Shown piece after piece: positions 1 through 64,000 of a stretch of DNA of 64,000 nt. The position numbers and the translations under genes were made by a program. The stretch lies in the NCBI GenBank assembly GCA_963775895.1, contig CAVZKL010000013.1, positions 34,636-98,635 of the forward strand, read 5' to 3'. Within the stretch, counting starts at the first letter, position 1, and each line of letters begins with the position of its first letter. The notes under the pieces are model-generated. The model was not told the DNA's origin and did no database searches. It worked only from the letters and a program-made list of their open reading frames with translations. This stretch comes from Candidatus Bathyarchaeota archaeon. Its GTDB lineage: Archaea; Thermoproteota; Bathyarchaeia; Bathyarchaeales; Bathycorpusculaceae.

Positions 1-1006
1 ACGCCCGCCATTCTGGCCTGTACTGAAACATTATGTTTACCCGCGTGGATGTGCCAAGCTTCTTTGCGATCCAGTTGACTATTGGCCTCGTGCAACAGTC
101 AAGATGTTCAGGCAGAACGAGCACCCGCACTATAGTTTCTCCGTACTTTTCAGCCTGTAAGTGATTGTAGGTGCACACTTTCCAGTAACGCGGAGCATCA
201 GAGATCTTCACCGCGCACATTTTGGGACCGTACTTGAAATCCAACAGGTAAACGTCTACAAAACCAGCCAACAGTCGAGCGGTTTCAGGACTGTAGTACG
301 TGTTTGAATTCCAGACGATTGGTACGTTCACGTTAACCTGCTTGAACACGTTCAGCCACTGAAACAGCCAGGGCGTCGGTTCTCCACCGACAAGGTTGAC
401 GTTCCTGCAGCCATTCAGACGCAATTGTTCAATCTTTCTTGCCAATTCCTCACGTTCATAAGTCACACCCTCTTCTTCCCATTGAGAGATCGTCCAGTTC
501 TGACAGTGCTTGCACCGGATAGTGCAGCCCATAGTAAAAATGGTTCCAGAGGGAATCAGTTCGGGCTCTTCACCCATGTGTTCGAAGATGCTTGAAACCT
601 TCATCTCCACCCCGCATTTGCAGTAACCCAATCGCCCCTCTAGTCTGTTTACGGCACATCTACGCGCACATAGGTGACATGACAAAAGAATTCTGTGTGC
701 AATTTCGATCTTCAAGTCAAAGTAGGACTTCTCTGGCGTCGAAACGGTTCCGAGACAAACTTCATCATTATCAACTGACTTCTCAAACTCGTAGAACTTC
801 CGTGTAAGAACGGCGTGTTTTCGCCATAGGGTACTGACCGTGTCCTGTTCATTGAAATCAGCCGGGAGCTTCCTAGCGATCAAAAACTTGGCTGCCTTCT
901 CACCTTTCATCACGGAAAAGTATCTGCCAAGGCTTTTTCTCGCCAAGTAGTCCTCTGTTTTCGAGTTAGCGTCTGTTCGCAGAAATCTCCATCTCCAACT
1001 TTTCAC
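1..1006 (-). CDS. Radical SAM protein, PflX-like (frameshifted; 3' end beyond window)
   Basis: Manual translation of the minus strand gives FEHMGEEPELIPSGTIFTMGCTIRCKHCQNWTISQ (CxxxCxxC) and RVNIMFQYRP. The N-terminus WRFLRTDA...GRYFSVMKGEKAAKFLIA starts at a GTG near 1006. Indels break the frame. Confidence 0.75.
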   Translation of the reverse strand, partial: MKSWRWRFLRTDANSKTEDYLARKSLGRYFSVMKGEKAAKFLIARKLPADFNEQDTVSTLWRKHAVLTRKFYEFEKSVDNDEVCLGTVSTPEKSYFDLKIEIAHRILLSCHLCARRCAVNRLEGRLGYCKCGVEMKVSSIFEHMGEEPELIPSGTIFTMGCTIRCKHCQNWTISQWEEEGVTYEREELARKIEQLRLNGCRNVNLVGGEPTPWLFQWLNVFKQVNVNVPIVWNSNTYYSPETARLLAGFVDVYLLDFKYGPKMCAVKISDAPRYWKVCTYNHLQAEKYGETIVRVLVLPEHLDCCTRPIVNWIAKKLGTSTRVNIMFQYRPEWRA

Positions 1007-1022
1007 TCTAGTCAAACACAGG

Positions 1023-2078
1023 TCAAATTATAGCATAAGGATAGGAGTGTCCGCCAGGATGCAGCTTACCTTTTATTGGAATATCGTGTCCACAGACGGG
1101 ACAACGCATATCCTTCGTCAAGTTCCAACGGGTAATCGTGAAGCTGTAACGCTTTATCACCATTTCATTACAGTTCGGACAATAAGTGCTCTCACACGGA
1201 TGACCCGCCACGTTTCCAACGTAAACGTAGTCCAAGCCAGACTCTTTTGCGGCCACGTAGGCTTTTTCAAGAGTCTCAACAGGCGTCGATCCAGTTCCAG
1301 TTAGCTGATAATCAGGGTGAAAACGCAGCAGATGGAAGGGTGTTTCCTTCCCTATTCCATCTCTGATCCAACTGGCAAGTTCTCTTATTCTTTCCAAGGA
1401 GTCTCCCGTCTTTGGTACAACCAGGTTAGTGATTTCGATGTGAATGTTGTTTCTTCTCATCTCTTTCAAAGCTTCGAAAATTGGCGCGACAGAAGGAACA
1501 GCTGAAAAGGTCTTGTAGAATTCAGGATCAGCGCCACCCTTGAAATCAACAGTGGCGGCGTCAAGATAAGGAGCTATCGTCTTGACAGCCTCAGGTGTCA
1601 TGTATCCGTTCGTTACAAACGTGTTGAAAAAACCAACTTGACGCGCAAGTTTGGACGTGTCATAAGCGTACTCGAAAAATATCGTCGGCTCAGTGTACGT
1701 GTAGCTTATTCCTTGGCAATCATTGTCTCTGGCAGCTTTCACGACTTCTTCAGGCGGGAAATGTTTGCCAGCAATTTTCTTCTCTTGACTTATCATCCAA
1801 TTGTCACAGAATTGACAGCGAAAGTTGCACCCTATTGTGGCAACGGACATGACCATTGCTCCCGGATTGAAGTGTGACAACGGCTTCTTCTCAATAGGGT
1901 CAATACCCGCCGAAACGGCTTTGGCATAGTTCAACGAATACAGGACGCCGCCCTCGTTCTTTCTTACGAGGCAGAACCCTGTTCCGCCATCGTTTATCCG
2001 GCACTTTCTCGCACAGAGAAAACAGTTTACTCTTTTTTCGTCGATCTTCTCGTACAGCATCGCTTCATGAAGCGACAA
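1023..2078 (-). CDS. amrS: AmmeMemoRadiSam-system radical SAM enzyme
   Basis: 351 aa; N-terminal CxxCxxxC, DPIEKKPL, GCNFRCQFCDNW, YTYTEP and a C-terminal CPNC...CPVC. Confidence 0.85.
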   Translation of the reverse strand: MSLHEAMLYEKIDEKRVNCFLCARKCRINDGGTGFCLVRKNEGGVLYSLNYAKAVSAGIDPIEKKPLSHFNPGAMVMSVATIGCNFRCQFCDNWMISQEKKIAGKHFPPEEVVKAARDNDCQGISYTYTEPTIFFEYAYDTSKLARQVGFFNTFVTNGYMTPEAVKTIAPYLDAATVDFKGGADPEFYKTFSAVPSVAPIFEALKEMRRNNIHIEITNLVVPKTGDSLERIRELASWIRDGIGKETPFHLLRFHPDYQLTGTGSTPVETLEKAYVAAKESGLDYVYVGNVAGHPCESTYCPNCNEMVIKRYSFTITRWNLTKDMRCPVCGHDIPIKGKLHPGGHSYPYAII

Positions 2079-2121
2079 CCAACTACCCTCTTGAGTTCTC
2101 GTTCGGGTCTCAGCTTATAAA

Positions 2122-2743
2122 TTAAGCCCTCTCAGTTTTCTCTGCAGGCTGCTCTTTGAGCTCAAAGACTAATGGGGAAGATGTCGTTTTGATATCCAAT
2201 TCGATGTCGAACAATCCTTCCAGCAGACCTGCCCATATGTCAGACTCGTCGATGAAGGGCGTTTTGATGAGTATATACTTGTCCTTCAAATAGAAATCAC
2301 CGAACCCCTGAACTCGGAGCCGCTTGAAAACATCCGTGCCATTTTTCCCGTTCCTGAGTACTAAGTCCCAAGGTTGTCTCAAGAGAGACTTTGATGGCTT
2401 CGCCCATGTTTCTCCCGATTTCGCGCCACTTATCTTCAGGCGTGTTCTTTATCAGCACGTTGAGGAGTTCGACGTTGACAAAGGCAATGCGGCTTATTCC
2501 ACAATAGTATTCCCCTGGAAAACGCCAGTCATAAATCATCATGCTGCGGTACACGTCAAGCATTTTGGAGATCAGAGGCTTAATTCCCGGCTCTTTTCCT
2601 TCACGGATTAAGGAGTCGATGAATTCTCTTTCATCTTTGTCAAGGATTATCGTCGTTCTTCTCGGTGAGCCTTGGTCTTTATCAATCATTTCTCGGAGTT
2701 TCTTTTCTTTGTCGTCCTGCATAGATGATATATCTTGCAGCAT
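2122..2743 (-). CDS. Hypothetical protein split by one frameshift (possible RHH N-terminus plus V4R-like C-terminus)
   Basis: ORFs 2297-2743 and 2122-2382 overlap and read as one protein. RRTTIILD...EFIDSL resembles a ribbon-helix-helix; IGRNMGE...GFGDF...GLLEG resembles V4R-type folds. Confidence 0.5.
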
Positions 2744-2787
2744 ATTTTATATAATTTGCTCCTCAGCCGAAGCATATTCAAACATAA

Positions 2788-3132
2788 TCAGGATCGAACC
2801 ATCACCAAGAGCATCTTGAACCGTTTAGTTGCTTTCAAAGCGTGCGGCTCGTTCGCCGGTATGACAACCATTTCTCCTGCCTTCACAATCGAGGACTTGC
2901 CGCCGATCGTGACATTGGCTTCACCGTCGATGATTTGAATCAGTGCATCATAAGGAGCGGTGTGTTCACTCAAACTCTCAGTCTCGTCAAAAGCAAAAAG
3001 CGTAACCGTTCCAGCCTTCTTGTCAATGATGGTTCTGCTTACGACCGAGCCCTCCTGGTAGTCTATTAAGCCAGTCATTTTTGTCGGTAATGAAAACTCT
3101 GATTTCGGAATCTTGTCCCTAGATCGCTTCAA
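2788..3132 (-). CDS. Cupin domain protein
   Basis: LSEHTAPYDA...GE...IPANEPHAL cupin motifs. Confidence 0.85.
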   Translation of the reverse strand: MKRSRDKIPKSEFSLPTKMTGLIDYQEGSVVSRTIIDKKAGTVTLFAFDETESLSEHTAPYDALIQIIDGEANVTIGGKSSIVKAGEMVVIPANEPHALKATKRFKMLLVMVRS

Positions 3133-3241
3133 ATGCTCACCCTCTTCACATGCTGAAACGATGATTAACGATTAATGATATATAATCTTATCAGCTAGAT
3201 TGACCGAACGATTTTTAATGCAGGCAAAGTACTGTTTAACT

Positions 3242-3298
3242 TGCCGATGACGAGCCATATCCTCTGAAAAAATGATGTACTCTAGGGTATCTGAGGCA
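3242..3298 (+). ncRNA. Box C/D methylation-guide sRNA (predicted)
   Basis: TGCC stem, C box ATGACGA (3247-3253), 10-nt guide, D' CTGA (3264-3267), C' ATGATGT (3272-3278), 12-nt guide, D CTGA (3291-3294), GGCA stem. It is intergenic with a TATA-like TTTTTAAT about 25 nt upstream. Confidence 0.75.
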
Positions 3299-3312
3299 GA
3301 AATACCAACCGA

Positions 3313-3543
3313 CTAAACGAGTATCTTCTTTTTGATAAGATACCACATGAGCACTAGCCCAGCGATTACCATTGCGACGCCGCCAATAGTGGCAGTACGG
3401 TAGCTCCGGTGAAGAATATCAGTCACAGCATATGTCGCATAGGGTCCTCCGAACAGCAGTACTGCCATGATAAGTATCAAGAGCATCTTCAAGTACTTCG
3501 AACGGTTTCCTGCGGCTCCTGTCTTTTGTTTGTCTTCCGACAT
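3313..3543 (-). CDS. Small two-TM membrane protein
   Basis: 76 aa with two hydrophobic helices. Confidence 0.65.
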   Translation of the reverse strand: MSEDKQKTGAAGNRSKYLKMLLILIMAVLLFGGPYATYAVTDILHRSYRTATIGGVAMVIAGLVLMWYLIKKKILV

Positions 3544-3585
3544 TTGTCCTGCGCCTCGGTGGTACGTTAAAATTGACGCTTTCTC

Positions 3586-4242
3586 TTATAACCCTTCCTT
3601 AACTTCGTTGCCTAAAGCTTTCATCAGGAACTTGAACACGGCGAAACCAGCTCCACGATCTGCCCTGAAACCCGTCGTGGCTCCCAGCAGACAAACTCCT
3701 TCCAATCCGCGTTCCTTAGCAAGCCCTAATATTAGACCAGTGGCGCCAACGACTCTTCCTTTGCTGTAGATGACAGCGCCCTTTTCCATAAAATCCAAAG
3801 CCAGTCGCGATGAGGTGGCTGCAACGTACACCTGGGCCTTTTCCTCCTTGACAGGTGCTCCCCCGATCGTGACGATAAAATTGCAGCCTCTTTTTTGAAC
3901 AAAATCTAACGTTTCACTACAAAGCGAATAATGAGCTACGACATCGTCAAAAGACGGTTGGGTGTCCCCAGTCATTATTATGAAGTTGTTCTTCTCTGTG
4001 GTTGCGGAATAGAATTCGTACCGTGGCAAGTGGCAAATGCCTTTTCCGTTCACTGACACATAATCTGGAAATGAAGGGGCGTACAACTCTGCAAATAGCT
4101 TAGCCCCACAGAACTTCATCAACAGATAAGCGGCAATCTTGCCCACGTTTCCGAAGCCAGGAAGACCCTGAACAAAGATTGGATTCTTCAGTTCAGGATT
4201 ATAGAGTTCTCGAAGGTAAGGCCCGTTCAAACCCTTCAACAC
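3586..4242 (-). CDS. PAC2-family (proteasome assembly chaperone-like) protein
   Basis: QGLPGFGNVGKIA, FPDYV, GDTQP and TIGG motifs. Confidence 0.85.
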   Translation of the reverse strand: MLKGLNGPYLRELYNPELKNPIFVQGLPGFGNVGKIAAYLLMKFCGAKLFAELYAPSFPDYVSVNGKGICHLPRYEFYSATTEKNNFIIMTGDTQPSFDDVVAHYSLCSETLDFVQKRGCNFIVTIGGAPVKEEKAQVYVAATSSRLALDFMEKGAVIYSKGRVVGATGLILGLAKERGLEGVCLLGATTGFRADRGAGFAVFKFLMKALGNEVKEGL

Positions 4243-4336
4243 CAGACGGAATAGGTAATCATTGCAGGTCTAAAACGTTTCCGTATTCTTCGAAACCGCC
4301 ACCAAAGGCCCTTCCAGGCAGGCTGTTGCATTGACC

Positions 4337-4359
4337 GATACTGTTAAGTTATTTGTGGT
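4337..4359 (+). repeat. Left terminal inverted repeat (23 bp)
   Basis: GATACTGTTAAGTTATTTGTGGT, exact reverse complement of 9558-9580. Confidence 0.92.
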
Positions 4360-4474
4360 GACCGAAATTACTTGGAATAGAACATGCAGCCTCTGCTAGA
4401 GCCAGATTATCGCAAAATAGTTTAACCTGAACGAAGATATGAGTACAAGCAATATTTGTAAGAGATGTGAATAG

Positions 4475-6460
4475 GTGCCAGAAGGCGAAAAGAACCCTGA
4501 ATTAGATAGTTATTTTGGCACTGTCAAACACATACCTTACGGCAAAATACTCTGCTACATCACCTATAAAATCAGAAAAAACACTCCTGAAGAGAACGTT
4601 AGGCAACGTATTGCAAAAAGTTTGGTTCAAGAATATCGTTATGGAAAAGAAGACATTGACGTAGAATTTCCCATCAAGCTTGGCTCGTCAAACCCCAGAA
4701 TTGATCTTCCGATTTTCTTAGAGGGTTCGTCTCACATACAAGAGAATATCTACATTGTCATCGAAACAAAAAAAGAAAGCATTAAACCGACCGACAAAAA
4801 AGAAGGAGTAGATCAACTTAAGAGTTACATGGCAGCGTGCGTAAATTCTCAATTTGGAATGTGGACAAACGGATTGGAAATACAATGTTTACAGAAGCTT
4901 GAAGAAAAAGGCAAGTACATCTTCAATGACATCATAGATATACCTTCAAAAGGAAAAACTATAGACGAATTTGAAAAGCCCACTTTTGCTCGTTTGCGTC
5001 CTGCTGTAGACTTGCGTGCGGTCTTCAAGAGATGCCATAATTACATTTACGGAAATCAGGGATTACCTAAAGACAAGGCGTTCCATGAACTCTTGAAACT
5101 TATCTTCAGCAAAGTGCGAGACGAACGAGAATCAAAGGAAGTTCAATTCTACACCACAAACAAAGAATTGCACTCGACAACTGGTCATCTTAAGGTTCGA
5201 AATAGAATCGGTAACTTGTTTGAAGAAGTTAAGTCCCAATATCCGCATATCTTCAGTGACCAAGATGAAAAAATAGAACTAAACCCGATGGTATTAACCT
5301 ACGTTGTTAACCAAATTCAACCATATTGCTTCCTTGAGACAGATGCGGATGTTAAAGGGGCTGCGTATGAAGAAATAGTCGGAGCTAATCTTAGAGGTGA
5401 TCGAGGAGAGTTCTTTACTCCGAGAAATGTTTGTTCAATGGCTGTGGAGATGCTATTTTCAACTGTTCGTACAGAGTTGTGGAAAGATCTCAAAATAATT
5501 GATCCAGCGTGCGGTACTGGTGGTTTTCTGATAGCAATACTGAACTATGTCAAGGCCAAGTTCTATGAAGAGGAATTTCTGAAATGGAATGGTGATGACC
5601 AGACTGCAACGCAACGAACCATGGACAGAATCAAACTATATTGCGAACACAGCCTCTATGGAATTGACATTAATCCTTTGCTCGTCAGAGCGACCCAAAT
5701 GAACGAGGTAATGCATGGAAACGGTTCTGGAAATCTCTTCTCTGCAAATTCTCTCTTGTCGCCTACAGAATGGCCAACCAACATGAGAGAAAAAATCGAT
5801 CTGGCAAAATTTGATTTTGTGTTCACGAATCCTCCGTTTGGAACCAAGATCCCCATAGATGATCCGAATATCCTTTTGCAGTATGATTTGGGGCATATTT
5901 GGAGAAAGATTGGAGAACACGAATTTGAAATGACGGACAAATTGCGCAATTCAGTTGCTCCTGAGAAACTGTTTATTGAAAGATGCTTCCAGTTTGTTAA
6001 GCCAAAAGGCAGAATAGCTATAGTTTTGCCTGATAGTATTCTCTCTAATCCGAATTGCACATTCATCCGTTATTGGATTTTAAAGCAGATGAAAGTAATA
6101 GCGAGTATAGATTTGCCAACAGAAACTTTCTTGCCCTTTGTTGGAACCCAAGCAAGTCTTCTCATTTTACAGAAGAAAAAGGTTGATGAAATAGGCTTTG
6201 AAGATATAACAAAAGCCGCTCTTCAGTACGAGGTTTTCATGGCGACTCCAACAAAAGTTGGCCATGATAGGAGAGGAAATCCAACTTATGTGCGAAGCCC
6301 AGAAGGCGATGAGTTATTCGTTGATATTGAAAAGCAAATTACACGAATTGATAAAGGACAGAAGATTAAGGAAAACATTGTGCTTTCTGAAAGGGTAAGA
6401 GATGATGACCTTCCTGAAGTCAGTAGACTCTTTACATCTTGGTGGAGTGATAATAAGTGA
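4475..6460 (+). CDS. Fused restriction endonuclease / N6-adenine methyltransferase (type IIB/IIG-like R-M subunit)
   Basis: N-terminal HsdR_N-like PD-(D/E)xK region (PEENVRQ...RIDLPIF...IETKK); GEFFTPR, IIDPACGTGGFL and NPPFG methyltransferase motifs. Confidence 0.88.
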   Translation: MPEGEKNPELDSYFGTVKHIPYGKILCYITYKIRKNTPEENVRQRIAKSLVQEYRYGKEDIDVEFPIKLGSSNPRIDLPIFLEGSSHIQENIYIVIETKKESIKPTDKKEGVDQLKSYMAACVNSQFGMWTNGLEIQCLQKLEEKGKYIFNDIIDIPSKGKTIDEFEKPTFARLRPAVDLRAVFKRCHNYIYGNQGLPKDKAFHELLKLIFSKVRDERESKEVQFYTTNKELHSTTGHLKVRNRIGNLFEEVKSQYPHIFSDQDEKIELNPMVLTYVVNQIQPYCFLETDADVKGAAYEEIVGANLRGDRGEFFTPRNVCSMAVEMLFSTVRTELWKDLKIIDPACGTGGFLIAILNYVKAKFYEEEFLKWNGDDQTATQRTMDRIKLYCEHSLYGIDINPLLVRATQMNEVMHGNGSGNLFSANSLLSPTEWPTNMREKIDLAKFDFVFTNPPFGTKIPIDDPNILLQYDLGHIWRKIGEHEFEMTDKLRNSVAPEKLFIERCFQFVKPKGRIAIVLPDSILSNPNCTFIRYWILKQMKVIASIDLPTETFLPFVGTQASLLILQKKKVDEIGFEDITKAALQYEVFMATPTKVGHDRRGNPTYVRSPEGDELFVDIEKQITRIDKGQKIKENIVLSERVRDDDLPEVSRLFTSWWSDNK

Positions 6461-7179
6461 CTGAACCGCGAGTCAAGTTAAAAGAAATCGCTCCTGCAAA
6501 AATAGGGCACACAATAATCAGCTCAAAGTGGTTGATGGAAGGTGAAGAAAGACTAGATGCAGAACATTACACGCAAGAAGGATTCAGATTTAAAAAAATA
6601 CTCGAAGAAAGTGGTTATCCTCTTTGGCCTCTTGGAAAATGGAAGATTTTTAATCCTCCTCCTCTAAAGCGACATTTCATCGAAAAATCAGCTATGTCTG
6701 TTCCCTATATCATGCCATCAGAGATGTTTGATTTCAAAGTAACGCCAACAAAGTATGTGGCTCCAAAGAAAATCAAGAATGTAGAAGACTGGTATGTGAA
6801 AGAGGGCTGGATTATTCTTTCGCAATCAGGGAATGCAGGTCGCCCACTGTTTGTAACAAAGGAATACGAAAACATTGTTATCTCTCAAAACGCAATAAGA
6901 ATTGTGCCAGATGAAGATTCTAAAGCTGGCTTTGTCTATGCTTACCTATCCACGAAGATGGGGCAATCACTTTTAGGTCAAGAACAATTCGGCGTAACGG
7001 TAAAACACTTACGTCCTCATCATGTGGCTAATATTCCTGTTCCTGAGATTGACTCTGAAGCATCAAAACGAATCCACCGACAGATTGTTGAGGCTGCACG
7101 TTTAAGAAGTGAGGCAAATAGAATCGAGAATGAAGCTATAGCAGAATTGGATAGACTTTTGACCAAGGTGAAGTCCTAA
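6457..7179 (+). CDS. R-M specificity subunit (HsdS-like, apparently a single TRD)
   Basis: RLDAEHY, GWIILSQSGNAG and IPVP followed by a helical tail; 4-bp overlap with the methyltransferase; 240 aa. Confidence 0.75.
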   Translation: MTEPRVKLKEIAPAKIGHTIISSKWLMEGEERLDAEHYTQEGFRFKKILEESGYPLWPLGKWKIFNPPPLKRHFIEKSAMSVPYIMPSEMFDFKVTPTKYVAPKKIKNVEDWYVKEGWIILSQSGNAGRPLFVTKEYENIVISQNAIRIVPDEDSKAGFVYAYLSTKMGQSLLGQEQFGVTVKHLRPHHVANIPVPEIDSEASKRIHRQIVEAARLRSEANRIENEAIAELDRLLTKVKS

Positions 7180-7273
7180 GCCCTTTACATGTTTTCGAAT
7201 CTAGGTGGTATCCTGTGGGCATACCACAAGACATATATACTGTAAGGTATCTTATAGTATACCTGTGAGACGT

Positions 7274-8188
7274 ATGGCATGCAAATATTGTGGCTCTGAA
7301 AAAGTTCGAAAATGGGGCAAAGTCAAAGGCCAACAGGTCTACAAATGCAAGGACTGTGGACACCGATTCTTCGAGAACGGCAACTTCTCAAAAATGAGAG
7401 TTGAAAAGAATCTAGTCGTTGCAGCACTGAACTTCTACTATGACGGTCTGAGCTTACGCAAGGCACAGAGAAACCTAGAACAAATCTTCGGAGAAAGAAT
7501 AAGCCAAGTCACGATTCTGAATTGGATAAAGAAGTATTCAAAGCTAGTCAAAGATTTCGTCACGACCCTAACACCACAACTCTCAGGTTTATGGCATGAA
7601 GACGAAACCATGCTGTCATGCGAAGGGCGAAATGTTTGGTTCTGGGAAATGATAGACGAAGACACAAGATTTCTAGTAACGTCTCACGTCTCAGGAACAA
7701 GAACCCTAGAAGACACAATAGCAGTATTCAAAAGAGGACTTGAACAGAGCAAGGTCAGACCTAGAGCCGTATTCGTGGATGGAAGCTTTGTGTATGAAAC
7801 AGCTTTCAACAAAGTCTTCTACACGATGAGAAAAGACATAAGACCTGAGCTGGTGCAGAGAGTCGGAATACGAGCGAGAGAGACAAACAATATCGTTGAA
7901 AGGATGCATGGGACAGTCAAAGATCGCACAAGATGTATGAGAGGACTCAAAAGCTTCGAGTCTACAAAGTCACTTCTCGAAGGTTTCACAATTCACTATA
8001 ACTATGTTAGACCTCACCAAAGCCTAAACGGAAAGACACCTGCACAAGCAGCTAGAACACAAGCACCTAGCACGTGGAAAGGTTTGATAGATGAAGCAAC
8101 AAAGCACGAAGCACAAGTATTGGCAAAAGCAACAAGTCCTGAGACAAGAATAGAAGAAGGAAAAAAGGTGGAGGCGATTATAAAATGA
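7274..8188 (+). CDS. DDE transposase with N-terminal Zn ribbon and HTH (IS6/rve-like)
   Basis: CKYC...CKDC, GLSLRKA...ISQVTILNW HTH, WHEDET / FVDGS / NNIVERMH catalytic triad and YNYVRPHQSL. Start set at ATG 7274. Confidence 0.88.
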   Translation: MACKYCGSEKVRKWGKVKGQQVYKCKDCGHRFFENGNFSKMRVEKNLVVAALNFYYDGLSLRKAQRNLEQIFGERISQVTILNWIKKYSKLVKDFVTTLTPQLSGLWHEDETMLSCEGRNVWFWEMIDEDTRFLVTSHVSGTRTLEDTIAVFKRGLEQSKVRPRAVFVDGSFVYETAFNKVFYTMRKDIRPELVQRVGIRARETNNIVERMHGTVKDRTRCMRGLKSFESTKSLLEGFTIHYNYVRPHQSLNGKTPAQAARTQAPSTWKGLIDEATKHEAQVLAKATSPETRIEEGKKVEAIIK

Positions 8189-8352
8189 GAAAAGTGTTAG
8201 TTGCACTTCCAGAGAATGTGGCTGATCTCCTGAACAAGGAGCTTGTCGGAACGATAGGAGAAACTTGCTCAGATACATTGCGAACAATCATAATGAGCTG
8301 GCTCTCAGAGAAAGGCTACTTGACAAAAGGTGGGAAACATGGCAAAGAATAA
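8185..8352 (+). CDS. Ribbon-helix-helix (CopG-like) small protein, 55 aa (not in ORF track)
   Basis: MRKVLVALPENVADLLNKELVGTIGETCSDTLRTIIMSWLSEKGYL...; ATGA overlap with the transposase stop; GGAGG upstream. Confidence 0.7.
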   Translation: MRKVLVALPENVADLLNKELVGTIGETCSDTLRTIIMSWLSEKGYLTKGGKHGKE

Positions 8353-8491
8353 ACCGAAACGAGAACTTGCAGATGAAATTGATCTACTAGACACTATGCT
8401 TTCAAGCCTTGTAGAATTGCTTGAAGAAAAAGGCGTATTATCTCAAACGGAATGGGAAAAGCGAATAAAAGAACGAATTACCGTCAAATAG
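8339..8491 (+). CDS. Small helical protein, 50 aa (not in ORF track)
   Basis: MAKNKPKRELADEIDLLDTMLSSLVELLEEKGVLSQTEWEKRIKERITVK; overlaps the RHH gene; GGTGG upstream. Confidence 0.6.
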   Translation: MAKNKPKRELADEIDLLDTMLSSLVELLEEKGVLSQTEWEKRIKERITVK

Positions 8492-8777
8492 ATGTTCAAC
8501 AATAGATGTTCAAGTTGGCAAAGGTTAGCATGGGAAATTCTGCCAACTTTACCTTACCTTTACCAAATACCAATAAAATTCCTTATATGACGTAGCACCT
8601 AGACGTATAACCCGATGTTCAGGGCAGGTACGACTAAAGTATTCCACTTACCAACTTTGGTTTTTGCCTGCCCTGAACAATTTGCTTAAGCATGACGATA
8701 TTGGAACGTCCACGCGTCGACCTTGCCCGCCTATGTATTGCAGGTACATAGCGTGGTCAATTTATGGTCAATGGCCG
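8487..8777. other. Repeat- and hairpin-rich non-coding segment inside the transposon
   Basis: Tandem AATAGATGTTCAA x2 (8487, 8501); inverted repeat AAGTTGGCA/TGCCAACTT (8512-8549); 13-bp perfect stem 8616-8628/8667-8679 with an inner extension; hairpin CTATGTA-N7-TACATAG (8731-8751). Confidence 0.6.
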
Positions 8778-9434
8778 TCATGCTTTCTGAGCTTGTTCAG
8801 GGCTGGCAACTATGGTCTGAGTCAGTTTGTCAGTGGCACGGAACCATTCTTTAATTCGCCCGCGTTTTCCCTCACTTTTTCCTTCCCTTCGCTCTAAATA
8901 TCCTTCAATTGTCATTATGTCAAGAGCCGACTTCATCGTTTGACCAAAGCGGAGAGTTTGGGTCATTAATGGTGTTAGAGAACGCTTAGAAAACTCGTTA
9001 ACCCCAAAATGTTGAATTATAGTGCCTGCAAATTGGAATATGATGCTAGAGCGATCTCTAATATTCCCTAGACAGAAGGTTCGTCCTCTTGCTCCTCCCG
9101 AAACTTCTGCGAAGAGCGTTCCGTCTGGACGACGATAGTACCTATATTGACCGAAGTCCTTGCCTTGCCCTCTACTTTTGGATGCTTCAAAACCAATTTG
9201 CGTCCCTAAACCGAATACGTCACTTAATCTAGTAGCTTCTGATTTGGGTTCACGTATTGGTGGATGAATTTGGATAGATGCAAAACCATCGTTGTCAACA
9301 GAGATTATGCTCACTTCACTGGCATCTTTGTCAGTTAATGTGAACAGACCATCACTTATCAAGCCATTAGCCCCTAGCCTGAATCTCAAAGGAAGAGGTA
9401 GTTTTCTGATCTTAGTTTCACTTGGTTTTTGCAA
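8778..9434 (-). CDS. Hypothetical protein with probable C-terminal winged-helix domain (transposon cargo)
   Basis: 218 aa; MKSALDIMTIEGYLERRE...GRIKEWFRATDK resembles a wHTH recognition helix plus wing. Confidence 0.55.
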   Translation of the reverse strand: MQKPSETKIRKLPLPLRFRLGANGLISDGLFTLTDKDASEVSIISVDNDGFASIQIHPPIREPKSEATRLSDVFGLGTQIGFEASKSRGQGKDFGQYRYYRRPDGTLFAEVSGGARGRTFCLGNIRDRSSIIFQFAGTIIQHFGVNEFSKRSLTPLMTQTLRFGQTMKSALDIMTIEGYLERREGKSEGKRGRIKEWFRATDKLTQTIVASPEQAQKA

Positions 9435-9557
9435 TGTCTTTCACTGTATTCCACTTACCAATTCCTTTACTTGCAGCGCAAGTTGTATTTAAAATAATCT
9501 ACTCATAAAGAACGCAACATTGCTCATCAGCCCATGCCGATGTCAGAAGCCTAGTCT

Positions 9558-9580
9558 ACCACAAATAACTTAACAGTATC
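9558..9580 (-). repeat. Right terminal inverted repeat (23 bp)
   Basis: ACCACAAATAACTTAACAGTATC. Confidence 0.92.
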
Positions 9581-9589
9581 GCTTTGACC

Positions 9590-9603
9590 AAAAAGATTTA
9601 AGA
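9590..9603 (+). promoter_or_regulatory. BRE/TATA promoter of tRNA-iMet
   Basis: AAAAAGATTTAAGA about 27-40 nt upstream of the tRNA 5' end. Confidence 0.55.
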
Positions 9604-9629
9604 GGGCAACGCTCAGCTTTAGAGGCAGC

Positions 9630-9729
9630 AGCGGGGTGGGGTAGCCAGGATTAACCCGCTGGGCTCATAAGAGCAAGAATGCTCCGAGAAACCCAGAGAT
9701 CAGTAGTTCAAATCTACTCCCCGCTACCA
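9630..9729 (+). tRNA. Initiator tRNA-Met (CAT) with 21-nt intron at 37/38 (9670-9690), CCA encoded
   Basis: AGCGGGG/CCCCGCT acceptor stem (A1-U72), CTGGG/CCCAG anticodon stem with three G-C pairs, CAT at 9666-9668, TTCAAAT T-loop and a bulge-helix-bulge around the intron. Confidence 0.95.
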
Positions 9730-9799
9730 CAAATAAAGTGTGCGTTATAACAAAAAAAGTCGCTAAAAAAATCGTGGCTTTTGCTGCAAGTTGGAGATG

Positions 9800-9994
9800 C
9801 TAACCTCTTCCTTTTTCTTCTTTTCCGAAGTACGCTGTCCACTTGAGTTTTCTTGCGTCTCTTCCGAAGAACGAACTCTTTCGGCATTTGCTTGAGCAGA
9901 ACCACAGAATCGACCCGTCGTTCTTGATGTACATCATCCCTGTGCCCGCTGGGAACTCGTTACCGCAGAATGAACATTTTCTTGATCTTGGCAC
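9800..9994 (-). CDS. rpl24e: 50S ribosomal protein L24e
   Basis: CSFCG...[11 protein letters not shown]...FCSSKC...LKWT. Confidence 0.95.
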
Positions 9995-10025
9995 GGTCGA
10001 TGTCGCCCCTCAATTGCTATCTAGC

Positions 10026-10256
10026 TTATCTGTTGATTTTCTTGGCTTCTCTTTCAGTTTCTCTAAGCATCAACGTGTCTTGAACTCTGACCGGCCCCTT
10101 AACGTTACGTGTTATGATGCGTCCTTTGTCCTTGCCTTCAAGGATCCTCACTCTGACTTGACTGATCTCGCCCGTCACACCTGTGCGTCCTATCACCTGA
10201 ATTACTTCCGCAGGTGTAAGCTCGACTTGTTGAGCTTCTCTGGCTTCCTTGCTCAT
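10026..10256 (-). CDS. rps28e: 30S ribosomal protein S28e
   Basis: GRTGVTGE...[12 protein letters not shown]...LRETEREA. Confidence 0.95.
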
Positions 10257-10636
10257 TACGTGGATCCTCGTCTGACCTGCTCTACCCTAGCAACTATTTC
10301 TTTCACTAACCCCGTGGCTTCTCCTTCTTTGACGATGCACGCCGCGCCCGCTGGAACGTCAATTCCTATCGCAGTACCTATTTTGTCCTTGTTTGGCACG
10401 TATATGTAAGGGATTTTTCTTTCTTCACATAACAGGGGTAGATGTGCAACAACTTCTGGAGGTTCGACGTCTTCTGCAATGATCACAAGCTTTGCCTGAG
10501 CCCTTTCAATGGCTTTGGTTGTTTCGTTGGTTCCCTTTCTAACACTGCCTGTTTTGGCAGCTATTTGCAGGGCTTCATAGGCCGCATCCGCGAGCTCCTT
10601 TGAAACCTCAAACTTCACGAAGAATGGTTTAGACAT
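10256..10636 (-). CDS. rpl7ae: 50S ribosomal protein L7Ae
   Basis: [40 protein letters not shown]. Confidence 0.95.
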
Positions 10637-10779
10637 AAGCCTCACCCTTCAAATGCACAGTCTAATCAATACTTCCTCTTTATCAAGGTTTCGACAACAA
10701 AAACACGAGTTTTGAGGACTGTAAGAACCACAATCTGTTGAGGCATATAGAAAGTAAGAAGAAAGGTTTTTGATGGGAG

Positions 10780-11019
10780 TTACGCCTTCTTGGCAATCGT
10801 AATCTTGACAACCAACAATCCAAGGCAGTGAGGACAGGATTTCCGTCCTCGCTTCAGATGGAAAGTCCCGCCACAGTTGATGCAAACTTGCAAGCTTTGG
10901 ATGCATTTCTCGCCAAGTGCAGCGTATTTGAGCGACGCGCTACCTATCTTTTCCCGTTGCGATTGCCATTCTGTGTCACATTCCAAACAGTTTGATGATG
11001 TCTCAGGCATAATCTGCAC
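10780..11019 (-). CDS. Small Cys-rich putative zinc-finger protein
   Basis: 79 aa with CLEC, CINC and CPHC. Confidence 0.4.
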   Translation of the reverse strand: MQIMPETSSNCLECDTEWQSQREKIGSASLKYAALGEKCIQSLQVCINCGGTFHLKRGRKSCPHCLGLLVVKITIAKKA

Positions 11020-11153
11020 TCACGCGGTAAGTCGTTGCCGACTTTGCTGGCCGTGACGCCGGTCAGCTTTGCTTTTTGCAGATTTCTATCGATAATTGAT
11101 ATAAGATGGGTGAAGGGTTTAAAGCTACGCTTCAGAACATCACCGTTCTAAAT

Positions 11154-11447
11154 CTAGTACGGTGGAAACCTCACATGGGTAAAGCCGCGAGGAATCCTGC
11201 GTCTGACGAACAGGTACAGGGTGACAGCTATCACAAAACTGACCACAACAACAGTGAAGTCTGAGGCGTAAGACTCCGGCGAGTTAAATTGGTTGGATCC
11301 TCTTTCAAGAGAACCGAATTCGCCCAGAAACCTGGGCACGTTCCCACTGGTGTCTTGGCGGATTAAGGCAACAGCAATCAGAGGAGCCAGTGTCACCGCG
11401 ATTCCAAGAATGATGGCGATCGTCAGATAGAGTAGGGATTTCCTCAC
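11154..11447 (-). CDS. Small two-TM membrane protein
   Basis: Hydrophobic N- and C-terminal helices. Confidence 0.6.
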   Translation of the reverse strand: MRKSLLYLTIAIILGIAVTLAPLIAVALIRQDTSGNVPRFLGEFGSLERGSNQFNSPESYASDFTVVVVSFVIAVTLYLFVRRRIPRGFTHVRFPPY

Positions 11448-11520
11448 TGTGTTCGCTTCTCCAGTATACGGAATATGTCATCACTATTAGTTCTACACTT
11501 TAGAACAGAATGTAAAACGC

Positions 11521-11979
11521 TCAGAATGGTCTCGCTCTCCACAATCTGATGGTTTCTATCCAGAAAATAAGCAATGCAATGGCGCCAAAAGCAACCGTGT
11601 AGAAGCTGGGCGGAACCTGCGTGATGAAGCTCACGGTCAGATAAGTAGCCAACATAGTTGTAAACAGTACGGAATAGAAGAGATATCGAGGAACAAGGAA
11701 GTTGCCCATGCGCGTGAAGAATCGCAAGATTCCAACTTTGACTTCTTCCTCAAGAACATATTCCCCTGTGCCCTTCTTCTCTACTAGTCCTAGATCTTGC
11801 AGTTTCTGAAGATGATGCACCGCTATGCTCGGACTGGAAAAACCTAAGGCCCGTTGAACTTCACGGACGCCAACCGTGTGTGTGGACTGCTGCAATAAAT
11901 ACCAATAGACGAGCAGGGTTTTTCCTTTCAGTGCTGATTCTAGGAAAGCAGCATCGAATTCGTGCGGGTTTTTCGACAC
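11521..11979 (-). CDS. Membrane-anchored winged-helix transcription regulator
   Basis: VGVREVQRALGFSSPSIAVHHLQKLQDLGLV HTH plus two C-terminal TM helices. Confidence 0.8.
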   Translation of the reverse strand: MSKNPHEFDAAFLESALKGKTLLVYWYLLQQSTHTVGVREVQRALGFSSPSIAVHHLQKLQDLGLVEKKGTGEYVLEEEVKVGILRFFTRMGNFLVPRYLFYSVLFTTMLATYLTVSFITQVPPSFYTVAFGAIALLIFWIETIRLWRARPF

Positions 11980-12230
11980 TTACCATCGCCAGTACAATTT
12001 ATGGAGCAAGTTGTTAAAAGATTAATCATCCAACTTGTGAAGTCACTTCACTCATTCACGCTTATCAGTTTCCACTTTCAGAGGACACTGCATAAGCAAA
12101 TGAACCTGAATTGGGCTGAATTGACGCGATTTTCAAAAAGGAGACAGCTTCCCTCAGATTTGAGCGTAGAAAAGTTTAAATAGGCTGCTTCGTTGAAGAA
12201 TTTTGCTTTTGCTGAGGGGAATCCGCAAGT

Positions 12231-12491
12231 TTGCAGAGATTAGGCCTGATACTTCACGTTAGTCCGAGCAAGAACATGATAATTAAAGTTGAAAAAATCC
12301 CGAGAATTGGCGAAACAGTCGTGGATGAAAATCTGAAACCGGTCGGAACGGTTTTTGATCTTCTTGGCCCGGTGTCTTCACCATACGTCTCTATAAGACC
12401 CACGGTACGTGACCCCGAAAAACTCGTGAACAAACCAGTGTATGCGATCCCCTCCCAGAAGAGAAAGGAGAAGAACAAGTATGGACGATAG
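12231..12491 (+). CDS. gar1: H/ACA RNP protein Gar1/Naf1
   Basis: LGLILH...[23 protein letters not shown]; conserved position upstream of tfb. Confidence 0.85.
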
Positions 12492-13455
12492 CGATGAAGT
12501 ACAAACAGATGCAGATTCCGCCTCACCTACACACGCTCACGAGCCGGCGAAGGTTCAGAGCTGTCCAGAATGCCACAGTACAAGACTAATGCGCGATTAT
12601 GAGAACGCCGAATTGGTCTGCATGAACTGCGGATTCGTCCTTGCAGCAAAGATAGCTGACAGAGGACCTGAATGGAGAGCGTTTGACGATGAACAGAGAG
12701 CTAAGAGAACGAGAGTCGGCGCACCTCTTACCTATACGATTCATGACAAAGGACTGTCAACGATGATTGACTGGCACGACAGAGACGTCTACGGTAAGAG
12801 CCTCTCACCTGGACAGAAAGCGCAGGTCTACAGACTCAGAAAATGGCAACGTCGTATACGAGTTTCGGACGCGACTGAACGGAACCTTGCCTTCGCGTTG
12901 TCTGAGATCACGAAGATCGCTAACAACTTGAACCTTCCAAAGAGCATTCTTGAAACGGCCTCAGTCATCTACCGGAAAGCTGTGAAAGAACGGTTGATAA
13001 GAGGAAGATCGATTCAAGGAGTAACGGCGGCAGCAATCTATCTTGCCTGTAGACAATGCGGCTTGGCCAGAACGTTGGAAGAAATAGCGCAATCATCAAG
13101 CGTACCCAAGAAAGAAGTTGGACGCAGTTACCGATTTTTGATAAAGGAACTGAACTACTCGATACCGCCCTTAAAACCAAGCCAGTACATCACGAAATTC
13201 TCGAACCAATTGACGATGCAGGGAAAAGTCGAGGAAATAGCCCACAAGATCCTCGGCGCCGCAAAAGAACTCAAACTCACGTCTGGACGAGGGCCCACAG
13301 GCATAGCGGCCGCAGCAAGCTACATTGCGTCCGTGCTTACGGGTGAAAGAAAGACGCAGAGAGAAATTGCTGAAATAGCACAGGTGACTGAAGTCACGAT
13401 TCGTAACCGCTACAAGGAACTCGTGGAGCGATTAATGTTCCACATGACCATCTAA
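12481..13455 (+). CDS. tfb: Transcription initiation factor IIB
   Basis: CPEC...CMNCG Zn ribbon, GPEWRAF B-reader, two cyclin repeats and [13 protein letters not shown]. Confidence 0.97.
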
Positions 13456-13553
13456 CGACATCCCCCTCTTTTTCTTAACGTCGATTTTATCCGCTTCGGT
13501 TTTTGCAAAACAGATTTTAGACGCGCCATATTATGATTGCCTGAGGAGACTAA

Positions 13554-13979
13554 TTGCCAAACTGCCCGAAATGCGGCTATAGCGTTCAGAAACCCGTCAA
13601 GACGTGGCCTATCCCGTCGCGCAGACCTTTGAAAGAAGGGGAACAAGCGAGACTTGCCGGAATTTTCGAATGCCCTAACTGCAAGGCGAGGTTCAGAGCC
13701 GCCGTTGAAACCGAAGTAAAGGCCCAGCAGGCAGTAACTATTAAAGACATGGTCGGAAGGATAAAGGGCATTAGGGAAGAGCTCATGCTGACGTTGACGA
13801 ACCTTCGCGAGAAGATAAAGACACTGGAGATTGAAAAAGCCAGTTTGATGACTGAAATAGAGAACCTGAGAAAAGTGGCAGAAGCAAGGGCCAATACTCT
13901 GGAAAACGAAGTCGGTACGCTAAGAGAAGAAGTCAGATCTCTCAAGGACCTTCTCGGTTACGTGGAAGAACGGAAGTAA
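13554..13979 (+). CDS. Cren7-like Zn-ribbon domain fused to a C-terminal coiled coil
   Basis: CPKCG...KPVKTW...AGIFECPNCKARFR matches the Cren7 pattern (PxKxW...GxF..P...FR), followed by about 80 aa of heptad repeats. Confidence 0.6.
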   Translation: MPNCPKCGYSVQKPVKTWPIPSRRPLKEGEQARLAGIFECPNCKARFRAAVETEVKAQQAVTIKDMVGRIKGIREELMLTLTNLREKIKTLEIEKASLMTEIENLRKVAEARANTLENEVGTLREEVRSLKDLLGYVEERK

Positions 13980-14013
13980 CGAAACCCTTCATTCGGCCCA
14001 GAGACTTTTTCGG

Positions 14014-14412
14014 TTAAGCAGGCAGGAATTTCTTGTAATATTCCTGAGCGACAGCCACAGCTTTTTCTGGCTTTTTCAGTATCTTGTAGTGTTTGCCCAT
14101 GATCTTCTCCGCTTCGCTATAGTATTCCACGACTTTCTTCACGTTTCCTTCGTAGATCGACAACCCGCCAGCGACTGCGTACCACATCCCCGCTTTTGAC
14201 TTATCGCCATCATCTTTAGATTTCTTAGCGTTTTCCAATGCCTCCTTCAATGAAAACTCGATGTTCTTAGGGTTAAGGAACATCGTCGCTGAAAGCGCTT
14301 CGTACGTCTCTTCATCGTCCCCCACTAGTTGTTGAAGTTCCGACAACATTTCTGCCTTTTGAACAACAGGGTTCTCCGTTTTCGTCTTAACTTTTTTTGA
14401 CTGTTTTGACAT
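14014..14412 (-). CDS. Hypothetical helical (TPR-like) protein
   Basis: 132-aa ORF with protein-like composition. Confidence 0.6.
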   Translation of the reverse strand: MSKQSKKVKTKTENPVVQKAEMLSELQQLVGDDEETYEALSATMFLNPKNIEFSLKEALENAKKSKDDGDKSKAGMWYAVAGGLSIYEGNVKKVVEYYSEAEKIMGKHYKILKKPEKAVAVAQEYYKKFLPA

Positions 14413-14500
14413 ATCAAACCACCAGCTGCTTGAATTTTCAGCTTTTGAAGTAGTATTGAAACAGTTAATCTTAAAGGTTTGTCCGTCTAATCGGTAGGTT

Positions 14501-15116
14501 ATGCCCTACAAGTTCACGTTCGACCTTTCGAAGATTCCTCGGTTCGTGTTTACAGAGATAGCTAAGACCAGCTTTCAGAGAGGCATGCACAAACAAATTG
14601 GCAAGACTGCCAAAGACATGATAAAGAGATTCAGGATCCAAGAGTCCACAGGACTGAACCTTTGTGACGCCGTTACCCTTCTTCAGGACCTGATAGAGAC
14701 TCAAACATTAAACTTGGTCGACCGGGAGAAGTTCATCAAAACCAAGAAAAGAGCCCTGTTTTTGCCTCACTGTGCAAGAAAGTACATGGACGGCAGATGC
14801 GGAGCATCCTTTGATTCGAGCATTCCATCCTACGTTTGTGCTCACTGTTCCCCGGACTGTCTGGTTGAAAACGCGACGACTCTTTGCGCAGGAAAAAGGT
14901 TACGATGTCTATATTCTGCCAGGCGGTTCATGTATCCCGAAAATCCTGAAAGCCAAACACTATGAAGGCGTGGTTGGAGTTGCCTGTGGGGAAGAAGTGA
15001 AGACTGGAGGAGAAGTCTTGAAGGCTATGAATGTTGTCGGTCAGAACGTTCCATTGATAAAGAATGGGTGCGCAAACACCGCTTTCAACATGGAGACGCT
15101 GCACACTACTTTATGA
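14501..15116 (+). CDS. DUF116-family protein (one frameshift)
   Basis: LFLPHC...CAHCSPDC in one frame, then YILPGGS...GVAC in the next. Confidence 0.75.
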
Positions 15117-15134
15117 GAAATGAGAAAATTAGGA

Positions 15135-15296
15135 TTACTTGACGATTTCGCGTTTCTTCCAGCGCAGGTTCTTGGCGTGGCATTTCCTGCATTTAACTGC
15201 CGTTGCCGCGTTTCTTGCTCCACAGTCTCGGCATATTTTCAAGTAAAGCCTGTGCTTCTGCGCTAGCGCTTTCTTGAGTGGATCTAATATGGGCAT
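15135..15296 (-). CDS. rpl40e: 50S ribosomal protein L40e
   Basis: KICRDCGARN...KCRKC...LRWKKRE. Confidence 0.92.
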   Translation of the reverse strand: MPILDPLKKALAQKHRLYLKICRDCGARNAATAVKCRKCHAKNLRWKKREIVK

Positions 15297-15372
15297 TGGC
15301 TCGTACCACGTTTGAGTGACTAACACTCACACGGTTCTGTCGTAGATATACTTTTTTGTCTGAAGGCGATCC

Positions 15373-16255
15373 TCATCTTCGAGCGTTAACGATTCTTCCC
15401 AGCAGATCAGGTATGTCGCTTGGTTTTTCGGCCACGCTCACACAGGCTCTTCCGAACGCTTCGATCTTGCTTTCAGCTGTTCCTGCTTTCCCCATCACGA
15501 TTGCGCCCGCGTGACCCATGCGTTTCCCCGGCGGTGCCGATCGCCCAGCAACATACGCCACGACAGGTTTCGCGTATTTCTCGGTGACGATGTAGTTCGC
15601 CGCCAATTCCTCAAGGTTGCCTCCGATTTCCCCTATCAGAACGACAGCTTCTGTCTGCGGATCTTTCTCGAACATCCGCAGGGCATCTATAAAGTTTAAC
15701 CCGGTTATGGGGTCTCCTCCGAGACCAAGACACGTCGATTGGCCAAACTGTTTCTTCGACAAAGCAGCTGCTATCTCGTAGGTAAGAGTGCCACTCCTCG
15801 ACGCCATTCCAATTCGCCCTGGCTTGAAAATGTGTGAAGGCATTATGCCAAGCTTGCAGGTTCCAGGCGTGATTATTCCAGGTGTGTTCGGGACCAATTA
15901 TTGATGCCCCTTCCCGTTTTGCATAAGCCATGACCTCGATTGCGTCTTTTATCGGAATGTGCTCGGTTATTACCACCACAGTCTTTATTCCATTCTCGAC
16001 TGCCTCAAACGCCGCATCCGCAGCAAAAGGCGCCGGAACAAAGATGATCGAGGCGTTCGCTGACACTTTCTCTTGAGCCTCTGCCACGGTGTTATAGACA
16101 GGAACGCCGTTCACCTCCGTTCCGCCTTTCCCTGGCGAGGTGCCAGCCACGATTTTTGTTCCATATTCGATCATCAGTCTCGTGTGAAACGCACCTTGAG
16201 AACCAGTTATGCCTTGGACGATTGCCCGCGTGTTCTGGTTCACTATTATTCCCAT
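15373..16255 (-). CDS. sucD: Succinyl-CoA synthetase alpha subunit (one frameshift near 15895)
   Basis: [21 protein letters not shown] and GKRMGHAGA across two overlapping ORFs. Confidence 0.9.
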
Positions 16256-16257
16256 GC

Positions 16258-17406
16258 TCAGACCCCTCCGCGTTTCGAGATCTCAACGGCGCGACGGGCC
16301 GCTTCTTCCATACTTTCAAGCACCTGAATCCCCGCGTCTGTCAATATCCGTTTTCCTTCCTCTTCATTTGTGCCCACAAGTCTGATCACCATAGGGGTTT
16401 TAACACCGATTCTCTCTTTTGCTTCAAGTATCCCCTTGGCAACTTCATCACAGCGGGTGATACCGCCCATGATGTTTATGAAAAGAGTTTGGACCCGTGG
16501 ATCTGAAAGCACTATCTTTAACGCTAACGCGTTCTTCTCTGAGGTGGCACCGCCCCCTACGTCCAAAAAGTTTGCTGGTCTGCCGCCATAATATTGGATT
16601 GTGTCGAGAGTTGCCATAACGAGTCCTGCACCGTTTCCGATAACCCCTATGTCTCCGTCAAGTCTGACGTAAGCCAAGTCGTTGTTCATTGCTTCGAGTT
16701 CCTGCGGGCTGAGGTCACTTCCACCCTCAAGAAGCCGTTTCTTGTACTCTTGATGTCTGAAAAGTGCATTATCATCAATGATTATTCGGGCGTCAGCCGC
16801 CATGAACTTGCCATCAGAAGTTTCCACAAGAGGGTTCATTTCGATGAGCTCAGCATCGTTTTCCATACCTGCAAGATACAATCTTTCGATTATTTTGGCG
16901 AGATCCAAAATCTGGCTTCCGTTGTAACCCATTCTCCTTGCTATTTCCCGTGTCTCAAAAGTCCTTAGACCAAGTTCAGGTTTTATGGTGGTCTTTATGA
17001 CTTTCTCAGGAGTTTTGGAAGCGACTTCTTCTATGTCAACTCCCCCGACGGGAGAGGCAATCGCCACGTAGCACTGGTTGAACCTGTCAGTGGTTACTCC
17101 GAAATAGAGTTCTTTGCTAACTTGGATCTTTTCTTCGATCCACACGCTTTTGACGGGTATGTCTTTGATTTTCATGTTAAGCAGTTTTTCAGCGACTTTT
17201 TCTGCTTCCTCAGCGGATTGGGCGAATACTATGCCACCTGCCTTCCCTCTTCCTGCGACCAGAACCTGAGCCTTCACGACAACGGGCATTCTAAGCTTAA
17301 GTGCAATTTCATGAGCTTGGCTCGGGCTTGTCGCTAATCCTCCTTGGGGTGTGGCGACGCCATGCTTTGCAAGAATGCTTTTTGCTTCATATTCGTACAG
17401 TTTCAA
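16258..17406 (-). CDS. sucC: Succinyl-CoA synthetase beta subunit (ADP-forming)
   Basis: [37 protein letters not shown] and [10 protein letters not shown]. Confidence 0.95.
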
Positions 17407-17419
17407 AACGTCACTCTCC

Positions 17420-17884
17420 TCATCTTATCGTTTCTATCGTGACATAGGATTTTGTGTCCATTACGCCTTCAATGGAGGACAGCTTGCTCAGAACCTCATC
17501 CAGTTTTTCTCTTTCAACCATCGCAAGCGCGTCCATGTCCCCTGCGACTCTGAACGCCCTTTGGATCGTGAGTTCTTTAATTTTCTGGTAAGCGAAGCTT
17601 CTTTTGAGCGGTGAGACCTTGATCAGTATGAAGGCTGGCACAGAGTATACCCCAAGAGCATTCAATCCTTGTTCGGTAACGTCTATGAAACCTCTGCCCG
17701 TGCGGATGTAGTTCAAGTCCCTCAGCTTTCTCAGGTGAACATTCAGAGCCTGTCTGCTGATGCCCAACTGTCTTGCCAAAGCATCCTGCTTCAAATGCAA
17801 AGTGTACGCGTTTGTCGATTCACTCTTCTGATAGAGCAGACTGAGCAACTGCATAGATCGGCGCGTAAGAGTTTCCAAATCCAA
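17420..17884 (-). CDS. Lrp/AsnC-like transcription regulator
   Basis: QDALARQLGISRQALNVHLRKL HTH and a C-terminal RAM-like domain (VAGDMD...IEGVMDTKS). Confidence 0.8.
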   Translation of the reverse strand: MDLETLTRRSMQLLSLLYQKSESTNAYTLHLKQDALARQLGISRQALNVHLRKLRDLNYIRTGRGFIDVTEQGLNALGVYSVPAFILIKVSPLKRSFAYQKIKELTIQRAFRVAGDMDALAMVEREKLDEVLSKLSSIEGVMDTKSYVTIETIR

Positions 17885-18095
17885 CTCCTCAACGGTTGCT
17901 GTTTGTTAAGTTAAAGTTTTACGTTGTTACCGGTCTTTTAAATTTTTACCAAAGCAAAAGCAAATTGTATGAAAGACACACACCGGTGCTTCAGGGTTTT
18001 TGCAACCGAAAATCTCACCGTAATGTATTTATTTGCCGACAAGGAAGGTTATCGAGCCTACAGAAAAAATCAAAACTAGGAGTAAGGCGGTACAA

Positions 18096-18374
18096 ATGTC
18101 TGAAAGCAACGCAGTGTTGATCGGAAACAAGCCAGTAATGAACTACGTACTGGCATGCATAACCCTCTTTCACGGCGGAGCGAAGGAAGTTAACGTGAAA
18201 GCACGAGGGAGATCCATAAGCAGGGCAGTTGATGTCGTCGAGGTTGTCAGACGCAGATTCCTACCAGACGTGAAAGTCAAACAAATCGGCATTGGAACAC
18301 AGCAGATGGCACCCAGAGAAGAGGGTGGCTCGCCTTCAAACGTCAGCACAATCGAGATTCGGCTTGAACGCTAG
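18096..18374 (+). CDS. albA: DNA/RNA-binding protein Alba
   Basis: [12 protein letters not shown]...[13 protein letters not shown]...VSTIEI. Confidence 0.95.
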
Positions 18375-18443
18375 AACAGCGTTTCCGCAAGAAAGGTACA
18401 AGGCTCCGCCGCCCCTCCTTTGTTTGTGGAGGGCGATTGGTAG

Positions 18444-18953
18444 TTGAAGATGGGACTTTGCAGTTTCTGTCTCAAGAGCGGTATACTTTGCCAAAAGTGT
18501 TTAGCTAAAGTTAAGTCTGGAGAGATCAGCGAACTTGACCTGAAAATCGCTCGTCTCTTGATGTCCCTGGAAGAAAAGTATCCCTCTCTTCAAAACGTCT
18601 ATTTTCACAAGGCGATAGACGCCGACGGAACTCTGGCGATAGTTGTAGGTCCCGGAGACGTTCCGCGATTGTTGGGCTATGGTGGAAGAATTGTTCGCGC
18701 GATAGGCGACGAGACGGGAAAGAACGTTCGTGTTCTGGAATCCGGGGTCGATGATAGAAAATTCTTAGAAGACTTGTTTGCCCCAGTGAGTATAATGACG
18801 ATTAACACGATTTGGCTTCCGGATGGAAGCACTGAAACTCGTGTCATACTTCGAAGAAGACGTGGTGGGCGCGGGTCTTTTGATGTAAAGGCTTTGAAGG
18901 ACATTGCCGGCAAAGTTCGCAACATCACGCTGCGAGTTGAGTACGCGGACTGA
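18444..18953 (+). CDS. NusA-like KH-domain protein with N-terminal Cys motif
   Basis: CSFCLKSGILCQKC and a KH-like LLGYGGRIVR. Confidence 0.7.
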   Translation: MKMGLCSFCLKSGILCQKCLAKVKSGEISELDLKIARLLMSLEEKYPSLQNVYFHKAIDADGTLAIVVGPGDVPRLLGYGGRIVRAIGDETGKNVRVLESGVDDRKFLEDLFAPVSIMTINTIWLPDGSTETRVILRRRRGGRGSFDVKALKDIAGKVRNITLRVEYAD

Positions 18954-20292
18954 ATGAAACGAGGAACACCTCTCATGAAGTTGGATCTCATTGGTGATTG
19001 GAACAGAACGCATTATTCTGACGAAGTAAAGCCAGAAGATGACGGCAAAGAAGTAACCCTGTTCGGCTGGGTTCAAGAGATCAGAGACCTAGGTGGCATC
19101 CGCTTCATAATACTGCAAGATCGCGAAGGCACGATTCAAATCACCGTTTTACGAAAAAAAGCAAACAGCGAAGTGCTTTCGAAGTCAGACTCTTTACAAA
19201 AACGGTACAGCATAGGTGTCAGAGGAACAGTAAAGAAGACCAAGATGACGCCGAGAGGAATCGAAGTCATTCCGAACGAAATCAGAATCTTCAACACAGC
19301 CGAACAATTACCAATAGACATCTGCGGGAGGACTCCTGCAAATCTGGAAGTCTGTCTAGACTCACGCGCGCTAGACCTGTCTCTTGAAAAGAACGTAGCG
19401 GTCTTCAAGATTCAACACAACGCCGTCGTGGCAGTCCGAGACTTTCTCTTCGAAAGAGGCTTCTTGGAAGTGCACACTCCACGCATAATCGCCTCGGCAA
19501 CCGAAGGCGGAGCAGCACTTTTTCAACTTGATTACTTCGAAAGAAAAGCGTACCTCGCCCAGAGCCCGCAGCTCTACAAAGAAGAGCTCGTCATGAGCCT
19601 CGAAAAGGTCTTCGAAATAGGACCCTTCTTCAGAGCTGAAGAATCGCATACACGACATCACCTGAGTGAATTCGTATCGATAGACATCGAACAAGCCTTT
19701 GCCACACAAGAGGACGTCATGCAAATTCTTGAACAGCTGATTCAGCATATCTGCAAGAGCCGTGGCGGAAAAGTGCAAGAAGGAACTGATGACGCTTAAG
19801 TACAGTCTGAAAGTGCCTGACGTTCCTTTCAAACGTTTGACTTACGATCAGATACTGGAAGAATTGAAAAAAGAAGGAATCGATGTTTCATGGGGCGAAG
19901 ACATTCCGACCCCGGCGTTCAGAACGATAGGCAAACTTCACCCATACTTCTATTTCATAGTCGACTGGCCCACTGAATCAAAAGCATTCTACATAAAACC
20001 ACGCGATGACAACCCAGAGATTTCCGAAGGATTTGACTTGATGTGGCGATGGATGGAGCTCGTTTCAGGCGGAACAAGAATCGCATCCAAAGAACTGCTG
20101 ATAAAACGACTGAAAGAAAAGGGCCTCAACCCGGAATCCTTCAAACATCATCTGCAAGCTTTCGACTACGGCATGCCACCACACGCAGGCTGGGCAATAG
20201 GGTTAGAAAGATTGACGATGATGCTGACCGGAAAGAAAAACATACGAGAAGTCATGCTGTACCCACGCGACAAGTTCAGACTCACCCCATAG
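18954..20292 (+). CDS. aspS: Aspartyl-tRNA synthetase (one frameshift near 19770)
   Basis: OB fold GWV..IRDLG, YLAQSPQLYK, FRAEES and GMPPHAGWAIGLERL. Confidence 0.93.
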
Positions 20293-20385
20293 CTTTGTTT
20301 AGCACTGTTCTTGTAAAAATCATCATCCTTTTTAGCTGAAAATGTGCTAAAAACTGATAAATACCACTTGCGTTATTCCCAAGCC

Positions 20386-21903
20386 ATGGGAGACGAACCA
20401 GGGATCGAATGCGGCGTATTCGGTGCGATAAGCCGCAATAGCCAACACGTGTTTCCATACATATACTGGGGCATGAGAGCTCAAAACCACAGAGGACACC
20501 AATCACACGGTTTTCTCACTTATCTTGACGGAAAATTCTACGCAAACAGAAGCCTCGACCTCGTGCCGAAAATCAAGACAAACGCGATCCAAGAATGGTT
20601 TGGACGATTGCCAGGAAACATCGGCATCGGAAACGTCAGGTACACCACCTCAGGAAAATGCGACGAAAAATCGCTTGTGAAGGGAACACAACCCGTAACG
20701 GCCTCCAAGAAACGGTTCAAACTGGCTGTATCATTCAACGGTAACATCGTGAACACTTTTCAGCTCAAGAGAGACATTCTCAAACAGTTTCCACACTTCT
20801 CTTATGAGTGCGACGCAAACCTGGTCTGCTACAAACTGTTGATAGAATACTTGAAAAGTCAAGACATTACCTCGGCCGCGGAAGCTTGTATGAAAGAGAT
20901 TGATGGAGCGTTCTCAGTGGCCGCCGTAACGCAGGACGGTGATTTCTTCGCATTCAAAGACCCACATGGAATAAGACCACTCTGCGCAGGACACAGCGAA
21001 GACAATTCAATCTACGCCTTCTCCTCAGAAACTGCGAGCCTCGACATAAACGGCTTTCAAAGAGACTTTGAGCTGGAACCCGGAGAACTTGTCAAAGTCA
21101 CAGAAAACGGTTTTGAAAGAAAAAGACTGGTCAGAGAGCAGAGAAAAGCGTTCTGCTCCTTTGAATTCGCGTACTTCGCCAGACCAGATTCACGGTTCGA
21201 CGACAAATATGTTTACGAAGTTCGAGAGGAATTTGGAAGGAACCTTGTCAGGGAAAACCCAGACGTCGTGAAGGATGCAGACATAGTCATTTCTGTACCT
21301 GAGACTGCAGACGACGCAGCTATGGGAGTTCATGAGGCTTCCGGATTAAGATGGGAAAGAGCCTCGCGAAGACATCGCTACGTAACCGAAAGGGCTTTCA
21401 TCCTCCTAAGCAGAGATCGAAACCAAACGATTGACAGAAAAATAAACATCCTAGAGCCCAAGATTGAGGGCAAACGCATAGTCGTGACAGACGATAGCAT
21501 CGTCAGAGGAGACACAACAAAGATTATCGTTGCGAAACTCCGCAAGATGAGGGCCAAGAAGGTGTACTTGTTCGTCACCTTTCCACGCATAATCGGACCA
21601 TGCTTCTACGGAGTGGACATGGCCACGTACGGCCAACTCTTGGGTGCAAAACACAATCCCGAAGAAATAAGCGAGATAATAGGCGCAGACAAGGTTTGCT
21701 ACCAGTCTATCGAAGGCCTTGTCAAGGCAACAGGATTCAAAAAAGAAGAATTGTGCACGGGTTGCATAACAGGCGAGTATCCAACACCCTTAGCCCAGAG
21801 AATAGCGGATGACGTGAAGAAACGGCTCCTTCAAGGTTACGAAGAGAAAGAAAGATTGTACGAGATAGAAGAGCCAATTGAAGCTACCTGTGGGACTGAT
21901 TAG
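20386..21903 (+). CDS. purF: Amidophosphoribosyltransferase
   Basis: Propeptide then CGVFG, QNHRG, RYTT, CSFEFAYFARPDS, DDSIVRG and PCFYGVD. Confidence 0.93.
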   Translation: MGDEPGIECGVFGAISRNSQHVFPYIYWGMRAQNHRGHQSHGFLTYLDGKFYANRSLDLVPKIKTNAIQEWFGRLPGNIGIGNVRYTTSGKCDEKSLVKGTQPVTASKKRFKLAVSFNGNIVNTFQLKRDILKQFPHFSYECDANLVCYKLLIEYLKSQDITSAAEACMKEIDGAFSVAAVTQDGDFFAFKDPHGIRPLCAGHSEDNSIYAFSSETASLDINGFQRDFELEPGELVKVTENGFERKRLVREQRKAFCSFEFAYFARPDSRFDDKYVYEVREEFGRNLVRENPDVVKDADIVISVPETADDAAMGVHEASGLRWERASRRHRYVTERAFILLSRDRNQTIDRKINILEPKIEGKRIVVTDDSIVRGDTTKIIVAKLRKMRAKKVYLFVTFPRIIGPCFYGVDMATYGQLLGAKHNPEEISEIIGADKVCYQSIEGLVKATGFKKEELCTGCITGEYPTPLAQRIADDVKKRLLQGYEEKERLYEIEEPIEATCGTD

Positions 21904-21941
21904 GTCTTTCACGATCATTTCAACAGTATGAGGGGGCTCCG

Positions 21942-23351
21942 ATGGAAAAAGTAGGCATACTCGTGGTTTCATACGGTTCAAGAGAAGCAGCGATGATTGA
22001 TGCCTTCACGCGCAGTACGAAGTACAATGCAGAAATTTATGTGGTGGACAAACAGCACAACCCGTTCAACGTGGAAAAGGCGGCCAAACACGTTGTCATA
22101 CCCGATTTGAACATTGAAAAGATCTGCAAATTCGCAGATGCAAACAAGAACCGCGTTGATTTCGGCATTGTAGGTCCAGAGAAGCCGATAGTTGAAGGAA
22201 TACGCGACCTTGTAGAGAAACGTACGAAAATACCGATGATTTGCCCCACAAAAAAGTATGCTATTGAGGAGAGCAAAGTAGAGCAACGACTGTTGTTTGA
22301 CAGAATCGTGCCCGAAGCAAATCCTCGCTTCAAAATCTTCAACCCAGAGGATTACGAGGACGTTTCAGAAGTCAAGAGAGATGTTTACAGTTGGCTTGAC
22401 GTATTGGAAAACCAAGCCGTCGTCAAACCTGACAAGCCCGCAGCTGGAAAAGGAGTAGGCGTTTGGGGAGACCACTTCAACACGCGAGAACAGCTTTTCG
22501 AGCACTTTCTATCGAATTATCGTCACGGTCCTGTGATTATCGAAGAGAGAATTGAAGGGGAAGAATCAAGCTTTCAAGCGTTCTGCGACGGAAAACACCT
22601 GGTCCCCTTACCTGACACGAGAGACTACAAGCGAGCGTTCGACCAAGATAAAGGACCAAATACTGGAGGAATGGGTTCTTACAAAGACACAGGTGACATA
22701 CTACCATTCCTGACAAAGACAGACCGAGCCAAAGAACTGGAAGTTGCCGACAGAATCTTTCAGAAATGGAAAGGAAAAGACAATTCTTCTTTGAGAGGTG
22801 TACCCTTATACCTTGCCTTTATGCACTCAAACAAAGGATTGAAAATCCTTGAAAACAACAGCCGCCCAGGAGACCCCGAGATAATCAACATCTTACCCGT
22901 GCTAGAGGACGATTTTGTCGATGTCTGCTTCAGAATGCTTGAAGGAAGCCTCACTCAGATTGAGCTTCGGAAAGCAGCCACGGTAGTAACCTATAAGGCT
23001 CCACCTTCCTATGCAGGATTCTGTGAAAACTTCCCCAAGCGCGTAGACAAAGCTCACGTTGACAAACCGGTTGATCTCACGGGAGCCTATGAACTCAGCA
23101 GAAGACACCCTGACCAAGTGCGAGTTTATCCCGGCTCAATGGAAAAACGCGACGGCAAGAACTTCACCTTGAGGTCCAGAACAGTCTGCACGGTGGGAAT
23201 CGCGGACAACATTGAGGATGCCCGATCAATATCGCTCGATGCCTTAAAAGCAATCAAAGGCGGAGCTCTTTGGTACAGGACCGACATAGCGTCAACGGCT
23301 CACATAAAGAAAAGCGTTAGTCATTTGGAGAGCTTGAGGCGCAACCCGTGA
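21942..23351 (+). CDS. purD: Phosphoribosylamine-glycine ligase
   Basis: GSRE, VGPE, AAGKGV, DYKRAFDQDKGPNTGGMGSY and RPGDPE. Confidence 0.92.
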   Translation: MEKVGILVVSYGSREAAMIDAFTRSTKYNAEIYVVDKQHNPFNVEKAAKHVVIPDLNIEKICKFADANKNRVDFGIVGPEKPIVEGIRDLVEKRTKIPMICPTKKYAIEESKVEQRLLFDRIVPEANPRFKIFNPEDYEDVSEVKRDVYSWLDVLENQAVVKPDKPAAGKGVGVWGDHFNTREQLFEHFLSNYRHGPVIIEERIEGEESSFQAFCDGKHLVPLPDTRDYKRAFDQDKGPNTGGMGSYKDTGDILPFLTKTDRAKELEVADRIFQKWKGKDNSSLRGVPLYLAFMHSNKGLKILENNSRPGDPEIINILPVLEDDFVDVCFRMLEGSLTQIELRKAATVVTYKAPPSYAGFCENFPKRVDKAHVDKPVDLTGAYELSRRHPDQVRVYPGSMEKRDGKNFTLRSRTVCTVGIADNIEDARSISLDALKAIKGGALWYRTDIASTAHIKKSVSHLESLRRNP

Positions 23352-24431
23352 AAGGGGTCTTCGTATCAGACTGTGAAGGACCGATCTCAAAAAACGACAA
23401 CGCCTTTGAAATAACTGCACAATTTGTTCCCTCTGGAGACAAGATTTTCACGTTGATAAGCAGGTATGACGATGTGCTTGCAGAATTGGTCAAGAAACCT
23501 GGCTACAAGGCAGGCGACACGCTGAAGCTAATCCTACCCTTTCTGAAAGCCTATGGAGTAACAGATCTATTGATCAGGGAATTGTCGGCAAGAAAGTTGG
23601 CCTTGATGCCTCTCGTGAAAATCACTCTGGATTATATCACGAAGATTGCGCCAGCCTATGTTATCAGCACAAGCTACGAACACTATATTGAAGCTCTATG
23701 CAAAGCAATCGGTTTTCCTTTCGAAAACACGTACTGCACCAAACTGCGTTTAGACAGATACGAGTTGGGATGGCAGGAAAGGGATCAGCTTAGGCGAATC
23801 GCTTCGGAGATAACGGTGATGCCGACCTTCGAAATTCCACTGCGGAGCTACCAGTCTGAAAGACCTTCCTGTGAAGGCACAAGCAACGGTTCGAAAGTTA
23901 GACGAGATTTTCTGGGACACAATAGAGAAAATGCAAATTGGAAGAATCTATTCAGAAGTGAATCCGATCGGCGGAATTGAAAAAGCTCAAGCCATCGAGG
24001 AGATCGTCAACAGACTATCCACAAGGCTTGCAGACGTCATGTATGTTGGCGATAGCATCACCGATGAGGAAGCGTTGAAACTAGTGAAAGAAAACGATGG
24101 CCTCGCAGTTTCCTTCAACGGAAACCAGCACGCAGTTGAAAATGCAGACATCGCATTAATGTCTCCAGATTGTACAGTCACCGCCATAATCGCTGAAACT
24201 TTTCTCCGATTTGGAAAGAAAGAGACACTAGCCCTAGTGGCGAATTGGAATAGACAAACGCTAGAAAAGAGTCCATTGAACAATGATTTGATCAAGCTGT
24301 TTCTCAGATTACATCCGCGCAATTTGCCTAAAGCTAAAATAATAAAGAAAGAAGATAGGGCAAAGCTGTCGAAAGAAAGCAGCGAATTCAGAAAAAAGGT
24401 TAGAGGAGAACGAGTTGGCAGGTTAGGATGA
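23348..24431 (+). CDS. HAD-superfamily hydrolase (EhaR-like; one frameshift near 23850)
   Basis: Motif [23 protein letters not shown] and AVSFNGN; 4-bp overlaps with purD and the next gene. Confidence 0.8.
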
Positions 24432-25345
24432 ACTTGGTTAACAAAAACTTGATTCAAGATACTTTCGCTGAGGCTTTTGATGGATTCTACACCCGATTGA
24501 TCGTAACTGCAGACGACTCGGAAACGCTGAGACGTGCAGTGGAAGACGCAACAGCTACGCCTTCCACCGTGATCGACAGGATCGAAGGCGGAACAGAGAA
24601 GTGGCTTACGGAGAAAGAGACTCCGGACAAACGGAAAGGCGCAATTCTGCAGTTTTGGGGAGCACATCATAAGAAGAAACCGTTCTCGGACAGTTTGAAG
24701 AAGTTTGAGACTGAACTCTCTTACAGAATACGGCAAGACATATTGGTCAAGCCGTTTACAGCCGTTTTTGACGCTTTGCCAAATGCTGAAGGAAAGATTG
24801 ACATGATGGAACGGGTTGGCCATTGCGGCGATGGATATGAATGGATGGAAAAAAGACACGAAAGAGAAGTAATAGTTGTGCCAATAATGGTTCCTGACTT
24901 CGTGATCGAACGTTACTTGGGTTATGCCCGCGGCGTCATGGGGGCCAACTTTTGGATAATGTGCAAAACCAAAGAGGCATTGAGGGAAGCTGGGAAAAAA
25001 GCGCTGGCAGCTATACACGGAGTGGAAGGTGTAATAACACCGTTTGACGTCTGCTCTGCAGGTTCGAAGCCGGAAACGAACTTTCCATGGATTGGACCGA
25101 CAACGAACCAACTTTACTGTCCATCTCTAAAAGGGAAGCTCGACGGGGATTCAAGGGTGCCCGAAGGCGTCAACTACATACCTGAAATTGTCATCGATGG
25201 AATTTCAATGAACGCAGTGAAGGAAGCAATGAAGAAGGGAATATCGGCCGCATCGAAAATCAAAGGTGTCGTCGGAATATCCGCTGGCAACTACGACGGC
25301 AAACTGGGCGAGTACAAGATCTACTTGAGAGAGCTGTTCAGATGA
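24428..25345 (+). CDS. Formylmethanofuran:H4MPT formyltransferase-family paralog (EhaS-like)
   Basis: [19 protein letters not shown]...AGSK, PTTN..YCP, PEIVIDG and [11 protein letters not shown]. It diverges from canonical Ftr at TATPSTV and [12 protein letters not shown]. Confidence 0.85.
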
Positions 25346-26262
25346 GCCAGTTCGACGCAGTTGGGTTCGGAGCTCTTAACGTCGACAAGCTTTTCAAAGT
25401 TGAAAAAATAGCTGCGGCAGAAGAGGAAACTTCAGTAATCGACTACTCGGAGACGTGTGGCGGTTCAGCCGCAAACACAATGGTTGGCTTGGCAAGACTC
25501 GGCTGCAAAGTGGGTTTCATCGGAAAAATCGCCTGGGATCCTGAAGGAAAAATGCTCTTGCAAGATTTCAGACGAGAAAGAGTCGACACTAAAGGAATGG
25601 TCATCACCAAAGATGGCAGAAGTGGCAAAGTCATGGGTTTCGTGGATAAAAATGGTCAGCGAGCCCTGTACGTTGATGCAGGCGTGAACGATGCGATGAG
25701 ACCAGAAGACGTGAACTTGACCTACGCTTCGAACGCAAAGCTAGTGCACCTAACGTCCTTCGTCGGACAACAGTCATTTCAAACTCAGAAATGGCTTCTC
25801 AATAAGCTGCCCTTGAGGGTTAAGGTGAGCTTTGACCCAGGAGCTCTCTATGCAAGAACTGGAATGGCGAAACTCCAACCGATAATAGAGAGAACTTCTA
25901 TAATGCTGCCGAACGCAGATGAACTTGCACTAATAACGGGTAAAAATGATTACAGAGAAGGAGCGAAACTGCTACTTGACAACGGCGTAAAGATAATAGC
26001 CGTCAAGCTTGGAAACCATGGATGTTATGTGACGGATGGAAGGGAAAGCCATATTGTAGCTCCGTTCAAGGTCAAAGTAATCGACACGACAGGGGCCGGA
26101 GACGCGTTTGACGCTGGTTTTCTCTACGGTTTGCTAAGAGACAGGAGTCTCGAAGAAGCTTCTAGAATTGGCAACTTCGTTGCTTCAAAGTGCATAATGG
26201 CAATGGGCGCGAGACTTGGGTTGCCAACGCTCAAAACCCTAACAACCGAGATGCAGATGTGA
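25342..26262 (+). CDS. PfkB/ribokinase-family carbohydrate or nucleoside kinase (EhaT-like)
   Basis: GALNVD, GGSAANT..GLARLG, SFDPG and DTTGAGDAF. Confidence 0.9.
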
Positions 26263-26320
26263 CCAGAGACAACGCATCCAGCCGCAGGATTCTAAGCCTA
26301 TGAAAAGATCATAAAGTTCC

Positions 26321-27141
26321 TTAACGTTCTCTCTCCAAATAGTTAATCAGGCTTTCAAAAATGAGACTTCCATCTGAGAATTCTGGCATTTTCAGTTGCC
26401 GTGTCCAATCCGGTCGCTGCCACCAGTAGAAGGCTCTTTCAGGATGCGGCATCAGACCGAAAATGGTGCCCTCTGGGTTGCATATACCTGCTATGTCGTG
26501 AAATGCACCGTTCGGGTTGGCCGGATAAGAACCTTTGGCGTATTCGCCATCTTTCTTGCAGTAGCGGAATACCAGCTGATCGTTTTCAACAAGTTTTTCC
26601 AAATAGCGCTTCTCTCTCTCTTTTGCGAAGATAAATCTTCCTTCAGCGTGCGCAACAGGTACGTGGATTGTTTTCCCCTTTCTGCATCTTCGAAGTGAAC
26701 ACGCATTTTCCACTGTTCTCGTGTTTGAGGCTGATCCATCTGCAATTGTAACCCGGCGGAACATTCGTTGCTAATGCAGCCTCAGGCACTTGGCTGGTAC
26801 CCTCAAACCCTGGAAGCAGACCGGCCTCAACAAGCACTTGGAAACCGTTGCAGATCCCGAGGATCGGACGATTCTCATCCACGAAAGCCTTGAGCTCTTT
26901 GCCCAACTTCGCAAGTACCCATTTCGCCCATATGGCCCCAGCCCGAACGTAGTCTCCGTAAGAGAAACCGCCGGGGAAAACGAGTGCATCATAATCCAGC
27001 ATGTTCTTTCGCTTGATCATTTCGTTGACGTGAACAATTTCGGCCTTGACCCCAAGTTCTCTTGAATGAACGCCCCGTTTCGGCGTCACAGTTGGTTCCA
27101 CCGACGCGCAAAACGCAGATCCTGATCTCTTCCCTTTTCAT
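26321..27141 (-). CDS. purQ: FGAM synthase glutaminase subunit (several frameshifts)
   Basis: [30 protein letters not shown] and GLMPHPER spread over three ORFs. Confidence 0.9.
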
Positions 27142-27143
27142 AT

Positions 27144-29525
27144 TCAAACCCCCGCGCTGAGCGACCCCTTCCAAGCTGCCAGAAGGTCGTTAATTGAAGC
27201 GTCAATCACAATTTCACGCGTCAACCCCCGGATGCGCAGGCTTGTCGTTTTTGTAACCCTTCCTATTTCGGATAAGACTTGCCCCTTCATCAGAGTTTCA
27301 AAGTGATCTTTTGCTTTCTGTGAAACTTCAACTAAGAAGCGGCTGTTCGACTCTGAGAACAGAACCAAATCATTGCGGCTCAAATTACGCCTCGGAACGT
27401 CTAACAAGTTCATTTCGATGCCGTACCCACCTGCAAATGCCATCTCAGCTGCTGCAACCGCCAGACCTCCTTCTGACAGGTCGTGACAAGCCTTGACTAG
27501 GCCCAAATCGATGGCCTTTGTCAACGCGCGGTAAGTCTTCTTTGCCTGTTTCCCGCGCACTTTGGGCACGGTTTTACCGATAAAGCCGTTCAGTCTATAG
27601 TACTCCGAGCCACCAAGTTCGAAGAAAGTCTCCCCAACAATATACATTGAGTCGCCGTTTGACTTCACGTCCATTGAAACCGCGGAACGCACGTCTGGAA
27701 TGATGCCTAATGCGGTTATAAGAAGTGTCGGAGTCACTGGCCCCAAGGGCGATTCGTTGTAAAGGCTGTCTTTGCCCGAAATGAAGGGTGTTTCATAAGC
27801 AACTGCAAAATCATAACAGGCTTCACATGCTCTTACAAGGCTACCCAGTCGTTCTGGTCGTTCAGGGTTCCCCCACGTGAAGTTGTCCAGCAATGCGATA
27901 CGTCGGCCACCCACGGCCACGTTGTTTCTTATCGCCTCATCAATCACGGAGGCTGCCATCCAATAAGTGTCGATCTTACCATAGTTCGGGTTCATCCCGC
28001 ATGAGATCACGATACCTTTCCAAGAATCGTTCAGTGGTTTCAGTACCGCAGCGTCATTTGGTCCCGCGTTTTCTCCCTGGAATGGTTTCAGCACAGTGTT
28101 TCCTTTCACTTCGTGGTCGTACGTTCGAACAACGCTCTCTTTGCTGGCGATGTTGGGTGACGCAAGAAGTTTCAACAACGTTTCCGTAAGTCGTTTTGAA
28201 TCTGGCAAATTTGGCTCCTCAAACTGCGTATGCTCAAGTACCGCAGTTTTCGTCGTCTTTGGCGGCCCAAACAGAAAGGCGAGATCCATCCTTGCGACTT
28301 TCTGACCTTGATAGCTGAGTTCCAGAGTTCTCTCAGAAACGAGTGTTCCGATTGCGGTAGCCTGAACGTCTTCCTCTTTGAAAACGTTCAATGCTCTTTC
28401 AAGGTTTTCAGGTGGCACGGTCAGGAGCATTCTCTCTTGGGATTCAGAAATGTAGATCTCCCATGGAGCTAATCCAGCGTATTTCAGGGGGACTTTCTCG
28501 AGGTTCACCTTAGCACCGACTGCAAACCTGTTTGCGGTTTCGCCCACTGCAGAGGATAAACCGCCTCCGCCCAGATCAGTGATCGAGGATGCAAGCTCCA
28601 AGTCTCGGATCGCGATTATCGCTCTTTTCAGTTTCTCTTCTTCTATGGGGTTTGCAATTTGCACGGATGGACGTGACACTTCTTCAGATTTCTCCGTCAG
28701 TTCTGCTGATGCAAAGGTCACGCCGTGAATGCCGTCTCGGCCGGTCTTGCCGCCTGCGATTACGATTATGTCGTTTGGTTTGGCGGCTTTCTTGAACTTC
28801 CTAAGAGGAAGTAATCCGACGCATCCGCAGTAGACAACGACGTTTCCGACATAGGTTTCGTCGAAGTATATGGCGCCGTTCACCGTCGGAATTCCCATGT
28901 TGTTTCCGTAGCTTCCTATGCCCGCCACTACGCCCATGTACACGTATTTGGGATGCTTGACACCGGCTGGAAGCTTTGTGTAGTCGAAGTCCAAAGGGCC
29001 GAAGCCCAGTACGTCAGTGCAAGCGATTGGGTCAGCCCAGACGCCCAATATGTCGCGGATGACTCCGCCTGTTCCTGTGGCTGCCCCTCCGAAGGGTTCC
29101 ACTGCGCTTGGATGGTTGTGTGTTTCCACTTTCATCGCTATTCCGTGATTTTTGTCAAAATCCACGATTCCAGCGTTGTCTTCGAAAACAGAGAAACACC
29201 ATTTTGGTTTGATCTTCTTGACAGTTTCAGAGATGTATGTCTTGAATAGACTGTTGATTTCTTTTCCTTTGAATTTTATCTTGCCCTTGAAGGTTTTATG
29301 GTAGCAGTGTTCAGACCATGTTTGGCCTAGGGTTTGGAGTTCCACGTCGGTTGGATTTCGACGTTGTTTTGCGAAATATTTTTGGACGCACCTCATTTCG
29401 TCGAGGCTTAAACCGATTCCGAGTTCATTGCTCACATCTGCGAGTTCTCCGTCTGAGGCGTTGCGAAGGTTGATTTCAAAAAGTGGAAAAGGCATTTTCT
29501 TGTTAACATACAGCGTACTGGTCAT
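27144..29525 (-). CDS. purL: FGAM synthase large subunit
   Basis: WSEHCYHK, KVETHNHPSAVEPFGGAATG, DLGGGG and SESQERM. Confidence 0.95.
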   Translation of the reverse strand: MTSTLYVNKKMPFPLFEINLRNASDGELADVSNELGIGLSLDEMRCVQKYFAKQRRNPTDVELQTLGQTWSEHCYHKTFKGKIKFKGKEINSLFKTYISETVKKIKPKWCFSVFEDNAGIVDFDKNHGIAMKVETHNHPSAVEPFGGAATGTGGVIRDILGVWADPIACTDVLGFGPLDFDYTKLPAGVKHPKYVYMGVVAGIGSYGNNMGIPTVNGAIYFDETYVGNVVVYCGCVGLLPLRKFKKAAKPNDIIVIAGGKTGRDGIHGVTFASAELTEKSEEVSRPSVQIANPIEEEKLKRAIIAIRDLELASSITDLGGGGLSSAVGETANRFAVGAKVNLEKVPLKYAGLAPWEIYISESQERMLLTVPPENLERALNVFKEEDVQATAIGTLVSERTLELSYQGQKVARMDLAFLFGPPKTTKTAVLEHTQFEEPNLPDSKRLTETLLKLLASPNIASKESVVRTYDHEVKGNTVLKPFQGENAGPNDAAVLKPLNDSWKGIVISCGMNPNYGKIDTYWMAASVIDEAIRNNVAVGGRRIALLDNFTWGNPERPERLGSLVRACEACYDFAVAYETPFISGKDSLYNESPLGPVTPTLLITALGIIPDVRSAVSMDVKSNGDSMYIVGETFFELGGSEYYRLNGFIGKTVPKVRGKQAKKTYRALTKAIDLGLVKACHDLSEGGLAVAAAEMAFAGGYGIEMNLLDVPRRNLSRNDLVLFSESNSRFLVEVSQKAKDHFETLMKGQVLSEIGRVTKTTSLRIRGLTREIVIDASINDLLAAWKGSLSAGV

Positions 29526-29773
29526 CGGGTTTCCTCGATGACGATTGAGTAGTTGTCTTTTGTTGGGTTTGCCAAGAGCCTCTTGCACATTTCTTCTGCT
29601 TTTGCTTCTGCTTTTTTCTTCGTTGCCGCTTCATGCATAATCGTGTAGACTTTGCTCACGTTGACAGAATCAATCTCATAGCCAAGTTCTTTCAGCAACT
29701 GCGCGGTGGTTTCACCCTCAGGGTCGCTGTGCCCTGGTTTCAGACTGACTTCAATTCTGAGACGCCATTTCAT
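29522..29773 (-). CDS. purS: FGAM synthase small subunit
   Basis: LKPGHSDPEGE...MCKRLLANP. Confidence 0.92.
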   Translation of the reverse strand: MKWRLRIEVSLKPGHSDPEGETTAQLLKELGYEIDSVNVSKVYTIMHEAATKKKAEAKAEEMCKRLLANPTKDNYSIVIEETR

Positions 29774-29830
29774 GTCTAGATGTTGAGTTGAACGGAATTT
29801 AAACGCTTTCGCCACAATAAATGCAAAGCT

Positions 29831-30911
29831 CTAATTTAGGATGATTCTCTTGTTCTTGTACAGAATTCTGATTCCTTCTCGATTCGACACGTGTCCTATC
29901 TGTTCAGATCCTTGTTCCGTCTTCTCGAGGATGTCAACCGCCTTGTCTGCGTCAGTCTTGTTTACGATTACGGCAAAGCCCCAGCCCATGTTAAACGTTT
30001 TGAACATCTCCTCGTCCGTTATAGGAGTCTTGAGTTTGCTTGCAGTCTCTCGGATTACGTTGAACACGGGTTGCGGTTTGAAGTTGTCGAAATCGAAGCC
30101 TATGCCTTTTGAGAATTTGGTAAACCGGCCAAATTTCAGGTATGCGTCGCCAGTGATGTGCACCGCTCCTTTCAATTCGAGCTCAGCTGCGAGTCTGAGG
30201 AATGGTTTCACGTAAATTCTGGTCGGTTCTAAAACTTCATGGACTATTTCCTTTGTTAGCCCATCTGGGACGTCGTCTGGTTCGTATCTTCCGCCCCATT
30301 GTTTGAACAGTACCCTTCTGAGCGAGTGAAATGCCGTTGCTGTGAACGCCAGAGCTTCTCAGCCCGATTATTGAATCCCCTGGTCTTATGCCTTTGCCGG
30401 TTATCACTTTGTCCTTGAACACTTCACCTATGGAAGCGAAGACCATGTCGAACCCTTTGCCTTCGCGAAGCCCCTTTATCAAATCAGCTACGTCACCGAT
30501 CTCGCCGCTGGGCACTACGCATTCAGATTCTTCCGCGCCTTTCACGATTCCCTTCATCCATTCTTGCACAAGAAAAGGGTCAGAGACTTGCGCATGGATG
30601 TTGTCCGCCACTGCCAACGGTTTAGCCCCTGATCTTATGACGTCGTTGACAGCCATTGCGACGCCGTCAATTCCGATAGTACTGTATTTTCCTGCAAGCT
30701 GTGCAAGCAGAACCTTGGTGCCTACTCCTTCAATGACCAAGTCGAGATAATGGTCGTCAAATGGGAATACTCTTCCAAATGGAAGCTCAACAACTTTTCC
30801 ATAGCGACTGTTACTATAAGTCCGTGTTAGAGTTTGAAGTGCTTTCTTGGATTCAGCTCTTCGGTCTCTGTCCACACCAGTATCGGAATAAGTGAGTTTC
30901 CGAGTCATCAT
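29831..30911 (-). CDS. purM: AIR synthetase (frameshifted)
   Basis: TYSDTGVD, EGVGTK, AMAVND, SSGVHSNG, HITG and TFNMGWG. Confidence 0.9.
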
Positions 30912-31016
30912 GGAACCTTCTGGCCCGAATTCTAGTTGTCTTGGACTTATAAAAAAGCACCCTCGAAATGCGGACAAGAACTGCCATATTCAAAGTTTGG
31001 ACTGCGCGGACGACGT

Positions 31017-31439
31017 TTATCTCTGTCTCAGTGGTGTTTCATATACCATAGGTAGGCGTCTTGCGCTGTTTTCCGAGGCCATTAACATGCTCAAGAGAAC
31101 GTAATACTGCCTCAGGAATAGTTGCCCTTTGACGCTTGCCCGGTACACTGGTCTACGGTCTGATATGTACCGTTCGATAAATCCTATTTCAATGAGAGAA
31201 TTTAGAAACTTGTTAAACTGACCTGAGTTGATGTTGGCATGTTTCATGATCGAGAACTTTGCTCGATCGCCGTCCTTGACAGCCTCAACCATCAATGCAA
31301 TTATCTCAAAATGGCTTCTGTACTTCTTACCTATCGGAAAGCTGCACGTCCGGTATTTCACTCTGAGAAGGCAGATACGGAAGGACATGGTCATCAGATA
31401 GGTTTCCAAGCTTTGGCACTTCATTATAATACCACTCAT
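31017..31439 (-). CDS. Winged-helix transcription regulator (start uncertain)
   Basis: YRSHFEII...IMKHANIN...LIEIGFI...YRASVKG. Confidence 0.7.
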   Translation of the reverse strand: MSGIIMKCQSLETYLMTMSFRICLLRVKYRTCSFPIGKKYRSHFEIIALMVEAVKDGDRAKFSIMKHANINSGQFNKFLNSLIEIGFIERYISDRRPVYRASVKGQLFLRQYYVLLSMLMASENSARRLPMVYETPLRQR

Positions 31440-31469
31440 TTAATGAAATAAGCCATTTTTCTGTAGACT

Positions 31470-31564
31470 CTATTGAAAACACTTGCATGACTATTGAAAG
31501 AATTGAATCGGTACGTATCGGGTCTCGAAGCATTTATTATTAAGGTCAATTGAAACTATTGAAT
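31470..31564. promoter_or_regulatory. Direct-repeat operator-like array (ATTGAA x5)
   Basis: ATTGAA at 31472, 31493, 31502, 31549 and 31558, including two copies of ATTGAAAnnATTGAAT, between divergent genes. Confidence 0.5.
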
Positions 31565-31621
31565 AAGAGACAAACTCTTTAATTCAGCTGAGATTAGACT
31601 ATTTGATAGGGGGACAAATGC

Positions 31622-32221
31622 GTGTCTCAACGTCGACTACTGCCGCAAGAAGTGAAATTTCTCGAAGAAGCAGCTAGCGCAGATGTTGTTTCCAGCAACC
31701 TACGCTTAAGAGAAGGCGAGTACCAGTACAACCTGGTCAAAGCCATTGCGTCCTTCCAGCTGGACCTCACGTTCCCCGATGTGAGAGATCTGATTAGAAA
31801 GCTGTACGGAGAAGAGAAGACTCTTGACTTGCAATTCGTCCGCAAGATCCAGACCATATTGAAGAAGATGGAGAAGAGCAACCTGGTCAAGATATTGCCA
31901 AAGAAAAATCCTTGGCAACTTCAACGATACGCGCTTTCAAGCTATAGATTTCAAGACAGCGACAAGAACCTTGTTGTTCTGGCGACAGACCAACAGATTA
32001 AACAAACGCAAGATGAACTTCGCTCCGCTTTGACGCAGCAAGATATCAGCAAGAGAGACTATCTCAAGACTCTGGCCATGACTTTGATTCTTGTTGCATC
32101 CTACGCTGTCGTCGTATGGTCTGTGGTGCAACCGATCATAAACCCAATCGTATTCGTCCCCGGACTCTCAGTAGCGATCGTGTCTTCTCTTATAGAAGGC
32201 AAAATGCTCGCCGGAAGATGA
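31622..32221 (+). CDS. Putative wHTH protein with two C-terminal TM helices
   Basis: IQTILKKMEKSNLVKILPK...RYAL and a hydrophobic C-terminus. Confidence 0.6.
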   Translation: MSQRRLLPQEVKFLEEAASADVVSSNLRLREGEYQYNLVKAIASFQLDLTFPDVRDLIRKLYGEEKTLDLQFVRKIQTILKKMEKSNLVKILPKKNPWQLQRYALSSYRFQDSDKNLVVLATDQQIKQTQDELRSALTQQDISKRDYLKTLAMTLILVASYAVVVWSVVQPIINPIVFVPGLSVAIVSSLIEGKMLAGR

Positions 32222-32273
32222 TTCTGAAAATGATCCTGTCGTTTAGTTGCCTTACGCATCATGAAAAGGAAAC

Positions 32274-33778
32274 GTGGTCGCTTTGATAAAACCCTCTTGG
32301 TTCATATTCATCCTATTGTTCTTGATGTTCATGCTTCCTCTTACAAGGCTCCACTTTGCGAAAGCAGGATTCCAGACAATACACGTTCCAGCCGACTTTC
32401 CGACTATTCAGAGCGCCATAGACAACGCAAACCCGGGCGCAACGATTCTGGTAGCCAGCGGAACATATGTTGAACATCTTATCATCGATAGGAACCTGCT
32501 TTTGATTGGAGAGGACAGGGACACCACGATAATCGATGGCAATGGAGCTGATACCGTGATTTCAATAGCAGTAGATGACGTTACGATCGAAAGCTTCACG
32601 ATCACGAAAAGCGGTTTGCAAAATTATACCACTGGAATTGGCGTGAATCAAGCAAGAGGCATTTTCATAGACCATGTCAAAGTAATGAACACCTATACAG
32701 GCATTGATTTGTCCTCTTCGACCAGCAATGATGTCGCAAACAGTATCATCGTCAACAATACCAACGGGTTGGTGTGTCTATACTCGAATAGCAACCTTTT
32801 TTCGAACGACACTTTTTCAGGTAACGGGCAAGCAATCAGCCTCTATTACTGTGGTACTGATACATTCGTTGGCAACACTCTTTCTGACGATGTTGAAGGA
32901 CTTTTTCTTTCGTCCTCAAGCAACAAGAACAATTTTTATCACAACAACTTCGAGGACGAAGCTCCTGTCACAAGCGGATCATCCAACATCTGGAACCATG
33001 GAAACGAAGGAAACTATTGGGCAGACTACAATTTCACCGGTCAAGATGCGAATGGCGATGGTATCGGCGCGCAACCCTATCAAATAGACGACAACAACTT
33101 TGATTACTATCCTCTAATGGGGACCTACGCTGAATACAATATCAACCTCGGAAACCTCACGTACTACATCACAAATATCAGTAATTCAACGATCTTTGAT
33201 TTGCGATTCGAAATCGATGGTCAGACAGGCAACAGAATTCTCAGTTTCAACGCTACCGGAGACGCAAAGCACGACAGGTTTCTGTCGAATCACGATTCCT
33301 ACGTCGTTGATGGGCCCACCATTCATGGTCACAACTTCCACAGGGGCAGTAACTGCGTCTTTGCTCGGCCCCTCGAACGGGACAATTTCATATCTTTACT
33401 TCAGTTATCCAAACGACAACTTGACCCTCTATGTGATTTACTCTAGTGAACTGCAGCTTTACAATGAGTTACTGAACAAATACGCCAAACTTCAAGCGGA
33501 TTTCATCAGTTTGAACTCAACCTATCAGCACCCTGCTGAGCAAGTACGATGCCCTCTTCCAGAATCTCACTCAGCTTCAGAGCGATTTGCTTTCCTTAAA
33601 CTCCGCCCTGGAGCAGAACTTGTTGAACCAATCCGAAAATGCACAGAACCTTCGCAATCTTACGTATGTCTTTGCTGCTCTCACGGCAGCTTTTCTCATA
33701 ACCACCGTGTACCTGTCAAGCCGCTTGTACCTCACAAAGAAGCAAAAAACCTACAAACCACAAGAAGAAGATAACTAA
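32274..33778 (+). CDS. Secreted right-handed beta-helix (NosD/CASH-like) surface protein with C-terminal coiled coil and TM anchor (frameshifted)
   Basis: Signal peptide, VPADFPTIQSAID, NNFYHNNF...GNYWADY and DYYPLM; continues through two overlapping ORFs to a TM helix. Confidence 0.75.
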
Positions 33779-33853
33779 ACAGCTCAATCCGGATGGTTGT
33801 ACGGGAAAGAATAAAAGTTCAAGCGAGTTATCTCATTTTCGTAACATTCTAAG

Positions 33854-33930
33854 GCGGTCGTAGTCCAGCCTGGCTAGGACATCGGCCTCCCACGCCGACG
33901 ACCCGGGTTCAAATCCCGGCGACCGCACCA
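33854..33930 (+). tRNA. tRNA-Gly (CCC), no intron, CCA encoded
   Basis: GCGGTCG/CGACCGC acceptor stem, TCGGC-CT-CCC-AC-GCCGA anticodon arm and GTTCAAATC T-arm. Confidence 0.95.
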
Positions 33931-33963
33931 TGAATTTAGCGCGCGCACTGGGGACAACGATGT

Positions 33964-36900
33964 CTATACGTGCTTCCTGAAGTTCAGAGTATGGCAACTA
34001 TATCCCGCATATCCACCCGGCCGTCTCGATTAAGGTCTGCATAGGGGTTCCACTTGGCGCGTCCTGGATACGACCAGAAAGCAATCATCCCCGTCAAAAC
34101 GTCCTTCATATCAACCATGCCGTCCCCATTAAGATCTCCCATGATCCTGAGTTCCACTTGTCCAGCAACGAGTTCATTGTTTGCTGTGTTCGTTTCGCCC
34201 GGAACGGTGCTTGCCACTGCGCTTATCGTGTAGTTGTAGCCGCATGGAACTAGTGTAGTGTTCCAATCAAAGCTCAGTGTCAAGGTAGCATTTCGGGCCC
34301 AAGTTCACGACGTTCTGCGTTGCGATCGCCGTGTTGTTGTAATACAAAGTCAGTGTGAAGTTTTCAGTTGCATTTCCGAGGTTTGCTACAGTCGCGTTGA
34401 GCTTCAGCGTCCAGCCTTGATAGGCGAAACTCGGCAAGCCCGTTATATCGGTCACTGCAACATCATGGATCAAAGCCACGCCTGGCTCGACGGTGACTAT
34501 CCCGTCATAGCACAAGTTGTCTTGACCGTCCGTTTCGCATGGAACAGCGGACGCTTCTGCATGGATTTCATAGTCTGCCGGGGCAACGCCTGAGGTGTTC
34601 CAAGTAAAGGTGAGAGTCCGCTTTTCACCGGGAGCGAGGCTTAGGACAGACAACGTTCCTATCAGTGTATTGTCCAGTAACCGTCACTGATCGCAACTCG
34701 TAGAACCCGTTCTCTTTGGCCGTTGCGATATCGACGTTGTTCGGGTCGTCTAGAATAGTGTCTGTGTTGTTTATGTTCAAGTTAGACGAGTACGTTTGGC
34801 CATTTTGAGGAGCAGCTGTTACTTCGAACTCGATTATGCACAATTTGCCACTTCCGTTGAAGGGCGGTTCTTGAAGGAATGACAATAATGTGGCACCGAC
34901 CAAGGCATAGTTCGTTCCAATGTCTTGTGCCGCTAATGTTGTTTCGTTTGCGAAGACGTATTCAGGGTCCCACCGGGGTTCAAACCAACGTGTCGGTTTT
35001 AGGATTGTGCCATCGAAGTATACGCCCACTTGCCAAGTGTAGAGGTTTGCAACGTTGTCAACTCTGAATGTCACGTTAAACAGATACCCAGGTTGAACCG
35101 AGTCTGTCGTGAAATTATACTCGGACGGGTCGAGATATACCCTGGTTTCCAAGGAGTGCATCAGAGAAGAAGTTTGTGAGGTGGTCTGAACGACCGCGTA
35201 AGTACTGACCTGGAAGTTTTCAGAAAAGTTGCCTTTGTTCTCAACGACCACAGCAATGTTAACAGGGTTTCCGGCAGGTGCTTCCTTGGCGGACGGGCTC
35301 ACACTGTCAACAGCTACGTTGCGTATCCCGAGAAACGGTAAGAAAACCACTGTGTCACCGAAGTCAAGGTTTGACAGGTCCTCAGCGAGTATGTGTCCGG
35401 CTCCGTTGGAAATGCCAACGGTCGCTAACGGGTGTCCGACGAAGTGGTCGTAGTTGAACTGAATAACACCTTCGGAGCTCAGAACCACCTCGAAGTTGGC
35501 AGGAGAACCTGCGCCGAAGGCCTCGACGTCCCAACGGATGCCAACGTACATTCCGCTTTGCCAGATGTATATGTCATGCGGAGAATAGGTGTCCCAATCG
35601 TACCAAGCAGCGGCTATCGCTAGTTTGCCAGACAGTGCAGAAACGCTGTGGACCGCATCGGCGTCGGGACCGAGAAATGTTATCAAGCCGTTGCTTGACA
35701 CGTAGATGTTATTGTAGAGCACGCCGTAGAATGGAAAGCTGAAGGGAAGAGTATAATTCCAACTGCCGTTGTCTGCGTGCCAGTTCATGGCCGTGCCCTC
35801 GCCAACTGCTTCGTGTGGCACGTAAGATCGTACGTAGAATACGGAGACCCATTTTGTGACAACGTTGTTCGCAACGTTTGTTTCTCCTGCCAAAGGCGGC
35901 GTGTAGGCCACAAGGCTGTACATTCCCGGTTCGGTCGGCGTCCAGTCGAAGCTGACGTCGTAGTTTTGTCCTACGTCCAATTCGGGAACTGTTGTGCTGC
36001 TAATCGTGGCGTTGTTGATGAGGAGGTACAATTCAACATTCGATTCGTTGTTCAGTCCTCTATTGGTGACAGTGAAGTTAACTGATGTTGACTCATTCAA
36101 CTGCATCGAAAACGGGACGGTTAGACTCGATGCCACGTCGTGCTCAACTCGAATTGGCATTGAGAGCCAGTCTATCATGTTGTCAGCGAGAAGCATGTTG
36201 TTTGCCTGATTGATGTAGTAGTCAAACAGTCCGTAAACATCAGCGTAGCCCGCGACCTTCCCGCTCGGTTGCTCAGAAACTGCAAGCATGGTGTTGTTCT
36301 GAAGGTCTCTGATTAAGCCCTGTGCAGTCCCGTTCAAGTATAATGTCATCGATGGAGAAGCAAGGTATACGGATTCGACTCCGGCAGTAACAGGATGCGG
36401 GGTGATATCTGTGGTGATGCCACCGACGCCTCCCCACGACCAGGCGATCCCTGCAAAACCTGTCAGGTCTGTAAAGATGCTTGGATTGTAGCCGCCGATG
36501 ACCAGTAATCCACCACCGTTCAAGACGAAACTCTGTACTGCCGATAATTCATCCGCCGCATACCAACTCGAAGCGTCCGGAATAATGAAAACGTCATATT
36601 TTTCCAACACCTCGTACGTGACCGGATACGTGTTTAAAGCATCAACCACGTAGCCTCTTCCTTCCAGGCTTGTTATCCAAAGGTTAAAATCGCCGATGTA
36701 ATCAGTACCATGAACCTGATCGAAAAGAATGTGCTTGATGGTTCTTACAATGGTGATTTCCACTGCAACGTTGTTCTTCAAGTAGTTTTCGCCGAGGGCA
36801 GGCAGAGCATAAGCTGTTATGTTATAATAAGCCGCATTTGCCGGTGTCCACGGAGAGCTGAATGTGTAAGACTCTTTGGTCGGCAGCCCAGAGACTGTCG

Positions 36901-39900
36901 TAGAATCAAAAACCGTTCCATTTATCATCAACTCTAACTGCACATTGGTCTCATTGTTCAAACCGCGGTTGTACACCGTCGCGTTTAACACGGTTGACGT
37001 ATTGGGCTCCAGAAAAGTCGGAGCCTCCAGACTCACAGCCAAGTCATGCTCGGGTCTGACTCCAACCCAGTTGAATATGTTGATCATCAGCCGCGTATTG
37101 TCAGCCACTCCTAAACCGTCATTGTCCATGACATTGCTGTCAGACAAAACGACGACTGCACCGTCGTCCGACGCTGATAGAAAAGCTAAACGTTGACCTG
37201 AATAAGTTATCCACGCCACTGGAGTTGATGGTGATACGGCAGATATTTCTTGAACCCAGTCAACGTAGATTTGTGTTACCCCCTGTGTTATGGTGTGATT
37301 TGCGATGTCATTGGTGGTTCCATAACCGCCTGAGTTTAAGGTCAACAGTACACCGTACGGAGCCAGCAAGGTGTTCATGGTTGGCGGATAGCCTCCATCC
37401 GGTATGGCGAACAGCCCGCCGCCACCTAAGACCCAGTTGTGGATATCAGTTATTTCGGAAGGCGAAAAGTCAAATTCAGGATCCATCAAGACGAGAATAT
37501 CGTAATGGGAGAGCAGCGTCGAGTTTATCGGTCCAGTGGTCAATTCGTCAACGACGAACCCGTTTGCAGTCAGCACTTGATCTAGAAGCAAATAGCTACC
37601 GTTCAATAAGTCTCCATTATAGCCATGTGAACTATCAAACAGAACAAACCTCGTGGGACGAACATAAAGAAGGATCGAATCAATGTTGTTTGAGATGTCA
37701 TCCTCGCCTGACACGGGCGGAGAATAAGCAGTTATGTTGTAGATCTTTTCGTCAGTCGGATTCCAGAGATAGCTAATTTGGCAAGTTTCTCCGGCTGGCA
37801 ATTCTGCAGCGATTGTCGAGTTAACTACGGTGTCATCGATCAAGAGGTTCAATGTCACGTTGGTCTCATTGTTAACACCCATGTTGTTGACTGTTGCGTT
37901 CAGTAGCGCTGATTCGCCCGGCTGCAAGTATTTCGGTGCTTGCAGTTTGACAACAAGGTCGTGCGCTGGTTTCTGGTAACGTGACCAAACTATGGCGTTG
38001 TAAAGCAGTTGGAGGTGATGGTGGTAGTATGGCGGAACGATCTCAAGCCATGGAGAAATGTAAACGAGCCCTCTGTAGGTGACTATTGCGCTTTCTTGAT
38101 AGTGTCCTATTGCGAGATACTTGCCCCCTACTAGCTCGTCGGAGTCCCATCGCCCGTCGGTGGGGAGAGCTGTTCCGAGCTGTGGAAAGACCAGTGGGTT
38201 TGGCACATTGTTGAATACAGGGTGTGTCGTGTTCAATAGATGCAAAAGATCGGTGTAAGTCGCGGTCCACGAGGTGGTTTGATTCATCCCGAAAAGTGCA
38301 GCGAGCTTGTTGTTGTTTGGAACGTTGTAATAAAATGTTCCAGCAGTGGCTATCAGTCCATGACCTTCATGAACGTACTGTGTTATCGCTGCGATCTCCG
38401 AGTCGGTATACTGCAAAGACGCTGCACATGAAATTATCAAGACGTCTGCTTGCGTAGCAGCAATGTCCTCATACGTTATGCCTTCCTTGTACAGGCTAGT
38501 ATAGTCAACGTAGACCATGGTGTTTCCGAAGTCATACCACTGATCGGTCAGGGCTTGCCAGTCAACGATACTTTGTCCTAAAAAGTTGCCATAAGAGCGC
38601 AAAACCACTGCCTTTGTTGGAAATCCAACAAAGACATTCTTAGTCAAGACATTGTTCTCCAGATCCGTTTCCCCAGAAACTGGCACGACGTAGAGCGTAA
38701 GGTTATATGATCCCTCTGACATGGGACGCCACGAGAGGCTTACTTCAGCTTTGGCTCCACTGGCCAAAACGCCTATCATCACAAAGTTGGTTATTGAGTC
38801 GTTCACAAGAAACTGAACTGTCACATTGGACTCGTCGTTTGCTCCGAAGTTGAGTACGGTAGCGCTTATCGTTGCCGTTGTTCCAGGCTTAACGTAGAGA
38901 GGAGTCTGCCATTCATAAGCTATGAGGTCGTGATCGGGCGGCTTTTGTTCAACAGCCTTTCTAGCGTTTACTCGTCCAAACCCGTAGTAGGGATCAAAAC
39001 CTGGGCTCCCCAAGTCGTCAGCAGTTGTTTGCAGCCACTTTCTCACCCAGTCTCTAGTCTTGTTTGGATACAGACTCCAAACAAGGGCTGCGACACCCGC
39101 CACACACGGACAGGCCATCGAGGTGCCGCTCATATACTCGTAGTTCATACTGTAGCCCATGTAATTCATCGTTACAGTGTAAGTGGGCATCGTTGAGTAT
39201 ATGTCGACTCCTGGAGCGGCTAGTCCAATCCAATCTCCCCAATTTGAGAAGTAAGCGTTGTTATCGTTCTGATCTGTGGCCGCTACGGCAATCACTTCTG
39301 GGTAAGCGGCGGGGTATGACTTCGTGTTTGTGTTGTCGTTTCCAGCAGCGGCAATCAGTAGCACACCGGCGTTATAAGCGTACTTAATGGCATCATGGAC
39401 TAGTTCACTGTCTCCGTATCCACCCAGGCTCATACTGATTATGTTTGCACCCTGATCCGTAGCGTGTACAATTCCGTTTGCTACCCAATCCCAGTATCCA
39501 TAGCCGCCATTGTCCAGAACTTTCTCAGCCATTATATGAACTTGTGCTGTTCCCGCTATTCCGACGCTGTTATTCAAGACCCCAGCTATTATGCCGGCAC
39601 AGTGAGTTCCGTGTCCAAAGTCGTCTAGTGGATCTGCATCGTTGTTCACCCAGTCGTATCCTAGGGGCACGTAGTTTGCCGCGAGGTCTGGATGAGTGTA
39701 GTCGATGCCGGTGTCGACAACCGCAACTAAAACCGAAGATGATCCTTCAGTCGTGTTCCAAGCCCAGTCAGCCTCTATTTTCTGCGGTCCCCATTGCAGG
39801 CTCCAGTATGGGTCGTTGGGCGTGAATTGTGCTTGAACCTTCAAGTTCGGTTCAATGTAACTTGCCAGTCCCAGACGCTGAACTTCTCCCACAAAAAACG

Positions 39901-40345
39901 GGACCGAGGAAAAAAGAAGCTCAACGACCAAAGCTCTGGCTTTGCCGCCCATCGAAACGCTGTTGACAACTCTTGCCTGATGTTTAGCCGCTAGTGTTTC
40001 AAGCTGAATTATACTGTCAGGTTTCGAGCTGTCAACTCCGACTATTAGTCTTGTCTTGTTTCCGTCCATGTAAGCGAGACTGTTCCACTGACTGACGTTG
40101 TTGAAGTCCCACGTATCACTGCTGGAGGAAGATGGAACGCTTTTTTCGGACAGCTTGCTTTGCGCGCCTTTCTGTTGAACACTACTGCCAAACGGGCCTG
40201 TAGAAGGTATTCCTGCGGCAGAATTCCCCTGTGGCACAGTGCTTTGGCTGTACTGGGCCTGCGTTGGCCTTGTGATGAAAATTCCGCTAATCATGCTTGT
40301 TAGAAACAATAGTAGCATTAAGGTGCCGACAGCTTTCCTCCTCAA
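33964..40345 (-). CDS. Giant secreted subtilase (S8) with CARDB repeats, GATase-like modules, cohesin-like domain and C-terminal dockerin (3' part frameshifted)
   Basis: VDTG / HGTHCAG / SGTSMA catalytic triad; repeated HDLxVxL..P...ATV.N.G...E CARDB units; ORFs 34267-34653 and 33984-34283 continue it to the dockerin DLNGDGMVDMKD...DLNRDGRVDMRD. Confidence 0.88.
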
Positions 40346-40501
40346 TCTCCCTCCTCCAAACCCATTGGGAATAAGAGCGCGTAGCCAGTTGGTCTGCCAA
40401 TAATACTATGGAGTTCTTCTCGTTTAAACCTTCTGTCTCCTTGGCCAGCTCATCAAAAACCTTTCTCGGCACTAGTGGATGGCTATCTCTCTGACGGATT
40501 A

Positions 40502-41812
40502 TTAATCTGCGAACCGAGTTTTGTCATTCTCGATTTCTGGTTCTCGTTTCCTGCCTGTCACCAGAGCCACGAACATGAGAATGACCATTCCTAGAGTAAC
40601 TGCCAAGAAGACTCTCAAGGGCAAGGGAACGTATTCCTGAGCACCAACGGTGACGGTAAGTGTTGCAGAGTTGCTGAGACCCTCGTCGTTGGTTACGTCC
40701 AGTCTCACTTCGTAGAGTCCTTCACTGCCGTACACGTGTGAAACAACTGCTCCAGATCCATTGGTGCCGTCGCCAAAGTTCCAATCAAACGAAACTATTC
40801 TTCCGTAATCCACGGATGTGTTCGCGTTGAAAGTTATGGTCTGTCCAGCGTAAGCTGTGCTATTGTAGTCGACCAATATTTCAGGGATGTGACCAAAAAA
40901 ATCGGTGCCGAATATGCTCGCGGTGTGATTGCCCTGGTCAATGGGGAAGTAAATGTATGAACTTTGGTTGACCTCGGCTTCAATCTTGTCAATCGCCTTC
41001 TCGTCCACAGTAATATTGTATGGCCCTTTCAGAAAGTCCTCCTGCAGATTAAGATCTGCGAAGCCTGTCGTTCCCTGCTGGACAGTCAGGTTGATATCCA
41101 GTCTTTTTTGAAAATAGTCAAAGTCGAAGCCACCAATTGAAGCATTCGTGAAGACTTCGACTTCAAACGTTCTGTTTCCGTAAGGAAAAGACATCGTTTC
41201 AAGCGGAGGAGTCAATTCTGGAAGTGGTCCAGAATTTGGCACGTCAGCTTGATCGCCCCAGCCAAAACTCTCATAGGTTCCTTTGAAGTCCGAGTTCACG
41301 ACTTCTATTTCAGTAACGTCGCCGACCCATTTGTAGCCCCACTTGTGCGGAACAACCAGTCTAAAAAAACCCTGTATACCGCTTATGTCGGGAAGACCTG
41401 TCCCATTTGCTCCCAATGCAAGAATCGTGGTGGGTCTAAGGGCGTCATTCACGAGGAGGTCTGAGGAAAAACCGTCTGAGCCGCGCGTGACTACCTTGTA
41501 TGCTTCGGATCTAATCTTGGCAAGTGTCAATAGATAGAAAAGTGGTATTCCAGTCCAATTGTACGTGACGTCAGGAATGCCCATAACGCATTGCAGTCTG
41601 GCGACTTCTGAGACCATGGGAAAAGAAATCAGCTGAGAATAAGTCAAGTTTAATGGCCTGTCAACCAAACCGTAAATTCTGATCATACTCGAGTTCTGAA
41701 GCGCGGCAAACGTGCCTTGGACAGGAACAAATGCCATCGGAATCCCGCCTAGGACTAAAATCGCGAAAATCGTCCAAAGCTTTGCCGACACTTCTTCCAC
41801 CTTCCTATTCAT
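40502..41812 (-). CDS. Membrane-anchored sulfite-oxidase-family molybdopterin domain with PKD domain
   Basis: GLVDRPL, LQCV, WTGIPL and RLVVPHKWGYKWV; PKD WNFGDG; C-terminal TM. Start ATG 41812 overlaps the upstream stop. Confidence 0.8.
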   Translation of the reverse strand: MNRKVEEVSAKLWTIFAILVLGGIPMAFVPVQGTFAALQNSSMIRIYGLVDRPLNLTYSQLISFPMVSEVARLQCVMGIPDVTYNWTGIPLFYLLTLAKIRSEAYKVVTRGSDGFSSDLLVNDALRPTTILALGANGTGLPDISGIQGFFRLVVPHKWGYKWVGDVTEIEVVNSDFKGTYESFGWGDQADVPNSGPLPELTPPLETMSFPYGNRTFEVEVFTNASIGGFDFDYFQKRLDINLTVQQGTTGFADLNLQEDFLKGPYNITVDEKAIDKIEAEVNQSSYIYFPIDQGNHTASIFGTDFFGHIPEILVDYNSTAYAGQTITFNANTSVDYGRIVSFDWNFGDGTNGSGAVVSHVYGSEGLYEVRLDVTNDEGLSNSATLTVTVGAQEYVPLPLRVFLAVTLGMVILMFVALVTGRKREPEIENDKTRFAD

Positions 41813-42150
41813 ACGAGGTACTGCATAAGTGCGAGTAAAGTTATGGCGAAAACGCCCAGAAGGATTAGAAAGGCGTTCAAGAGTTTTCCTTGTCTTACGC
41901 CCCACCGCGTCAAGGCTGACTTGGCCCCGATCAGAATGTGAATCAGCAGCAAAGTCAAGAGAGGAAAAGCTAGGGCAATATGCAGTTGCAATGAAACGGT
42001 ACGGGTCAAGACGCCGCCAGTCAATTCTCCAACCAGTCTCGGGTTCAGGATACCATATCCAAAGATTATGAAGACTATGAACAAGATTAGTGTCAACCAA
42101 ACTAGCAAACGGTTGAATCTAATCAGGTAGCGATCGCCTTTTTTTCCCAT
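41809..42150 (-). CDS. Three-TM membrane protein with two His residues (cytochrome b-like)
   Basis: LQLHIALA...LLLIHILIG; ATGA-coupled to the Mo-domain gene. Confidence 0.6.
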   Translation of the reverse strand: MGKKGDRYLIRFNRLLVWLTLILFIVFIIFGYGILNPRLVGELTGGVLTRTVSLQLHIALAFPLLTLLLIHILIGAKSALTRWGVRQGKLLNAFLILLGVFAITLLALMQYLV

Positions 42151-42294
42151 TTGGTCTGCTTCCTTCAACCAGTGTTCTGACTCATGCTGAATTAAAATCC
42201 TTTCGCGTGCACGTGGAAAGAAACGAGCGAGTTTTCAGCAGAGACGAGAACTATTCACAAGTGGACTTCTGCAGGAAAAAAGGGGATTGGTTGA

Positions 42295-44226
42295 TTATTC
42301 GCGTTTATTGAAGTAGGCAACCCCTATGGCTATGTCTTTCATGTTGACGACGCCGTCGTTGTTGACGTCCGCGTTGGGGTTCCAGTTGGGCGAGCCGGGT
42401 TTGGTGTTGAAGAGTGCAACCATGTAGGCGATGTCCTTCATGTTCACCACTCCGTCATATACGCCTGGCGTTGAACTCGACACGTCGCCTGGAACGCCGA
42501 CGTGAACTGGAAATGTGCAGGTGAAGTTGTTGTTTGAAGTGTTGGTTTCGCCTGGAACCGTGTCTGCGACGGCGCTCATCGTGTAGTTTCCGTAAGCAAA
42601 ACCTGTGGTATTCCACATCATTCCTTGCGTTGCGCCGTTACCGCTTGTGAGGTTGAAGTTCAGAGTGTTCATGCTCGTCGTGTTCGCGTACGAGGTCACG
42701 TTGAAGTCTTCAGTGAAGTTGCCTTCGTTTTGAACAGTTACTGTCAAGTTCCCGCAGTAGCTTTGACCTATGACGACCTTGGATGATGTTAGGTTGGTCA
42801 CTGCAACATCGTGGACTCCAGTTGGCGAGGTTGCCACAGCGAGTCGTATAAACGCGTGATAGGACGGGTTCGTGCCAGGTATAGTCTGCAGATAATTCTG
42901 CAGTTCATATGCAGTGGACGGGTAGCCAGGTGGTTGCCCAAACGGAAGTTTGGAAAAATCGAAGGGCGAAACTGTGAAGGTGTCCTGCGAAACATATTGC
43001 GCATCATTATGAACTGCAGAGTTGTGTGGATACGCGTGAAAAGCTGGTGAGCGTCCTGGAGCCAAACCGGCTTCGAAGGCGTCCTGATACGGGTCGCTGA
43101 TACCCACTTGGGACGTTGTGCTGTTTGAACCTGCACAGGTTACACAGTGGCCATGGTTCAGGCTTTCCTCAGAAAAGGTGGGCTGGATCCAGCCAGTCGC
43201 GGTTTGCTGCCAGAATTCTAAGCAAAGCACGACGCCTTGACATTTTCCAGTTTCGTTGTCTATCCATGTAAAGGTTGGATATGATTGGTTATGGACCTCA
43301 AACAAACCAGCTACACCTTGCTGTGTTAGGTAGCTTTGGATTCCTGTCTGAATGTCGGTCACTCGTGTTCCCATGTGGCCATCGTGGCTAGTCAAATTGT
43401 CAGTGTCCATCATAATTGCCAGATTCACGACAAGGGGAATAACGTTTTGAGAGTCGTGATCGTCCCAATTACTGTAGTTAGTCACGAGGTTGAAGTGGTC
43501 ACTCTTCGCTGGAGGTGGCACAGGGTTGGCGAAGTTGATTGATTCATACTCCGAGTCAAGCCACCACAAAGAGTTCGCGACAGCCACTGGAGCGCACCAC
43601 GTGTATTGCCCTGGTTTGGTGGTGAATGCGTTTTGGTTTTCGTCGAAGTCTGGCATCCCGCTAGGTGCATAGTCAGGATAGCTCGGCTTGTAATACATTG
43701 GCGATGGCGTCTTCTGTGTGACGACGGCGACGATGTATTGTATGGGGACTATGGGTATATGCCCTGGATCGAAAAGATTGGAAGGTGTCGGATCCAAGCT
43801 TGCGACACCGGCTTGGGCACACACGAACGTGGCGTAGACTAGTTTGATGTTGTCACTTGGTGGAACGCCTGGAGTGTATTCGCCTAAGACCTCTATGACT
43901 CCAGTTGAGTTATTGACGGTGTAGGACATCGTCGTGAATGGCGCGTAGGCTCCTCCACCTCCGCCGCCTCCCCCGCCTAAGCCTTTAACAGCTGAGGGAT
44001 CGAAATGCAAGATGATGTCAAAGAAGGAGACTGGCTGGACAATGGTACTAGTGTTGACGACGACATCAATACTGAATGTTGAGCCCGCCAAGACTGTTAA
44101 TTCTGGAGGATTTACCCATAGAGTAGCGCCTGACTGGCCTTGGCTCGGTCTGATATTCATGAACATTGCCGACGCGATTAGTGATGAGACAAGAAGCATA
44201 GCGACTACTATCTTCGATATTTTCAT
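42295..44226 (-). CDS. Secreted cohesin-like / papain-like Cys peptidase / CARDB / dockerin protein
   Basis: Signal peptide; WCAPVAVANSLWW, GHCVTCAG and ISDPY form a putative Cys-His-Asp triad; dockerin DGVVNMKD x2. Confidence 0.7.
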   Translation of the reverse strand: MKISKIVVAMLLVSSLIASAMFMNIRPSQGQSGATLWVNPPELTVLAGSTFSIDVVVNTSTIVQPVSFFDIILHFDPSAVKGLGGGGGGGGGAYAPFTTMSYTVNNSTGVIEVLGEYTPGVPPSDNIKLVYATFVCAQAGVASLDPTPSNLFDPGHIPIVPIQYIVAVVTQKTPSPMYYKPSYPDYAPSGMPDFDENQNAFTTKPGQYTWCAPVAVANSLWWLDSEYESINFANPVPPPAKSDHFNLVTNYSNWDDHDSQNVIPLVVNLAIMMDTDNLTSHDGHMGTRVTDIQTGIQSYLTQQGVAGLFEVHNQSYPTFTWIDNETGKCQGVVLCLEFWQQTATGWIQPTFSEESLNHGHCVTCAGSNSTTSQVGISDPYQDAFEAGLAPGRSPAFHAYPHNSAVHNDAQYVSQDTFTVSPFDFSKLPFGQPPGYPSTAYELQNYLQTIPGTNPSYHAFIRLAVATSPTGVHDVAVTNLTSSKVVIGQSYCGNLTVTVQNEGNFTEDFNVTSYANTTSMNTLNFNLTSGNGATQGMMWNTTGFAYGNYTMSAVADTVPGETNTSNNNFTCTFPVHVGVPGDVSSSTPGVYDGVVNMKDIAYMVALFNTKPGSPNWNPNADVNNDGVVNMKDIAIGVAYFNKRE

Positions 44227-44460
44227 CTTCCTTTCTCCTCTTCTATAATTCAGCGGCTAATTGTTTCAGTTTCAAAGTTAAAAGATTTTTGGATGCAAGT
44301 TCTATGCCTCTTCATTTGATGCTCCATATTGAAGATTATTCATGCTATCCGACCATTTCTGTAGTGTAAAAATCCAGGATGTAGAATCTGTATTCATGAA
44401 AAAACACGTTTAAGAGCGTGCTAACGGACAGACCTTGTGAGTGATGCGTGAACTGGCACT

Positions 44461-45357
44461 TTGGAGACAGACGCTTTGGTTCTCACAGAGAAAGAGCACA
44501 TCTTCATTATTCTTTTGACGGCAGTTTTGTTCCTTAGTTGTATCATCCCATTCGTGCGAGCCGCCAATCTTCAGAGCACTGACACGATTGAACTCGAAGA
44601 GTTCAGGTGGACCACATTCCCCATCAAGGTGTTAGTGGACATGAATCAGTGGTCTCAGCCAGAGTATGCTGGTGCAGTGCGTGAAGCCTTGGACAGTTGG
44701 GTCAGAAGCATATGGAACTACACCAACACCTACAATGACACGTCGTTGACAAGGATAAACTACGTTTTTTATCTCAGCAATGTTAACGCAACGAGCAATT
44801 ATGATGTTTTCATAAGCTTCACCGCGGACAAGATTCCTCCGGGCACGAGCACTGTTGGGCTGACGACCTATTCGTGGGATCCCATCAATCACCAGCCCAT
44901 TGCACCGATAGACATCAACATAACCACTTTTTCTGGTACGGCCACGACTTTGTTCGTAAAGGATGTTGTGATGCACGAGTTTGGACACGCACTGGGGTTA
45001 GGGCATGCCAGTTCTCAAGACACTTTGAACGGGCCCGAACTCATGTATTACGCCTCATCCAAGAACGAGGTGGTCTATCCCTCAACCCTCGACATGTATG
45101 GACTCACACAGGTCTACGCGGGAAACTACGGGCAGAACGTCGCCTTGCCCTCGAGTATACCGTACGTTGAGCTGACTGAAGGCGACATTCCTCCTCCGCA
45201 GACTTACTCTTTTGGAGATTACACGAAATACACTCCTCTGTTAATCATTCTTTTCCTAGTCATCGTCATTGCGGCTGTGTTAGGCTTGATCACAAGAGAA
45301 ACGAAAACTGAAGAAGCCTTGGAGCCTCCACCCCCACCCGCGCCTGAAGATGTTTGA
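44461..45357 (+). CDS. Membrane-anchored matrixin-like (M10) zinc metalloprotease
   Basis: HEFGHALGLGH, Met-turn ELMYY, signal peptide and C-terminal TM. Confidence 0.88.
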   Translation: METDALVLTEKEHIFIILLTAVLFLSCIIPFVRAANLQSTDTIELEEFRWTTFPIKVLVDMNQWSQPEYAGAVREALDSWVRSIWNYTNTYNDTSLTRINYVFYLSNVNATSNYDVFISFTADKIPPGTSTVGLTTYSWDPINHQPIAPIDINITTFSGTATTLFVKDVVMHEFGHALGLGHASSQDTLNGPELMYYASSKNEVVYPSTLDMYGLTQVYAGNYGQNVALPSSIPYVELTEGDIPPPQTYSFGDYTKYTPLLIILFLVIVIAAVLGLITRETKTEEALEPPPPPAPEDV

Positions 45358-45443
45358 AGCATCTGATCGTGCACTGTTCGATTTTGTTCTTCAACCTTCA
45401 GCGCAGAGTCCATTTCGCTAGGTATCAAAAAAAGGGGAGGAGT

Positions 45444-46130
45444 TCAGTCCGTCTTTGCGAACTGGTCTTTTGTGGCGCCACAGACTGGACAAACCCAAGT
45501 GTCAGGTAGCTCTTCGAAGGGCGTTCCAGGTTTTACTCCCGAATCTGGGTCTCCTTTTTCAGGATCATAGACGTAGCCACATACCGTGCACGTGTACTGT
45601 GCCATTTTTTTACCCTCCATTGTCGCTTCTGTTTTCAAATAGGTTGGAGCCGTACGTGGTGTTGTCCCTCGCTTCACTTCGCTATAGTAAGCGTAGGTCA
45701 TCGGTTCCTCGCCGCTCAGTATTTCGGAATCTATTACTTTGCCCATGAAAAGGGTGTGAGTGCCCGCGTCGACTTCTCCGATGACCGCTGCTTCAATGTA
45801 CGCGATGGAGTTGTCTAAGACTATTCGCGTGCCGGTCTTTCCAATCTTATAGTCGATGCCTTCGAACTTGTCTGAGTTTCTTCCATATCTGAAGCCGAAA
45901 TTGCCTATCAGTCGCAATGGCGCGTTCTTTGAGAGGACCGAGACTGCGAATACGTTAGTCTGTTTAATCAGCTCATGGGTGTAGTTTTGCTTGTTAATGC
46001 ACACTGCTATGGTTATCGGTTCAGAGGTCATCTGAAAAACGGTGTTAGCGATCTGACCGTTGTATTTGTCCTTTCCTGACGTTATGATGTACAAGCCGTA
46101 ACTGATTTTGTGCAACGCTTCGGGGTTCAT
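45444..46130 (-). CDS. Flavin reductase-rubredoxin fusion
   Basis: ISYGLYII...GTHTLFMG and [10 protein letters not shown]...WVCPVCG. Confidence 0.9.
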
Positions 46131-46362
46131 TCTTCACTCCCAGCTGGCAGTGCTTTCAAGACAAAGTGCGGCTCAACCATTTTTTCTCACGCGTTAGTTA
46201 CATTTCCAACGAGCGAGTTATTTAAAGTCTAACACCCAAAATCTCCGCGACTTTCGATATTTTCTCTGTTCCAACAACCACGTTTCCCTGTCCGGGCAGT
46301 CGTCATGATCATTGTGAAAAAGGGTAAACGGTGCAAAATCCTGTTTGTGTGCTGTTGTGTAA

Positions 46363-46983
46363 CTAACTAGCGACGATGTCTCCGGCGGGTCGGAGGGTTC
46401 CTTTCTTTCCGATTCTCAGTTGTCTTTCGCCTTTGAACGTAGATATGCTACCGTTTTCGATTTGAACGGTGTCTCCCACTGATATCGAGCTTATCTGATC
46501 GTTCCACAAGCAAAGTTTAATCTTGCCGGTCTCGTCTGATATCAGCGCGTTCGCCACCGTGGCATAGTTGCCGAATCTCGTTACGACTATTGTTTTCTCT
46601 CCGATTTCCTGAACTTCAGCTTTCAAATTTACGTTTCTCATTCCGATCTGCAGGTCTTTGATGTGGAACAGCGACAAGCCTCTTTCCTTCTTGATCGAAT
46701 ATCGCGTGACAGTACTGGCTCTTCTTGCATGCTCGATAGGGTTGTTTTCATCCAGAAGGTATTCTGCCGGCAACGGGAACTGGGCGACAACTTTCGTTCC
46801 CTTAGTTATGAGCAGAATTATCTTGTCCTTTTTTATATCGCGGCACTCGATTTTTAGATCTCCGCAGCAGGATGTGTGCCTTTTTCCAGCTGTAACGAGT
46901 GCATTAAAAAACGCCTCAGCATCGACTTCATATTTAACGGAAAGAAGAGCTAGGTATTCACTGGGCGACGTTTTGTTCCGCAC
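46363..46983 (-). CDS. OB-fold ssDNA/RNA-binding protein with N-terminal extension
   Basis: IKDLQIG..NVNLKAEV...ISDETGKIKLCLWN...GDTVQIENG...QLRIG (crenarchaeal SSB-like). Confidence 0.8.
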   Translation of the reverse strand: MRNKTSPSEYLALLSVKYEVDAEAFFNALVTAGKRHTSCCGDLKIECRDIKKDKIILLITKGTKVVAQFPLPAEYLLDENNPIEHARRASTVTRYSIKKERGLSLFHIKDLQIGMRNVNLKAEVQEIGEKTIVVTRFGNYATVANALISDETGKIKLCLWNDQISSISVGDTVQIENGSISTFKGERQLRIGKKGTLRPAGDIVAS

Positions 46984-47089
46984 TGTATCTCCACCTTCTC
47001 GTCGACGCTGTCTCCATTTTCAAGACGCCTCTGCGGGTTTCTCTTTCCTTTCCGAGCGTTGCCAACAAATTCTGCCGATTTTATGTGAC

Positions 47090-47233
47090 TCACTTTACGA
47101 ACTTGGTTGGATGTCTCTTGAACCGTTTCTTGCAAGGCACGCTGCAGAAATGATAGGTTTCACCGTTGAAAGTTATCTTGAACTTAGACGTCTTCTCGTC
47201 CAGAACCACACCACACACAGGATCTTTGGGCAT
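47090..47233 (-). CDS. YHS-domain small protein, 47 aa (not in ORF track)
   Basis: MPKDPVCGVVLDEKTSKFKITFNGETYHFCSVPCKKRFKRHPTKFVK. Confidence 0.85.
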   Translation of the reverse strand: MPKDPVCGVVLDEKTSKFKITFNGETYHFCSVPCKKRFKRHPTKFVK

Positions 47234-47335
47234 TATTTTTTTCTTAACCTCATGGAAAAGTGTGCATCGTGCTTATTATCACTAACGGTAAAAAAAAGAA
47301 AAAATTCGGGAAACAAATCAAGTTAAACTGTAAGC

Positions 47336-47473
47336 TTAATACCTTCGCGGAGGTCTTCGCTTAGCGTAACACTCGCGGCAGTATACTGGCCTGCTACCGT
47401 CGGGTTTGAAGGGAACTTCACATTCCTTTCCACAGTCAGCGCAAACTGCCTTGTGAGTCTCTTTCTTATACAT
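47336..47473 (-). CDS. CxxC-x17-CxxC domain protein, 45 aa (not in ORF track)
   Basis: MYKKETHKAVCADCGKECEVPFKPDGSRPVYCRECYAKRRPPRRY. Confidence 0.88.
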   Translation of the reverse strand: MYKKETHKAVCADCGKECEVPFKPDGSRPVYCRECYAKRRPPRRY

Positions 47474-47647
47474 CTACTATTTCAACTCCTATACTGTTGA
47501 GTGCAAAAAATTGGTTTCTTGCACGCTCTCCCTAAGCTTCACCGCCAATTTAAACTTATTCATTCATAATCTGCGGTTTCACGAGAGTTTGCAGAATGAA
47601 AAAAAGTGGGTATGTAGATCTCACATGTTTTCCAAAAAAAGTGAGGT

Positions 47648-48757
47648 TTACTCCAGTTGCTTTATCTCGGTCTTGGTTAGTGCACGTATGTTGTTAAAGT
47701 CGCTTAGTTCTCCGTAGCCAACGAGGGTTATTGCGGTTCCTTCGCCCCCCATCCTCGCAGTTCTGCCGATTCGATGGAAATAGACCAAAGCTTCCATGGG
47801 AACGTCGTAGTTGATTATGTGAGTTATGCTCTGAATGTCTAAGCCTCTTGCAGCAACGTCCGTTGCGACGAGAAGCTTCAGGCGTTCTCTCCTCACGAGG
47901 TCAACAACATAGTCTCTTTGAGGCTGAGTGAGCCCAGCATGTAACGGTTTCGCGTCGAAGCCTCTGTCGCGTAGTTTTTCAGACAAGATGCTTGTGTCTG
48001 TACGAGTCCTGCAGAAGATGATCGCTTGGCCAATGTGGTTTTCGTTTAGAATGTTGCATAGGACTTCAAACTTGTCATGAGGGTTGACGACCATGTAGTA
48101 CTGAGTCATCTGTGTAAGAGCGATTTCGTCTTTGCTAACCAGTATCTTCTGAGGATTCTTCATGTACCTGTTGCACAGTCTCATCACTGTCTGATCTATC
48201 GTCGCTGAAAAGAGGCTGGTCTGCCTATTCGATGGCACTCGACTAAGTATGTATTCAATGTCTTCTATGAATCCCATGTCAAGCATTCTATCGGCTTCAT
48301 CCAAAACAACGGTCTTCACGGATGACAGATCAAGAATTCGCCTATCAAGCAAGTCGATCAGGCGTCCCGGTGTTCCAACAACTATGTGAACACCTCTAGC
48401 CAATGCGTGAATCTGCCGCTGAATGGGTTCTCCTCCATAGACCGGGATTACCTTGAGCTTCGCGTATTTCCCTATGTGATCTATGTGTTCTGCAACTTGC
48501 ACTGCGAGTTCGCGGGTCGGTACCAAGACCAATCCTTGAACACCATGAACTTCACGGTTCAACCGTTCGATCATCGGAATTCCGAAGGCCGCGGTTTTAC
48601 CTGTTCCGGTCTGCGCTTGACCGATAACATCTTTACCTTCAAGCAGGGGCGTTATGGCTTGAGCTTGAATCGGAAAAAGATCGTTGAACCCAAGCTCTTC
48701 GATACCTCTCATAACATCCATGCTTAAGGGTAAGTCCTTAAAACTCTGTATTTGCAT
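47648..48757 (-). CDS. DEAD-box RNA helicase (core only)
   Basis: Q motif, AQTGTGKT, PTRELA, TPGR, DEAD, SAT, ARGLD and HRIGRTAR. Confidence 0.95.
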   Translation of the reverse strand: MQIQSFKDLPLSMDVMRGIEELGFNDLFPIQAQAITPLLEGKDVIGQAQTGTGKTAAFGIPMIERLNREVHGVQGLVLVPTRELAVQVAEHIDHIGKYAKLKVIPVYGGEPIQRQIHALARGVHIVVGTPGRLIDLLDRRILDLSSVKTVVLDEADRMLDMGFIEDIEYILSRVPSNRQTSLFSATIDQTVMRLCNRYMKNPQKILVSKDEIALTQMTQYYMVVNPHDKFEVLCNILNENHIGQAIIFCRTRTDTSILSEKLRDRGFDAKPLHAGLTQPQRDYVVDLVRRERLKLLVATDVAARGLDIQSITHIINYDVPMEALVYFHRIGRTARMGGEGTAITLVGYGELSDFNNIRALTKTEIKQLE

Positions 48758-49048
48758 ATTCTTCTATTCCTCCTGCCACAAAAATTCTGAATGCATTCTC
48801 CTAAAGCTTTCAAAAGCTTCGTTAATTACATGAATTAATGTGACTGTTACGCTAAACATTGATCCCTTATAAAAAGGTTTACCACATCAATCGAGAATCG
48901 AACCGCCGCCGGTGCGACATTTTCTTGGTTTGCCCAGTCTTGGCATCAACAGTTCTCCGGAGGAAGCCCTTTGGGAGTTCTATCAAGATACAGTATGGCT
49001 TTTTGCGGGCAGCCCGGCCGCTCCCGTCCCATTCTACGGAGCGCGCGC

Positions 49049-49735
49049 CTAGCTAGTATCTTGTTTCAGAGAACCGTAGAATTCTTTGATGCGACTGGAC
49101 GCGTTGGGTTTCAGAGGCTCTCCATGACCACTCAACATTATGTCGAAGTCCATCTCAGAGATTTTCTTGATTGACTGCGTAGCTTGTCGCATGTCTGGTG
49201 TGAATCGCTCAGGCGGACCACTGACTTTTCCTCCGGTAAATCTGATTGCATCACCAACAAAAAGCACTCTTTTTACTGGATCGTACAGAGAAATGCTTCC
49301 TGGTGTGTGTCCGGGCGTGTGGACAACGACGAGTCGACCGACCTTATCGTTCTCTTTCAGCATTATGTCTGGTTGAACTGGTGTGAACTTGACGAACCTT
49401 GAAAACGCCCTGAATAGAAGCCCAGTGGCGCCTTTGGGACCTGGCTGGGTTTTCTTCTTAGTGACATAATCCGCATCCTCTTGATGAACCGCAACCTTTG
49501 CATCCGTGAGCTTTCTGAGTTGGTAGGCGCTTCCAACATGGTCTATGTGGCAGTGGGTTAGCAAGATTGTTGAGATTTTGGAAGGCTGCCAGTTCATTTT
49601 GTTAACGTACTTCAGGATCTTTTCGGCGTTGTTGGGCATTCCTGTGTCGATTACCATCAACTCTTCGCCCTCTATCACGAGGTAGACGTTTGCATTCACG
49701 CCGTCAACTTGATGTATGCCTTCGACGATTTCCAT
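49049..49735 (-). CDS. MBL-fold metallo-hydrolase
   Basis: THCHIDHVG, HTPGHTPGS, GDA and GHG. Confidence 0.9.
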   Translation of the reverse strand: MEIVEGIHQVDGVNANVYLVIEGEELMVIDTGMPNNAEKILKYVNKMNWQPSKISTILLTHCHIDHVGSAYQLRKLTDAKVAVHQEDADYVTKKKTQPGPKGATGLLFRAFSRFVKFTPVQPDIMLKENDKVGRLVVVHTPGHTPGSISLYDPVKRVLFVGDAIRFTGGKVSGPPERFTPDMRQATQSIKKISEMDFDIMLSGHGEPLKPNASSRIKEFYGSLKQDTS

Positions 49736-49851
49736 TCGAATCTCAACCTTCCTAACAAGACTGAGCTCTGGAATGGACAACTATAAAAGAGTACGTGCTA
49801 CACAAGGCAACGAAAGTACCTGTACGCGTTCTAGTTTGAACTGGATGCGTC

Positions 49852-50325
49852 TCAGTTTCTTTTCATGTATTCGACGGTTTTCGTGTACAGTTTTTCGAAA
49901 TGTTCTCCGAACGTCTTGTCTCCTCTCTCCTTCCTCAGAGCAAGTATCCAAGGCTCCAGTTTTTTCCAGTTTGAGATTATGTAGGCGCCTAAGCGGTCAA
50001 CAATCACGTCAATATCGACGAACTTTTTGCTTACCAGAAAGCCAACCTCTTCGAAGAAGGCTTCGACTTGGTAAGGATAATCGCGCACTTCCAAGTTCTC
50101 TTCAACTTCAGCCTTGTACTTTTCGAAATCCTCAAACTGGAACTCCTTTTCAACCCATCTGAAGGCTTTTCGGAGACTGTCCGTCTCTGCCCATTCGAAC
50201 AGTTTCATCGAAATCTCAAGGTCTCTGTGCTTGTCCATGTGCCAAAGTTGAAGAATAATGAACACCGTTGCCGCGATGCCTGCCACAGCTGAAAGAACAG
50301 CCGTCCACTCGACAAGAGTCACCAC
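49852..50325 (-). CDS. DUF4760-like protein with N-terminal TM
   Basis: TM helix, then FFEEVGFLV...W..L.PWI...R...FEKL. Confidence 0.6.
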   Translation of the reverse strand: MVTLVEWTAVLSAVAGIAATVFIILQLWHMDKHRDLEISMKLFEWAETDSLRKAFRWVEKEFQFEDFEKYKAEVEENLEVRDYPYQVEAFFEEVGFLVSKKFVDIDVIVDRLGAYIISNWKKLEPWILALRKERGDKTFGEHFEKLYTKTVEYMKRN

Positions 50326-50439
50326 GTCTATCGCCTGTTAGTCTGCTACATGATAAGACATTACTATATTAGAATTCGGACAGAAGGCGAACAACCCCGT
50401 TGCTTCAAATCTTGTGCATGCGATTGATCAGGCTAGAAT

Positions 50440-50802
50440 CTATGCTTCTTGCCTTGAGCCTTTCCGGACCTCATCGAGTGTCTGTTTTGCTTTGGGCGCT
50501 TGTTCATGGAGTTTGGCAAGTTTTTCGCATTTGTAGTCTTCACAATAGGCGCAGTTTTGCACCTTCCTTCCTTGCCCGCACTTTCTTATTTCGCATATTC
50601 CGGTATAATTGAAGACGCGTGTTCCTGTCGTGAGACAACCGTCGCAGTTAATGTCTTCCGGCTTGAACGGGTGGCCGTACTCTTTTGTCCAGAGCTCTGC
50701 TACTCTTCTTCTTTCGGCATCGTCATTCATCTTGGTAGCTTTGAAAGTTGGACAATCAGAACACGTTATTCCACAGTAGGCTACGATTTTTTCCATCTGC
50801 AT
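50440..50802 (-). CDS. DUF3795-family Cys-rich protein
   Basis: AYCGITCSDCP...CDGC...CEIRKC...NCAYCEDYKC. Confidence 0.8.
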   Translation of the reverse strand: MQMEKIVAYCGITCSDCPTFKATKMNDDAERRRVAELWTKEYGHPFKPEDINCDGCLTTGTRVFNYTGICEIRKCGQGRKVQNCAYCEDYKCEKLAKLHEQAPKAKQTLDEVRKGSRQEA

Positions 50803-50981
50803 TCCTCATGCCAGAACATGTGCTTGGCGCATCTAATATTTGTACCGTTATTGACAGTTCACAACGAAGCAGGAAGTGTATAATTTCCTACGCACGACTA
50901 GTGTCTGGCACTGAAATGCTTAATACGCGCACCAGTCCAACGTAATAATACAAGTTAAGAACAAAGGAGAAAGATTCAACA

Positions 50982-51683
50982 TTGTCATCTGGAAAAGAAA
51001 ACAAAAAAGAACCACCTGCTGACAAAATGAAGATTAAGGTAAGTAAGAATGGTCCCTATCTTGTTTCTGGCGGAATCCCACTGTCTGAGCAGATAATCGG
51101 TATTGGTCCTGATGGAAATCCGAGTGAGTGGCGTGTTGGAAAGAAATATCCATCACAGGAGAATTGTGCTCTTTGTCGTTGTGGACAATCCAGTCGGAAA
51201 CCGTTCTGCGATGGAACACACTTGAAGGTCGGTTTTGATGGCACTGAGTCAGCTAGTCGAGAACCGTACCTAAGTCAAACTCAAGAATTCAACGGTCCAA
51301 CTGTGAAATTGCTCGATGCTCAAGCGTTGTGTGCATCTGCACGTTTCTGCCATAGGGCCGGGGAAATCTGGAATCTCGTCCCCAAATCAGATAATTCCGA
51401 AGCCAAGAAAATCGCTATCGAAGAGGCCTGTGATTGCCCATCTGGTCGACTAGTCGTTTGCGATAAGAAGACTGGAAAAATGATTGAACCTGAGCTTGAA
51501 AAGTCAATCGGGTTGATCGAAGATCCGCAAATAGCGGTCAGCGGGCCAATCTGGGTACGCGGGAGGATCCAAGTCGAATCAGCTGACGGCAAGACTTATG
51601 AAGTTCGCAACCGAGTTACTCTCTGCCGTTGCGGAAAATCATCGAACAAACCTTTCTGCGACAGCAGCCATTACCCTGAATGA
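50982..51683 (+). CDS. CDGSH iron-sulfur domain protein (two CDGSH motifs plus central Fe-S domain)
   Basis: LCRCGQS..KPFCDGTH, CASARFC...CPSG and LCRCGKS..KPFCDSSH. Confidence 0.9.
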   Translation: MSSGKENKKEPPADKMKIKVSKNGPYLVSGGIPLSEQIIGIGPDGNPSEWRVGKKYPSQENCALCRCGQSSRKPFCDGTHLKVGFDGTESASREPYLSQTQEFNGPTVKLLDAQALCASARFCHRAGEIWNLVPKSDNSEAKKIAIEEACDCPSGRLVVCDKKTGKMIEPELEKSIGLIEDPQIAVSGPIWVRGRIQVESADGKTYEVRNRVTLCRCGKSSNKPFCDSSHYPE

Positions 51684-51702
51684 TATGAACTAGGAAGGAT
51701 GT

Positions 51703-52014
51703 TTGATGAGCAAAATCGATGTCGAATATGGGCTCGAAGATACGTTGAAGTCCAAAGACAAAGCCATAGTCCTTTTCTACGCCTCCTGGTGCCCTTTTTC
51801 TCAAAGGTTCCTGCCCGTATTCGAGAAGTTCAGCCAAGACAAAACACGGGCATGTCTACGCGTCGTAACCGATGATAAGGCGAGCCTGTGCGAGAAGTAT
51901 TCCGTGGAAGTCGTACCTACGGTGCTCGTCTTTGAAAAAGGGAAAGTTGTCAAGCGGTTAGATGGAACGCCGGGAGTAGGGCTAAAGGAAAAACAACTCG
52001 CAGATCTGAAATAG
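51703..52014 (+). CDS. Thioredoxin-family protein with CxxS motif
   Basis: FYASWCPFS and cis-Pro VVPT. Confidence 0.8.
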   Translation: MMSKIDVEYGLEDTLKSKDKAIVLFYASWCPFSQRFLPVFEKFSQDKTRACLRVVTDDKASLCEKYSVEVVPTVLVFEKGKVVKRLDGTPGVGLKEKQLADLK

Positions 52015-52044
52015 CGCCTTGCACGCGCACGTGGACAGGTTCTG

Positions 52045-52623
52045 ATGAGCCAGGAAAAGCCAAAATCAGCTGCCTCAAAACGGCTTGAAGTAACAACTCT
52101 TGGTGGAGGTTGCTTCTGGTGCACTGAAGCCGTCTTCAGCCAGCTAAGAGGAGTGGAAGAAATCGAACCCGGCTACTCTGGCGGCAATCTGGAGAATCCA
52201 ACATATGAACAGGTCTCCACTGGGACTACAGGTCACGCCGAAGTAGCACAAATCACCTTCGATCCCGACGTGATCTCCTTCAAAGAAATCCTGCAAATCT
52301 TCTTCTCAACGCACGATCCAACAACCCTGAACCGACAGGGGTCTGACGTTGGCACTCAATACCGTTCCGTGATATTCTATCATGACAACCAGCAGAAGGC
52401 AGTTGCCGAACAGGTCATCAAAGAACTCACTGAGGAAGAAGTTTTTGACCAGCCTATAGTGACCCAGGTGGAACCGTTCAAAGCGTTCTACAAGGCCGAA
52501 GACTACCACAAGGACTACTTTAAACGTCACCCAGAACAGCCTTACTGCCAGGTGATTATCGCGCCGAAACTCGCCAAGCTTCGAAAACTCTACATGACCA
52601 AACTGAAACTGCAAATACCTTGA
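52045..52623 (+). CDS. msrA: Peptide methionine sulfoxide reductase A
   Basis: [25 protein letters not shown] and AEDYH. Confidence 0.95.
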
Positions 52624-52810
52624 GCGCACGTTCACTTTGACAAAACGATTCTTTACGATTGAGCCGCGCGTTTTAGGTTTTCAAACATGAGTTTGTCAAG
52701 AACCAATTATAAAAGGGGAATAAAAAGAGAACTCTTCAATTCTGAAGAGTCATAAGCGAAAAGGGAATTCCCGATGGTCTCTTGTGCCTTTTGTGTTTTT
52801 TGGTTCTAGG

Positions 52811-52975
52811 CTAGTTCCAGTTTTTCTGTTGCCAATCAGCTATGCATGACTGCGAATCAGAATTGAACCGAATGTTTGGAAGCGGGGAAGGAAATGGGCG
52901 GAGCGGTCTAGGTTGTGGAAGCGGTGATGGTTCGCCTTCGATGTCGAATCTCTCCTGAAGAAGCTCACTCATCAT
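52811..52975 (-). CDS. Possible small Pro-rich peptide (54 aa)
   Basis: ATG overlaps the protease 3' end with GGTGA upstream; EPSPLPQPRPLRPFPSPLP. Confidence 0.35.
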   Translation of the reverse strand: MMSELLQERFDIEGEPSPLPQPRPLRPFPSPLPNIRFNSDSQSCIADWQQKNWN

Positions 52976-53894
52976 CTTCACCTTCAGCGAGACTTGGTAT
53001 GACGGTGAGTTCAATCAGCTTTTCTCCGCGCAGAATGGACAGCTTCATTTTCCTCCCCACTACGTCTTCGGTGAGAAGCCTCGGAAGGTCATAGAAACTT
53101 GCCACTTGATTTTCGTTGAATTTCACTATCACATCTCCCATAGCCAGACCAGCTTTCTTTGCGGCAGAGCCAGGTTCGACGGAAAAGACCATGATTCCAG
53201 TGTCCTGTCCGATGTGTGTTTGTTGCACTGTATCCTCTGGGATAGAAATAGTGTTTGATACTATGCCAAGGTACGCCCGTTTGATTTTTCCTCCACTCAA
53301 CAGCCTGTCAGCGACACTCTTCACTCTGTTGATCGGAATGGCGATGCCGCGAGACCACACGTAGGCGGTGTTCATGCCAATCATTTTTCCAGAAGCATCC
53401 ACCAGTGGTCCGCCTGAGAAACCTGGGTTCAGTTTTGCATCGGTTGCAATCACGTTTTCCATGGCTGTCCCTCTCCATCCTCTGAGCGTGGCGCCCACGT
53501 TTGTGATGATGCCGGTTGTTACGCTTGGTTGTCTGTTGAATGGATTGGCCAAGGCTAGAACGAACTGTCCTGCACTGAGCTCGTCCGAGTTCCCTATTTC
53601 TATCGGCTTCAAGTTTTCATGTTCGGTCTTCAGAAGTGCTATGTCAGAATAGGGATCAACACCAATAGTTTTGGCCTCAAAAGTCTTTTCCGCTGACCCG
53701 ATTCTGACAGAACCACTTCTTCCAAGAACGTGGTTGCACGTAAGCACGTAGCCATCCGAGTTCAATACGACACCCGTGCCCCTCGTCATGGTCGAGTTCA
53801 CATTGACTATGGATGGTGCTAGTCTTCGAACGAGTTCTGCGGTAGCGTCGGAAAGTGACTTCAATATCTGCAGAGAATTGATTGACTGACCCAT
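52965..53894 (-). CDS. HtrA/DegP-like trypsin serine protease with PDZ domain, no signal peptide
   Basis: GTGVV...LTCNHV, DIALL, NPGFSGGPL and PDZ AYLGI...GL..GDVI. Confidence 0.9.
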   Translation of the reverse strand: MGQSINSLQILKSLSDATAELVRRLAPSIVNVNSTMTRGTGVVLNSDGYVLTCNHVLGRSGSVRIGSAEKTFEAKTIGVDPYSDIALLKTEHENLKPIEIGNSDELSAGQFVLALANPFNRQPSVTTGIITNVGATLRGWRGTAMENVIATDAKLNPGFSGGPLVDASGKMIGMNTAYVWSRGIAIPINRVKSVADRLLSGGKIKRAYLGIVSNTISIPEDTVQQTHIGQDTGIMVFSVEPGSAAKKAGLAMGDVIVKFNENQVASFYDLPRLLTEDVVGRKMKLSILRGEKLIELTVIPSLAEGEDDE

Positions 53895-53966
53895 ATTTTT
53901 TCACCTCAAAACAGAATATGGCAACGCGGTATTTGTTGACTGACAAATGCAGAAATCTGATCACGG

Positions 53967-54605
53967 TTACGCTGGCATAAAACCTAGGTCAGAGTCCCCG
54001 GAATATGCTACGTGCCTGGCCCGCCGCGAAGGTGAACAGAGCGTGCTTATGTGCGTCAATAGTTGATAGGAAGCCTTCAAAGCCAAGTTCATATTCTTGT
54101 CTTGTAGGAATTTTGCCTCTATCGTGAGCACGGTTTCGGAAATGTTCGCGTCAACCTGAATGGCGCCGTCCTCAGTGATCCACTTCAGAGTAGCGCTTTC
54201 GCCACTATTCGACAGACCTAGCCAGCGAAGCAAACCAAACCATCTGCCTCTGAGGTCTGAGATCAGCTGGCTGACGGACATGTCGGATGGCAGAAAGGTT
54301 TGAAGCAGAGGCGTGTACGACTCACTGGCAGATGTAGGACGTGGTCGCAGAAATTCATTGATCTTCGACGTGACAGTGTAGCCTCGAGGACCTTTCTTCA
54401 CTATGCCCTCTTCCTCTAGCCTGCCCAATATTCTTGACAGTGTCTCAGGATGCAAGCCCAATCTTCTCTTCAGTCCATCGAAAGAAAAAGTGGCTAAACC
54501 CTCTTCGCTTAACAGAATTAGGACTTCGTTGTCTCGTTCACTCAAGGAAGCATCATAGAGATCGTGCCACTTAGCGTCCAAAGGCGAAACTGCCACCTTC
54601 GACAA
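53967..54605 (-). CDS. Winged-helix domain protein
   Basis: FSFDGLKRRLGLHPETLSRILGRLEEEGIV. Confidence 0.75.
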   Translation of the reverse strand: MSKVAVSPLDAKWHDLYDASLSERDNEVLILLSEEGLATFSFDGLKRRLGLHPETLSRILGRLEEEGIVKKGPRGYTVTSKINEFLRPRPTSASESYTPLLQTFLPSDMSVSQLISDLRGRWFGLLRWLGLSNSGESATLKWITEDGAIQVDANISETVLTIEAKFLQDKNMNLALKASYQLLTHISTLCSPSRRARHVAYSGDSDLGFMPA

Positions 54606-54698
54606 TGTGATTAATCAGTCACTATTAAGCAATACGCAAGCCATTCTCAGAAGATGATGGTCGTTTAGTCGACGAGTTTTGGTTTACAGTTGCAACTG

Positions 54699-55152
54699 TC
54701 ATTCCACTTCTCTAGTCTTGGGGAAAATCGCCTTTATTTTCTTTAAGAACCTGTTTTCGAAGTCAAGAGCTTCCATAGTGTCCGTCACTTCTGCTATGTC
54801 TTCGTCAGAGGCATATTCAAAGGGCTTCCCCGTCACCTCATCGATGGCGAGGCCGCAAGAGTATATCTCAACACCTTCTTCTGATGGCGATATCACCACG
54901 TGCACGCCTGATCGCTGCGCAGCTCTGATGTATTGTTCCAGACTAAAGGGGTATAAGAGGACTCTCAAAGTTAATGGCACTAAAGCGCCTTCTCTCGCCA
55001 TCACCGATATTTTTCCCTCTTCAGTCTTTTCTTCCTCCGGTAATCTTCAAGCCCATTTCTTTGAATATTCTGTGCGCCGCCATGGCTACCTCATCAAGCT
55101 TGGCGTCTGGAACCAGAAGTTTTCTCTCTAAACACACGCCTTCATGAGCCAT
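54699..55152 (-). CDS. Hypothetical protein (frameshift near 55035)
   Basis: Upstream MAHEGVCLERKLLVPD... joins the 54699-55004 ORF after a 1-nt correction. Confidence 0.5.
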
Positions 55153-55283
55153 ACTTCAGAACCCCACGGCCAATGATTTCTCCGCTTCTTATTATGCTTT
55201 CCACGAACATCCGAGCATTAACTACTGAAAGGACCTGCCAACTGTGACAGATTTAAGAGCCCCTGAGCCAGCTAATAGATTTC

Positions 55284-55866
55284 ATGGGTAAGAAACTCGT
55301 TAGATGCTGGAACACCGAGAATCCTCTCTACATCAAGTACCATGACGAAGAATGGGGAACCCCGTTGCATGATAACATTCGGCTGTTTGAGTTTCTCGTG
55401 CTCGACGGCTTCCAAGCGGGATTGACTTGGGAACTCATACTCAAGAGAAGGGAGGCGCTGAGAAAGGCCTTTGATAATTTCGACCCCAACAAGATGGCGC
55501 GGTACACTGATGAAGATGTGCAACGCTTGATGAATAATCCTGAGGTGATCCGAAACAAAGCAAAGATATTGGCAGCCATCAACAACGCTCGTAGATTCAA
55601 GGAAGTTCAGAACGATTTTGGCTCTTTCGACGCCTTCATATGGCAGTTCGTGGGCGGCAAAACAATCGACAATGCTTTGAAAGACTACTCGCATCTTCCG
55701 GCACAGTCTCGAGGAGTCCAAGAGGATGAGCAAGGAACTGAAGAAAAGGGGATTCAAGTTCGTAGGACCCACTATCTGCTATGCCTTCATGCAGGCTGCT
55801 GGTTTGGTGAATGATCATCTGGTAAGATGCTTCCGATATGAGCAGATAAGAAAACTGACTCGCTAG
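55284..55866 (+). CDS. tag: DNA-3-methyladenine glycosylase I (one frameshift)
   Basis: RCW, YHDEEWG, QAGLTW and IRNKAKI; shifted frame gives GFKFVGPTICYAFMQAAGLVNDH. Confidence 0.9.
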
Positions 55867-55991
55867 AACAAAAATCGTCGACGAAATCAAAAAATGCGAT
55901 TGGAGATGCATTCAAAACCCAAGTTTTGACAAAATCTGGAATTGCCTTGTTTCCAAAAAACACTTATTGCTTCTTCAAGTGACTAAGTGCC

Positions 55992-56860
55992 ATGAGAGAC
56001 ATGAAGTCCAAGCTGGACAAGTGTGTTGTCCATTATGAGACGCGTGGACAGGGCAAACCATTTGTCATGCTTCACGGCGCTGGTCCTGACCGTCGCTCAA
56101 TGATTGGTTGTATGGAACCGATATTGAGAAAACGAAAAGATTGGCAACGCATTTACCCAGACTTGCCGGGTATGGGGCGAACTCCCGCTGAAGAATGGAT
56201 AATGAACAGTGATCAGATGCTTGAAGTTGTCATGGACTTCATCAATGCTGTTATTCCTGACCGACACTTTTTGTTGGCTGGCGACTCATACGGAGGCTAT
56301 CTTGCGCGTGGTATAATCTACCGCATGGCCGAGAAGGTTGACGGATTGCTCTTGTTATGTCCAGCGATAATAGCCGATCATGCAAAGAGGACGTTGCCGA
56401 AGCACGTCACGCTCGTGAGGAGCGCTTCTTCGCTTTCAGACCAATACCCTGAAGAGACAAAAATGTTTGAGTCTTTTGCCGTCGTCCAAACTCCCAAAAT
56501 CTTTGAACGAACTCGCAAGGAAATACTGCCAGGACTGAAGATTGCAGACACGAAGTTTCTCGACAGAATTCAATCTCATGGCTACCCTTTCACGTTTGAC
56601 GTTGATGCGCCTCCAGTGAAGTTTGCGAGGCCGACGCTCATTTTGGTTGGACGGCAAGATTCAATGGTTGGCTATCATGATTCATTGAAGATCCTTGGAG
56701 AATTATCCTCGCGCTACGCTGGCGATACTCGACCGGGCAGGGCACAACCTACAGATTGAACAGGAGCGCATCTTCAACAACTTTAGTGAATGAATGGCTC
56801 GACCGCGTCGAGGAATCAAACGCGTGCGCTCATCAAGAATTAGGAGAGCGAAAACCTTGA
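55992..56860 (+). CDS. Alpha/beta hydrolase (3' part frameshifted)
   Basis: LHG, DLPGMG, GDSYGG nucleophile elbow and GRQD; shifted frame gives AGHNLQIEQ; stop overlaps the hydrogenase small-subunit start. Confidence 0.8.
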
Positions 56861-57720
56861 AGGTGAACATAGTTTCTTTGGCTTGTTGTGCTGGATGCGT
56901 CTCTTCTTTTCTAAACTCTGGAGACGCCTTGATCGACGTTCTTTCTGAAGACTTCGAAATTGTCTATTCTCCGACTTTCATCGACCTGAAAGAGATTCCG
57001 AACGTGGATTTGGCCATCGTTGAGGGAGGAGTCAGAACCAAAGAAGATGAACGATTGGTCAGAGAAGTTAGGGCCAAATGCAGAATACTGGTGGCTTTAG
57101 GCCTATGTGCGACACATGGCGGAATAACTAGCCTTGGTAACGTCCTTTCTCTCAAGAGTCTATTAGAGACGGAATACTCTCTCACCGACAAGACCAAGCT
57201 TCCTGAACTGGAGGATTTGATGTATCCGATATGCACCTTCGTTGATGTTGACTATTACATCCCAGGCTGTCCACCCATGCCTCTGCTGATAGTTCACACT
57301 CTCAAGAGCATCGTGAGCGGCAAACAACCGACGCGCTTCCAGAGTGTGGTGTGCACTGAGTGTCACAGGAAGATAATCGCTGCAAAACTTGACCGCTTGT
57401 ACGGTGTATACGAAAAAGAAACAGATCATGAGCTGTGTTTGGTCAGTCAAGGATTCGTATGCCTTGGTTCCCTCACACGCGATGGTTGTGGTGCTCCATG
57501 CCCTCGCGCTGGCTTCACATGCTTTGGATGCAGAGGCCCACCGGACTCGATGATGTACAGATCCAGAGACATGTACGCCTTTCTCGTAAAGGTGATCGCA
57601 AGCAGAACCAGTATCAACGAAGAAACGATCAAGGCAGAACTGTACCGCAACCCGTTTGTGTTCCACACTTTCATCTTTTCAAGTTTTGAGCGGGCCAAAG
57701 CGAGGGAGAAAGTCATTTGA
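56857..57720 (+). CDS. [NiFe] hydrogenase small subunit (MvhG-like, group 3)
   Basis: CCAGC, EGG, GLCATHGG, PGCPP, VCTEC and CLG..TRDGCGAPC...CFGCRGP. Confidence 0.85.
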   Translation: MKVNIVSLACCAGCVSSFLNSGDALIDVLSEDFEIVYSPTFIDLKEIPNVDLAIVEGGVRTKEDERLVREVRAKCRILVALGLCATHGGITSLGNVLSLKSLLETEYSLTDKTKLPELEDLMYPICTFVDVDYYIPGCPPMPLLIVHTLKSIVSGKQPTRFQSVVCTECHRKIIAAKLDRLYGVYEKETDHELCLVSQGFVCLGSLTRDGCGAPCPRAGFTCFGCRGPPDSMMYRSRDMYAFLVKVIASRTSINEETIKAELYRNPFVFHTFIFSSFERAKAREKVI

Positions 57721-59126
57721 GCGGCAAAGAGATAACGATCTCGCCCACGACGAGGATCGAGGGCAACGGCAAGGTAACGATCAGACTCGATGAATCGGGC
57801 AACGTTGCAGACGCGTATTTCTACGCTACAGAAGTCCGTGGTTTCGAATTCTTCATGAGAGGAATGGAAGCGGATAGACTTCCCTTCATAATCTCGAGGA
57901 TATGCGGCGTGTGCTCAACCGCACATATCACCGCATCCGTAGAAGCCATAGAGAGTATTTACCAAACCGAGATAACTGAAACCGCCAAAAGACTCCGTGA
58001 ACTTCTCCTCATGGGTCAGATAATCAACAATCACTCACTGGTCGCGTATTTCCTGACACTGCCAGATTTCTGGTTTCCTCTGGATGAAGACCCGTCAAAG
58101 AGGAACATCTTCCAGATAATGCGGGAAAGGCCGGACATAGGCAAGAAAGCCATAGGTCTCAGAAGATTTGGCGCCAAAATACTCGAAGTAATAGGAAAAC
58201 GCGAAGTGCACGTCCTCTCAGTAATCCCAGGTGGACTAATCAATCCTCTGAAAGAAAGAGAGCGCGTAGTCCTCCTCAAAGAGGCTGAAGACTCGCTTGA
58301 AACCGTAAAAGAAGCTCTCATTATGGGCAAAGAACTTTTTGACAAGAACTGGGCAGATTTCAAGAAAGCGGGAAACTATAGAACCCACTACATGGCACTG
58401 ACCAAGGATAACGCCATAGATTTCTACGGCGGAAAAATCCGCATAATCAACCCTGAAGGAACAACATTGTCAGAATTCACGGCTCAAGATTACATGGAGC
58501 ACGTGGAAGAGAAGATCTCTTCCTGGACTTTTGCGAAGTTCGCCTACCTGAAGACTCTCGGATGGCCTGAAGGAATCGTACAAGTGGGACCAACGGCAAG
58601 GATCAACGTGAACAGCAGAACCACTACCGAACTGGCTGACAAGGAACTGCAAGAGTTTAAGAAAAGATTCGGGAGTCCAGCACATTCCACGATCCTTTTT
58701 GATTACGCGCGCCTCATAGACCTGATTTACGCGGTTGAGAAAACGATAGAGATTCTTGGCAGAGACGATCTGACTCGGACCGACACGAGAGTTAAAGTCA
58801 AAGCAAAAGCTGGAAGAGGAATAGGAGTTGTAGAAGCCCCACGGGGCACGCTGGCACACGAATACGTTCTGAACGATGAGGGACGGTTAGAACAGTTGAA
58901 ACTGATAATACCCACACAGATCAATAATCAAGCCATAAACCTGAACGTGAAAGATGCGGCAACAGAATTCATACACAACGGCGAAATTAAGCCGGGGCTT
59001 TTGAACAGGATCGAGATGGTGATCAGAGCCTACGACCCATGCATAAAATGCGCGACAAGAACGAGCGGCGAGAAACTGAGGGTAGAAATAAGGAATCGCA
59101 GAGACGAATTGCTTACAGTTCTCTGA
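57717..59126 (+). CDS. [NiFe] hydrogenase large subunit (MvhA-like, group 3)
   Basis: TRIEG, RGFE, RICGVC (L1), EAPRG and RAYDPCIKCATR (L2) plus a C-terminal extension. Confidence 0.9.
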   Translation: MSGKEITISPTTRIEGNGKVTIRLDESGNVADAYFYATEVRGFEFFMRGMEADRLPFIISRICGVCSTAHITASVEAIESIYQTEITETAKRLRELLLMGQIINNHSLVAYFLTLPDFWFPLDEDPSKRNIFQIMRERPDIGKKAIGLRRFGAKILEVIGKREVHVLSVIPGGLINPLKERERVVLLKEAEDSLETVKEALIMGKELFDKNWADFKKAGNYRTHYMALTKDNAIDFYGGKIRIINPEGTTLSEFTAQDYMEHVEEKISSWTFAKFAYLKTLGWPEGIVQVGPTARINVNSRTTTELADKELQEFKKRFGSPAHSTILFDYARLIDLIYAVEKTIEILGRDDLTRTDTRVKVKAKAGRGIGVVEAPRGTLAHEYVLNDEGRLEQLKLIIPTQINNQAINLNVKDAATEFIHNGEIKPGLLNRIEMVIRAYDPCIKCATRTSGEKLRVEIRNRRDELLTVL

Positions 59127-59132
59127 GATGGC

Positions 59133-59324
59133 TCAGAACACGATTTCTATAGCTTGAGCTGGACAGTTGAAGAGACAGGTCCGGCACACAATGCAGTTTT
59201 CAACGTTGGCGATTTCTGGCTTTGATTTCTTACCTTCTCGAAAAACCATGGCGGGGCATATTTCTACGCAGATCTTTTCTTTTTCTCGCAAACACTTGGC
59301 GTCGTCAATCACGATCTTGACCAT
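59133..59324 (-). CDS. 4Fe-4S ferredoxin
   Basis: C...ICVEICP and CIVCRTCLFNCP. Confidence 0.85.
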   Translation of the reverse strand: MVKIVIDDAKCLREKEKICVEICPAMVFREGKKSKPEIANVENCIVCRTCLFNCPAQAIEIVF

Positions 59325-59460
59325 GTTTTCGCCTCTGTCCCCGCGCATCAGTATTCAACGCGCTACAAACCGATTTAAATGAATCGCTCCATTGCCTGTC
59401 TTCTGTCATCTTGTTTTCTCTGGTCAAGCGCCAGCCATGTCTCTCAGATTCGAAAGACGG

Positions 59461-60483
59461 TTAGGCGCCCATTGGTTTCCGCGAAACCACACTGAGTTTT
59501 TCGACCTCTTCTCGGCTAGGCGCCAGAATTCTTAGTGATTTGTTGAAATCGTCTTTACCGAATCTCACTGACAATTCTTCCTGCTTCTTGTCCGAGTAGT
59601 AAGCAGTCAAAGCGGCTGCTTTTTCAATGGCTTTCCTGGTCTTGGGTCCCTGAAGCAACGTTATTGGACTTCCTGTGTCTTGAGCTTCAAAACAATAATC
59701 ATTCGGCATCTTCAGCTTGGATAATAGAGTATTCTCGGCTTCGTTTCTGCCGACTATTATTTTGTTCTTTTCAAACCTGAAGTGCCGTCCGATCTTCAGC
59801 AACTGCACGTCTTTCAGAGACACTTTCTTCTTGTGCGCAAACAAGTCTTTGAGTTTGCTGGCGAACTCTCTGTACGTTAACAGGCAGCCCCCACTCGGGC
59901 AAGAATAGTCAGTTACTTTTAGTTCTTGGGCAAGCCTGATCTGCGATTTTCTTGACCTGCCTTCGATATCGAGGAGTGTTTCTCGTTTGACCAATCCTTT
60001 TTTCTCAGCTTCAGTAGGAGGTAACAGTTTTGCAGAGAGAGGCCTTACGATCTTGCCCTTGAGGCCCGCTTCTTTTTCTATGATGCCTAAGGTGTGCCAT
60101 TGCTGGGACATAGGCCTCTGCCCTAAGACTTCGCCGGTGAAAATGAATGATGCACCCGTTTCTTCTGCGTATTTCTTGGCCTTCTTCAACATGAAGATTC
60201 TGCAATCAACGCAAGGATTCATGTTTCTACCATAGCCAAACCGTGGTTTCCTCACCATCTTAAGGTATTCCTCCCCTACGTTGATCGTTTTCAAGGGCAC
60301 TTTCAGGTTCTTCGCCACTTCTACAGCGCCACAACCCCCTTTTCCGCAGAGACAGAAAGGGCTCACAAAATTGACCGCTTCAACATCCAAACCTTGGTCT
60401 AGCATTAGCTTCACGGCCAGCGAGCTGTCTAACCCGCCAGAAAGAAGACCCAGAACCCTCGTTTTCTTGATGTTTGACTTCAT
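59461..60483 (-). CDS. PP-loop tRNA thiolation-like enzyme (ThiI/MnmA-related)
   Basis: SGGLDS, NPCVDCR, TGEVLGQRPMSQ, GGCLLT and GRHFR. Confidence 0.8.
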   Translation of the reverse strand: MKSNIKKTRVLGLLSGGLDSSLAVKLMLDQGLDVEAVNFVSPFCLCGKGGCGAVEVAKNLKVPLKTINVGEEYLKMVRKPRFGYGRNMNPCVDCRIFMLKKAKKYAEETGASFIFTGEVLGQRPMSQQWHTLGIIEKEAGLKGKIVRPLSAKLLPPTEAEKKGLVKRETLLDIEGRSRKSQIRLAQELKVTDYSCPSGGCLLTYREFASKLKDLFAHKKKVSLKDVQLLKIGRHFRFEKNKIIVGRNEAENTLLSKLKMPNDYCFEAQDTGSPITLLQGPKTRKAIEKAAALTAYYSDKKQEELSVRFGKDDFNKSLRILAPSREEVEKLSVVSRKPMGA

Positions 60484-60606
60484 GATTTTCACGTTTGTTG
60501 AACGTATGCATGCTTCAATTTCGCAGTATTAATCAGTTACCTAAGAAAATTCGACCTTAAAAAAGGAAGAGGGATTGCAAAGCGCGTCTTAATGCTGTTT
60601 TGTGAA

Positions 60607-61026
60607 TCAGACTAGGAGAGTTACGTCCGCGTCTGCGGCGACGTTTAGGAATGTTGTGGCGCCAGCCATTTGATCCACTTCTGGAATGAGTTGCTCTCTT
60701 TTGATGCCGAACATTTCCATGCTCGGAGTGCAAGCGTATATCGTGAGAAGACCTGAACTCTTCATTCTCTTCAGCAAGTCATACGGCGTCGGGTACTTCA
60801 TCCTTTTCAGGCTTTCTGCCATGGGCTTTTCCATCTGTTTGTAGTCACTCGGCAAGCCTGCTTTGTCCATGGCTCCTTTGACAAGCGCTTGAAGACCCCA
60901 GAAAGTGAAGTAGAGGTGTGCTTCCCATCCCATAGTTGTCGCGGTCGACCCGAGGATAAACGCACAGTACAGTTTGTCCAGTGTTCCACTGTGAACTATT
61001 AACGCTAGTTTCTTCTTTTCGGGCAT
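60607..61026 (-). CDS. DsrE/DsrF-like (DsrE2) sulfur relay or peroxiredoxin-like protein
   Basis: SGTLDK, YFTFWGL, YACTPSM and GATTFL. Confidence 0.8.
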   Translation of the reverse strand: MPEKKKLALIVHSGTLDKLYCAFILGSTATTMGWEAHLYFTFWGLQALVKGAMDKAGLPSDYKQMEKPMAESLKRMKYPTPYDLLKRMKSSGLLTIYACTPSMEMFGIKREQLIPEVDQMAGATTFLNVAADADVTLLV

Positions 61027-61159
61027 ATGATCACTTTCTCTTTTAGTGTTGCATTGGTGTATGACATATGTAATATTTATGTTTTCCGCAAAAAAAGCCG
61101 AGAACGGTGGAAAGCGCATTGATTAACGGGGGACTGCTCAAAAGGTACGTACTGATAGA

Positions 61160-61215
61160 TTTAGGCTTACCTAAACGTTTATATGAACGTGTGCGGTAAT
61201 TTAGGTATGCCTAAA
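61160..61215. promoter_or_regulatory. Two DtxR/MntR-type operator palindromes flanking a TATA box
   Basis: TTTAGGcttaCCTAAA (61160-61175), TTTATAT (61178-61184) and TTTAGGtatgCCTAAA (61200-61215). Confidence 0.75.
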
Positions 61216-61217
61216 AG

Positions 61218-61959
61218 GTGGTCCTTACGTCGAGCAAGAGTATTGAAGATTATCTGAAGGCGCTTTACATCCTTTCCAGAAACGGCACGTTGATTTCAAC
61301 CACCGAGATTGCTGAATACTTCAAAATAGCTCCCGCAAGTGTGACCGAGATGCTGAAGAAGCTTGCAAGGAAAGGCTACGTGAAGTATTCACCGTACCAC
61401 GGAGCTAGTCTAACTTCAAAGGGTTTCCAAACTGCCGAAAAAATGGCCAGGAAGCACCGTCTGCTCGAAAGATTTCTCCACGATGTCCTGAGAATAAAGA
61501 AGGACAAAGTTCACTTGGAAGCAGATGAAATGGAACACGCTTTGTCCGACGACGCAGAAGAATCGTTGTGCAGGTTTCTGAACCATCCTGACAAGTGCCC
61601 AGATGACGACAAGATCATCCCAGCCTGCAACCTGCCCTTTTCCAGTTGCGAAGAATGCGTTGAGGTTCATCGAAAAGGTCTTGAAGAAGTTGGAAAACGA
61701 GACCAAAACTTGGTTTCAATATGTTCTCTCAAAGAAGGCGATCAAGGCAAAATCTCGTTTCATACGGGGGGAACACAAGGTCCTCCAGAGGCTTCTGGAC
61801 ATGGGCTTGATACCTGGCACCAACGTGAACATCGTAAGAGTCGCGCCGCTCAAGGGTCCGATCGAAGTTGGAGTCAGAGGTTCCAAAGTGGCCCTCGGGC
61901 AGGACATTGCCTCAAACGTCTTCATCGAATGCGTGCAAAAACACAAGTCGCGCCGATGA
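61218..61959 (+). CDS. DtxR/IdeR-family metal-dependent repressor with C-terminal FeoA domain (one frameshift)
   Basis: IEDYLKALY, ASVTEMLKKL, KHRLLERFL and MEH; shifted frame gives RLLDMGLIPG...APLKGP. Confidence 0.88.
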
Positions 61960-61965
61960 CTTCAA

Positions 61966-63965
61966 ATGACATATAGCTCCTCGGAATCCACAAGCAAAAG
62001 CGAAGACAACCGAAAGATTCTCGTGCGTGATAGAAACATAACTATTGCCCTCGCCGGAAATGCAAATGTTGGCAAGAGCGTAATATTCAACCAGCTCACC
62101 GGTTCAAGCCAAATAATCGGCAATTGGCCTGGAAAAACAGTGGAAAAAGCGCAGGGCACGCTCGATTTTGAAGGACAGAAAATAATAGTCGTCGATTTGC
62201 CTGGCATTTACTCTTTTTCCACTTTTTCCATGGAAGAAATCGTGTCAAGAGAATACATAGCGCTGGAAAAACCCGATGTCGTCATCAACGTCGTTGACGC
62301 CTCAATTCTTGAACGCAACCTCTTTTTCACCATTCAGCTCATCGAAATGGAAGTTCCCCTCGTAGTCTGCCTAAACCAGATAGACTCCGCCAAAAAGAAA
62401 GGAATAACAATCAACAGAAAAAACTGGAGCAAGCATTAGGTGTTCCCGTTGTTCCAACCATAGGCATCCGCGGAGAAGGAATCTACGAACTAGTAAAAAC
62501 CGCTGTGAAAACCGCGCAAAACCACGAACCAACAAAAAACCCCACATCCATTACGGCGCAGAAATAGAAGAACGAATCGGCAAACTCGAACTAAGGCAAT
62601 CAAATCAAAAACCTCAACTTGGGTTACCCAACAAGATGGGTAGCCATCAAACTATTGGAAAACGACCCCGAAATCAAAAAAATCGGTAACTTCAAAATCT
62701 GACGGAAATAGCGAACGCAGCAGAGAGTTTGGCAGCGGAAATCTCTTCCATTCACAACGAACCAATATTCGCAGTCATAGCTTCTGAAAGGTACGCTCTA
62801 GCAAACAAGATCGCTAGCGAAGTGCAAAAGCAGAGCGAAATCAAATCCACTGTCTCAGAGAAACTAGATTGGATCACCACTCACCGCTTGTTCGGCTACT
62901 TAACCTCGGCAGGTGTAGTCTTGGGCTTGCTACTGTGGACTTTCACCATTGGAGAATCTGCTCTCAACCTTATTCTCACATGCGTTGTCACTATTTGTAC
63001 CCGTAAACCCGAGCTTTAGCGGTTCGCTAACGGGCATTCTTTGGAACGGCGTTTTCGGCGGAATAGTCGCAGGCATCACATTGGTGATCCCGTATGTTGT
63101 GCCATTCTACCTCATGCTAGCACTGATTGAAGACTCAGGCATCCTCACAAGAGTCGCGTTCATGATGGACAGCGCAATGCACAAGATAGGATTACACGGA
63201 AAAGCCTTAATCCCGCTAATATTAGGCTTACGGCTGCAATGTTCCTGCAATTCGCGCGTGCCGAATCATGGAAACCAAGCGTGAACGGCTTCTCGCATCA
63301 TTCGCCATCACCCTTGCCCCATGCGCAGCGAGAACAATCCTGATTCTCGGGTTAGTCGCAGCCTTCCTCGGTCCTGCCTGGGCAATAGCATTTGTACGCG
63401 ATTAGACATTGGACTCTAATCTTCGCGCTGGGGCGAATCGCGCTAAAAGTTGTTCCCGGCGAATCAACAGGTCTCATAATGGAAATTCACTCGTTCAAGG
63501 TTCCCTCTTTATCCGTCATCGCCAAGCAAACATGGGCAAGAACAAAATCCCTCATATACATAGTGTTTCCAATGTACATCATCGGAAGTGCCCTCATCCA
63601 AGTCCTGTACGCTGTCGGCGTTTTGGAGCCGTCTAAGCAACGCTGTTTCGCCTCTCACCGTTGGTTGGCTCGGGCTCCCAGTCGTCGCGGGCATACTTTT
63701 AGTGCTCGGGGTAGTCCGGAAAGAATTCATTCTCTTAGGCGCCGTAGCAATCTTCGGCTCAACAAACCTTCTGCTTTTTCTAAGCCCAGTTCAACTGCTG
63801 ACTCTCGCCATCGTCGGAATACTTTACTTGCCCTGCCTATCCACAATCGCGGTTTTGGCAAAGGATTTCGGATGGAAAACCGCCATAGCCATATCACTGG
63901 CTAATTTCGCTACTGCGTTGATTGTTGGCGGGATAGCTTTTCGATTACTTTCTTTAGTAATGTAA
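61966..63965 (+). CDS. feoB: Ferrous iron transporter B (multiple frameshifts)
   Basis: [25 protein letters not shown]...RVAFMMD and LYLPC across several ORFs. Confidence 0.9.
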
Positions 63966-64000
63966 CAAATCAGACGTATGTCCATGCCCGTGTAGAATCG

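Follow-up and report, generated by a model that had tools for sequence, protein, structure and literature searches.

Comparative analysis of a purine gene cluster in a Bathyarchaeia MAG identified Ftr2, a paralog of formylmethanofuran:H4MPT formyltransferase (Ftr), as a strong candidate for the long-missing enzyme of the third purine step because it is divergent, lies inside purine genes, and is almost confined to archaea without PurN and PurT. Judged from sequence, this EhaS-type protein is probably the missing archaeal GAR formyltransferase, a reading held at somewhat better than even confidence. We infer the acceptor (GAR), the formyl donor, and the direction of transfer as follows. Where archaea use H4MPT and methanofuran as C1 carriers and lack PurN and PurT, Ftr2 would be a third kind of GAR formyltransferase, non-homologous to both. 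It would take a formyl group off N5-formyl-H4MPT (or off formyl-methanofuran) and attach it to the amine of the glycinamide part of GAR, yielding FGAR for PurLQS. The active site would be the Ftr site at the dimer interface, where a conserved protonated Glu may stabilize the oxyanion. According to published work, no GAR formyltransferase has been recognized for Archaeoglobi, Methanobacteriales, or M. kandleri (Brown 2011, PMC3261824) or for ANME-1 (Chadwick 2022, PMC9012536), a gap that agrees with the statement in an earlier note on this DNA that some H4MPT-using archaea lack recognizable PurN/PurT. In the sections concerned, Chadwick 2022 (PMC9012536) lists Ftr2 in precisely these groups without connecting it to the missing GAR formyltransferase, and no published link between Ftr2 and this gap was found in the literature. 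The transfer of formyl from formyl-H4MPT to furfurylamine is given as only +4.4 kJ/mol (PMC6926001); against the Ftr2 reading, Brown 2011 (PMC3261824) cites a view of formyl-H4MPT as a non-functional donor here.

In the window, the whole 64,000-nucleotide stretch analyzed, ORF calls gave a plus-strand chain purF-purD-HAD-Ftr homolog-PfkB and a convergent minus-strand purQ-purL-purS-purM cluster (Table 1), with families assigned by Pfam and NCBIfam profiles. Three 4-bp start/stop overlaps were located at 23348 (purD/HAD), 24428 (HAD/Ftr2), and 25342 (Ftr2/PfkB). The calls reproduced these overlaps, the upstream purF, and the convergent genes as the earlier note had described them, and the profile assignments matched its statement that purine steps 1, 2, 4, and 5 are encoded while step 3 is missing from the window. 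Profile searches found no PurN or PurT in the window or in the 88.8%-complete genome, and none of the ORFs scanned between 16258 and 33774 proved to be a hydrogenase gene. Ftr2 scored 148 bits for FTR and 189 bits for FTR_C in Pfam, 345 bits against NF002554 (above cut-off), and 229.6 bits against TIGR03119 (below the cut-off of 292.6). The top NCBIfam match of the PfkB kinase was ribokinase (161 bits, short of its 299.65 cut-off), and the ribose-1-phosphate kinase model gave 138.8 bits.

Table 1. Features of the purine locus in window coordinates.
Feature	Coordinates	Strand	Evidence
purF, amidophosphoribosyltransferase, purine step 1	20344..21903	+	TIGR01134 318.9 bits (below curated cut-off 350); GATase_7/6 domains
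purD, GAR synthetase, step 2	21942..23351	+	GARS_N/A/C domains; TIGR00877 245.6 bits (below cut-off 288)
HAD-superfamily hydrolase, EhaR/AF1437 type, DxEGP motif	23348..24431	+	two ORFs in different frames in the window
Ftr2, paralog of formylmethanofuran:H4MPT formyltransferase, candidate GAR formyltransferase	24428..25345	+	PF01913 + PF02741
PfkB-family ribokinase-like kinase, EhaT type	25342..26262	+	PF00294 185 bits
purQ, step 4 glutaminase subunit	26321..27101	-	two GATase_5 halves
purL, step 4	27144..29588	-	TIGR01736 672.5 bits, above cut-off
purS, step 4	29522..29815	-	TIGR00302 70.8 bits, above cut-off
purM, step 5	29831..30977	-	AIRS + AIRS_C halves, in two ORFs

The HAD, purQ, and purM genes were each broken into two frames by a 1-base insertion in the window. 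The extra bases lie near 23840-23842 in HAD, 26670-26675 in purQ, and 30320 in purM. In Logan contigs they were absent from 4/4 runs of close strains (at 23840/23842, 26670/26675, and 30320/30321, respectively), and a second purQ base near 27043-27062 was also absent from these runs. Given these absences and the unbroken single ORFs for all three genes in 10/10 relatives, the frameshifts most likely arose as consensus errors in the assembly. A class II aaRS gene (18954-20292) shows the same kind of split in the window.

The window genome carries a canonical Ftr besides Ftr2, and the two share 38% identity. In a tree of 103 rows, Ftr2 and canonical Ftr (Ftr1) formed separate clades with 100% SH-aLRT support each; the Ftr2 clade takes in the Methanobacteria EhaS type, and the grouping of the window protein with EhaS-type paralogs raised in the earlier note was recovered. 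Residue E253 of Ftr2 corresponds in the alignment to Glu245, the catalytic Glu of the M. kandleri Ftr, and is conserved in 46/46 Ftr2 sequences. Invariant in Ftr2 alone are R102 (Gly in Ftr1), C133 (Phe in 43/52 Ftr1), W176, and G223-P224, and an insertion relative to Ftr1 occurs around W77. The Ftr2-specific conserved residues P45, V48, G50, and R102 fall in the two segments that the earlier note had singled out as divergent, bearing out that observation.

The order purF-purD-HAD-Ftr2-PfkB was maintained in 10/10 fetched relatives, purF lying upstream of purD in each. Among Bathyarchaeia-labelled loci, the trio occurred together with purD in 36/42, PfkB adjoined Ftr2 in 42/42, and the trio lay amid pur genes with no hydrogenase gene between purF and purM in 40/42, as in the window. 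Outside Bathyarchaeia, pur genes were near Ftr2 in 2/26 Ftr2-clade loci, many of them on short contigs. The synteny with pur genes, which the earlier note proposed to examine across archaea, was largely limited to Bathyarchaeia and a few others. The Asgard Borrarchaeum locus L092 displayed purF-purD-HAD-Ftr2-PfkB-purL-purQ-purM on one strand, and in genome G217 a gene for a GMP-synthase subunit follows Ftr2. In Methanobacteria, HAD-Ftr-PfkB genes close a [NiFe]-hydrogenase/polyferredoxin cluster; they are homologous to the window trio and share its order, which confirmed the likeness to ehaR-ehaS-ehaT named in the earlier note (Kaster 2011, PMC3087415). The Ftr2 neighbors in ANME-1-like loci were FBP aldolase/phosphatase, PFK, TPR genes, and an aldolase-like gene.

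Across 403 sampled genomes (131 Bathyarchaeia, 171 of a second phylum around locus L068, and 101 Methanobacteria), taken as raw genome counts with shared ancestry ignored, Ftr2 presence paired with PurN/PurT absence in a near-exclusion that agrees with the co-occurrence anticipated in the earlier note. With PF00551 as the PurN proxy, a profile that also picks up formyltransferases other than PurN, and a PurT-like line of 200 bits or more that was set after the data were seen, PurN or PurT-like genes occurred in 0/48 Bathyarchaeia with Ftr2 (0/48 for each search) vs 55/83 without it. At E<=1e-40 instead, a PurT-like match appeared in 1/48 Ftr2-bearing genomes (G021, 175 bits). The window genome and 20 relatives had PF00551 in 0/21, PurT above cut-off in 0/21 (best 48.7 bits), and full-length Ftr2 in 19/21. 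Bathyarchaeia with Ftr1 only (n = 60) had PF00551 in 30 and a PurT-like match in nine. Switches between Ftr2 and PurN/PurT were seen inside families f16 and f26. The second phylum had PurN/PurT in 7/73 genomes with Ftr2 (PF00551 7/73, PurT 0/73) vs 87/98 without. Exceptions were also identified. Ftr2, PurN, and PurT were all lacking in 28 Bathyarchaeia genomes, 18 of which, whole families among them, also lacked PurL and therefore had no pathway left to complete; genome G034 is 98% complete and has PurL, yet lacks all three, as do eight PurL-bearing genomes of the second phylum. One Promethearchaeia genome carries Ftr2 plus a PurN-family gene. Ftr2 was found in 101/101 sampled Methanobacteria, and PF00551 and PurT were absent from 5/5 chosen from these for a single-contig Ftr2 match. 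PurN and PurT were both absent from Alkanophaga, a Halobacteriota MAG, Methanobrevibacter, and Borrarchaeum.

Relatives encode the HAD hydrolase as one unbroken ORF of 360 aa, with the invariant motifs DxEGP, STSY, GG..K, and GDSITD. Its predicted model (pLDDT 94) matched PDB entry 1Y8A (AF1437) best (TM 0.78/0.89, 26% identity, E 5.6e-21), followed by SerB/ThrH. HAD and PfkB form a tightly coupled pair, usually alongside Ftr2; the pair was also found without Ftr2 in PurN-bearing genomes (4/4 loci fetched, out of seven such genomes) and adjoining PurT in G205. Because it exists without Ftr2, the pair probably acts on a pentose or ribosyl phosphate along the same supply route, outside formyl transfer proper. 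These loci are also evidence against the riboside shunt suggested in the earlier note, in which HAD dephosphorylates, Ftr formylates, and the kinase rephosphorylates; the shunt is weakened, and the interpretation offered there is partly supported overall.

The same loci, in PurN genomes and beside PurT, fit an unlikely alternative: the trio would serve as a module for sugar or ribosyl phosphates, with C1 chemistry as a side reaction, and GAR would be formylated by the product of some other, unrecognized gene. Such a module might serve pentose or PRPP supply, intermediate salvage, or H4MPT or methanofuran synthesis, with the exclusion against PurN/PurT reflecting lineage and cofactor habits. 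The aldolase, phosphatase, and PFK neighbors in ANME-1-like loci point the same way, as do the nearness of PfkB to ribokinase and ribose-1-phosphate kinase models and of the HAD fold to SerB/ThrH-type small-substrate phosphatases. This would leave unexplained the PurN/PurT-like genes in 39/60 Ftr1-only H4MPT users vs 0/48 Ftr2 carriers, the switches inside families, and the catalytic Glu retained throughout Ftr2, and it offers no alternative candidate with formyl-transfer chemistry. Less probable again is an isoenzyme of canonical Ftr that shuttles the formyl group between H4MPT and methanofuran in anabolic C1 flow, for instance under other conditions or with a variant cofactor. The placing of Ftr2 in an ancient clade apart, marked by invariant R102 and C133 and the W77 insertion, argues otherwise, as does the embedding in the Bathyarchaeia pur operon; Ftr2 is moreover excluded from PurN/PurT genomes, and an isoenzyme is not expected to disappear with PurT or PurN. 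Consistent with an isoenzyme, both Pfam lobes match, NF002554 is above cut-off, the catalytic Glu is conserved, FwdA was found in the genome so that formyl-MFR should be available, and Methanobacteria Ftr2 is co-located with Eha. Eha supplies the pathway's initial step and is linked to anaplerosis.

Ftr2 might also free or relay formate or activated formyl from formyl-H4MPT or formyl-MFR, in a PurU-like manner, to a formate-dependent GAR-formylating ligase such as a PurP paralog, which we regard as improbable. PurP genes were present in 5/5 relatives tested, with tandem pairs in three, and PurP-like paralogs without known function have been described (Brown 2011, PMC3261824). A supplier would be expected alongside PurT and PurP, yet PurT occurred in 0/73 and 0/48 Ftr2-bearing genomes, and G001 and G028 of the window's family carry one divergent PurP-like gene only. 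Methanobacteriales are reported to have a single PurP (PMC3261824), and Fdh-negative M. marburgensis requires added formate, having no other formate route according to Kaster 2011 (PMC3087415); Ftr2 is therefore no formate source in Methanobacteriales. That the trio provides Eha, the energy-converting hydrogenase, with structural or regulatory subunits, as annotated in Methanothermobacter, is very improbable: the trio closes the Methanobacteria hydrogenase cluster, is reported as co-transcribed with ehaA-R (Kaster 2011, PMC3087415), and one Atlas cluster carries the name EhaR, but its setting amid Bathyarchaeia pur genes, the occurrence of the trio or the HAD-PfkB pair in many lineages with varying gene order, and the soluble-enzyme catalytic motifs retained in all three proteins speak against it.

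Regarding known systems, AF1437 of Archaeoglobus fulgidus, the HAD protein that is the top structural match of the predicted window model, had no function on record in the literature found. EhaR/EhaS/EhaT, encoded by the last eha operon genes of Methanothermobacter, comprise the same three families in the HAD-Ftr-PfkB order, and Methanobrevibacter Ftr2 nests among Bathyarchaeia sequences in the tree; they differ in closing an eha operon, whereas the window trio sits in a purine operon. A role of these proteins in methanogenesis or sugar activation has been called unlikely (PMC3087415). FhcD (PDB 6S6Y), a component of the formyltransferase/hydrolase complex in bacteria, belongs to the Ftr family, transfers formyl from formyl-H4MPT to an amine acceptor (PMC6926001), and scores 100 bits against the window Ftr2, but it falls on the Ftr1 side of the tree (Planctomycetota row) and works in a four-subunit complex that passes formyl to bound methylofuran. 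Canonical Ftr (PDB 1FTR/2FHJ, M. kandleri; 1M5H, A. fulgidus) shares both Pfam lobes with Ftr2 (phmmer, 187 bits to 1M5H and 172 bits to 1FTR) and the oxyanion-stabilizing Glu (PMC6926001), and in the reverse direction it formylates a primary R-CH2-NH2 amine that resembles the one GAR presents. It differs in its 36-41% identity to Ftr2, its fully supported separate clade, and the lack of the Ftr2 invariant residues and W77 insertion; the two coexist in the same genomes, with gene context and PurN/PurT exclusion setting Ftr2 apart. Folate-dependent PurN and formate/ATP-dependent PurT catalyze the reaction proposed for Ftr2 and have no sequence or fold kinship with it. They use formyl-THF or formyl phosphate, whereas Ftr2 would use formyl-H4MPT or formyl-MFR, and their distribution is complementary to that of Ftr2, as expected of non-orthologous displacement.

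ORF calling and family searches bore out the arrangement described in the earlier note, in which purD, a HAD hydrolase gene, an Ftr homolog gene (Ftr2, an EhaS-type paralog of formylmethanofuran:H4MPT formyltransferase) and a PfkB kinase gene are chained by 4-bp start/stop overlaps within a pur cluster. No hydrogenase family was detected among the ORFs scanned at 16258-33774, and the trio of HAD, Ftr2 and PfkB is flanked by pur genes. In the window, the HAD, purQ and purM genes are each broken across two frames. In 4/4 public runs with close strains, the contigs were one base shorter at each of the three break points, and true pseudogenisation was rejected on that basis; the three genes were single ORFs in 10/10 fetched relatives. 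A class II aminoacyl-tRNA synthetase gene is also broken, its two ORFs overlapping in different frames. On these grounds the frameshifts were read as assembly consensus errors and not as decay of the module; the split synthetase gene likewise points to frequent one-base consensus errors in the assembly. Upstream of the pur cluster, a succinyl-CoA-synthetase-beta-like gene is followed by genes for an Lrp/AsnC-type regulator and then Alba, which have no relation to the Ftr2 finding.

Coordinates of the pur cluster, the trio and neighboring genes in the window
Feature	Position	Strand	Basis or remark
Succinyl-CoA-synthetase-beta-like gene	16258-17406	-	ATP-grasp_2 + Ligase_CoA
Class II aminoacyl-tRNA synthetase gene	18954-20292		tRNA-synt_2 + OB fold
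purF	20344-21903	+	ORF call + family match
purD	21942-23351	+	ORF call + family match
HAD-superfamily gene	23348-24431	+	ORF call; two frames
Ftr homolog (Ftr2)	24428-25345	+	ORF call + Pfam/NCBIfam
PfkB kinase	25342-26262	+	ORF call + Pfam
purQ, purL, purS, purM	26321-30977	-	convergent on plus-strand genes

Both Ftr lobes of Ftr2 score above the Pfam gathering thresholds (PF01913, 148.1 bits; PF02741, 189.4 bits), and the protein lies below the canonical Ftr/FhcD equivalog cut-off (TIGR03119, 229.6 vs. 292.6 bits). Identity to the window protein was bimodal in 21 genomes of the same order, at either 63-100% or 36-43%. A tree of 103 Ftr sequences (50%-cluster representatives, named loci, the window protein, and the other Ftr of its own genome, G000) resolved two clades with SH-aLRT support of 100% each. 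The canonical clade (Ftr1) includes Methanococci, Archaeoglobaceae, the Planctomycetota FhcD type, and the Ftr1 of G000 itself (C12). The Ftr2 clade contains the window protein and other Bathyarchaeia along with Methanobrevibacter, Methanophagales/Alkanophaga, Archaeoglobaceae, Hydrothermarchaeota, Promethearchaeota, and Borrarchaeum; the window protein therefore groups with the EhaS-type paralogs, a question the earlier note had put to such a tree. The same clade was already noted as "Ftr2", with no function given in the passage describing it (Chadwick et al., 2022; PMC9012536).

Residues invariant in and particular to Ftr2 are R102, C133, W176, and G223-P224, with an insertion after W77, while most Ftr1 sequences have Gly at the R102 position and 43/52 have Phe at C133. 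Ftr2 E253 corresponds to residue 245 of 1FTR (M. kandleri Ftr; alignment counted by hand), which we take to be the active-site Glu245 of that enzyme, and Glu occupies this position in 46/46 Ftr2 and 44/52 Ftr1 rows. The corresponding Glu252 of FhcD is oxyanion-stabilising (Hemmann et al., 2019; PMC6926001). A long-branch subgroup within the Ftr2 clade (P0201, P0204, P0205, P0270, and P0140), with 23-37% identity to the window protein, keeps the Glu and has Phe/Tyr in place of C133.

The distribution of Ftr2 was compared with that of the known GAR formyltransferases in the Bathyarchaeia and in a second archaeal phylum, that around locus L068. A search profile built from 29 Ftr2 sequences separated Ftr2 (at least 366 bits) from Ftr1 (at most 281 bits), PF00551 served as proxy for the folate-dependent PurN, and matches of at least 200 bits were counted as PurT-like.

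Genomes with PurN-family (PF00551) and PurT-like genes, by presence of Ftr2
Group	n	PF00551	PurT-like	Either	Neither
Bathyarchaeia class (131 genomes), Ftr2+	48	0	0	0	48
Bathyarchaeia class, Ftr2-	83	43	12	55	28
Bathyarchaeia Ftr2-, with Ftr1 only	60	30	9	39	21
Second phylum (171 genomes), Ftr2+	73	7	0	7	66
Second phylum, Ftr2-	98	74	17	87	11

The predicted co-occurrence of Ftr2 with absence of PurN and PurT was found in both groups (Fisher p ~5e-16 in Bathyarchaeia and ~2e-27 in the second phylum, kinship among genomes being ignored). Ftr2 is not merely a marker of H4MPT use, since most genomes with Ftr1 only carry PurN- or PurT-like genes. Within one family (f16), a PurT-like gene was identified in eight genomes, Ftr2 in two, and PurN in one. 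Ftr2 was present in 101/101 genomes of the phylum holding Methanobrevibacter, and PurN and PurT were absent from 5/5 of these chosen for a single-contig Ftr2 match.

PurL is missing too from 18 of the 28 Bathyarchaeia genomes without Ftr2, PurN, and PurT, three families being devoid of it in every member sampled, and these 18 probably make no purines. The other ten retain PurL: G017 carries an incomplete Ftr2 at the edge of a contig, and the remainder are mostly incomplete and belong to families otherwise bearing one of the three. A real exception is G034 (98% complete), where the 20 kb around purL contained purQ-purL-purS and the trio was not found. PurL was present in 9/11 of the second-phylum genomes with none of the three, one of the nine (G225) having Ftr2 split across two contig ends. 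Ftr2 and a PurN-family gene were found together in seven second-phylum genomes, four of them with a lower-scoring, 329-aa Ftr2, and in one Promethearchaeia genome; this fits the listing of Ftr2 in the PurN-bearing ANME-2a/2b lineages by Chadwick et al. (PMC9012536).

The window's own genome (G000) is a MAG of 1.77 Mb in 28 contigs and 88.8% complete, and proteins closely homologous to its Ftr2 are labelled as Bathyarchaeia. A search of this assembly for purN and purT, as the earlier note proposed, found neither: PF00551 (Formyl_trans_N) had no match, and the best TIGR01142 score for PurT was 38.9 bits (a 1007-aa ORF) against a cut-off of 502. The separate canonical Ftr also sought was found, encoded on a different contig and grouping with canonical sequences. 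FwdA is encoded as well, so that formyl-methanofuran should be produced. A second FwdA-like gene (G000:C11:64739-66356) is split, with a TGA within the first piece (337 + 243 bits), and may be a further assembly frameshift or a broken paralog. PurP (PF06973) and PurH (PF01808) had no match in G000, a gap taken as incompleteness or divergence since PurP was present in 5/5 relatives tested. Tandem PurP-like gene pairs were observed in three Bathyarchaeia relatives (L121, G013:C53; L122, G108:C1; and G099:C1:1429199-1430925), and the window's own family (G001, G028) has one PurP-like gene only, longer (488-489 aa) and with an insertion.

HAD and PfkB genes both lay within 1.5 kb of Ftr2 in 40 of 42 Bathyarchaeia-labelled loci, where purD was present in 36 and any pur gene in 40, and contig ends truncate three of the six loci without purD. 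The corresponding counts were 3, 1, and 2 for 26 other Ftr2-clade loci, many on short contigs, and zero throughout for 12 Ftr1-type loci. The synteny with pur genes expected by the earlier note therefore holds strongly in Bathyarchaeia but only rarely elsewhere; it is lineage-limited, and as that note had named unconserved pur linkage as a point against its hypothesis, the restriction counts against it. Outside the Bathyarchaeia, Borrarchaeum (Asgard) has purF-purD-HAD-Ftr2-PfkB-purL-purQ-purM on a single strand, and a closed Methanobacteria genome has a [NiFe]-hydrogenase large subunit, two polyferredoxins, HAD, Ftr2, PfkB, and a polyferredoxin. Three second-phylum genomes have the order HAD-PfkB-Ftr2. 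ANME-1-like loci have the HAD gene 2-5 kb upstream of Ftr2, separated from it by genes for FBP aldolase/phosphatase, PFK or TPR proteins.

In a closed second-phylum genome (G217; L117, G217:C1:1724000-1738000), Ftr2 is 73% identical to the window protein and is followed by a GMP-synthase subunit gene, and the HAD is only 33% identical and 0.86 Mb away, a pattern that suggests lateral transfer of Ftr2 between phyla. A contig labelled Bacteroidaceae (L075, CAVDAS010000017.1) carries an archaeal HAD-Ftr2-PfkB cluster beside ORFs in an eha-like layout, and an ANME-1-like Ftr2 was found on a 2.2-kb contig labelled Nitrosotalea (L069, DYFG01000198.1); mis-binning probably accounts for both. Directly upstream of Ftr2 in a Promethearchaeota locus lies a PSP-like HAD of another subfamily, and a Hydrothermarchaeota locus has a divergent PfkB head-to-head with Ftr2 (L076:7250-7981 and L083:6971-7894). 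In three Promethearchaeota loci (L087-L089, about 6261-7877), a 307-aa ORF occupies the head-to-head position near Ftr2; that of L088 had no Pfam or NCBIfam match.

The HAD protein forms a distinct conserved subfamily of ~360 aa whose C-terminal tail is also conserved and whose motifs are DxEGP, STSY, GG..K, and GDSITD. It shows all four superfamily motifs (I-IV), including the Asp nucleophile, and the Rossmann-like core; Glu replaces the second Asp. Across 22 sequences, D8-x-E10-G-P, S107-T-S-Y, K212, and G234-D-S-I-T-D239 vary little or not at all. No NCBIfam model scored above cut-off, and the predicted structure (pLDDT 94) was closest to AF1437 (PDB 1Y8A, no assigned function), then to phosphoserine phosphatases (SerB) and ThrH. 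The kinase has a PfkB domain (PF00294, 185.4 bits) and is closest to ribokinase (TIGR02152, 161 bits vs. a cut-off of 299.65) and ribose-1-phosphate kinase models, below every cut-off among them.

HAD and Ftr2 are linked at genome level, as the second phylum has a HAD ortholog in 68/73 Ftr2+ vs. 15/98 Ftr2- genomes, often distant from Ftr2 on the chromosome. Seven of these 15 Ftr2- carriers have PurN and one has PurT, and 4/4 loci fetched from the PurN genomes (L123, G168; L124, G200; L125, G234; L126, G190) contain the overlapping HAD-PfkB pair without Ftr2. A 370-aa ORF of the size of the FBP aldolase/phosphatase of L072 and L077 is nearby in three of the four. Another genome without Ftr2 (G205; L112, G205:C7:1-14000, about 3675-6887) has a PurT-like gene (ATP-grasp + PurT_C; TIGR01142 score 344 bits) whose immediate neighbor, in convergent orientation, is a PfkB-HAD pair of overlapping genes of the EhaT/EhaR type. 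Occurring without Ftr2 in PurN genomes and beside PurT, the pair thus has its own function. These loci tell against the earlier note's suggestion that GAR is dephosphorylated, formylated as its riboside, and rephosphorylated: such a shunt by HAD and PfkB, which would make the transfer irreversible for one ATP, has a low probability since it would be pointless next to PurN or PurT.

Comparative genomics gives good support to the central idea, Ftr2 as a GAR formyltransferase, and on these sequence patterns Ftr2 is more likely than not the missing archaeal enzyme of purine step 3. Replacement of AICAR formyltransferase was rejected as an alternative role, the AICAR step being accounted for by PurP in the relatives; the only PurP of Methanobacteriales belongs to the characterised cluster (PMC3261824). 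A role of Ftr2 in supplying formate is unlikely, as a supplier should co-occur with PurT, yet Ftr2 excludes PurT, and Fdh-negative M. marburgensis requires added formate (PMC3087415). The chemistry is permissive for GAR formylation by Ftr2: FhcD carries formyl groups from formyl-H4MPT onto a primary amine with +4.4 kJ/mol (PMC6926001), and FGAR would be pulled forward by PurL. As a counterpoint, a view cited by Brown et al. holds formyl-H4MPT to be unusable as a donor (PMC3261824).

A wider reading, to which we give an even chance, is that Ftr2 represents a third class of GAR formyltransferase taking purine C8 straight from the CO2-reduction pathway (formyl-MFR/formyl-H4MPT) with no folate, free formate or ATP, and that HAD-Ftr2-PfkB is a mobile cassette repeatedly displacing PurN/PurT. 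Displacement would have occurred in Bathyarchaeia, Methanobacteria, Archaeoglobi/ANME-1-like lineages, and some Asgard archaea. Eha would then refill the formyl groups that purine synthesis drains from the methanogenic cycle, which, if true, explains the trio at the end of the Eha operon.

The gap at step 3 has been acknowledged since at least 2011 for Methanobacteriales, Archaeoglobales, Methanopyrus, and ANME-1 (PMC3261824; PMC9012536), groups that include model methanogens and major methane-cycle players. The gap is set out in both Brown 2011 and Chadwick 2022, Ftr2 being described in the second as well, and the passages on these subjects do not join the two (PMC3261824; PMC9012536); full-text searches, with subscription journals and supplements outside their reach, found no literature linking Ftr2/EhaS with GAR formylation. 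A GAR formyltransferase drawing on formyl-H4MPT or formyl-MFR would close this gap, give EhaS/Ftr2 a function and its place in the eha operon a rationale, and be a third independent invention of one reaction. The automatic labels of thousands of "Ftr" genes would be put right as well, and with them the pathway reconstructions of Bathyarchaeia, ANME, and Asgard MAGs in which both Ftr copies are assigned to the Wood-Ljungdahl pathway. The proposal is experimentally testable and reduces an open question to a few feasible experiments.

Compared with PurN-type enzymes, the candidate has the Ftr fold and not the Formyl_trans_N fold (PF00551). The nearest known arrangement is EhaR/S/T of Methanobacteria (Kaster, 2011; PMC3087415). 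The likeness described in the earlier note was confirmed by the same gene order in the closed Methanobacteria genome; the HAD-Ftr2-PfkB cluster occurs in Methanobacteria loci L073, L075, and L119, the last 46-62% identical to the window proteins, and one Atlas cluster bears the name EhaR. Unlike EhaR-EhaS-EhaT, the window trio is set among pur genes and not in an eha hydrogenase operon.
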